This document shows positions 1-34,259 of a DNA stretch of 34,259 nucleotides, piece by piece. Both the position numbers and the translations under genes were made by a program. The stretch is taken from assembly GCA_026395655.1 (NCBI GenBank), contig JAPLYJ010000064.1, forward strand, positions 1 through 34,259. The letters are read 5' to 3'. The DNA comes from Candidatus Parcubacteria bacterium (GTDB lineage: Bacteria > Patescibacteriota > Minisyncoccia > UBA6257 > JAPLYJ01). Every line of letters begins with the position of its first letter. The first letter of the stretch is position 1. The notes beneath the pieces were generated by a model. The model was not told the DNA's origin and did not search any database. It was given only the letters and a program-made list of their open reading frames with translations.

Positions 1-1821
1 TCTATCTTTAAATTACATTCACACTATAAACCAGCCGGGGACCAACCTCAGGCTATTTCTGGTTTGATTAATGGGTTAAAATCAGGACATAGGTATCAAA
101 CTTTATTAGGGGTTACAGGATCTGGTAAAACATATACCATGGCTAATGTGATTAGCCATTTTAACAAGCCTGTTTTAGTTATTGCTCCTAATAAAGCATT
201 AGCTGCTCAGCTATATCGAGAATACAAAAATTTCTTTCCAGAAAACTCTGTCAACTATTTTGTTTCATATTACGATTATTACCAGCCAGAAGCATATATG
301 CCTTCTACTGATACCTATATTGGCAAAGAATCTATGATTAATGAAGAAATAGATAAATTAAGACACAAAGCTACAACAGCCTTACTGTCTCGCAGAGATG
401 TGATTATTGTTGCTTCTGTATCTTGTATTTACAATTTAGGCGTACCTGTTAATTATTTAGGTTCAGCTTTGCATTTAACTTTAAATCAAGTCATTACCAG
501 AGGTGATCTTTTACGTCAATTAGTTAAAATTCAATTCAAAAGAACAAATGGGACTTTGTTAAGAGGATATTTTAGAGCTAGGGGAGATGTATTTGAAATC
601 ATGCCAGCTTCTGGAGAACATATATTAAAAATAGAAATATCAGATCAAAAAATCAAATCATTATATTTTTTAGATCCTCTTACTAGACATATCACATCAA
701 AAACCCAAGATTTAGCAATTTTTCCTCCTAAACATTTTATTTCTAATGAACCACAAATTAAATCAGCTATTAAAGAGATAGGGCAAGAATTAAAAGAAAG
801 ATTGATATATTTTAAAAAAAATAAATTGTATTTAGAAGCAGAAAGATTACAACGTCGTACAAAATATGATATGGAAATGATGAAATCTTTGGGATATTGT
901 CATGGCATTGAAAATTATTCTAGATCTCTTTCTGGCAAATTAGCTGGTGAAACTGCTGATACCTTATTGTCATATTTTCCTTTAAACGAAAAAAACCAAC
1001 CTGATTTTTTGACTATTATTGATGAATCACATATCAGTGTACCACAAGTTAGGGGTATGTATGCCGGTGATCAAAGTCGTAAAAAAGTTTTAGTAGAATA
1101 TGGTTGGCGTTTACCATCAGCATTAGACAACAGACCATTAAAATTTGATGAATTTGAAAAAAGAATTGGTCAGACTATTTTTACCTCAGCTACTCCTAGC
1201 GATTGGGAAATACAAAAATCAGCATATATTGCCCAGCAGATTATCAGACCTACAGGACTGATAGACCCACCAGTATTAGTTAAACCTGTTTTTGATCAAG
1301 GAAAAAACAAGAGTCAGGTAGATGATGTTATTCTAGAAGCAAAAAAGATCACAGAAAAAAATGAAAGAATGATCATCAATGTTTTAACTAAGAAAATGGC
1401 AGAAGATCTTTGTGATTTTTTGAAAAAAAAGAAATTAAAAGTTCAATACATGCATTCTGATACCAAAACCATGGAACGCACAAAAATCATTACAGATTTT
1501 CGTAGAGGCAGATTTAATGTGTTAGTAGGAGTCAATCTTTTAAGGGAAGGTTTAGATTTACCCGAAGTAACCTTGGTAGCTATCTTAGACGCTGATAGAG
1601 AGGGTTTTTTGCGCAGTGAAACATCTTTGATTCAAACTATGGGTAGAGCTAGCAGAAATGTTTCTGGTAAAATTATTTTGTATGCAGATATTATTACCGG
1701 ATCTATTGAAAGAGCTATGAAAGAAGTAGATAGGCGAAGAGAAGTACAGAAGAAATACAATCAAAAACATCATATCAACCCTTTGACCATCAAGAAAGAT
1801 ATTGAACAATTATTAGATTAA
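1..1821 (+). CDS. uvrB: Excinuclease ABC subunit B (UvrB), 5' end lies just upstream of the window
   Basis: Frame 1 is open from nt 1 (SIFKLHSHYKPAGDQPQAISGLING...), matching the UvrB N-terminus, so the true start is a few codons upstream. Walker A GVTGSGKT, DESH box (IIDESH) and helicase C motifs (TSATP, VGVNLLREGLDLPEV, QTMGRASRN) are present. Confidence 0.95.
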   Translation, partial: SIFKLHSHYKPAGDQPQAISGLINGLKSGHRYQTLLGVTGSGKTYTMANVISHFNKPVLVIAPNKALAAQLYREYKNFFPENSVNYFVSYYDYYQPEAYMPSTDTYIGKESMINEEIDKLRHKATTALLSRRDVIIVASVSCIYNLGVPVNYLGSALHLTLNQVITRGDLLRQLVKIQFKRTNGTLLRGYFRARGDVFEIMPASGEHILKIEISDQKIKSLYFLDPLTRHITSKTQDLAIFPPKHFISNEPQIKSAIKEIGQELKERLIYFKKNKLYLEAERLQRRTKYDMEMMKSLGYCHGIENYSRSLSGKLAGETADTLLSYFPLNEKNQPDFLTIIDESHISVPQVRGMYAGDQSRKKVLVEYGWRLPSALDNRPLKFDEFEKRIGQTIFTSATPSDWEIQKSAYIAQQIIRPTGLIDPPVLVKPVFDQGKNKSQVDDVILEAKKITEKNERMIINVLTKKMAEDLCDFLKKKKLKVQYMHSDTKTMERTKIITDFRRGRFNVLVGVNLLREGLDLPEVTLVAILDADREGFLRSETSLIQTMGRASRNVSGKIILYADIITGSIERAMKEVDRRREVQKKYNQKHHINPLTIKKDIEQLLD

Positions 1822-1826
1822 AAAAT

Positions 1827-3533
1827 ATGCAAGACAAAATTATTATTAAAGGTGCTAGGGTACATAATCTAAAAGATGTTTCTTTAGAGTTACCTAAAAA
1901 CAAATTAATTGTTTTTTCCGGAGTTTCTGGTAGCGGTAAATCATCTTTAGCTTTTGATACCATTTTTGCTGAAGGTCAAAGAAGATATATAGAATCTCTT
2001 TCACCGTATGCTCGTCAATTTTTAGGTCAGATGGATAGGCCTGATGTGGATGAGATTACAGGTTTGTCTCCTGCTATTGCCATTGATCAAAAAGCGTTAA
2101 GTCACAATCCTAGATCTATTGTAGGCACCTTAACTGAAATATATGACTATTTAAGAGTTTTATATGCGCGTTTAGGAGAAGTATATTGTCCAAAATGTGA
2201 TAGAAAAATTCAAAAATTAGCTTTAGATGAAATGATTGATATTATTAATAAAAAAGCACATGAATTGAAAGAAGAATATGTTGTTATCCTTGCTCCGGTC
2301 ATTAAACATCGTAAAGGTGAATACTATCAAATGTTTTACGATTTTTTGAATTTAGGTTTTAGTCAAACAAGAGTAGATGGCAAAATTAAATCCTTACACG
2401 AAAGATTAACCTTATCTCGATATCAACCTCATAATATTGATATTGTCATGGACAAAGTTTTGTTAAAAGATCAAAGTCGTTTGTATGAAGCTGTAGAAAA
2501 TGCTTTACATTATAGTAAAGGTTTGGTGACAGCTCTCTTTAAGGAAGAAAAAGAATCAGAAGAAATTTTACTTTCTGCCCTGTGGACTTGTCCGCATGAT
2601 AATTTTTCTTTTCCGGAAATTGAACCACGTTTGTTTTCTTTTAACAGTCCCATGGGAGCGTGTCCTACCTGTCATGGTTTAGGTAAAGAGGATATATTTT
2701 TAAAAAACATCTGTCCTGATTGTTTGGGTAAAAGATTAAAACCAGAAGCTTTGTCTATTAGGATAGGTCAAAAAAACATTTGGGAAGTTACTAATTTAAC
2801 AATAGAAAAAGCTTACGAATTTTTTATAGAATATGAAAGTAAACTAGATAGTCGCTCTAAAACTATTGCATTCAGTGTTTTAAAAGAAATAATTAATCGT
2901 TTAGGTTTTCTTTTAGAAGTAGGTTTGGATTATTTAACTTTAGGAAGAGAAGCTGAAACTTTATCTGGAGGTGAAGCTCAAAGAATTCGTTTAGCATCAC
3001 AAATCGGTTCTAAACTTTCTGGTACCTTATACGTTTTAGACGAACCTACTATTGGTTTACATGAAAGAGATACAGCTAAATTAATTAAAACCTTAAAAGC
3101 ATTAAAAGAACAAAACAATACTGTCATAGTTGTAGAGCATGATGAAAAAACAATTTTAACTTCTGACTATCTCGTAGATATAGGACCAGGAGCAGGTCGT
3201 CATGGCGGAGAAATTGTTGCCATCGGTAGCTTAGATGATTTAATGTCAGACAAGAAAAAATTTAACAATTCTTTAACTTTAAAGTATTTGAAAGGTGAAA
3301 AAGAAATTAAAATACCAGAACACAGAAGGCATAAGTATACGGAAAAAATTAAAATCATTGGAGCGAGAGCTAATAATTTAAAAAACGTAGACGTAGAAAT
3401 ACCACTACGTAAGTTTATTTGTGTCACTGGTGTTTCAGGTAGCGGTAAATCATCTTTGCTTTATGATGTTTTATATAAAAATTTAACACGTATTAAAAGT
3501 AGAATTAATAAACCCTTAGAAGATGCTAGTTAA
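1827..3533 (+). CDS. uvrA: Excinuclease ABC subunit A (UvrA), N-terminal fragment ending at a stop created by a 37-bp tandem duplication
   Basis: Contains [23 protein letters not shown], zinc-finger Cys pairs ([15 protein letters not shown]...CPDCLGKR), the ABC signature [12 protein letters not shown], Walker [13 protein letters not shown] and a second P-loop GVSGSGKSS. The frame breaks inside the duplicated segment 3493-3566. Confidence 0.9.
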
Positions 3534-3566
3534 AAGTAGAATTAATAAACCCTTAGAAGATGCTAG
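3493..3566. repeat. Perfect tandem duplication, 2 x 37 bp (3493-3529 and 3530-3566), inside uvrA
   Basis: ttaaaagtagaattaataaacccttagaagatgctag occurs twice head to tail with no mismatch. 37 is not a multiple of 3. The peptide [12 protein letters not shown] is encoded at both ORF ends. Confidence 0.97.
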
Positions 3567-4371
3567 CCAGATTTTAGGAACAGAATATATAGACAAGATT
3601 ATTATGGTAGACCAATCTCCGATAGGACGCACGCCTAGGTCTAACCCAGCAACCTATACAGGTATTTTTACTCCTATTAGAGATTTCTATTCTAGTTTGC
3701 CAGAATCTCGAGAAAAAGGATACAAAGCTTCCCGTTTTTCTTTTAATGTTAGAGGAGGACGTTGTGAATCTTGCGAAGGTGCTGGTGCTAATTTGATAGA
3801 AATGCATTTTTTACCACCTGTTTTGGTAAAATGTGATGTTTGCCAAGGCAAAAGGTTTAACAGAGAAACATTACAAGTCAAATACAAAAAAAAGAATATC
3901 AGTGATGTATTAAATATGACTGTTGATGAAGCTTTGGATTTCTTTTTAGATAATTATTTGGTAGCAGAAAAACTTAAAGTGTTAAAAGAAGTAGGTTTGG
4001 GATATATTCAATTAGGTCAATCTGCTACTACACTTTCAGGCGGAGAAGCCCAAAGAATCAAATTAGGCAAAGAATTAACTCATCCTTTAGGTAAAAGAGC
4101 CATATATCTTTTAGATGAACCTACCGTGGGTTTGCATTATCATGATATTGAAATGCTTTTAAAGGTGATAAACAAATTAGTGGACAAAGGTAACACAGTT
4201 TTAGTTATTGAGCATAATATGCACATGATTAAATCAGCTGATCATATTATTGATTTAGGTCCAGAAGGAGGGGAACATGGTGGTAAATTAATAGCTCAAG
4301 GTAGCCCTGAAGAAGTGGTTAAAAACAAAATTTCATATACAGCTAAATACCTAAAAACGTATTTGCGTTGA
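3523..4371 (+). CDS. uvrA: UvrA C-terminal fragment (authentic in-frame continuation begins at about 3567)
   Basis: [40 protein letters not shown]...CDVCQGKR zinc finger, second [11 protein letters not shown], Walker [18 protein letters not shown]. Deleting one 37-bp copy fuses it in frame to 1827-3533. Confidence 0.9.
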
Positions 4372-4431
4372 CAAGGTTAAAAGAGTATAATAGTTATTAG
4401 AAAGGTTGTTAATTAATATTAATATAAAAAA

Positions 4432-5172
4432 ATGAAAGGAACTTTTACAATTATAGTGGCATTGGGTTTTATTATTATTTTGATTCTCTGTGATACTCTT
4501 TTTTTCCAGAAAAATAATATTACACCCCTGTCTTCTCCCGCGGTAAAATTAGATGATGGTATTAGCCAAAAAATCATTAAAAGCGAAACAGATTCTTTAA
4601 TGTTAGATGTTAGATATCCTCAGACTTCTAATGTTGCAATTAATAGCATGATAGAATCTTTTATTACCAAACAAGTAGATGATTATAAATTGCAGATAAC
4701 TGAATCTCCTATGATCGAAAACTTAAAAAATAGTATGTATGCCAGATACATAACTTCTTTTTTCCCTAATAATATTGTGAGTTTTGTTTTTACCATTTCA
4801 GAAATGAATTCTGGCGCAGCACATCCTAACCCGGTGATATTTACCAAAACCTACGATTTGAAATCAAACAAAGAATTAACTTTAGTGGATGTTTTTAAAC
4901 CAGATTCTGATTATATAAACAAAATTTCAGCTTTAGCTATTCCAAATATCATTTCTAATTTACCTTTAGAACAAGTTGATAATACATGGGTAACCGAAGG
5001 TGCAGGTCCAATAGCAGAAAACTATCAGAATTTTACAGTTAACGAAGAAGGTATGACATTCTATTTCAGCCCCTACCAAGTAGCTCCTTACGCTACCGGT
5101 ACTCGTGAAGTACATTTATTCTGGAGCGAGTTATATGATATGTTGCTACCTCCTTTTGATTCAGCGTTATAA
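4432..5172 (+). CDS. Membrane-anchored DUF4163/DUF3298-like (RsiV/PdaC C-terminal type) protein
   Basis: N-terminal TM helix. VRYPQ...INSMIESFI and C-terminal FYFSPYQVAPYATGTREV resemble the DUF4163+DUF3298 pair. Called from memory of family motifs only. Confidence 0.5.
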   Translation: MKGTFTIIVALGFIIILILCDTLFFQKNNITPLSSPAVKLDDGISQKIIKSETDSLMLDVRYPQTSNVAINSMIESFITKQVDDYKLQITESPMIENLKNSMYARYITSFFPNNIVSFVFTISEMNSGAAHPNPVIFTKTYDLKSNKELTLVDVFKPDSDYINKISALAIPNIISNLPLEQVDNTWVTEGAGPIAENYQNFTVNEEGMTFYFSPYQVAPYATGTREVHLFWSELYDMLLPPFDSAL

Positions 5173-5194
5173 TTTTTAAATAAAATTTGAAATA

Positions 5195-5992
5195 ATGAAA
5201 ATAAATTACAAACTGATTTTGATAATCATTGCTGTTTTAGCGATAAATGGATTATTTTATTATTGGGTTATTAGTGATATACCTAACCATAATATTGTAC
5301 CGACATCATCAACTAATACAGAATCCACAACATCTGATGCCATAGAAGAAGAAACATCTTTTTGTCTTAATCAAAAAATAGTTAACGAGAGTACTGATAT
5401 GTACGATATAAAATTTAGTTATCCTATCGTTTGTAATAAGAAAATCGATAATATGATAGAATCTTGGGCAACAGAGCAAATAGGATTATTTAAGAATAAT
5501 AATAAAAATGGCACTGAATCTACACAAACTGGGAAATGGATGAAAGCCAGTTTAAATGTTATGTATAGTTCTTCTTCTTTTTCGCCAAATATAGTTAGTT
5601 TTGCATTTTGGGATTCTGGTTATTTTATTAGAAAGACTATGACTTATGATTTGAAATTAAATAAAGAATTAGTTTTAAATGATATTATTAATGCAGATTT
5701 AGAAATCATTTCACAAAAAATTAGAGATAATATGCATTGGAAAATAACTGAATTGAGCATTGACGATAATGAAATATATGATTATATTGATCCTAAAATT
5801 GAAAGTATTGAGAGTATTAAATCTAAAATAAAAAATCAACAAGATTTTACAGTTAATGAAAAAGGTATCACTTTTTATTTTCCTGCTAGGAGTATATTAC
5901 CTAGTACGGCAGAAGTTTTTATACATTGGAACCAGATTAGAGAAATATCAAAGTCTCCATTTAATATTGCTTATTTAATGATTAATAAATAG
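5195..5992 (+). CDS. Paralogue of the preceding DUF4163/DUF3298-like membrane-anchored protein
   Basis: Same layout: TM anchor, FSYPIV...IDNMIESWATEQ, NIVSFAF, TYDLKLNKELVLNDI, QDFTVNEKGITFYFP. Collinear with 4432-5172. Confidence 0.45.
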   Translation: MKINYKLILIIIAVLAINGLFYYWVISDIPNHNIVPTSSTNTESTTSDAIEEETSFCLNQKIVNESTDMYDIKFSYPIVCNKKIDNMIESWATEQIGLFKNNNKNGTESTQTGKWMKASLNVMYSSSSFSPNIVSFAFWDSGYFIRKTMTYDLKLNKELVLNDIINADLEIISQKIRDNMHWKITELSIDDNEIYDYIDPKIESIESIKSKIKNQQDFTVNEKGITFYFPARSILPSTAEVFIHWNQIREISKSPFNIAYLMINK

Positions 5993-6068
5993 ATATAATC
6001 ATTCTTTTTCTGTTAAATATTTGACGATTTCTTAATTTTAAGATAAGATACATTAAATTTGACTTCGA

Positions 6069-6095
6069 ACCCTGAGGTCTCTCAGTGGTTTTTTA
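6069..6095 (+). terminator. Hairpin plus U-tract between the DUF3298-like gene and typA (terminator or leader attenuator)
   Basis: ACCCTGAG gtct CTCAG(t)GGT followed by TTTTT. A TTGACG-17-TAAGAT promoter-like pair (6021-6049) lies upstream of it. Confidence 0.4.
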
Positions 6096-6104
6096 ATGAT
6101 AATT

Positions 6105-7945
6105 ATGGATAACATTAGAAATGTAGCTATTATTGCTCACGTAGACCATGGTAAAACATTATTGCTCACGTAGACCATGGTAAAACCACTTTAGTGGACG
6201 CTCTTTTGCGTCAATCAAAAACCAAACTTAATAAGAATGTTATTGATGAAACTTGCATCATGGACTCTAATGATTTAGAGCGTGAAAGAGGTATTACTAT
6301 TTTTTCAAAAAATGCTTCTGTTGTTTACAACGGAACAAAAATTAATATTATTGATACCCCAGGTCATGCTGATTTTGGTGGTGAGGTAGAACGTGTTTTA
6401 GCCATGGCCGACGGTTGTTTACTTTTAGTAGATGCTAAAGAAGGACCCATGCCTCAGACTAGATTTGTTTTAAGAAAAGCCTTAGAGATGAAACACAGAA
6501 TCATTGTGGTTATCAATAAGGTAGACAAAGTTGAAGCTCGACCTGATTTTGCTTTGAATAAAACTTTTGATTTGTTTATGGATTTAGGTGCAGATGATCA
6601 TACTGCTGATTTTCCCGTAATTTATGCCGCTACTCGAGAAGGTAAAGCGGGTTTAGATTCTGATTTATCAAAAATGGTAGATATTACAGATATTTTTGAA
6701 GCTATCATCAAATATATTCCACCGCCTAAAGGAGATATTGATAAACCTTTGCAAATGTTAGCTACTACCATTAAAGGAGATAATTTTAAAGGCAGAATTG
6801 TTACCGGAAGAATTTCTAATGGGATAATACGCAGTGGACAAGAAGTAATGCATATTAATCATTTAGGAGTGATGAAAAAGTATAAATTAACTTCTCTTTA
6901 TACCTACGAAGGTTTAGAAAAAAAAGAAATTGAAGAAACTGTAGCTGGAGATATTGTAGCTGTTTCTGGTATTCCTGATATTAATATTGGAGAAACTATT
7001 GCTGATCCTATTAACCCCATAGCTTTACCTTTGTTATTTATCGATGAACCTACAGTTAAAATGGTTTTTAGTATTAATGACTCACCTTTTGCAGGTAAAG
7101 AAGGGGAATTTGGTAGTTCCAGGCAAATCAATGAAAGATTGCAAAAAGAATTAGAAACAGATATGGCTTTAAAAGTAGCTGACGGACCCAATGCTACCTG
7201 GATAGTTTCTGGTAGAGGTGAATTACATTTAGCCATTTTAATTGAAAGATTACGCCGTGAAGGATATGAATTTCAAGTATCTTCTCCACAAGTAATTTCT
7301 AAAGAAGAAAATGGTAAAAAATTATATCCTTTTGAACAGGTATATATTGAAGTTCCTGAAGAATATTCTGGAATAGTCATTCAAAAATTAGGTAGCCGTC
7401 ATGGAGAAATGAAAGAAATGTATACTGAAAATGGTATTGTGTTTTTAGAATTTATCGTACCTACCAGAGGTTTATTTGGCTACCGTGGTCAATTTTTAAC
7501 TGATACTAGAGGATTGGGTATTATCAACACTGCTTTTTACAAATATCTACCAGATGAAAAAGAATGGAGACCTAGAGAGCAAGGTTCTTTGGTAGCCCAC
7601 GAAACTGGTAAAACTAGATTGTATGGTTTAGTTAATGTCCAAGACAGAGGTATTCTTTTTATTGGCTCAGGAGTAGATGTGTATAAAGGACAGGTAGTGG
7701 GGCAAAATAATCGTAGCCAAGATATTAGCGTTAATATTTGCAAAGAAAAACAATTGTCTAATATGCGAGCTAAAAATGATGGGGCCACAGAACATTTTGA
7801 TACTCCTAAAACTATGGGTCTAGAAGCTGCCTTAGAATATATTGGGGAAGATGAATTAGTGGAAGTGACACCTTTAAATATCAGAATCAGAAAAAAGATT
7901 TTAGATGAGACAGAAGAAAGACGTCGTCAAAAGAATTTAGGTTAA
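6105..7945 (+). CDS. typA: Translational GTPase TypA/BipA, reading frame broken near the 5' end by a 29-bp tandem duplication (intact ORF part is 6194-7945)
   Basis: ATG at 6105 encodes [18 protein letters not shown], then runs into a stop at 6171-6173. After removing one repeat copy it reads [30 protein letters not shown]. Downstream motifs: DTPGHADFGGEVER, NKVD, EF-G-like domains. Confidence 0.92.
6129..6186. repeat. Perfect tandem duplication, 2 x 29 bp (6129-6157 and 6158-6186), inside the typA G1 motif
   Basis: attattgctcacgtagaccatggtaaaac occurs twice head to tail with no mismatch. 29 is not a multiple of 3. Confidence 0.97.
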
Positions 7946-7975
7946 CTATTTTTTAAAATTTGATATAATAAAGAT

Positions 7976-9313
7976 ATGAAAAAATTTTATTTGTTTTTAT
8001 TTGTTTTTATATTTTTAACATTATCTTCAAACGTTAGAGCGTGTGATTGGGGTTGTAGAAATATATATTACGGTTTGAATCAAAACAGTGATGTAAAAAT
8101 TCTTCAACAATTTTTAAAAGACAATAACTATTACCAGGGACCGGTTACTGGTAATTTTTTGTTTTTAACGAAAAAAGCAGTAATAGATTTTCAAATTAAA
8201 AATAATATTGCTCCTGCTAGTGGTTATGTAGGGAGTCAAACTTTATCAGCTATTGATATTATTAGGAAAAAAGACCAATTATTGAAAGATCAGATTGGTC
8301 AAATGTTTATTGTAGGTTTTAGGGGTTTAGAAGCTACAGAAGATTCATATATTGTCAAAGCTATCAAAGATTTGAATTTAGGAGGTATCATCCTTTTTGA
8401 TTATGACACAGCTAACAAATCTTCTGTAAGAAATATCTCAGCTTCTAATCAGGTAAAAAAATTAATATCTGATATTAAAACTTTAACAAAAAAATCATTG
8501 TTAGTAGCCGTAGACGCTGAAGGAGGATATGTTAATCGTTTAAAAACTAAATATGGATACATTACCATTCCTAGCGCTTTAGAAATGGGTACAAAAAATG
8601 ATGTTAAAGAAACTGAGAAAATAGGAGCTGACTTAGGTAAACAATTATCCGAGTTAGGATTTAATATGGATTTTGCTCCTGTTTTAGATGTTAACGTTAA
8701 TCCTACTAATCCAGTAATTGGTAACTTAGAAAGATCTTTTTCTGATAACCCTGATATTGTAGTTAGCCAAGCAGAAGCTTTTATCAAAGGTTTGCATCAA
8801 TATAATATTATTACAGCAGCTAAGCATTTTCCTGGTCATGGTAGCTCCCAAGCAGACAGCCACAAAGGTTTGGTAGATGTTACTAATACATATCAGCAAA
8901 AAGAATTAATACCATATGAAAAATTAATTAAAAATAATCAATTGGATTTAGTGATGACCGCGCATATTGTTAATACTAAAATAGACCCGGAATATCCTGC
9001 AACCTTGTCTCCTTTATTTTTACAAAATATTTTAAGAAACCAATTAAAATTTCAAGGTGTTATTGTTTCCGATGATATGCAAATGGGAGCCATCAGCCAG
9101 AATTATGGTTTTTCAGAATCAGTAGTTAGAGCAGTCATCGCTGGTTGCGATCTTTTAATAATTTCTAACAATGCCAGTGTATACGATGGCTTAGCTCCGT
9201 ATACAGCTCAAGAAGCAATTTTTAAAGCAGTCAAGCAAGGTCAAATCAGCGCAACTAGGATTCAAGAATCCTATGACAGAATCAAAAATCTCAAAGAAAA
9301 ATTCAAGATCTAA
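7976..9313 (+). CDS. nagZ: Secreted glycoside hydrolase family 3 beta-N-acetylhexosaminidase (NagZ-like) with N-terminal peptidoglycan-binding domain
   Basis: Signal peptide. PG_binding_1-like segment (DVKILQQFLKDNNYYQGPVTGNF...AVIDFQ). GH3 motifs GGIILFDYD, VAVDAEGG, KHFPGHG, VSDDMQMGA. Confidence 0.8.
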   Translation: MKKFYLFLFVFIFLTLSSNVRACDWGCRNIYYGLNQNSDVKILQQFLKDNNYYQGPVTGNFLFLTKKAVIDFQIKNNIAPASGYVGSQTLSAIDIIRKKDQLLKDQIGQMFIVGFRGLEATEDSYIVKAIKDLNLGGIILFDYDTANKSSVRNISASNQVKKLISDIKTLTKKSLLVAVDAEGGYVNRLKTKYGYITIPSALEMGTKNDVKETEKIGADLGKQLSELGFNMDFAPVLDVNVNPTNPVIGNLERSFSDNPDIVVSQAEAFIKGLHQYNIITAAKHFPGHGSSQADSHKGLVDVTNTYQQKELIPYEKLIKNNQLDLVMTAHIVNTKIDPEYPATLSPLFLQNILRNQLKFQGVIVSDDMQMGAISQNYGFSESVVRAVIAGCDLLIISNNASVYDGLAPYTAQEAIFKAVKQGQISATRIQESYDRIKNLKEKFKI

Positions 9314-10472
9314 TTTAAAAGATCAGATTAAAAAAATACCTGATAAGCCTGGTATCTATTTTTTTATTGATTCAAAAAACAAAATATTATATATCGGTAG
9401 GGCTATTTCTCTGAAAAGAAGATTAGCTAACTATTTTCAAAAAAACTTAGAATCCAGAATTAGAGAGATGGTTAATTTAGCAAAGACCATTAAGTTTCAA
9501 ACAACTGATAATCTTTTAGAAGCAATCATTTACGAAGCTTTGGCTATTAAAAAACATTGGCCTAAATACAATATCAAAGACAATGATGATCGGTCTTTTA
9601 TCTATATTGTTATTGACGAAAATCAAAAATATCCCAAACCTATCATTGTACGATCTAAAGAAGCTGATAAATTTTTAAATACTGCTCGAAAGAAAATTCA
9701 TATTTTTGGACCATATCAAAGTTTGTATTTGGTAAAAAACGCTTTGCAAATCATTAGAAGGATTTTCCCTTATAGTCTTTGCAAACCTAACAGTAAACCT
9801 TGTTTTGATTATCAAATTCATATGTGTCCAGGAATCTGTTGTGGACAGATTCTAATATCTGATTACAGAAGAAACATTTCGCATATTGTCATGCTTCTTA
9901 ACGGACAAAAACAAAAATTGTTATCAAAATTGATTAAAGAAAACCCGGAAAAAGCAAAAGCCTTAAAGCATATTCAAGATGTTACCTTATTGCAAAAAGA
10001 AAACTCTTTGATAAAGATAAAAAGCTTTAGGCGCTTAGAAGGATATGATATTTCTCATCTCTCAGGTCGTGAAACATTTGGAGCCATGGTGGTTTTTTCT
10101 GATTTTTTACCAGACAAGAAATCATATAGATTGTTTAAGATAAAAAGTGCTCCAGCCCATGATGATTTAAGGGCTTTAGCAGAAATGGTGCAACGTCGTT
10201 TCAAACATTTAGAATGGCCCAAGCCAGATTTGATTTTAATAGACGGAGGTAAACCTCAAGTCCAATTTTTGTCATTAGTATTGTCTCGTTTAAAAATTAA
10301 CATTCCATTAGTAGGACTATCTAAAATGGATAACGATCGTTTAGTTTTTGGTAAAAACATTAAAAAATCAACAGAAGAAATGATTTTAACATTATATGAT
10401 AATTTAAAATCTTTAAGAGATGAAGCCCATAGGTTTGCTAACAGAGGTAGAAAAAGTCAAAAAAATATATGA
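9273..10472 (+). CDS. uvrC: Excinuclease ABC subunit C, short form (GIY-YIG plus RNase H-like endonuclease domain, no C-terminal (HhH)2)
   Basis: PGIYFFIDSKNKILYIGRAISLKRRLANYF (GIY-YIG), LEGYDISHLSGRETFGAMVVF, DLILIDGGKPQ, DEAHRFA. Only 399 aa. The start overlaps the nagZ-like end. Confidence 0.8.
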   Translation: MTESKISKKNSRSNLKDQIKKIPDKPGIYFFIDSKNKILYIGRAISLKRRLANYFQKNLESRIREMVNLAKTIKFQTTDNLLEAIIYEALAIKKHWPKYNIKDNDDRSFIYIVIDENQKYPKPIIVRSKEADKFLNTARKKIHIFGPYQSLYLVKNALQIIRRIFPYSLCKPNSKPCFDYQIHMCPGICCGQILISDYRRNISHIVMLLNGQKQKLLSKLIKENPEKAKALKHIQDVTLLQKENSLIKIKSFRRLEGYDISHLSGRETFGAMVVFSDFLPDKKSYRLFKIKSAPAHDDLRALAEMVQRRFKHLEWPKPDLILIDGGKPQVQFLSLVLSRLKINIPLVGLSKMDNDRLVFGKNIKKSTEEMILTLYDNLKSLRDEAHRFANRGRKSQKNI

Positions 10473-11077
10473 AAATGATTAATTTTAAAAAGAAAATCAA
10501 GGGGAAAGAAATATCTAAGATTATTATAGACGGTGGGGTAGGAGTAATACCCACTGATACTATCTATGGTTTAGTAGCTAGCGCTTTTAATATTAAAGCT
10601 GTAGAAAAAGTATATCATTTGCGTCATCGCCAACCTGACAAACCTTGTATTATCTTAATCAGTCAAATATCAGATTTAAAAAAATTTAATATTAAATTAA
10701 GTATTAAATTAAAAAATATGCTTTCTCAGATTTGGCCTAATTCTATTAGTGTTATTCTTCCTTGTTCTAATGATAATTTAAAATATTTACATAGAGGTAC
10801 CAAGTCTTTAGCTTTTCGTTTACCTAGAGATAAGAAATTAAGGGATTTTTTAAAAATAACAGGACCTTTAATTGCTCCTAGCGCTAATTGGGAAGGCAAG
10901 GAACCAGCTAAAACCATACAAGCTGCAAAAAAGTATTTTAAAAATGAAATTGATTTTTATTTAGATGGTGGAAAAAGAGACAAACCATCTTCTACCTTGA
11001 TTACATATCAAAAAGGAAAATTTACAATTTTACGTTTAGGTAGTTTAAGCAAAAAACTCTGCAGATTAATATATTAA
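10469..11077 (+). CDS. tsaC: L-threonylcarbamoyladenylate synthase, YrdC/TsaC family
   Basis: GGVGVIPTDTIYGLVASAF, KPCIILI, LAFRLP, APSANWEG, SSTLI. ATGA overlap with the uvrC stop. Confidence 0.8.
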   Translation: MKMINFKKKIKGKEISKIIIDGGVGVIPTDTIYGLVASAFNIKAVEKVYHLRHRQPDKPCIILISQISDLKKFNIKLSIKLKNMLSQIWPNSISVILPCSNDNLKYLHRGTKSLAFRLPRDKKLRDFLKITGPLIAPSANWEGKEPAKTIQAAKKYFKNEIDFYLDGGKRDKPSSTLITYQKGKFTILRLGSLSKKLCRLIY

Positions 11078-11078
11078 T

Positions 11079-11107
11079 TTGACAAAATCATACAAAGAAA
11101 GTATAAA
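11079..11107 (+). promoter_or_regulatory. Consensus sigma70-type promoter for the 11227 cassette
   Basis: TTGACA (11079-11084), 17-nt spacer, TATAAA (11102-11107). It starts right after the tsaC stop and is followed by a leader of about 110 nt with an imperfect hairpin: GTAGCCGTAGCCAC...ATGGCTATGACTAC. Confidence 0.55.
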
Positions 11108-11226
11108 TTGAGAAGTTCTTTAATAATTTATTTATGAATGTAGCCGTAGCCACAAGATTCTAATTTTTTGGAATTTTATGGCTATGACTACTAATAATAG
11201 TTCTTTAGCAGAAAAGGAGACTGATC

Positions 11227-11916
11227 ATGCCTAGCGTGTTCGGTACACTTCACATGAGCACAGTAGCTGAAGCAATTACATTATTATATGAAAGATTGGC
11301 TAGTCCTGATGGAGAAACATGGTTAAACGCCTTTCAGAGATTCCTCTATATGGAAAACCCATGGGTAAATTTCGAAGTTTGGAAAACCATTACCCTTGAC
11401 GCAGAATTACGAACTGCTGACGATTTCCGTCGTACTCTATTATCTGGCGGCTTTTATAAAGATGATGGAGTTAACGACATGCTTAATAATTCTGCACTCG
11501 ACGTGGCAACCAGTGAAGTAAAAGTTCAACTTGTTAATATTTCAGCTGCCGAACTTGGCTTTTCGTGTAACATCATCCCTCTTATTAATATTTATCGAAA
11601 AGCCATAAGTCTTGGTCTTGAACTCTGCCCAGATAATCTAGGCCCTCAATTGCGTGTGCAATATATGGACCAGCCGGCTGATGAATATCTTCATGTAGCC
11701 ATGGAACAGATTAAATGTGCAAGTGGCGACTTTGTCTATACCATAGAGTGTGACAAAGAAGGCAAAAAAGGGATTAACAGTTTTGAAGTTAATATGAGAT
11801 CCAGTTGTTTGCGTGATAGCAACTGTCGTTTCATTTTTATTATCCCTTTCTGTCAACCTGTTCCTCGGTCTATACAAAGTGGATTTGAGACGAGGACTTT
11901 TCGTTGGATTTCCTGA
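11227..11916 (+). CDS. Hypothetical protein (229 aa) in a G+C-richer, SD-bearing stand-alone cassette
   Basis: Strong SD aaaaGGAGactgatcATG. Composition is clearly less AT-rich than the flanks. It has its own promoter and terminator. I recognise no family motif. Confidence 0.6.
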   Translation: MPSVFGTLHMSTVAEAITLLYERLASPDGETWLNAFQRFLYMENPWVNFEVWKTITLDAELRTADDFRRTLLSGGFYKDDGVNDMLNNSALDVATSEVKVQLVNISAAELGFSCNIIPLINIYRKAISLGLELCPDNLGPQLRVQYMDQPADEYLHVAMEQIKCASGDFVYTIECDKEGKKGINSFEVNMRSSCLRDSNCRFIFIIPFCQPVPRSIQSGFETRTFRWIS

Positions 11917-11941
11917 AGAGTTTAGCTTCTTAGTAATACAA

Positions 11942-11972
11942 GACCCCTCAAATAATTGAGGGGTCATTTTTT
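11942..11972 (+). terminator. Rho-independent terminator
   Basis: GACCCCTCA aataat TGAGGGGTC followed by ATTTTTTATT. Confidence 0.85.
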
Positions 11973-12046
11973 ATTCTAATTTTTTAAGATTTTAATGGAT
12001 ATTCATTTGCCTGGTTTATTGATATGATATATAATAGACAAAGTAT

Positions 12047-12397
12047 ATGTTTCCTACTAAAAAATTACCTGACAGCGATCGTTTTTCCTGGACTAATCAT
12101 GCTCAGAACAAGATGCAGCATTACCAATTGTCTGTTAATAGAGTAAAAAGGGTAACCCTTCATCCTGATCGTATCGAATATGGCGTAGCTCCTAAAACCA
12201 TTGCTGTCATGCAAACTTCCGGTACGAAAAAACATCCATATGAAATTTGGACCATGTACCAATTGATATCTAAAAAAACAATGTTATCAGGTCAAAAATT
12301 TAAAATTATCAGCGCTTGGAGATATCCGGGTATTAGTCCTAGAGACAAAGCCATACCCATCCCCGATGATATTAAAAAAGAATTAGGAATAGAATAA
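12047..12397 (+). CDS. Hypothetical protein (116 aa)
   Basis: ORF only. It is packed 1 nt from the next gene. No motif recognised. Confidence 0.5.
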   Translation: MFPTKKLPDSDRFSWTNHAQNKMQHYQLSVNRVKRVTLHPDRIEYGVAPKTIAVMQTSGTKKHPYEIWTMYQLISKKTMLSGQKFKIISAWRYPGISPRDKAIPIPDDIKKELGIE

Positions 12398-12398
12398 T

Positions 12399-12770
12399 AT
12401 GGATATAGATTTATTTGAAAAAATAGCTGATGAAGCCTTAAATAGATTGCCGGAAAAATTCTTAAAACGTTTGAATAATGTTGCTATCGTAGTAGCAGAA
12501 GTACCTAGCGAATATCAATTGAAAAAAATGAGAATGAGAAAAGGGGATTGTTTGTTAGGTTTGTATGAAGGTGTACCTTTAAATCAGCGTGGTCATTATT
12601 CCAATGTTTTACCAGACAAGATCACTATTTTTAAAAATGCCATTGAAAATCAAGCAGAATATGGGCAAGATTTAAAAGAAATTGTTTTTCATACCATTTG
12701 GCATGAGATCGCTCATCATTTTGGTTTTAATGAAAGAGAAGTTAGTATTTTAGAAAAAAATAAAAAATAA
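12399..12770 (+). CDS. Small zincin-like metallopeptidase family protein (DUF1025-like)
   Basis: C-terminal HEIAHHFGF zinc-binding motif. LLGLYEGVPL and the size of about 120 aa are typical of this family. Confidence 0.65.
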   Translation: MDIDLFEKIADEALNRLPEKFLKRLNNVAIVVAEVPSEYQLKKMRMRKGDCLLGLYEGVPLNQRGHYSNVLPDKITIFKNAIENQAEYGQDLKEIVFHTIWHEIAHHFGFNEREVSILEKNKK

Positions 12771-12777
12771 AAAACAT

Positions 12778-13554
12778 ATGAAGCTTAAAACATATCTAGG
12801 ATTGATTATCACCGTCATCGTATTATCTATTTTGTGGTGGGTTAGTATGTCTTTTAAAAATCTTTCTTTTCAACAAGAAGTTATCAATTATCAACCTAAC
12901 ACTGTCGCAGAATCAGAATCTTGGGATCCTGAAAATGTAGATATATATCCCTTTTTACCAAAATATGTAGATGGAGCACAATGGCAAAAAAAGATTGTTG
13001 ATATTAATAATGACAATATTAACGAAATCATGATTTTTGCTTGCGATCAAACTGAAAATAGCTACCAAGCTAATGTTTCTATTTTAGGTCCTAATGAAAA
13101 AAATCAACCTATTCTAAAATCAGAATTAGTTTTACCTAATAGCCAAGCTATGGGTAATTTTGATTGTCCTAGCTTCAAAGAATTAAAAGATGTTAATCAA
13201 GATAGCTTAAATGAAATTTTGATTAATCTAGGAGAACCAGAAACAGGGGTATCAAATTTTGGTATTTTCTCATATGATGGTACTAATTTAAATTGGGTAA
13301 AAATAGAAGATGTTTTAGGTAATGATTCTTTCTCAATTTTTAGTGAAGGATCATCAGAACAAGATCTTTCTGTTTTTGAATTAATACCTTTAGAAAAAGG
13401 CATTGTGCAATTTAAAGGAACAATATTAGAAAATAATTCTTGGTCAGGTATTGTAGATGCTTACATCTGGCAAGACAATATTTTTAAATATGATCAGAGT
13501 CTCTCTGAAAAATTAAAAAAACAAGGTCCTACCTTGGAAACATTAAATGGATAA
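12778..13554 (+). CDS. Membrane-anchored hypothetical protein, possible FG-GAP/Ca-binding-like repeats
   Basis: N-terminal TM helix. DINNDNINEIMIF and DVNQDSLNEILINLG look like DxNxD...E loops. Weak call. Confidence 0.45.
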   Translation: MKLKTYLGLIITVIVLSILWWVSMSFKNLSFQQEVINYQPNTVAESESWDPENVDIYPFLPKYVDGAQWQKKIVDINNDNINEIMIFACDQTENSYQANVSILGPNEKNQPILKSELVLPNSQAMGNFDCPSFKELKDVNQDSLNEILINLGEPETGVSNFGIFSYDGTNLNWVKIEDVLGNDSFSIFSEGSSEQDLSVFELIPLEKGIVQFKGTILENNSWSGIVDAYIWQDNIFKYDQSLSEKLKKQGPTLETLNG

Positions 13555-14398
13555 AAAAATATATGTAATTAATGGTGCTGGGGACCAAGAACCCCTTTCT
13601 GAGTTTAAGGTATATCGTAGCGCTAAACGTAGCGGGGCTAGTAATGATTTAGCCAAGCAAATTGTTTTTGAGATACAACAAAAAGCATATCCTGGTATTA
13701 CTACCCAGGAAATTCATGACAGAATAAAATCTTTTTTAATCAAAGAAGCTCCGTATTCTGCCATGCGTTTTAGTTTAAAAGAAGGTATTAGAAAATTAGG
13801 ACCTACTGGTTTTCATTTTGAAAAATACGTAGCTGATATTTTTGAAGACTATGGCTATGCTGTCCAAAACCATCAATATCTTCCCGGGGTATGTGTCAAT
13901 CACGAAGTTGATTTTTTAGCTAAAAAAGAAAAAAAGATTTTTGTGGGAGAATGTAAATATCACAATACCATTGGTTGCCGTGTAGACTTGAAAGTAGTTT
14001 TAGCTAATCATTCTCGTATCACAGATTTAGAAAATGGTAAATTCTTTAAAACAAAAGAATTAAAAGATTTAAAAATGCAAGGTATTGTGGTAACTAACAC
14101 CAAGTTTACTACTGAAGCTATCAAATACACTCAATGCGTAGGCTTGGATCTTTTAGGTTGGAGACACCCCAATGATCATGGCTTAGAATATATGATAGAA
14201 TCAAGAAAACTATACCCTGTGACTATTTTACCTTCTTTGACTGATAATTTTATTGGATCTTTTGCTGAAGAAAGAATCATGTTGGTTAAAGATGTTTTGG
14301 TGTTGGATTTAATACGTTTTGGTCGTAAATGGGGGATTCCGGAAAGCAGAATGAGACAGATTAAAAAAGAAGCAGAGTTATTGATGAATTCTAAATAG
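13547..14398 (+). CDS. ATP-cone domain fused to a restriction-endonuclease-like (Mrr/PD-(D/E)xK) domain
   Basis: N-terminal IYVINGAGDQEPLSEFKVYRS...TTQEIHDRI (ATP-cone-like). Nuclease core FEKYVADIFEDYGY...HEVDFLAKKEKKIFVGECKYH. Confidence 0.6.
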   Translation: MDKKIYVINGAGDQEPLSEFKVYRSAKRSGASNDLAKQIVFEIQQKAYPGITTQEIHDRIKSFLIKEAPYSAMRFSLKEGIRKLGPTGFHFEKYVADIFEDYGYAVQNHQYLPGVCVNHEVDFLAKKEKKIFVGECKYHNTIGCRVDLKVVLANHSRITDLENGKFFKTKELKDLKMQGIVVTNTKFTTEAIKYTQCVGLDLLGWRHPNDHGLEYMIESRKLYPVTILPSLTDNFIGSFAEERIMLVKDVLVLDLIRFGRKWGIPESRMRQIKKEAELLMNSK

Positions 14399-14399
14399 C

Positions 14400-15392
14400 A
14401 TGAATGAGATTATTGAAAAAATTAAACAATCAGGTTTAAAAGGCAGAGGAGGTGCTAATTTTCCTGTAGGAATTAAATGGGAAATTTTTAATGCAACCTT
14501 GGCTAACAAAAAATATGTAATCATGAATGCCGCTGAAGGTGAGCCTGATGTTTTTAAGGATAGATATATTTTAGAAAATCATTTAGAAGAAACATTGAAA
14601 GGTTTTAAGTTAGCTTTAGATTTATTTGAAAATACTCAAGGGTATATTTTCCTTAACAAAAGTTTATATGATCTTTTAGAAAACAAGATACGTAAGTTTG
14701 TAAATAAATGGCCAGTTAATTTGGTAAAAGAAAAAGGTGGATATTTAAACGGTGAAGAAACTGTTTTAATAGAATCTATAGAAGGTCATAGGTTGGAACC
14801 CAGGATTAAACCACCATACCCACCGGAAAAAGGTTTGTGGCAATTTCCCACTTTGATAAACAATGTAGAAACTTTTTACCATGTCTATCAAATCAGTCAA
14901 AACCAATATCATCAAACTAGATTTTATTCCCTTACAGGTGACTTAAATAATATAGGCGTATATGAGTTAAAAGAAGATTCAAATATTTTAGAAATTTTAA
15001 AACAAACAAAAAATCTTTCTGAAAAACCTTTTTTTGTTCAAGTAGGTGGAGGAGCGAGCGGTATTTTCTTAGAACAAGAGAATTTGGATCAACCAATCTC
15101 AGGCGCTGGTTCTTTAATTGTATATGATACAAATAAAACAGACAAAATTAAACTTTTAAAAAAGATATTAAGTTTTTTCTTAAAAGAAAATTGTGGTCAA
15201 TGTGTACCTTGTCGAGAAGGGATATATCGTTTGAATGAATTAATATTAAAAAAAAGTATAGATTGGCTTAAAGCTAAAGAGCTTTGCCAAACATTAAAAG
15301 AATCTAGTTTTTGCGGCTTAGGTGTAGGCTGTGGCATGGCTTGCGAATCTCTAATAGATATTATTGTTAAATTTAATCAAGCAAATGGATAA
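14400..15392 (+). CDS. NuoF/HydB-type flavoprotein subunit (NADH-binding 51-kDa-like, FMN and 4Fe-4S)
   Basis: GLKGRGGANFPVGIKWE motif. C-terminal CGQCVPCREG and SFCGLG cluster cysteines. Its stop overlaps the hydrogenase start (ATGGATAA). Confidence 0.7.
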   Translation: MNEIIEKIKQSGLKGRGGANFPVGIKWEIFNATLANKKYVIMNAAEGEPDVFKDRYILENHLEETLKGFKLALDLFENTQGYIFLNKSLYDLLENKIRKFVNKWPVNLVKEKGGYLNGEETVLIESIEGHRLEPRIKPPYPPEKGLWQFPTLINNVETFYHVYQISQNQYHQTRFYSLTGDLNNIGVYELKEDSNILEILKQTKNLSEKPFFVQVGGGASGIFLEQENLDQPISGAGSLIVYDTNKTDKIKLLKKILSFFLKENCGQCVPCREGIYRLNELILKKSIDWLKAKELCQTLKESSFCGLGVGCGMACESLIDIIVKFNQANG

Positions 15393-17091
15393 TCTTGTTA
15401 AAATAAAAATAGATGGAAAAGATTTTGAGTTAGCATCTAATTTAAGTATTTTAGATGTATCTAAAAATTTAAATTTAGATATTCCATATTTATGCGATCA
15501 TCCTGATTTAGATGTTAGGGCTAATTGTCGAATGTGTATGGTAGAAATCAAAGGTAAATTAGTGCCAGCTTGCAGTACCAAGATATCTGAAGGCATGGAA
15601 ATCATTACCCAATCAGAAAGAATACATAAAACAAGAAAAAGCAATTTGGAATTAATCATGGCTAACCATCAGCAAGATTGTTTTCATTGTCCGTATTTCG
15701 GATCTTGCCAATTAAAAAATTTGATGAAAACGTATGGATTAAATGCTTCTGCTTTTTCATCTCGCAAAAAAAACAGGGAAGATTTTTCCATGGGGAAATC
15801 AGTAGTTTTTAAAAGCCAAAAATGCATGGAATGTCGTGCTTGTGTGTCAGCTTGCGAAAAACAAGGTATCAATTTTTTAGAAATAGATGGTAATGGTTTG
15901 GAAATAAAAATTATACCTTCTTTAAACAAAAACAAAGATTGTGTGTATTGTGGTCAATGTGTTAGCCATTGTCCCGTGGGAGCCATGCTACCTGATATGA
16001 GTGACTTGGAAGAAATTGAAAAACTCTTAAAAGAAAAAAAATATATTTTGATAGCTCAGATTGCCCCAGCTATTAGAGCATCACTAGGAGAAGAATTTAA
16101 AATACCTTACGGCCAATTAACAGTAGGACATATTTCTACAGGATTAAAAGCTTTAGGTTTCCAATATGTTTTTGACGTTTCTACTGGAGCTGATTTGACT
16201 ACCATGGAAGAAGCTCAAGAATTAATTGAACGCATAGAGCATAACGGGAAATTACCGCTTTTAACTAGTTGTTGTCCTGCTTGGGTAAAATATGTAGAAT
16301 TTTATCGTCCTGAGTTTATTAACAATCTTACTACAGTGCGTTCTCCCCAAATGATCATGTCTAATGTTATCAAATCGTATTGGGCTAAAGAAAATAAAAT
16401 TAAATCTGCTAATATTAAATTAGTTTCTATCATGCCTTGTACAGCTAAAAAGTATGAAGCTAACAGACCTGAATTTAAAAAATTAGTAGACTATGTCTTA
16501 ACTACTCGTGAGTTAGCTTTGCTTTTAAAACGCCATCAAGTCATGCCTGAAAAGCTCAAGGAATCAAGCCTAGATGCACTTTTTAGCAGTTCTGGGGTCA
16601 TTTACGGCGCTTCTGGAGGGGTCATGGAGTCAGCCTTGAGGACAGCATATTACCTCATTACTGGGAAAGAACCTCAAGAAATTGCTTTTGAAAAAATGAG
16701 AGGTCTAGAAGGTTGCAGACAAGCTAAGTATAAGATTGGAAAATATACTTTAAATGTAGCTGCAGTGAGCGGATTAAAAAACGCAGAAAACCTTTTACAA
16801 AAAATTAAAGCTGATTCTAAGTTATATGACTATGTGGAAATAATGGCTTGCCCGGGAGGATGTTTATCTGGTGGGGGTCAGCCCGTGCCAGTTAATGATG
16901 AGATCAGAAAAAAGAGAGCGAATGTTTTATATCAATTAGATAAAAAATCTGAAATTAAATATGCTCATGATAATCCGTTTGTAAAAGAAATATATAAGAC
17001 TTTTTTGAAAGATGAAAAAAACAGAAAAACAGTTTGTCATACCCAATACGCTAAAAAGAAAAAAGAAGGACATATAATTAAAAAAATATGA
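15385..17091 (+). CDS. hydA: [FeFe]-hydrogenase catalytic subunit with N-terminal 2Fe-2S/4Fe-4S ferredoxin-like domains
   Basis: H-cluster signatures TSCCPAWVKY (L1), MPCTAKKYEA (L2), EIMACPGGCLSGGGQP (L3). N-terminal CDH...CRMCMVE and two CxxCxxCxxxCP motifs. The ATG at 15385 (MDNLVKIKIDGK) is preferred over the alternative start at 15364. Confidence 0.88.
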   Translation: MDNLVKIKIDGKDFELASNLSILDVSKNLNLDIPYLCDHPDLDVRANCRMCMVEIKGKLVPACSTKISEGMEIITQSERIHKTRKSNLELIMANHQQDCFHCPYFGSCQLKNLMKTYGLNASAFSSRKKNREDFSMGKSVVFKSQKCMECRACVSACEKQGINFLEIDGNGLEIKIIPSLNKNKDCVYCGQCVSHCPVGAMLPDMSDLEEIEKLLKEKKYILIAQIAPAIRASLGEEFKIPYGQLTVGHISTGLKALGFQYVFDVSTGADLTTMEEAQELIERIEHNGKLPLLTSCCPAWVKYVEFYRPEFINNLTTVRSPQMIMSNVIKSYWAKENKIKSANIKLVSIMPCTAKKYEANRPEFKKLVDYVLTTRELALLLKRHQVMPEKLKESSLDALFSSSGVIYGASGGVMESALRTAYYLITGKEPQEIAFEKMRGLEGCRQAKYKIGKYTLNVAAVSGLKNAENLLQKIKADSKLYDYVEIMACPGGCLSGGGQPVPVNDEIRKKRANVLYQLDKKSEIKYAHDNPFVKEIYKTFLKDEKNRKTVCHTQYAKKKKEGHIIKKI

Positions 17092-17597
17092 TGGCAGAAA
17101 CTTTAGTTTTAGAAAAAAAGAAAATAAGCACTTTAGTTTTTGTGGGTTTCTTAGCTATCTCCATTGTTGCTCCACTATTTTTAAAAACACAATTTTTAAG
17201 TGGACCTTTGGTTAATGCTGTGCTTTTTATTGTTACTATAATGTTGGGTTTAAGATATGGTATTTTAGTGAGTCTTATTCCCAGTGGGTTAGCTTTAGCC
17301 ATTGGTCTATTACCCATGGTCATTGCCCCCATGATCCCTATTATTATTTTAGGCAATATGTTAATGGTTATATCTTGTAATTACCTTAAAACAAAAAACT
17401 ATTGGCTCATGATTGTTTTTTCTAGTATTGTTAAATTTGTTTTTATATATGTTGTTTTTCAAATTGTTTTTCAAAATATCTTAGATACTAATTTAAGTAA
17501 TGTCATCTCATCCATGGTGGGCATCAATCAATTGTATACCGCGCTATTAGGCGGAGCTTTAGCTTTTTTGTTTTTAAAAAAATATAAAAAAATATGA
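17088..17597 (+). CDS. Polytopic membrane protein (about 5 TM), function unknown
   Basis: Hydrophobic throughout. Translationally coupled on both sides (ATGA-type overlaps with the hydrogenase and HIT genes). Confidence 0.55.
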   Translation: MMAETLVLEKKKISTLVFVGFLAISIVAPLFLKTQFLSGPLVNAVLFIVTIMLGLRYGILVSLIPSGLALAIGLLPMVIAPMIPIIILGNMLMVISCNYLKTKNYWLMIVFSSIVKFVFIYVVFQIVFQNILDTNLSNVISSMVGINQLYTALLGGALAFLFLKKYKKI

Positions 17598-17953
17598 CAG
17601 ATTCTAACTGTGTTTTTTGTAAAATCATTAAAAACGAAATTCCTGTTAAGAAATATTACGAAGATGATAAATTTTTAGCTGTTTTTGATATCAAACCTAT
17701 TAGCCCAGATCATATTGTTTTGATGTCAAAAAATCATTATACCCATACCAGTGATATGCCTAACTCAGACTGGCAGGAGTTTATCTTAAAAGCCAAAGAA
17801 TTAGCCGAAACTCATTTAAAAGAGATTGAAGCTGATGGTTATAACTTATTAATCAATGAAGGGGAAGCTGCTCAGTCCATGGTAGCTCACAGACCCCATT
17901 GTCATATCATTTTTAGAAAGATGGACGATGGCATTAAGATAGACCCACGTTAA
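17594..17953 (+). CDS. HIT (histidine triad) family nucleotide hydrolase/transferase
   Basis: CVFCKIIKNEIP, FLAVFDIKPISPDHIVLMSK, histidine-triad-like HRPHCHIIF. Confidence 0.7.
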   Translation: MTDSNCVFCKIIKNEIPVKKYYEDDKFLAVFDIKPISPDHIVLMSKNHYTHTSDMPNSDWQEFILKAKELAETHLKEIEADGYNLLINEGEAAQSMVAHRPHCHIIFRKMDDGIKIDPR

Positions 17954-17962
17954 ATTGACCAA

Positions 17963-17991
17963 TTGATTTATTTATGTTTTTGTATTAATAT
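17963..17991 (+). promoter_or_regulatory. Candidate sigma70-type promoter for the SIS gene
   Basis: TTGATT, 17 nt, TAATAT. The AT-rich context makes chance matches likely. Confidence 0.3.
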
Positions 17992-18000
17992 TTTTCAGAT

Positions 18001-19044
18001 ATGATTCAAAAAAGAGGGGTAAACACTATAAAAGAAATTTTAGAGATTCCAACAGCTTTAGAGAGAGTTATTTTTCAAGATTCTAAAAATATTAATAAGG
18101 TAGCTAGTGTTATTAAAAAAGCTAAAGAAGTGTATTTTATAGGTTCTGGCACAGCTGGCCATGCAGCTTTAGAAGCTAACTATCTTTTTTCTAAATTTGG
18201 TTTAAATCACAGTAATTTTGTACCTGCCAGCGAGTTTTCAAATTTTGCATCATTTTTAAAGAAAAACAGTATCATTGTAGCTATTTCCCAGGGTGGGGAA
18301 AACATTGATATTATTGAAGCTGTTAAAACAGCAAAAAAACAAGGATGTAAGATTATTGGTATTACTAATGAGATGTCTTCTACACTTTCAAATTTAAGTG
18401 ATTTTTCTTTAGATATTTTAGCAGGATCGGAAAAAAGCGTGGTAGCTACTAAAACATATATTAATCAATTAGCTACCATCATTTTAATAGTTTTTCAGAT
18501 ACGTAAAAAATACCAAAAGGGGATTAAGCTGTTACAAGAAACTATCATCGCTATCTCTGAAATTTTGTTAAAAGAAAATCAAACTAAAATTCAAAAGTTA
18601 TCTAAAAAATTAAAAAACAAAGAAGATTTTTTTGCTATTGGTAGGGGATTAAATTATCCTACAGCCTTAGAAACTAGTTTAAAAATCAAAGAAGCTTGCT
18701 ACATTCACGCAGAAGGATTAGCTGGAGGAGAATTTAAACATGGTGTTTTAGCCATGGTAGAAAAGGGTTTTCCTTGTATTATTCATACCTCAAATGGTAA
18801 CAATGAAAAATCAATTTTGTTAGATGCTAAAAACATGTCTACAAAAGGAGCTTTGATTATTGGTGTAGGTTCTGAAAAGAAAAAAATCTTTAATGTTTGG
18901 TTAAAAACACCAAAAGTTGATGAGGTTATTTCACCTTTAACAAATATTATACCTATTCAAATGTTAGCGTACCATTTAAGTTTGTTACGAAACATCAACC
19001 CAGACAAACCTAGAAATCTTGTAAAAAGCGTAAAAAAGCATTAG
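18001..19044 (+). CDS. Double-SIS-domain sugar-phosphate isomerase (GlmS isomerase-domain-like, no glutaminase domain)
   Basis: FIGSGTAGHAA, AISQGGEN, GITN, then a second SIS with GRGLNYPTALETSLKIKE, AGGEFKHG and NPDKPRNLVKSV. Confidence 0.7.
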   Translation: MIQKRGVNTIKEILEIPTALERVIFQDSKNINKVASVIKKAKEVYFIGSGTAGHAALEANYLFSKFGLNHSNFVPASEFSNFASFLKKNSIIVAISQGGENIDIIEAVKTAKKQGCKIIGITNEMSSTLSNLSDFSLDILAGSEKSVVATKTYINQLATIILIVFQIRKKYQKGIKLLQETIIAISEILLKENQTKIQKLSKKLKNKEDFFAIGRGLNYPTALETSLKIKEACYIHAEGLAGGEFKHGVLAMVEKGFPCIIHTSNGNNEKSILLDAKNMSTKGALIIGVGSEKKKIFNVWLKTPKVDEVISPLTNIIPIQMLAYHLSLLRNINPDKPRNLVKSVKKH

Positions 19045-19057
19045 CATATTATCACTT

Positions 19058-20293
19058 ATGACTATTTTTGAAATTCTTACATACTTTTCTATCTTCATTG
19101 GTTTGTATTTTGCCATTTTTATTTTTAGTACTTTTTTTGAAAACAGAAAAAAAATACATCTTAAAGATGACAAACAATATGATTTTCCGTTAGTAAGCTT
19201 AGTGGTGCCTTGCTACAATGAAGAATTAAATATTGCTAAAACTATTCAATCAATTTTAAACCTTGATTACCCATCTGATAAATTAGACATTATTGTTATT
19301 GATGATGGTAGCAATGATCAAACATATCAAAAAGCAAAAGAATTTGAATTAGAAGACAATCGCGTAAGAGTTTTTAAAAAAGAAAATGGGGGAAAATATA
19401 CAGCTTTAAACTTAGGTATTTCTAAGGCTAAAGCTAATTTTGTTGCTACCGTAGACGCTGATTCATATCTGCATACGTTATCACTTAGAAAAATGATGTT
19501 GTATTTTGCTGATTCATCAATTAAAGCTACTATTTCTACAGTAGTAGTAGATCGTCCTAAAAATATCTTAGAAGGTGTTCAATACGTAGAATATCTCATG
19601 GGAGGGTTTTTAAGAAAAGTTTTTTCTTTTGTAGGTGGTATCAATGTTGTGCCTGGTCCCTTAGCTGTTTTTCGCAAAGAAGTTTTTGAAAAATTAGGTG
19701 CATTCCGCAGAGCATACCAAACTGAGGACTTAGAGATAGCTTTAAGAATGCAAAGAGCCAATTACAAGATAGCCCATGCCATTGATGCCATTGTGTATAC
19801 CAATGGTTGTAAAACATTTAAAGAATTGTTCTATCAAAGATTACGCTGGCGCCAAGGTTTGATTTTTAATTTCATTGATTACAAAGATTTACTTAATTTA
19901 AAAAAACATGGTAATTTAGCGTTTTTGATGATAAATAGTATTGTTGGTATTTTTCTTTCAGTAGTTATCTTTTTATTTGTCGCCTACCAAACTATTAGTT
20001 TAATTATCAGACAAATTCATTTTTTGTTTTTAATCAGATGGGATACCTTAACTTTTTCTTTACCAAAATTAAGCTGGATCACTTTAAACACTACACCAGT
20101 TGCTTTATTAAGTTTAGTAGCTATCATTTGTTGTTTAATATATATTCTTTTAAGTAAAATATATACCCTAAATCAAGAGATGAAATATACCAATATTGCT
20201 TTCTATATCTTACTTTTTCCAATCCTTAATGCCGTTTGGTGGATTTCCACTTTTTGGTCAACCTTAATTAGAAAAGAAGTGATATGGAAGTAA
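19058..20293 (+). CDS. Processive family-2 glycosyltransferase (PgaC/IcaA/cellulose-synthase-like) with N- and C-terminal TM segments
   Basis: VVPCYNEE, IIVIDDGSND, VDADS, TEDLE, QRLRWRQG (QxxRW). Confidence 0.75.
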   Translation: MTIFEILTYFSIFIGLYFAIFIFSTFFENRKKIHLKDDKQYDFPLVSLVVPCYNEELNIAKTIQSILNLDYPSDKLDIIVIDDGSNDQTYQKAKEFELEDNRVRVFKKENGGKYTALNLGISKAKANFVATVDADSYLHTLSLRKMMLYFADSSIKATISTVVVDRPKNILEGVQYVEYLMGGFLRKVFSFVGGINVVPGPLAVFRKEVFEKLGAFRRAYQTEDLEIALRMQRANYKIAHAIDAIVYTNGCKTFKELFYQRLRWRQGLIFNFIDYKDLLNLKKHGNLAFLMINSIVGIFLSVVIFLFVAYQTISLIIRQIHFLFLIRWDTLTFSLPKLSWITLNTTPVALLSLVAIICCLIYILLSKIYTLNQEMKYTNIAFYILLFPILNAVWWISTFWSTLIRKEVIWK

Positions 20294-21006
20294 ACGAAAA
20301 AAAAATAAGTTGGGTAAGATACCTTCTAATTTTCTTTCTAACTTTAGTTATCTTTGGTAGTGGTTTTTATTTAAGCAATACCATTGTAGAAAAAAAGATT
20401 ACCGCTATTTCTAAGTTACAACAAGGGTTAAGTATTGATATTTTGTCCATTGAAACTCAATTTTCCATTTTAACTCAAGTACCTTGTAAAAATCTTAATG
20501 AGTCTACTTTAGCTAAAGAGTTATATGACATTGCCTTAAAACTTTCTTCGGTAGGTAGCTCTTTAGGTGAAAACAATCCTGACTATTTAATTTTAAAAAA
20601 ATATTATTCCATCTTAGAAATCAAACATTGGTTGCTATTAAAAAAAGCAGCCAAAGAATGCCAAATGGATTTAGTGTCTGTAGCATATTTCTATGGGGAT
20701 AAGAAAAGTTGTCAGAATTGTGAAGATCAAGGTTACATTTTAACTGCCTTAAGAGAAAAATATCCTTTTTTACGTGTATATTCTTTTGATTACCTTTTGC
20801 CTTTAGTACCTTTAGAAACTATCAAATCCATCTATAATTTAAAAAATAATCTACCCGTTTTAGTTATTAACGATGATGTCTATTACGGTCTTAAATCACA
20901 AGAAGAATTAGAAACAATATTTAAAACATATATCAAATTAAACAAATTAGAACCTACAGAAACTAGTACCCCTACAACCAGTTCAACATCTACAAAGAAA
21001 AATTAA
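20284..21006 (+). CDS. Membrane-anchored hypothetical protein with a CxxC pair and a Thr/Ser-rich tail
   Basis: N-terminal TM helix. SCQNCEDQG. C-terminal PTETSTPTTSSTSTKKN. Overlaps the GT2 gene by 10 nt. Confidence 0.5.
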   Translation: MEVNEKKISWVRYLLIFFLTLVIFGSGFYLSNTIVEKKITAISKLQQGLSIDILSIETQFSILTQVPCKNLNESTLAKELYDIALKLSSVGSSLGENNPDYLILKKYYSILEIKHWLLLKKAAKECQMDLVSVAYFYGDKKSCQNCEDQGYILTALREKYPFLRVYSFDYLLPLVPLETIKSIYNLKNNLPVLVINDDVYYGLKSQEELETIFKTYIKLNKLEPTETSTPTTSSTSTKKN

Positions 21007-21011
21007 AAAAA

Positions 21012-21036
21012 CCATCAGATTTATGATGGCTTTTTT
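21012..21036. terminator. Bidirectional rho-independent terminator between convergent genes
   Basis: AAAAAAA CCATCA gattta TGATGG C TTTTTT. It has an A-run on one side and a T-run on the other. Confidence 0.75.
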
Positions 21037-21040
21037 AATG

Positions 21041-21604
21041 TTATTCGTTAGCTCTTTCTACATATTCTCCACTTTCCGTGTTTATTCTAATAACTTCTCC
21101 TTCTTTAATAAAAATAGGAACATTAACTTCTAACCCGGTTTCTAATTTTACTGTTTTAAAAGCTCCTCCCGAAGTATTACCTTTAATAGCTGGGGCTGCT
21201 TCTGTAATTTTTAATGAAACTTTTTTAGGTATGTTTAAACTCAATAACTCATCGTCTACGTATAATAAATCTATATCTGAGTTCTGTCTAAGATATATGA
21301 CTTTGTCTTTAACCGAATCAATGGGTAAAGATACCCTTTGATTGTCATTTTTAATTAAAAACACGGAATTTTGTCTGTCACTGTAAAGATAGCTAGCTTT
21401 CTTATATGTTAACTCTGATTCTTCAAATTTTTCACCAGATTTAAAAGTTCTTTCTACCACTTTTTCAGTTTTCATGTTTTTTAATTTGGTTCTGAAAAAA
21501 GCTGAACCTTTACCGGGACTGACAAATTGAAAATCAACAATCACCCAAGGTTGATCCTCTATATTCAATATCATGCCTTTTGTAAAATCTGAAGTAGAAA
21601 TCAT
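21041..21604 (-). CDS. efp: Elongation factor P
   Basis: MISTSDFTKGMIL...WVIVDFQFVSPGKGSAFFRTKLKN (conserved modified-Lys loop). 187 aa. Confidence 0.92.
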   Translation of the reverse strand: MISTSDFTKGMILNIEDQPWVIVDFQFVSPGKGSAFFRTKLKNMKTEKVVERTFKSGEKFEESELTYKKASYLYSDRQNSVFLIKNDNQRVSLPIDSVKDKVIYLRQNSDIDLLYVDDELLSLNIPKKVSLKITEAAPAIKGNTSGGAFKTVKLETGLEVNVPIFIKEGEVIRINTESGEYVERANE

Positions 21605-21611
21605 ATATAAA

Positions 21612-22646
21612 TTATTTAAAGATTTGTTTAGCTGGGAACATCAATAAATCGTTGATATCATTAATGTTTAATATTAACATTTGTAATCTATCTACGCCTA
21701 GAGCTATCCCACCAGAATCAGGCATTTTTGATTTTAAAGCATTAATGAAGTCATTGTCAATGGGAATGATTTTTTTGTTTAACTTTTCTCTGACATCTTG
21801 TTCTTCTTTGAAACGTTTGTATTGTTCTTTGTAGTCTGTTAATTCTGAAAAAGCATTAGCTAATTCCATACCACCAATATATGCTTCAAACCTTTCAGCG
21901 TAAAAGCTTTTTTTATTTTTTCTTTTAGCTAAAGAAGCTTGGTGCAGGGGATATTCATATATGATCATAGGTCTATCTTTAGGTAACCTAGGCTCTATAG
22001 CATTTAAAAATACCTTGTAAAAAACATCATCCCAATTGTCTTGGATATCTATTGTAAAATCTTTTTGGATAGCTAATTTTTTAAAATTTTTCAAATTCTT
22101 ACATTGATCTAAATCTAAATGAGCGTATTTTTTAAAAGCTTGTTTGACAGTCATCTTAGGCCAAGGCAAGCTTAAATCAATTTTGTTATTTTCGTATACA
22201 AGATATTTAGATTTATTGATTTTTTTGTTAACTTCAAAAACCAATTGTTCTAGATCTAACATTATTTGATAATAGTTTGAATGACTACGATACCATTCTA
22301 ACATGGTAAATTCTGGATTATGATTTGGTCCAAAGCTTTCATCTGATCTAAAAACTCTAGCTAGCTCAAATACCTTATCAAACCCAGCACAAAGCATTTT
22401 TTTTAAAGAATATTCCGGGGAAGTGATTAAGTACCCTAAATACGATTTACCTTTTTCATCATAAAATTCAGTTTGAAAAGGATTTAAATATGGTTCTTGC
22501 CCAGCACATTCAACCAGAATTGGAGTTTGAGCTTCTAAGAACCCTCTCACCTTAAAAAACGATCTAATGTAATCATTAATCTCAGCTCTCTTTTTTTGCA
22601 CAGAGGTAAGCTTAGGATCTTTTTTAATTTTTTCCCAATTTTGCAT
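21612..22646 (-). CDS. epmA: EF-P beta-lysine ligase (EpmA/GenX/PoxA), class II LysRS paralogue without an anticodon-binding domain
   Basis: FLEAQTPIL, ITSPEYSLKKML, VFELARVFRSDE, NPEFTMLEWY, ANAFSEL, GIALGVDRL. 344 aa. Adjacent to efp. Confidence 0.85.
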   Translation of the reverse strand: MQNWEKIKKDPKLTSVQKKRAEINDYIRSFFKVRGFLEAQTPILVECAGQEPYLNPFQTEFYDEKGKSYLGYLITSPEYSLKKMLCAGFDKVFELARVFRSDESFGPNHNPEFTMLEWYRSHSNYYQIMLDLEQLVFEVNKKINKSKYLVYENNKIDLSLPWPKMTVKQAFKKYAHLDLDQCKNLKNFKKLAIQKDFTIDIQDNWDDVFYKVFLNAIEPRLPKDRPMIIYEYPLHQASLAKRKNKKSFYAERFEAYIGGMELANAFSELTDYKEQYKRFKEEQDVREKLNKKIIPIDNDFINALKSKMPDSGGIALGVDRLQMLILNINDINDLLMFPAKQIFK

Positions 22647-22825
22647 GTTAGATGTTTAATTGTTAAACATTGTAGCATTTTTTTGTATGTTTTGTCATTC
22701 TTTCTGCCATTGACAAAAATGGTATAACTTGTTAAGGTATTTAATAAAAAGTACATTGAAAATATATTTTCCCTCATAAACCCTGAATTCGCAATAAAAT
22801 GTGACAGGTAGAGGCAGGAGGAAAG

Positions 22826-23461
22826 ATGTACCAATATTGTGATAAGTTAGCGCCGGCAGGGAGGTATCCTTGCCTTTACCTTGCCAAGGGTGGCGAGGTA
22901 AAAAAATTTAAAGGAGAAAATATTTCAGATTTTTGCTGTATTGCTACAGAGCAGTACAGCAAAAATGGTAAGTGGTCTAGCACCACTTACCAACTGGAGC
23001 TCTCTCCAGGTGTACGCCCTCTCTATTTTCTCTCCCCGATGCATGGGACATGGGGAGATGACCTCAAATCATGGGGGGAAGTAGTTGAGAAACTCAGTCT
23101 TCCGGTTGATGTCGCAAAAGCGATAATTGGGACTGAGTTCAAGACGACTGCAAATCGCCTCGACAAACTTGAAGAGTTTGCCTTGGCGACCGAGACCGAA
23201 GAAGTCACGACGGAAACTGTCATTATCTCCTTTGGATCGCCCTCTAACCGGGCGATTAGAGAAGGGTATTGGGAGGAACCCAAATCCTCACAGACGAGTA
23301 ACGGTCAAACCGTTACTGTAGCACCGGGCGTGGATGCCGATTGGGGTAATCCTTCGGTTGTGGAACCGGAAGGTGCGAAAGTTATCTCCTCCCGGCACGT
23401 TCCAGGGATGCACGGCGGATATTGGACAGTAGAAGTGATTGTTCCAATCCTCGCCGCGTAA
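22826..23461 (+). CDS. Hypothetical protein (211 aa) in a second G+C-richer, SD-bearing stand-alone cassette
   Basis: Strong SD gcAGGAGGaaagATG. Composition differs from the flanks. Followed by a strong terminator. No motif recognised. Confidence 0.6.
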   Translation: MYQYCDKLAPAGRYPCLYLAKGGEVKKFKGENISDFCCIATEQYSKNGKWSSTTYQLELSPGVRPLYFLSPMHGTWGDDLKSWGEVVEKLSLPVDVAKAIIGTEFKTTANRLDKLEEFALATETEEVTTETVIISFGSPSNRAIREGYWEEPKSSQTSNGQTVTVAPGVDADWGNPSVVEPEGAKVISSRHVPGMHGGYWTVEVIVPILAA

Positions 23462-23480
23462 TCGCGTAGTAACAACAATC

Positions 23481-23523
23481 GAGCCCCAGTGGTTAAACAT
23501 CTACCACATGGGGCTCTTTTTTT
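23481..23523 (+). terminator. Rho-independent terminator
   Basis: GAGCCCCAGTGG ...11-nt loop... CCAC(a)TGGGGCTC followed by TTTTTTT. Confidence 0.85.
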
Positions 23524-23657
23524 AACTATAGTTTTTGAATAATATATTTTTAAAAAATATTTTTGATATTTAAACAAAAATTTGAACTTTTTAATTATTG
23601 TTTTTTGTGTTAAATTATTATTAATGGAAAAACCAAAAATAACTATAAAATAAAAAC

Positions 23658-25385
23658 ATGGACGGGAAAAAGATTATATCAGGGATGCCATCAATGTCTC
23701 CAAAAACACCAGAGGCAATGGAGCAACCAAAAGAAATTGAAAAAAAGTTTTTAATTGAAACCTTGCCTGATAATTTAGAAGATTATCCTTCTGAAGAAAT
23801 TATGCAAGGATATATTGCTATTACCGACGATGGTACGGAAGTTCGTTTACGCAAAAAAGGTGATATGTATTTTCAAACAATTAAAAGTGGGAATGGAAAA
23901 ACAAGAACAGAATCTGAAATTGAGATAACAGAAGAACAATTTAATATACTTTGGAAAACAACGGTTGGTAAAAGATTAGAAAAAAAGAGATATAAAATTC
24001 CTCATGCAAATGGAGTGATTGAATTAGATATCTATGGCGAAGGCTTAGAAGGTCTTGTAACAGCTGAAATAGAGTTTCCATCCGAAGAGGAAAGTGATGC
24101 GTTTGTTGTCCCAACTTGGTTTGGCGAAGAAGTAACAGAAGACAAAAGATATAAAAATCAAAAATTAGTATCTAGTGGTATGCCTGAAGAAGAGAATTTA
24201 GAAATATTAGATATCCCTGAATATAATTTAGAAGATGGCATAGAAAAAATAGTATCTCTTATTAATGAAAAATTATCCTCACAAACAGGTCCTGTTTTGA
24301 TTGAAATTGCAGGGGGTTCGGCTTCTGGCAAAACAAGCGCTGTCTCTCGGAAAATAAAAGAAATTTTTGGTGATGAAGCAATTATTTTTTCAATGGATGA
24401 TTACTATCGCGGAAAAACATTTATGAACAGCGAAGCAGAAAAAGGGAATAATCTAAATTGGGATCAACCAGAAGCTCTTAATTTAGAACTATTGCAAGAA
24501 CATTTAAAAAATTTAAAAAGCGGAGAGCAAATTGAAAAACCAGTATATGATATGAAAACTAGCGAACCCATAGATACAGAGATAATTCAACCTAACAGAG
24601 TTATTATCGTAGAAGGTCTATTCGCCCTTAATGATATCATCTCAGGAGAGGGTGATATTAAAGTATTTGTTGATATTGGTACGCATGGAAGGATTTTAAG
24701 AAGACTTTTGCGTGATATAGAGAGAACGGGTCAAAAGCCTGCTGATATTTTAAGGTATTTTGCTGAGGTAGTAGAGCCAATGCATGAAAAGTATATTCAA
24801 AACACGAAAAAGAACGCTAACATCATTGTAGATAATGAATATAGTCCAAAAGTAGAAGCTCAAAAGTCTGGCTTACATGAAATTCAATTAAAATTTAAAA
24901 TTGAATTAGATGCAGAAACTTTACGCAAGCTTGGCGCAGAAAGATTAAGTTCAACTACTCAAGTTGATTATTATTACAATCCTAAGGACAGAAATTTGAT
25001 TGAAACGAATGAGATTTTAAGAATTCGCCAAGAAGGGGATCACAAAATCTTAACTTATAAAGGTCCGAGGATGGAATCGGAATATAGGAAAAGACCAAAA
25101 TTTGAATTTGAAATTGATGAAGAAACAAATGAAAAATTCTTATCAATTTATGGTGACCAGATAAAAGAGATTAGAAAAGAAAGAATTTTATATGAATTAG
25201 AGGGAATAATATTTTCCATAGATTCAGTCATGAAAATAGAAGATGGGAAAGAAATAGATTTAGGCAAATTTATTGAGATTAGATCTACTAATAAAGAAAT
25301 AAATGATGAAAAAATAAAAGATGTAATATCAAAGCTTGGTCTGTCTTTACCGGATGGTATCAAAGAGTCGTATTTTGAAATGTAA
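23658..25385 (+). CDS. Triple-domain protein: CYTH (triphosphate tunnel metalloenzyme), uridine-kinase/PRK-family P-loop kinase, then a second CYTH (CyaB-like)
   Basis: CYTH1: EIEKKFL (ExExK), EVRLRKKG, ESEIEI, RYKI, ELDIY, AEIEF. Kinase: IAGGSASGKTS, SMDDYYRG, NWDQPEALN, VIIVEGLFAL, RRLLRDI. CYTH2: HEIQLKFKI, ILRIRQEG, LTYKGP, FEFEI. Confidence 0.8.
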   Translation: MDGKKIISGMPSMSPKTPEAMEQPKEIEKKFLIETLPDNLEDYPSEEIMQGYIAITDDGTEVRLRKKGDMYFQTIKSGNGKTRTESEIEITEEQFNILWKTTVGKRLEKKRYKIPHANGVIELDIYGEGLEGLVTAEIEFPSEEESDAFVVPTWFGEEVTEDKRYKNQKLVSSGMPEEENLEILDIPEYNLEDGIEKIVSLINEKLSSQTGPVLIEIAGGSASGKTSAVSRKIKEIFGDEAIIFSMDDYYRGKTFMNSEAEKGNNLNWDQPEALNLELLQEHLKNLKSGEQIEKPVYDMKTSEPIDTEIIQPNRVIIVEGLFALNDIISGEGDIKVFVDIGTHGRILRRLLRDIERTGQKPADILRYFAEVVEPMHEKYIQNTKKNANIIVDNEYSPKVEAQKSGLHEIQLKFKIELDAETLRKLGAERLSSTTQVDYYYNPKDRNLIETNEILRIRQEGDHKILTYKGPRMESEYRKRPKFEFEIDEETNEKFLSIYGDQIKEIRKERILYELEGIIFSIDSVMKIEDGKEIDLGKFIEIRSTNKEINDEKIKDVISKLGLSLPDGIKESYFEM

Positions 25386-25410
25386 TTTATTAATTAAAAA
25401 AACAAAAAAA

Positions 25411-26271
25411 ATGAATCAAAACAATTTTGTATCTGGAATGCCTCAGATGCCTCAAGAAAGCAAAGAGAGCGAACCAAAAATTGCGAAATTATCAGTTAAT
25501 GATTTTGCTGAAAAAATTGGGATTCAGCCCGATCAGCAAGGTCGTGTTACTTTTGCTCCAGAGCATGATAGGTTAGCATATGAATACGCTGAGAAATTTG
25601 CTCGCGACAATAAAGCAGAAAGAGTTATTATAGATGGTATTGCTTCTCCTGGAGTGATAGCTAGTTTTTTACATGGTATGCACCCAGCAGAAGGTTATTT
25701 AACCTATATGTCAAAAGACGCAGAAGGTAAAATGACAAAAGGTGAGACTAAAGTTTTAGAACCATTACCTCAAGGCGAAGGACAAGGACCAGAAGGTTTT
25801 ACATGGGTAAAAAAAGAAACCGAGGATTATACCTTAGTGGAATTTAATCTTGCTGGAGATTTTAAGATAGAAGATTTAGATAAAGTTATTCCTCCTGATG
25901 TTAATCCTGCAAAACCAGTGTTAATTTCCGGTCGTGGTCCTCTTTATCTAACTCATACAATTGCTGCTGGGTACAGGCATTATAAAGGCATTCCAGGGGT
26001 TGGTTTTTATCAGCCAGCAAGTAAATTCGGACCAGCTAAAACTGAAGTTGGTGTTTCTCACAATGAAGAGTTACCTTTAGGATTGAATTTTGGTGAACCA
26101 TCTGAAATTGGCACAGCTAAAGAGTTACATGAAAAACGAATTAAAGAGGGATTATCTGAAATAAAAAAGGGTAAAATTGTTTCTGTAGAAACAAATGATA
26201 AAATCATAAAATTTACTTTAGATAGCGGTGAAACATACAGTTTATCTGTTCGCGAGGTAACAAAAGAATAA
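25411..26271 (+). CDS. Csx3-like protein (possible tandem/pseudo-dimeric Csx3 fold), 286 aa
   Basis: YTLVEFNL...KPVLISGRGPLYLTHTIAAGYRH...VGFYQP...VGVSHNEE is collinear with my recollection of A. fulgidus Csx3 (FTLIHFEI...GVVISGRGPIWLHCFLAHKYHH...VAVYDPRLG...VVQSHSE). An upstream segment RVIIDGIASPGVIASFLHGMHP looks like a degenerate second copy. The ATG at 25411 is preferred over the alternative start at 25336. Confidence 0.55.
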   Translation: MNQNNFVSGMPQMPQESKESEPKIAKLSVNDFAEKIGIQPDQQGRVTFAPEHDRLAYEYAEKFARDNKAERVIIDGIASPGVIASFLHGMHPAEGYLTYMSKDAEGKMTKGETKVLEPLPQGEGQGPEGFTWVKKETEDYTLVEFNLAGDFKIEDLDKVIPPDVNPAKPVLISGRGPLYLTHTIAAGYRHYKGIPGVGFYQPASKFGPAKTEVGVSHNEELPLGLNFGEPSEIGTAKELHEKRIKEGLSEIKKGKIVSVETNDKIIKFTLDSGETYSLSVREVTKE

Positions 26272-26357
26272 TCTCAAAAATATAGAAGATTCTAATTCAA
26301 TACGACAAGGATATTAAAATATAATTAATAAGAGATAATTGATAATGAGTTAATACT

Positions 26358-29300
26358 ATGTCAGAACAAATTAATCTTTCAAAAGGGAAAGAAAAAAAGG
26401 AAACCATCTTAATACCTGAGCAACAAGTTATTAAAAATTATATTAATGAAGTTCTTGTAGCTGATAATAAATTAGATCTACCAGTAGTAATAATTTCTAG
26501 TCCCGAAGCCCAAGAAATAGTGAAGCAAAAGCTCATTACGTGTTTTAAAAACAATAATATTAATGATGCTATTAAAATTAATGATACATTTAAGCTACCA
26601 AAGGAAATAATCCAAGAAGCAGTTAAACAAGGAATTATTTATCATTTGAGAGGCCATTATATTTATAATGCTTTTGAAATTAGTAATGCATTTAATTTGC
26701 CACCAAAAATAGTCCAAGAAGTAACCAAACAAGCGCTCATTAACTATTTTGAATATGGATATATTGAGTCTGCTATCGAAATTACTGAGATATTTAATTT
26801 ACCTGATGAAATAATTTTTAGTCTTGAAGTGCAACAGGCAGCAGCACAACCATTTATTAGTAAATTTAAATATGGTTCTCTTGACGATGCTATTAAAATT
26901 AATGATACATTTAAGCTACCAAAGGAAATAATTCAAGAAACAGCTAAACAAGCGTTTATTGTATGGTTTTGCAACCATCGTATTGATGATGTTATTTATG
27001 ATATTAGCATAGCCCAATATGCATTTAATTTACCCAAAACAATAGCCCAAGATGCACCTAAACAAGGATATATTGAATGCCTTAAGAGTGGTTTAATTGA
27101 CGCTGCTATAGAAATCAAAGATATATGCAAATTATCTTTATCTAAAGAGATAATTTCTGATCCAGAAGTACAAAAAGGAATTGAAGAAGGATTTATTAAT
27201 TATCTTCATAATAATCAAATTGATATTGCTATTAAAATTAAAGATGAATTTAATCTACCAGACGAAATAGTCCAAAAAGCAGTAGAACAAGTAGTTATTA
27301 AACATTTGCGTGAGCATCAAGTTAATATTGCCATTAAAATCAAAGACAAGTTTAATTTATACATATCTCCACAAAAAATAATTGATCAGATCCCTAAGCT
27401 AGTTGATATCATTGAACAAATATCTCAATTGGCACCACCATTTAAGATGCAAACGGAGAAATCTAGCGAGTTGGTAATTGGATTGTGTCGTTTTATTAAT
27501 AAGCCAGATTATTTAATAAATCTATTAAAAGAAAAACTCTATTTGATTGATGCCATAATGAGTAACCCTCGTTTTGGTTCAAGACTTCTTTTGAAATATC
27601 CTGAATTTGACGAAATGTCTAAAGAAAATATAGAAAAACTTTTTTTAACTAAACAAAAAATATTAGAGCAAAATCCTGATATAGATCCGGAATCATTAGA
27701 ATTTCGTCAATTAATGCAGGAGGAATTAAAAACATTCAAAAACAATCCCGAAATAATGGAAGAAATCGAAAAGCAAGGAATTAATTTAGAAGAATGGCTT
27801 AATCATTCTGAAACTAGTTATTTTAACCTTTCTTCTAAGGGTAGCGAGATTAGTTTTTCAGAGAAAATCAGAACGCCAATAGATAGAATTAAAGAAACTA
27901 TTGATAGCTATGCCCATACCATTAAATCAGTTTTAAAAGAATATATACTAGAATTAAAAAAACATGAGATAGCTTTAGAAAATGATGAATCTGTTAAAGA
28001 GCAGATTACAAAAATGGAGGGTGCTTTAGAACAAGCCCAAGCAGAAGGCAATGATACAAAAATTAAAGGAATAGAAAGAGGTCTATTGACTCAAAGAGAA
28101 AGATTAAATAATCCTAAAAAGGGTATTCTTTGGGACAAACTCATGGGTGATATTGAAGCTTTCCAAGGTCTTAAAAATGATTGTTTTGATGCTCAAAAGA
28201 AATTAATAGAAGCAGAGGACAAATTAACAGGAGCTCTTGCAGGTAAAGCACCTTCTGGCAAAGGTGTTTTAGAGATAAAACAAAAAATTGCTCAAGCTAA
28301 AGAAGAATTAAGAAATAAGTTTAATGTTTTAGAAAGAAGAATTGAAAATTTTAAAATTAATTTACCCAAACTTTTATCACCGTGCCTTGGGCAAGAAAGA
28401 AGTGAAGCCTTGATTCAGGAAATAGACCAGGCAGTAGCTGAGCAATTTTATCATTTTGAATTAGATAGAACTGTTTTAGCAAATATGTTTTCTGAAAGAA
28501 ACGACAAGGAAACAGAGCAATTAGAGTCCAGACCAATGAGTATTTTTGTTTGGGCGAGAAATCCTGACATTGATCTTTATCAAGGTGATTATTCACCCTG
28601 TTGCATTTGCATAGATAGTTATGATGCTACAGAATCAACAATAGCAGATTATAATACAGATCTTGGCATTCAAATCGTTAATATTTGGGATGAAGCAAAA
28701 AACGAACCAGTTACTGCTGCCTGGTGTTGGTTGGGTCAAAACGAAAATGGAGAAAAGGCATTAGTGATAGATAACATTGAATCCAATGTACTTTTTAGTA
28801 CTAATTTTTCAGAACAATTATCTAAAGAATTATTAGATTATATTATAAATTACGCTAAAAAAATTGGAGTTGATAAAGTAATTCTAGGAGTAGACTATAG
28901 TGACCTACCTAGTGCTTCTAAGTTATTAGAATTAAAATGGGATAATAATGAATATGAAAAAATTGGTGGAAGCAATAGAGAATATGGGTATTATTTAGAG
29001 TCGGAAGGAGATATTATCAAGCTTATTTGGGACAGGAAAGAAGACGAAACAATAAAACAACCAAAAGAAGCAAGAAAACAAAAAGAAACTATTAAATTTG
29101 AAAACATATCTGTTACTAATTTGACTGAAGAAAATTTTGATGAGATTAGACAATTAGAAGCTAAAATTTATCAAGATACTGGATTAGCCCAAGGTTCAGG
29201 ATTAATAGAAAATATAAAATCTGATAATGGCTTAGAATACTCATTAATAATTAGAGGTAAACAACCAGATCAAGAAGAAAAAATTATTGGATATATCGTA

Positions 29301-29621
29301 GCCGTAGATGACGAAACCGATGAAGGTGATCCCTGCATATATTTAGAAGATATTGCAGTGTTAGATGAAGCCCAGGGTCAAGGATTGGGTTGGGAGATGC
29401 TTAAAGAATTAGTTAATAAGTTAAAAATTAAAGCACAAAAAAACAAAAAACCAATATTGCTAGATATGCATTTAAGAAAAAATTCCCAGGGATTATTACA
29501 AAAACACAAAGAAGATTTAGAAGAGATGGGGGTAAGATTAACAGAAGAAGCATTAGAACCTAATTATTATGATACAAATGAAGATGCGTTGTATCAGATT
29601 TATCAAATTCAAATAGATTAA
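26358..29621 (+). CDS. Large multidomain protein (1087 aa): N-terminal array of about 34-aa helical repeats, a coiled-coil-like middle, a Cys/Trp-rich domain and a C-terminal GNAT N-acetyltransferase
   Basis: Repeats F(N/K)LPxEIxQxAxKQxxIxxL...I(D/N)xAIxIxD x about 8. GNAT motif A IYLEDIAVLDEAQGQGLGWEMLKELV at roughly aa 995-1020. Confidence 0.8.
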   Translation: MSEQINLSKGKEKKETILIPEQQVIKNYINEVLVADNKLDLPVVIISSPEAQEIVKQKLITCFKNNNINDAIKINDTFKLPKEIIQEAVKQGIIYHLRGHYIYNAFEISNAFNLPPKIVQEVTKQALINYFEYGYIESAIEITEIFNLPDEIIFSLEVQQAAAQPFISKFKYGSLDDAIKINDTFKLPKEIIQETAKQAFIVWFCNHRIDDVIYDISIAQYAFNLPKTIAQDAPKQGYIECLKSGLIDAAIEIKDICKLSLSKEIISDPEVQKGIEEGFINYLHNNQIDIAIKIKDEFNLPDEIVQKAVEQVVIKHLREHQVNIAIKIKDKFNLYISPQKIIDQIPKLVDIIEQISQLAPPFKMQTEKSSELVIGLCRFINKPDYLINLLKEKLYLIDAIMSNPRFGSRLLLKYPEFDEMSKENIEKLFLTKQKILEQNPDIDPESLEFRQLMQEELKTFKNNPEIMEEIEKQGINLEEWLNHSETSYFNLSSKGSEISFSEKIRTPIDRIKETIDSYAHTIKSVLKEYILELKKHEIALENDESVKEQITKMEGALEQAQAEGNDTKIKGIERGLLTQRERLNNPKKGILWDKLMGDIEAFQGLKNDCFDAQKKLIEAEDKLTGALAGKAPSGKGVLEIKQKIAQAKEELRNKFNVLERRIENFKINLPKLLSPCLGQERSEALIQEIDQAVAEQFYHFELDRTVLANMFSERNDKETEQLESRPMSIFVWARNPDIDLYQGDYSPCCICIDSYDATESTIADYNTDLGIQIVNIWDEAKNEPVTAAWCWLGQNENGEKALVIDNIESNVLFSTNFSEQLSKELLDYIINYAKKIGVDKVILGVDYSDLPSASKLLELKWDNNEYEKIGGSNREYGYYLESEGDIIKLIWDRKEDETIKQPKEARKQKETIKFENISVTNLTEENFDEIRQLEAKIYQDTGLAQGSGLIENIKSDNGLEYSLIIRGKQPDQEEKIIGYIVAVDDETDEGDPCIYLEDIAVLDEAQGQGLGWEMLKELVNKLKIKAQKNKKPILLDMHLRKNSQGLLQKHKEDLEEMGVRLTEEALEPNYYDTNEDALYQIYQIQID
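26466..27390 (+). repeat. Intragenic array of about 8 degenerate 34-codon repeats. Two segments 321 nt apart are nearly identical at the DNA level.
   Basis: gatgctattaaaattaatgatacatttaagctaccaaaggaaataat is identical at 26565-26611 and 26886-26932 (both encode DAIKINDTFKLPKEII). Confidence 0.85.
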
Positions 29622-29637
29622 GATGTTTTACCACCTA

Positions 29638-29666
29638 TTGACAAATCTTTAAGAATATGCATAATA
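29638..29666 (+). promoter_or_regulatory. Consensus sigma70-type promoter P1, 17 nt after the stop of the 1087-aa gene
   Basis: TTGACA (29638-29643), 17 nt, ATAATA (29661-29666). Confidence 0.6.
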
Positions 29667-29671
29667 ACAAA

Positions 29672-29976
29672 TAGAACATTGAGATTAGTTTTTTAAAAAT
29701 GCTTTGGATGATTGCTGACTGTTATTTAGCTACTTAGAGATAGGTGATTAAATAACAGCCAGCAACATCGGCTGACACCTCGCCCTAGGTGGAAAGGCAC
29801 CCCTAGGAACGAAAGGAGACGCCTCCGTATGGTTCCATACCCTGCAGGTGTTCCCCCTTAGCATTTTTTTAAGGCGACGACACCGCCTTATTCATCCCCG
29901 CCCAGTCTGGTGTCGAGACTAGGGCTTATAGAAAAAAATTTGGTAAGTCTCAGCCGAAATATGACTGAGACTTACC
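29672..29976 (+). ncRNA. Candidate structured RNA A1 (about 300 nt), unknown class
   Basis: No long ORF. Contains a 17-bp AT-rich hairpin (29712-29765), a CCTAGG hairpin, a 10-codon mini-ORF (29829-29861), an AAGGCG/CGCCTT hairpin (29871-29889), a hairpin with a GGUGUCG loop (29901-29924) and a terminal 12-bp hairpin (29942-29976). Confidence 0.45.
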
Positions 29977-29981
29977 ACCAT

Positions 29982-30010
29982 TTGACAAATTCTGATAGAT
30001 ATGCTATACT
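29982..30010 (+). promoter_or_regulatory. Consensus sigma70-type promoter P2
   Basis: TTGACA (29982-29987), 17 nt, TATACT (30005-30010). Confidence 0.6.
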
Positions 30011-30015
30011 AAGTG

Positions 30016-30206
30016 AGTAATTGAATAGAGTTAGGTTTTTAAGCTAGTTTGTCCCCAAAGCTTCCAGAACTTTACAATTTAAAAAGTATACATTAAGGAG
30101 AGGCCGCCCGAGCTGGGGCGGTAATACAAATCAGCTAAAACGGCTAAGCGAAGTATCTTTAGGTTAATTTTTAATCTTCTCCGGATATTTCGCTTAGCCG
30201 TTTTTT
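30016..30206 (+). ncRNA. Candidate small RNA B (about 190 nt) ending in a long intrinsic terminator
   Basis: No ORF after its AAGGAGAGG motif. Contains a CCGCCC gagct GGGCGG hairpin. The terminator CGGCTAAGCGAA...TTCGCTTAGCCG (30141-30200, extendable to about 18 bp) is followed by TTTTTT. Confidence 0.45.
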
Positions 30207-30752
30207 AAACGGTTAACAGCACCTTAACATATTGTTCAAAATCATCTGCCATTCACTTTTTAAGGAGAGAGTGGCTACCTTAATAGGTAGTAACAGGAGA
30301 GAGTCCAAGGAGAGAGAATGGATTATAGATAATTTTGAATGAAGCCCAAACCAAATTAGCGAGTTAGAGAATTAAATTAAAAGGGCAAAAATATTTAATT
30401 CTTCAAATACCAAATATTGGTTAAAAAATAAACTCGCTGCTCCTAATTTAGCGGTAAAACTGCGGTTAGGACTGCTGCAATTAAGATTAACCCCCTTAAT
30501 TGGTCAGCAGGCCTTAGATTTGCTTGATACAAATTAAGAAAATTTAAGGCCTGCTAATTCTCAGCAGGAGAAAGGTGGTGGTGCCGATGATCGCATCGGG
30601 CATCCCGCCGTAACAAATCAAGGACGGCACCGTCCTCTCTATCCGAGAAGGGTTGACACATCAGTCTTGGTGCCGAGATTGATGGAAAAACGGTTTATGG
30701 GGTAAGTTTACCGAGACTTCGAGAGAAATAAACTCTCGGCTAAACTTACCCC
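30207..30752 (+). ncRNA. Hairpin-dense non-coding stretch including RNA A2, the 3'-module paralogue of A1
   Basis: Three AGGAGAGAG copies (30263-30316). A multibranch unit closed by GCGAGTT/AACTCGC. A perfect 10-bp GCAGGCCTTA/TAAGGCCTGC stem. A mini-ORF at 30587-30613. An AGGACG/CGTCCT hairpin (30621-30636). A GGUGCCG-loop hairpin (30659-30684). A terminal hairpin at 30699-30752. Confidence 0.4.
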
Positions 30753-30843
30753 CTCACATTCAGATTATAAATTAAAAATAATTTGTAATTTGAAACATGA
30801 GGATAGAGTTCTTTTAAAAATAAAAAATCGCTTCTAGCTATTT

Positions 30844-30892
30844 CTGGCTGCTGTTTAGGTATTTAATATTTAGATATTTGAATAGCAGTCAG
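30844..30892 (+). promoter_or_regulatory. Conserved 14-bp leader hairpin (copy 1)
   Basis: CTGGCTGCTGTTTA ...21 nt... TGAATAGCAGTCAG with three G-U pairs. The paralogue at 31800-31848 differs only on the 3' arm, and pairing is kept. Confidence 0.6.
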
Positions 30893-30947
30893 AACGACCC
30901 TCAGAAGTCCTGACCGTAGTATAGCAGGCCGAGGAAGAAGGAGAAAC

Positions 30948-31217
30948 ATGCAATGCACGAAGGAGTGGAAAACCCAGGATGTTATTACACGCGGGGAACG
31001 CGTAACCTGGTGGGAGGCAAACCACTACCGGGTAATTGTCCCGGTATTCGAAAGTAGCAATGAGGAATTTGAGTTTCTCATTGCCCACAAGCTAGAACAT
31101 GCGGACCAGTACGGTGATTCTTCCGGAGATTCTTCCTTCTCAGATTTCTTTTGGGACAGGATAGAGAGCTTAGCAGAGACACTCGGGGTGCCTGCCCCGC
31201 AAAGGTCGTCTCGCTAA
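30948..31217 (+). CDS. Possible small protein (89 aa) in module copy 1. Coding status uncertain because the segment is hairpin-rich.
   Basis: SD gaAGGAGaaacATG. Protein-like sequence with a GDSSGDSS tandem repeat. It also contains perfect inverted repeats (31026-31046, 31057-31084, 31184-31199). Confidence 0.35.
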   Translation: MQCTKEWKTQDVITRGERVTWWEANHYRVIVPVFESSNEEFEFLIAHKLEHADQYGDSSGDSSFSDFFWDRIESLAETLGVPAPQRSSR

Positions 31218-31268
31218 GTCTACGGAATAATAGTTGGAGAGGTGTCCCGAATCCTCTAAAAAATCGGG

Positions 31269-31294
31269 GGCAGAGCGATGCCGATCGCTCTGCC
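31269..31294 (+). promoter_or_regulatory. Conserved GC-rich hairpin downstream of the module ORF (copy 1)
   Basis: GGCAGAGCGAT gccg ATCGCTCTGCC. The paralogue at 32112-32135 (AGCAGAGCGA tgcg TCGTTCTGCT) carries a G-C to A-T compensatory pair. Confidence 0.6.
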
Positions 31295-31327
31295 AAATGG
31301 CCCTTCGGGGTTTATTCGGGAGGTTCT

Positions 31328-31363
31328 GGAAAGTTTCCTCGGTAAAAACTTTCCAATCTTTTT
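31328..31363 (+). terminator. Rho-independent terminator (module copy 1, first unit)
   Basis: GGAAAGTTT cctcggtaa AAACTTTCC then AATCTTTTT. Confidence 0.7.
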
Positions 31364-31441
31364 CAGCTCATAAACAAAATTTGTGGTCTGAAAGAGGAGA
31401 AATATTAGTTCTTTACAATTTTTAATATTTCCTTATTCTAA

Positions 31442-31496
31442 TTTTGTGTTGCTAATTTAGTAATTTATTTTAGATTATTAAATCGGCAACACAAAA
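31442..31496 (+). promoter_or_regulatory. Conserved leader hairpin immediately upstream of the SD of the small TM ORF (copy 1)
   Basis: TTTTGTGTTGC ...33 nt... GCAACACAAAA. Paralogue at 32267-32321. Confidence 0.6.
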
Positions 31497-31517
31497 AAGA
31501 AAGGAGAAAAGAGAAAA

Positions 31518-31667
31518 ATGAGTCCAGAAGATACGGGACCTTTTTGGGGCCCACTGGTTATCTACGGTCCCTTGTTGTTGGGGCTCGCAATTGTAGCGGT
31601 TATATCCCGTTACAATGAATGGAAAAAGGAGATCACTAATCTCCTAGAAAGGAGAAAAAGAAAATAA
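31518..31667 (+). CDS. Small membrane peptide (49 aa): one TM helix plus a basic tail
   Basis: SD aAAGGAGaaaagagaaaaATG. Sequence MSPEDTGPFWGPLVIYGPLLLGLAIVAVISRYNEWKKEITNLLERRKRK. Below the ORF-track size cut-off. Confidence 0.5.
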   Translation: MSPEDTGPFWGPLVIYGPLLLGLAIVAVISRYNEWKKEITNLLERRKRK

Positions 31668-31679
31668 GAAAAGGCGGAC

Positions 31680-31716
31680 GGCAGGTTCCGCTAAGGGTTA
31701 TAACCTGCCTCTTTTT
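31680..31716 (+). terminator. Rho-independent terminator (end of module copy 1)
   Basis: GGCAGGTT ...14 nt... AACCTGCC then TCTTTTT. Confidence 0.75.
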
Positions 31717-31799
31717 CAGATTATAAATTAAAAAAAATTTGTAATTTGAAACATGAGGTTAGAGTTCTTTTAAAAATTAAAAAACGCTTCTAGTTATTT

Positions 31800-31848
31800 C
31801 TGGCTGCTGTTTAGATATTTAATATTTAGATATTTAAATAGCGGCCAG
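31800..31848 (+). promoter_or_regulatory. Conserved 14-bp leader hairpin (copy 2)
   Basis: CTGGCTGCTGTTTA ...21 nt... TAAATAGCGGCCAG. Confidence 0.6.
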
Positions 31849-31898
31849 GAATTGGTCGACTAATTCTTACCTAAGAAGGTAAGAGAAAGGAGTATGGG

Positions 31899-32090
31899 AT
31901 GGGGATCCCAGTTGGTTATACAAAACACCTAATACTGTGTTTTGTGGAACAGGCGCAGGATCAGGCGCCTGTCACGGGCACAGGCGACTCCACGTGGTAT
32001 GTGGAGTCGCTATGTAATATCATCCGCCGTTTATTGGCGGATGAGCCAGATGAGCCATTCCTAGCAGTAGTTAATCAAGGGGTGCCCTAA
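31899..32090 (+). CDS. Possible small protein (63 aa). More likely a multi-hairpin RNA, or dual-use.
   Basis: SD aAAGGAGtatgggATG, but 31865-32043 consists of six consecutive perfect hairpins. The start codon sits inside one of them. Confidence 0.25.
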   Translation: MGIPVGYTKHLILCFVEQAQDQAPVTGTGDSTWYVESLCNIIRRLLADEPDEPFLAVVNQGVP

Positions 32091-32111
32091 ATCCTCTTTA
32101 AAAAAAATCGG

Positions 32112-32135
32112 AGCAGAGCGATGCGTCGTTCTGCT
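32112..32135 (+). promoter_or_regulatory. Conserved GC-rich hairpin downstream of the module ORF (copy 2)
   Basis: AGCAGAGCGA tgcg TCGTTCTGCT, homologous to 31269-31294. Confidence 0.55.
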
Positions 32136-32163
32136 AGGTTGTGCCCTGCGGGGTATAGATTCG

Positions 32164-32203
32164 CAGGGAGGCGTGTTGGTTACACGAACTCCCTGTTCTT
32201 TTT
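32164..32203 (+). terminator. Rho-independent terminator (module copy 2, first unit)
   Basis: CAGGGAG ...18 nt with inner GTGT/ACAC... CTCCCTG then TTCTTTTT. Same position as 31328-31363 but a different sequence. Confidence 0.7.
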
Positions 32204-32266
32204 CAGCTCATAAACAGAATTTGTGATCTGAAAGAGGAGAAAGTATTAGTTTTTTTCTTTTTCTAA

Positions 32267-32321
32267 TTTTGTGTTGCTAATTTAGTAATTTACTTTAGAT
32301 TATTAAATCGACAACACAAAA
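32267..32321 (+). promoter_or_regulatory. Conserved leader hairpin upstream of the small TM ORF (copy 2)
   Basis: TTTTGTGTTG ... CAACACAAAA. Confidence 0.55.
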
Positions 32322-32338
32322 AAAGAGGAGGCATTAAA

Positions 32339-32482
32339 ATGACCATCGAACAATTAGCACGGCTCCTACTTTTAGTAGGAGTGATCATGATTGCAGCTTA
32401 GATCATGGCTGCAATCACCTGGAAGAAGTATTCCAGGTGGTGGATCTGGAAGTATAAAATAGAAAGGAGGGAAAAAAGATAA
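32339..32482 (+). pseudogene. Paralogue of the small TM peptide interrupted by an in-frame TAG (32399-32401)
   Basis: SD agAGGAGGcattaaaATG. Sequence MTIEQLARLLLLVGVIMIAA*IMAAITWKKYSRWWIWKYKIERREKR. It shares TM + WKK + ERR(K/E)KR architecture with 31518-31667. The TAG lies in the loop of a perfect 10-bp hairpin, TGATTGCAGC/GCTGCAATCA. Confidence 0.35.
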
Positions 32483-32528
32483 AAAAAGCGGATGGCAGGT
32501 TTCGCTAACGGTTATACCCTACCTCTTT

Positions 32529-32641
32529 TTCAGATTATAAATTAAAAATAATTTGTAGTTTGAAAGAAGGGGATATTAGCTCTTTAAAAAACATTTTTGC
32601 AAGGAATACAATTATATTTTAGATGTAGTTGTATTCCTCGC
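32529..32641 (+). repeat. Third, partial module copy (box retained, different leader hairpin)
   Basis: 32529-32565 matches the box at 30759-30795 and 31715-31751. This is followed by the hairpin GCAAGGAATACAA...TTGTATTCCTCGC (32599-32641). Confidence 0.7.
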
Positions 32642-32689
32642 AAAAAGATAGCCACTAAAAACTATACGTGGCAGAAAGGAGGTAATAAA

Positions 32690-33076
32690 ATGAAAGAATT
32701 GGAAGATGCTTTCAACTTTTTGGATAAAAAAATCCAAGAAGTAAAAGATGAGGAAGAGGCAACAAAAAAACGTGCTGCCATTTTTCCCGAAACTGCCCTG
32801 AAGTTGTTACAAAGGGCAACTAGAGAGACAGTGCATATTCTTCTGCCTCACTCCACAGGCAAAATGTGCCTAATCTTTTCACCTCCCATCGAAAAGATTC
32901 AAAAATGGTGGCTTTGCATATATCATGGAGAGCCATTATCGTTTGTTTTTGACGACGACGGATGGGCCAATAACATGCTCGTCAAAGAATGCCTCCAGGC
33001 GTTTATTGATAGGGCTGTTGAGCCCAAAGTATTTCTGGCTTTTCCCAAAGAGCCAGAAATGTTTCCTCAAGTTTAA
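32690..33076 (+). CDS. Hypothetical protein (128 aa)
   Basis: SD aAAGGAGGtaataaaATG at the internal Met of ORF 32597-33076. Protein-like sequence (MKELEDAFNFLDKKIQEVKDEEE...). No motif recognised. Confidence 0.55.
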   Translation: MKELEDAFNFLDKKIQEVKDEEEATKKRAAIFPETALKLLQRATRETVHILLPHSTGKMCLIFSPPIEKIQKWWLCIYHGEPLSFVFDDDGWANNMLVKECLQAFIDRAVEPKVFLAFPKEPEMFPQV

Positions 33077-33167
33077 CTTTAACGTTAGCTCTTTCTGATG
33101 CGAGGCAGAAAGGAAAAAAATGGGGGAGGGATAAATAACATTCCTCCCCAATTTCTCATAAAAAAAA

Positions 33168-33195
33168 TTGACAGTTAATCTCAGTTTGATAATAT
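33168..33195 (+). promoter_or_regulatory. Consensus sigma70-type promoter for the rod-like RNA
   Basis: TTGACA (33168-33173), 16 nt, TAATAT (33190-33195). Confidence 0.55.
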
Positions 33196-33202
33196 TAAAG
33201 TA

Positions 33203-33323
33203 CAAACAAGAACCGCTTAGAGGCGGACTAAAGTGAAGAAGTGATGTCCATCTTTCGGGGTGGAGGAATCTCTCTCCTTACATCATTAATTCATATTTGG
33301 TCTGCCCTTAAGCGGTTTTTTTT
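33203..33323 (+). ncRNA. Candidate rod-like small RNA (about 115 nt), unknown class
   Basis: Long closing helix AACCGCTTAGAGGCGGAC / GTCTGCCCTTAAGCGGTT. Inner GTGATGT/ACATCAT helix. Apical hairpin with a UUCG loop. Followed by TTTTTTT. No ORF. Confidence 0.45.
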
Positions 33324-33342
33324 ATTTTTTAAAAAATATTTC

Positions 33343-33370
33343 TTGCCAAAATATGTTAAAAGTGTATAAT
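33343..33370 (+). promoter_or_regulatory. Promoter of tRNA-Lys
   Basis: TTGCCA, 16 nt, TATAAT (33365-33370). The tRNA 5' end lies about 10 nt downstream. Confidence 0.55.
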
Positions 33371-33379
33371 ATTTTTTAT

Positions 33380-33452
33380 GCCTCCATAGCTCAATTGGTA
33401 GAGCAATAGCCTTTTAAGCTAGTGGTTGCAGGTCCGAGTCCTGCTGGAGGCA
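33380..33452 (+). tRNA. tRNA-Lys (anticodon UUU), 73 nt, no encoded CCA
   Basis: Cloverleaf folded by hand: GCCTCCA TA GCTC AATTGGTA GAGC A ATAGC CTTTTAA GCTAG TGGTT GCAGG TCCGAGT CCTGC TGGAGGC A. Confidence 0.88.
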
Positions 33453-33476
33453 CAATTTAAAAAAATTAATAAAAAT

Positions 33477-34259
33477 ATGTTTAAATTAGATCTCAAAAAA
33501 AAGTCTTGGCTCACAACAATTATCATTTTTGTTTTAGCCATCTTAGCTGTTTTCTACGTGTATCCTGCGCCATGGAATAATCTAGCTATTAAAATTAATA
33601 ACAGTCAGAAAGCTAAATACAATCGTGTTATTGTTCATTTTCCATATTTTATCAACAAACCTTTTAGCTTGGGCTTAGATTTAATTGGAGGTACGGCTTT
33701 AACTTATAAAGCAGATTTATCTAATATTGCTCCTTCAAATTACACTAATGCCATGGATGGTTTGCGTGATGTTATTGAAAGAAGGGTAAACTTTTTTGGA
33801 GCTAAAGAACCTAGAATCGCTGTAGAAAAAGTAGGGGATGAATGGCGTTTGGTTGCAGAATTAGCTGGTATCACTGATATTAAAGAAGCTATCGCTGCCA
33901 TCGGAGAAACACCTTTTTTGGAATTCAAAGAAGCTAGAACCGATGAAGAAACTAAAAGTATTTTAGAACTTCAAAAAGCAGAATCTGTAAAACCAGAACC
34001 TGACATTACTATCTTGTCCCAAGATCCATATTTCAAACCTACCAGCTTAAATGGTAGATATCTTAAAACTGCCAATGTACAATTTGATTCTACAACTAAC
34101 GAACCTATCATTGATATCCAATTTGATGAACAAGGTTCTCAGATTTTTCAAGAATTAACAAAAAATAATATTAACAAACCTTTAGCTATTTATTTAGATG
34201 GTGCCCCTATCAGTACCCCAGTAGTACGTGAAGAAATTTCTGGAGGTAAAGCACAAATC
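33477..34259 (+). CDS. secD: Protein translocase subunit SecD, 3' end beyond the window
   Basis: MFKLDLKKKSWLTTIIIFVLAIL (TM), LGLDLIGGTALTYKAD, VIERRVNFFGAKEPRIAVEKVGDEWRLVAELAGI. Open to the last base of the window. Confidence 0.85.
   Translation, partial: MFKLDLKKKSWLTTIIIFVLAILAVFYVYPAPWNNLAIKINNSQKAKYNRVIVHFPYFINKPFSLGLDLIGGTALTYKADLSNIAPSNYTNAMDGLRDVIERRVNFFGAKEPRIAVEKVGDEWRLVAELAGITDIKEAIAAIGETPFLEFKEARTDEETKSILELQKAESVKPEPDITILSQDPYFKPTSLNGRYLKTANVQFDSTTNEPIIDIQFDEQGSQIFQELTKNNINKPLAIYLDGAPISTPVVREEISGGKAQI

What the first reader, a model, noticed from the sequence alone, without database searches (positions are those of the whole stretch)
31865..32043. Six back-to-back perfect hairpins occupy an apparent 63-codon ORF
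Within 180 nt the hairpins are:
- TCTTACCT-aaga-AGGTAAGA (31865-31884)
- TGGGAT-gggg-ATCCCA (31895-31910, contains the ORF start codon)
- CAAAACAC-8nt-GTGTTTTG (31921-31944)
- CAGGCGC-8nt-GCGCCTG (31950-31971)
- GCGACTCCAC-7nt-GTGGAGTCGC (31984-32010)
- CATCCGCC-7nt-GGCGGATG (32021-32043)

All stems are mismatch-free and all sequences differ, so this is not a repeat family or a CRISPR array. The density is very unusual for coding DNA.

The copy-1 counterpart (30948-31217) also carries perfect inverted repeats: TACCGGG/CCCGGTA at 31026-31046, GCAATGAG/CTCATTGC at 31057-31084, and CGGGG/CCCCG nested in GC(a)GAGAC/GTCTCGC.

The ORFs may therefore be spurious, or the RNA may be dual-function.
Basis: seen in the sequence. 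Interest (0 to 1): 0.7.

Follow-up and report, generated by a model that had tools for sequence, protein, structure and literature searches.

The report
Hairpin-packed small gene in RNA-structured array
A 180-base run of six flawless hairpins is real and far beyond chance. It sits in one unit of a 3.5-kb array of short, extremely structured transcription units in a tiny candidate-phylum bacterium, where even a well-conserved protein gene is folded this way, so the hairpins do not show that the small reading frame is fake.

Summary
Six mismatch-free hairpins lie at 31865-32044, with stems of 8, 6, 9, 8, 10 and 9 bp. Dinucleotide shuffles give a mean of 0.22 such hairpins and never more than 3 in 5000. 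RNA fold z-scores are -8.5 (+ strand) and -11.4 (- strand).

The window is a chromosome contig of an AT-rich (31% GC) candidate-phyla-radiation bacterium, probably a Parcubacterium. The hairpins belong to one unit, which I call U5, of an array at 29638-33149. The array lies between a GNAT gene and tRNA-Lys. Its units are short, GC-enriched and hyper-structured. A conserved ~45-nt RNA hairpin separates the last five units (five copies here, and also found in four other contigs).

Hairpin density does not argue against coding in this genome:
- A 211-aa gene conserved in more than 140 Parcubacteria proteins folds at z = -11.
- A 128-aa array ORF folds at z = -8.4.
- In both, synonymous codon order is tuned for pairing.

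The 63-codon ORF has AAAGGAG six nt before its ATG; that signal followed by a frame this long arises in 0.2% of shuffles. It has no homologue among 1.84 billion representative proteins.

The best reading is a probably translated orphan cistron whose RNA is selected for generic hairpin structure. A non-coding RNA remains a serious rival. The function is unknown. Relatives carry hammerhead ribozymes between similar cassettes.

The parts
29638..33149 (+). The whole array of short, GC-enriched, hyper-structured transcription units (U0-U7). It lies between the 1087-aa GNAT gene (ends 29621) and the tRNA-Lys promoter and gene (33343-33453).
   Evidence: Composition. Nearly every 150-nt window in this range has z < -3, against a window-wide mean of -0.8. 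Canonical sigma-70-like promoters occur only at 29638-29665 and 29982-30010, and a terminator at 33123-33149.
31680..31716 (+). Terminator-like hairpin GGCAGGTT/AACCTGCC plus a U-run. It ends the preceding unit (U4, a 49-aa membrane peptide).
   Evidence: Sequence. It is conserved, with changes, in the copy at 32494-32530.
31705..31762 (+). Conserved inter-cassette RNA hairpin, with core TTCAGATTATAAA..AATTTGTAATTTGAAA at 31715-31751. This is the upstream boundary of unit U5.
   Evidence: Five copies in the window against 0 expected. The same element occurs in L004 (twice), L005, L006 and L007. The + strand folds better than the - strand in 9 of 10 instances because the arm mismatches are G.U pairs, and the basal stem covaries.
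31791..31861 (+). Long AU-rich leader hairpin of U5. It is 91% identical to the leader of U3 (30835-30905).
   Evidence: Alignment A1. Fold. 19-24% G.U pairs, so it is an RNA-level structure of the + strand.
31849..32077 (+). Variable cassette of U5. This is unique sequence lying between flanks shared with U3.
   Evidence: Alignments A1 and A2. No similarity to the U3 cassette. No other copy or complement in the window.
31865..31884 (+). Hairpin 1 (8 bp stem, loop AAGA), in the 5' UTR.
31886..31892 (+). Shine-Dalgarno sequence AAAGGAG, in the mostly unpaired linker between hairpins 1 and 2 and 6 nt before the ATG.
   Evidence: Sequence. Its 3' half is unpaired in the MFE and it is fully unpaired in the centroid. 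Joint SD-ATG-ORF test gives p = 0.002.
31895..31910 (+). Hairpin 2 (6 bp stem, loop GGGG). It contains the start codon at 31899-31901.
31899..32090 (+). 63-codon ORF (MGIPVGYTK...NQGVP). It is an orphan with net charge about -5. Its stop codon lies inside the conserved 3' flank.
31920..31945 (+). Hairpin 3 (9 bp stem, 8-nt loop).
31949..31972 (+). Hairpin 4 (8 bp stem, loop AGGATCAG).
31966..31986 (+). Alternative 7-bp pairing CGCCTGT/ACAGGCG. It competes with hairpins 4 and 5.
31984..32010 (+). Hairpin 5 (10 bp stem, 7-nt loop).
32020..32044 (+). Hairpin 6 (9 bp stem, 7-nt loop).
32078..32203 (+). Conserved 3' module of U5. It contains hairpins 32078-32097, 32112-32135 and 32144-32153, then the terminator-like hairpin 32164-32195 and a U-run.
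   Evidence: Alignment A2 with the U3 copy shows compensatory and G.U changes in every stem. Fold. 12-17% G.U pairs.
32196..32238 (+). Next inter-cassette hairpin, the downstream boundary of U5 and the start of U6.
30948..31217 (+). It is equivalent by position only.
   Evidence: It was called as a gene in independent Logan contigs identical to the window. It has no homologue but itself. z = -2.5.

Best explanation
The hairpin cluster is the body of one cistron (U5) of a 3.5-kb array of small, autonomous, extremely structured RNA units in the chromosome of a Parcubacteria-type (candidate phyla radiation, CPR) bacterium.

Each of the five downstream units (U3-U7) has the same layout:
1. A conserved inter-cassette RNA hairpin.
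2. A long leader hairpin.
3. An exposed Shine-Dalgarno sequence.
4. A short, lineage-specific ORF.
5. One or more 3' hairpins.

The six perfect hairpins act at the RNA level on the + strand transcript. They are generic structure rather than a specific conserved fold. They make the RNA compact and poor in single-stranded segments. This would stabilise it or shield it against single-strand-specific nucleases or RNA-targeting systems.

The SD is left mostly unpaired between hairpins 1 and 2, so the 63-codon orphan ORF is probably still translated.

The stems have no mismatch or wobble pair. The cassette also contains small direct duplications. The flanks are 91-96% identical to those of unit U3. 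Together these suggest a young sequence.

Shown:
- The structure and its statistical significance.
- The array anatomy.
- RNA-level, + strand conservation of the flanking hairpins.
- Real coding genes in this lineage carry the same kind of structure through synonymous-site choice.

Inferred:
- Translation of the 63-codon ORF.
- Co-transcription and processing of the units.
- The protective role of the hairpins.
For: Significance of the hairpins.

The transcript is on the + strand and its structure is at RNA level:
- Leader and 3' hairpins are conserved between U3 and U5 with compensatory and G.U changes.
- The inter-cassette hairpin is more stable on the + strand in 9 of 10 instances from five contigs, with a covarying basal stem.

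Hairpin-dense sequence can be coding here:
- 211-aa gene: more than 140 homologues; AlphaFold pLDDT 94; z = -11.2 sense against -7.3 antisense; synonymous-permutation z = -8.1.
- Its L014 homologue folds at z = -8.4, whereas the L015 homologue folds at z = -0.2.
- Only about 60% of the window's pairs survive in either homologue, so the structure is lineage-specific and generic rather than one conserved fold.
- 128-aa ORF: z = -8.4 sense against -3.5 antisense; synonymous shuffle z = -5.5.
- 63-aa ORF: synonymous shuffles z = -3.7 and -4.7.

Translation signals:
- AAAGGAG lies 6 nt before the ATG. In the MFE its first bases pair weakly with 31860-61 and GAGUA is unpaired; it is fully unpaired in the centroid.
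- SD + ATG + at least 55 open codons arises in 0.2% of shuffled cassettes.
- GC by codon position is 0.62, 0.39, 0.52 in the ORF frame only.
- Nine of the ten instances of the inter-cassette hairpin precede an ORF of at least 48 codons that has a purine-rich ribosome-binding-like sequence. One of the nine has an in-frame TAG, and the L005 instance lacks such a sequence.

Processing analogy:
- Relatives have type III hammerhead cores between or before such cassettes.
- Clustered hammerheads flanking single genes are thought to cut polycistronic RNA into gene-length mRNAs (PMC3088659).
- Canonical promoters are found only at the head of the array.
Against: - No homologue of the 63-aa product exists in 1.84 billion representatives or in the 5.8 billion-cluster word search.
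- The ORF was not called as a gene anywhere in the collection.
- AlphaFold single-sequence confidence is low (pLDDT 56).
- The open frame on its own is only p = 0.055.
- 38% of the region's bases sit in perfect stems, which is a heavy constraint for a functional protein.
- The codon phase of the stems shows no significant preference for third-position pairing (3 of 5, or 4 of 6; my count).
- Units U0-U2 of the same array are as structured (z = -9.5, -4.8, -10.6) but carry only 8-10-codon ORFs.
- A cluster of four perfect hairpins in relative L015 is non-coding.
- The neighbouring duplicate membrane-peptide ORF is interrupted by TAG, so the U5/U6 copy may be decaying.
- The core stems contain no G.U pair and the - strand folds at least as well, so a DNA-level origin is not excluded.
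- The segment 31466-32262 was not recovered in any independent contig.
- No expression data exist.
Confidence: 0.45

Rival explanations
1. U5 is a non-coding structured RNA, for example a small RNA, a decoy or sponge, a protein-binding platform or a stabilising module. Under this reading the 63-codon ORF is a by-product of GC-rich sequence in an AT-rich genome.
For: - The ORF is an orphan and was not called as a gene.
- An open frame of this length arises in 5.5% of shuffles, even when the hairpin architecture is preserved.
- U0-U2 in the same array are hairpin-rich and lack long ORFs, yet share the leader type.
- L015 4749-4956 is a non-coding cluster of four perfect hairpins, z = -7.1.
- The density of perfect stems is five times that of the coding array units.
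- An alternative pairing at 31966-31986 resembles a structural switch.
Against: - A strong SD at 6-nt spacing left in the linker between hairpins is unlikely by chance (p = 0.002 jointly with the ORF).
- The frame stays open across the entire variable cassette.
- The GC1 > GC3 > GC2 pattern occurs only in this frame.
- Nine of the ten units led by the conserved hairpin carry an ORF with a ribosome-binding-like sequence.
- There is no Rfam match at E <= 5.
- No recurrent loop motif is present, and no complementarity to anything in the window of 11 nt or more.
Confidence: 0.3
2. The palindromes are a DNA-level feature. They could be products of template-switch (quasi-palindrome-perfecting) mutation in a young, weakly constrained sequence. 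Alternatively they could be hairpins used in single-stranded DNA for recombination, replication or transfer.
For: - All 50 core stem pairs are Watson-Crick.
- Both strands and ssDNA fold equally well (z = -8.5, -11.4 and -9.6).
- The cassette also holds short direct duplications and a three-fold reuse of ACAGGCG/CGCCTGT, as expected from local copying.
- The cassette lies between 91-96% identical flanks that could support recombination.
Against: - The hairpin excess is confined to transcribed, GC-enriched units and is absent from about 28 kb of housekeeping genes (0.9 per kb).
- Other units show clear sense-strand bias and G.U use.
- No integrase, relaxase, Rep or transposase is present in the window.
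- No attC-like core sites are present.
- A purely mutational process would not keep the SD and the frame intact.
Confidence: 0.13
3. The cluster is a guide-RNA-type or protein-recognition hairpin array, for example a TIGR-like stem-loop array of the kind reported in CPR bacteria and phages.
For: TIGR stem-loop arrays consist of tandem units closed by variable palindromic stems. They occur in CPR genomes (PMC12045711). Here there are tandem stems that are each unique, with a 25-36-nt period.
Against: [quoted passage not shown] The loops here are only 4-8 nt and share no motif.
- No alternating repeats are present.
- No Nop-domain protein is detected in any window ORF of at least 90 aa.
- The conserved 211-aa protein is a beta-rich fold with no PDB match, so it is not a Nop domain.
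Confidence: 0.04
4. The segment is an assembly or sequencing artefact.
For: The segment 31466-32262 lies between repeats where independent Logan contigs break, and it was not recovered independently.
Against: - Assemblers do not create unique, perfectly palindromic 8-10-bp stems.
- The flanks on both sides are confirmed at 100% identity in several samples.
- The segment continues the array's grammar (leader, SD, 3' module) without a break.
Confidence: 0.03

Closest known systems
Hammerhead-flanked gene cassettes in prophages and bacterial genomes (Perreault et al. 2011, PMC3088659)
   Same: Short single-gene units are separated by a small conserved RNA element on the sense strand, and the gene content varies. 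Relatives of this organism carry type III hammerhead cores in exactly such positions next to the 211-aa gene.
   Different: The window has no hammerhead. The separator here is a ~45-nt AU-rich hairpin of unknown activity. The coding bodies themselves are saturated with hairpins, which is not a described feature of those cassettes.
RNase III-processed polycistronic early mRNAs of phage T7, and intercistronic stabiliser hairpins (own knowledge)
   Same: Irregular long hairpins lie between cistrons. 5' and 3' terminal stem-loops would protect the processed mRNAs. A strong promoter occurs only at the head of the array.
   Different: Processing is not shown here. The units also carry U-rich terminator-like hairpins. 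There is no sequence relationship.
Type I toxin-antitoxin loci in tandem copies (hok/sok, ldr, ibs/sib, aapA/isoA, txpA/ratA; own knowledge)
   Same: The units are tandemly duplicated, short and very structured. They have 5' and 3' stem-loops. Small single-pass hydrophobic peptides with basic tails alternate with the cassettes (49 aa at 31518-31667, and a TAG-interrupted copy at 32339-32482).
   Different: The hairpin ORF encodes an acidic, apparently soluble peptide. No antisense RNA promoter was identified. There is no homology to known toxins.
Dual-function RNAs that both encode a peptide and act as structured RNA (RNAIII/hld, SgrS/SgrT, SR1/SR1P; own knowledge)
   Same: A short ORF with an SD is embedded in a highly structured RNA.
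   Different: In known cases the base-pairing or structured domain and the ORF are mostly separate. Here the stems cover most of the ORF, and no target complementarity was found.
TIGR-Tas stem-loop arrays (Faure et al. 2025, PMC12045711)
   Same: Tandem stem-loops with variable palindromic stems, found in CPR bacteria.
   Different: There are no box C/D motifs, no dual spacers, no Nop-domain protein, and the loops are too short (see the membership test).
Palindromic elements that sit inside ORFs (Rickettsia palindromic elements, REP/BIME; own knowledge)
   Same: Hairpin-forming DNA lies within an open reading frame of an AT-rich reduced genome.
   Different: Those are dispersed repeat families. 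Here every hairpin is unique, and none recurs in the 34-kb window or in the fetched loci.

Membership tests
Any curated RNA family (Rfam 15) | Covariance-model score at or above the family's gathering threshold | tested here: not met
   Only tRNA-Lys passes in the window. At E <= 5 over 29500-33600 nothing overlaps 31865-32044 (the nearest, a weak MIR5185 match, ends at 31859) and no ribozyme or riboswitch is credible.
CRISPR array | Direct repeats of 24-48 nt interspaced by unique spacers | tested here: not met
   No direct-repeat family within 31865-32044. Tandem Repeats Finder reports only two ~2-copy micro-duplications.
TIGR array (dual-repeat type) | Two alternating 8-12-nt repeats (edge, loop) separated by ~9-nt spacers | tested here: not met
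   No alternating repeats. Definition taken from PMC12045711.
TIGR array (stem-loop type) | [quoted passage not shown] | tested here: not met
   The loops are 4-8 nt and share no motif. Definition.
TIGR-Tas system | Adjacent Nop-domain (Tas) protein | tested here: not met
   No PF01798-type hit in any ORF of at least 90 aa. The 211-aa protein model (pLDDT 94) is beta-rich and has no PDB match at E <= 0.001. Divergent TasA in the unseen rest of the genome cannot be excluded.
Intrinsic (Rho-independent) terminators | GC-rich stem directly followed by a U-tract | tested here: not met
   Of the six hairpins only 31895-31910 is weakly terminator-like. The others have no T-run.
Integron cassette array | attC sites with R''(RYYYAAC)/R'(GTTRRRY) cores between cassettes, and an IntI integrase | tested here: not met
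   The inter-cassette hairpin lacks these cores (sequence). No integrase is present in the window. The rest of the genome was not seen.
Hammerhead-flanked cassettes | CUGAUGA...GAAA catalytic core with stems I-III between the genes | tested here: not met
   No core in the array. It is present in relatives L014, L015, L016 and L017 below the Rfam threshold (25-29 bits against 48.5).
Type I toxin-antitoxin locus | Small hydrophobic toxin ORF | tested here: inconclusive
   This holds for the neighbouring 49-aa ORFs but not for the hairpin ORF, which is acidic and not hydrophobic.
Type I toxin-antitoxin locus | Antisense or overlapping antitoxin RNA | tested here: inconclusive
   A conserved - strand terminator-like hairpin with a T-run lies in the 3' module (31294->31269). 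No - strand promoter was found.
Csr/Rsm-type sponge RNA | GGA motifs presented in most hairpin loops | tested here: not met
   Only the loop of hairpin 4 (AGGAUCAG) contains GGA.
Protein-coding gene | Ribosome-binding site, start codon and open frame beyond chance | tested here: met
   AAAGGAG-N6-ATG followed by 63 codons. Joint occurrence in 0.2% of shuffles.
Protein-coding gene | Homologues with codon-level conservation | tested here: not met
   No homologue found, so dN/dS and covariation cannot be computed.
Protein-coding gene | Evidence of translation | not testable with these tools
   No Ribo-seq or proteomics data are available.

The most novel reading that the evidence does not exclude
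Parcubacteria may carry a previously undescribed kind of 'RNA island'. In this reading, arrays of orphan small genes and non-coding units are expressed as hyper-structured RNAs. Selection for generic hairpin content would be strong enough to rewrite synonymous sites of conserved genes and to build de novo sequences that are almost pure hairpin. The units would be separated by dedicated RNA elements. Relatives use hammerhead ribozymes for this. This lineage uses a conserved ~45-nt hairpin (UUCAG.U.AUAAA...UUUGU...UGAAAG), which would then be a new processing site, possibly self-cleaving or recognised by a dedicated nuclease. The six-hairpin ORF would be a very young member caught between non-coding RNA and gene.
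Probability: 0.15. Interest if true: 0.8.

Novelty: new variant of a known kind. Interest (0 to 1): 0.55.

Why it matters
- Annotation. Hairpin density cannot be used to dismiss ORFs in these genomes, because conserved proteins are encoded by equally structured RNA.
- Biology. Something in this CPR lineage favours messages with almost no single-stranded RNA. Candidates are an RNase, an RNA-targeting defence, or a need for long-lived or transferable transcripts. That is a testable clue to the RNA metabolism of organisms that cannot yet be cultured easily.
- New RNA element. The conserved inter-cassette hairpin takes the place of hammerhead ribozymes in relatives. It is a concrete candidate for a new RNA processing element.
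- Gene birth. If the ORF is translated, it is an extreme example of a peptide encoded almost entirely by palindromes, which bears on de novo gene origin.

Tried and rejected
- Homology for the 63-aa and 89-aa products: word-index search and full HMMER search found nothing but the 89-aa protein itself. Pfam, PHROGs and PADLOC found nothing.
- Independent contigs covering the hairpins: look-ups of the 63-aa and 49-aa products found nothing. One look-up used a wrong start coordinate and is void. Contigs found through neighbouring ORFs break at the repeats, at 31465 and 32263.
- DNA similarity of the array to phages and plasmids: none.
- Pattern scans of viral contigs for the inter-cassette motif and for hairpin 5: none.
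- Synteny through homologues of the 211-aa gene: the neighbourhood is not conserved.
- AlphaFold of the 63-aa peptide without an alignment: pLDDT 56, uninformative.
- Codon phase of the stems: 3 of 5 (or 4 of 6) in the third-with-third-position register, not significant.
- Complementarity of the cassette to other parts of the window, as a test for a trans-acting sRNA: nothing of 11 nt or more.
- Considered and rejected on defining features (see the membership test): CRISPR, TIGR, attC, terminator stack, Csr sponge, and a hammerhead or other known ribozyme in the window.
- Reading the conserved motif as a sigma-70 promoter (TTGAAA -35): no acceptable -10 in several copies, and none in L006 and L007. 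The G.U pattern points to an RNA hairpin instead.
- Literature searches for hairpin-rich genes or hammerheads in CPR found nothing directly relevant.
Full report
**1. The observation**

An exhaustive scan extends them to stems of 8, 6, 9, 8, 10 and 9 bp with loops of 4-8 nt. It also finds a seventh, mutually exclusive pairing, CGCCTGT/ACAGGCG, at 31966-31986.

The significance tests all point the same way:
- In 5000 dinucleotide-preserving shuffles of 31860-32050, the mean number of non-overlapping perfect hairpins (stem of at least 6 bp) was 0.22 and the maximum was 3. Stems of at least 8 bp averaged 0.014, against 5 observed.
- The RNA MFE is -88.5 kcal/mol against -53.5 +/- 4.1 for shuffles, z = -8.5.
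- The reverse strand gives z = -11.4, and ssDNA parameters give z = -9.6.
- The hairpins persist when the entire unit 31780-32205 is folded (z = -10.0).

This segment is the extreme of the window. It holds 21.6 perfect hairpins (stem of at least 7 bp) per kb. The 28 kb of housekeeping genes hold about 0.9 per kb.

Three details of the finding need correcting:
- Hairpin 1 is in the 5' UTR and hairpin 2 holds the ATG, so five hairpins occupy the ORF, not six.
- 'Copy 1' (30948-31217) is only the positional equivalent. It shares no similarity with the 63-aa ORF.
- Copy 1 folds only modestly better than chance (z = -2.5).

**2. Where it sits**

The window is a complete 34,259-bp contig of a bacterial chromosome. 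It carries uvrB, a split uvrA, uvrC, typA, EF-P, a PoxA-type synthetase, an FeFe hydrogenase and secDF. Coding GC is 31% and GC3 is 22%.

The only species-representative genome that carries the array's signature motif is a Candidatus Nomurabacteria MAG. The homologues of a neighbouring gene come from Kaiserbacteria, Pacebacteria and Minisyncoccus. The organism is therefore a Parcubacteria-type CPR bacterium.

The region between the 1087-aa GNAT gene (ends 29621) and the tRNA-Lys gene (33380-33453) contains no ORF longer than 159 codons. It consists of GC-enriched islands (45-59% GC) in AT-rich spacers. Almost every 150-nt window there has a fold z-score below -3, against a window-wide mean of -0.8.

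**3. Anatomy of the array**

Two near-consensus sigma-70 promoters head the region: TTGACA-16-CATAAT at 29638 and TTGACA-17-TATACT at 29982.

They lead into three hairpin-rich units:
- U0, 29672-29980, z = -9.5.
- U1, 30017-30210, z = -4.8.
- U2, 30420-30758, z = -10.6.

These units carry only micro-ORFs.

Five further units follow, U3 to U7. Each is introduced by the motif TTCAGMTYATAAA...AATTTGTRRTYTGAAA, at 30759, 31362, 31715, 32202 and 32529. That is 5 matches against 0 expected.

Each of these units has the same order:
1. The terminator-like hairpin of the previous unit.
2. The motif hairpin.
3. A long AU-rich leader hairpin.
4. AAGGAG-type SD and ATG.
5. A short ORF.
6. 3' hairpins.

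The ORFs are:

| Unit | ORF | Coordinates |
|---|---|---|
| U3 | 89 aa | 30948-31217 |
| U4 | 49-aa single-pass membrane peptide with a basic tail | 31518-31667 |
| U5 | 63 aa, the finding | 31899-32090 |
| U6 | second copy of the membrane peptide, interrupted by TAG at 32399 | 32339-32482 |
| U7 | 128 aa from the SD-preceded ATG | 32690-33076 |

U3+U4 and U5+U6 form a tandem duplication. Their flanks are 91-96% identical, while the cassettes (30893-31237 and 31849-32077) are unrelated.

The flanking structures act at the RNA level on the + strand:
- Stems in the 3' module differ between the copies by compensatory or G.U-forming changes.
- Leader hairpins contain 19-24% G.U pairs.
- The motif hairpin is more stable on the + strand in 9 of 10 instances, drawn from the window, L004, L005, L006 and L007. 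Its basal stem covaries.

Because this hairpin is part of the RNA and lies upstream of each unit, the units are probably co-transcribed and then separated. No acceptable -10 element follows it in several copies. This step is inferred.

**4. Does hairpin density mean 'not coding'? No, not here**

The 211-aa ORF at 22826-23461 has more than 140 homologues at 46-74% identity and a confident predicted fold (pLDDT 94). Yet it shows the same behaviour as the array units:
- It has 49% GC, with GC3 of 48%.
- Its RNA folds at z = -11.2 on the sense strand and -7.3 on the antisense strand.
- Permuting synonymous codons destroys the excess structure (z = -8.1).

Its homologue in L014 is equally structured (z = -8.4). 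It shares an 11-bp hairpin with the window gene, and in another stem it has a C-G pair where the window gene has a U.G pair. The homologue in L015 is not structured (z = -0.2). There the shared 11-bp stem is broken by synonymous changes (GGC and ACC in place of GGT and ACT).

Only about 60% of the window's predicted pairs survive in either homologue, against about 40% for shifted controls. What is selected, or generated, is therefore lineage-specific generic structure. It is not a conserved fold.

Other ORFs follow the same pattern:
- The 128-aa ORF of U7: z = -8.4 sense, -3.5 antisense, synonymous shuffle z = -5.5.
- Cassette ORFs behind the same motif in the Nomurabacteria MAG are moderately structured on the sense strand only (z = -3.0 and -3.7, against -0.7 and -0.9).
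- The 63-aa ORF fits the series: synonymous shuffles give z = -3.7 and -4.7.

**5. Is the 63-codon ORF translated?**

Evidence for translation:
- AAAGGAG lies 6 nt before the ATG, in the linker between hairpins 1 and 2. This linker is largely unpaired in the fold.
- An SD-ATG followed by at least 55 open codons occurs in 0.2% of shuffled cassettes.
- The frame spans the whole variable cassette.
- GC by codon position (0.62, 0.39, 0.52) is coding-like in this frame only.
- Nine of the ten motif-led units, in five contigs, carry an ORF of at least 48 codons with a purine-rich ribosome-binding-like sequence. One of the nine is TAG-interrupted, and the L005 ORF lacks such a sequence.

Evidence against translation:
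- There are no homologues at all and no gene call on record.
- AlphaFold confidence is low.
- The open frame alone has p = 0.055, even with the hairpin architecture preserved.
- The stems show no significant codon-phase preference.
- Hairpin-rich units without ORFs occur in the same array (U0-U2).
- In relative L015, four perfect hairpins lie in a non-coding leader (4749-4956; z = -7.1).
- The partner gene in U6 is disrupted.

I put translation at roughly 55-60%.

**6. What the relatives add**

In L014, L015, L016 and L017 the 211-aa gene lies in similar islands of small orphan ORFs and untranslated stretches. These islands contain type III hammerhead cores: CUGAUGA, then GUCC-GAAA-GGAC, then GAAA, with a proper stem III and GUC or GUA cleavage triplets.
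- One lies between the 211-aa gene and the next small ORF (L014 10708-10750; E = 0.002).
- One lies 90 nt upstream of the 211-aa gene (L015 3224-3267; E = 0.033).

Both score below Rfam's threshold because their stems are short.

Clustered hammerheads that flank single genes are known. They are thought to cut long transcripts into gene-length mRNAs (PMC3088659).

The window has no hammerhead. Its conserved inter-cassette hairpin occupies the equivalent position. That makes it a candidate processing or end-protecting element. This is an analogy, not a demonstration.

**7. Mechanism proposed**

The array is transcribed on the + strand. The units are delimited by the inter-cassette hairpins and capped by 5' leader and 3' hairpins. 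The bodies of the units, coding or not, are under pressure to be double-stranded almost throughout.

The most economical purpose is protection of the RNA. This could mean a long half-life, or evasion of a single-strand-specific nuclease or an RNA-guided defence.

U5 is the extreme case. Three features suggest it is a recently formed or recently replaced cassette:
- The stems have no wobble pairs.
- The cassette contains micro-duplications, GATGAGCCA x2 and GGAACAGGCGCA x1.9.
- The ACAGGCG arm is reused.

The same features keep a DNA-level, template-switch origin open.

**8. Known systems compared**

I tested Rfam families, CRISPR, both TIGR array types, intrinsic terminators, attC, Csr-type sponges and hammerheads on their defining features. 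None was met (see the membership table).

The TIGR stem-loop arrays of CPR bacteria (PMC12045711) are the most tempting look-alike. They require two spacers and box C/D motifs inside each stem, plus a Nop-domain protein. Here the loops are 4-8 nt and no Nop protein is seen. The 211-aa protein is a beta-rich fold with no match in PDB or BFVD.

Functionally the nearest analogues are:
- Ribozyme-delimited or RNase III-delimited gene cassettes.
- The highly structured mRNAs of type I toxin loci.
- Dual-function RNAs.

**9. Verdict**

The feature is real and striking, and it is not explained by any curated family. The hairpins are best read as an extreme instance of a lineage-specific habit of encoding small genes in hyper-structured RNA. 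The ORF is probably genuine but unproven, and the function is unknown.

I rate it as a new variant of a known kind (structured or dual-function coding RNA in a processed cassette array). Interest is moderate to high, mainly for the general phenomenon and for the candidate processing hairpin.

Noticed in passing
window 22826-23461 (+): A 211-aa protein of unknown function is conserved in more than 140 Parcubacteria sequences (46-74% identity). Its gene has 49% GC in a 31% GC genome and an extraordinarily structured mRNA (z = -11.2). Homologues in L014 and L015 are also 17-18 GC points richer than their loci. The AlphaFold model is confident (pLDDT 94), is beta-rich with a helical middle, and has no PDB or BFVD match.
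   Followed up: partly
L014 10708-10750; L015 3224-3267; L016 2606-2628; L017 411-433 (all +): Minimal type III hammerhead ribozyme cores (CUGAUGA-GUCCgaaaGGAC-GAAA) lie next to the 211-aa gene homologues in related CPR contigs. They score below Rfam's gathering threshold (25-29 bits). I found no report of hammerheads in CPR in the held literature.
   Followed up: partly
window 30759-30795, 31362-31393, 31715-31751, 32202-32233, 32529-32565; L004 212-242 and 1180-1207; L005 2673-2705; L006 802-831; L007 1494-1522: A conserved ~45-nt RNA hairpin (UUCAG.U.AUAAA-loop-UUUGU...UGAAAG) with a covarying basal stem. In most copies it lies 5-7 nt after a variable hairpin and upstream of a small ORF preceded by an SD-like sequence. 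It occurs in contigs ranging from about 30% to 60% GC. It is not in Rfam. It is a candidate processing or stabilising element.
   Followed up: partly
window 31518-31667 and 32339-32482 (+): Two copies of a 49-codon single-pass membrane peptide with a basic C-terminal tail (..ERRKRK / ..ERREKR), which resembles a type I toxin. The second copy has an in-frame TAG at 32399-32401. It is either a pseudogene or a 20-aa product.
   Followed up: no
window 29829-29861 and 30587-30613 (+): Two SD-preceded micro-ORFs lie in the ORF-less, hairpin-rich units U0 and U2. Both end in Gly-(Val/Ile)-Pro-Pro-stop (MVPYPAGVPP*, MIASGIPP*). These could be stalling leader peptides.
   Followed up: no
window 31259-31294 (-), with its counterpart at 32100-32135: In the conserved 3' module, an A-run precedes a strong hairpin on the + strand. 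On the - strand this reads as an intrinsic terminator (GGCAGAGCGATCGGCATCGCTCTGCC plus a T-run). It may end a short antisense RNA, but no - strand promoter was identified.
   Followed up: no
L015 4749-4956 (+), identical in L017 1921-2128: A cluster of four perfect hairpins (stems 7-10 bp) within 200 nt, in a non-coding stretch upstream of a 167-aa orphan gene and beside the 211-aa gene homologue. The region 4700-5120 folds at z = -7.1.
   Followed up: partly
window 1827-3533 and 3523-4371 (+): UvrA appears split into two overlapping ORFs of 568 and 282 aa. This could be a frameshift, a sequencing error or a genuinely split gene.
   Followed up: no
window 23658-29621 (+): Three unusual genes lie directly upstream of the array: a uridine-kinase (PRK)-CYTH fusion of 575 aa, a 311-aa protein with a Csx3 (cyclic-oligoadenylate ring nuclease) domain, and a 1087-aa protein with about 30-residue internal repeats and a C-terminal GNAT acetyltransferase. 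They may form a signalling or defence module. Any link to the array is unknown.
   Followed up: no
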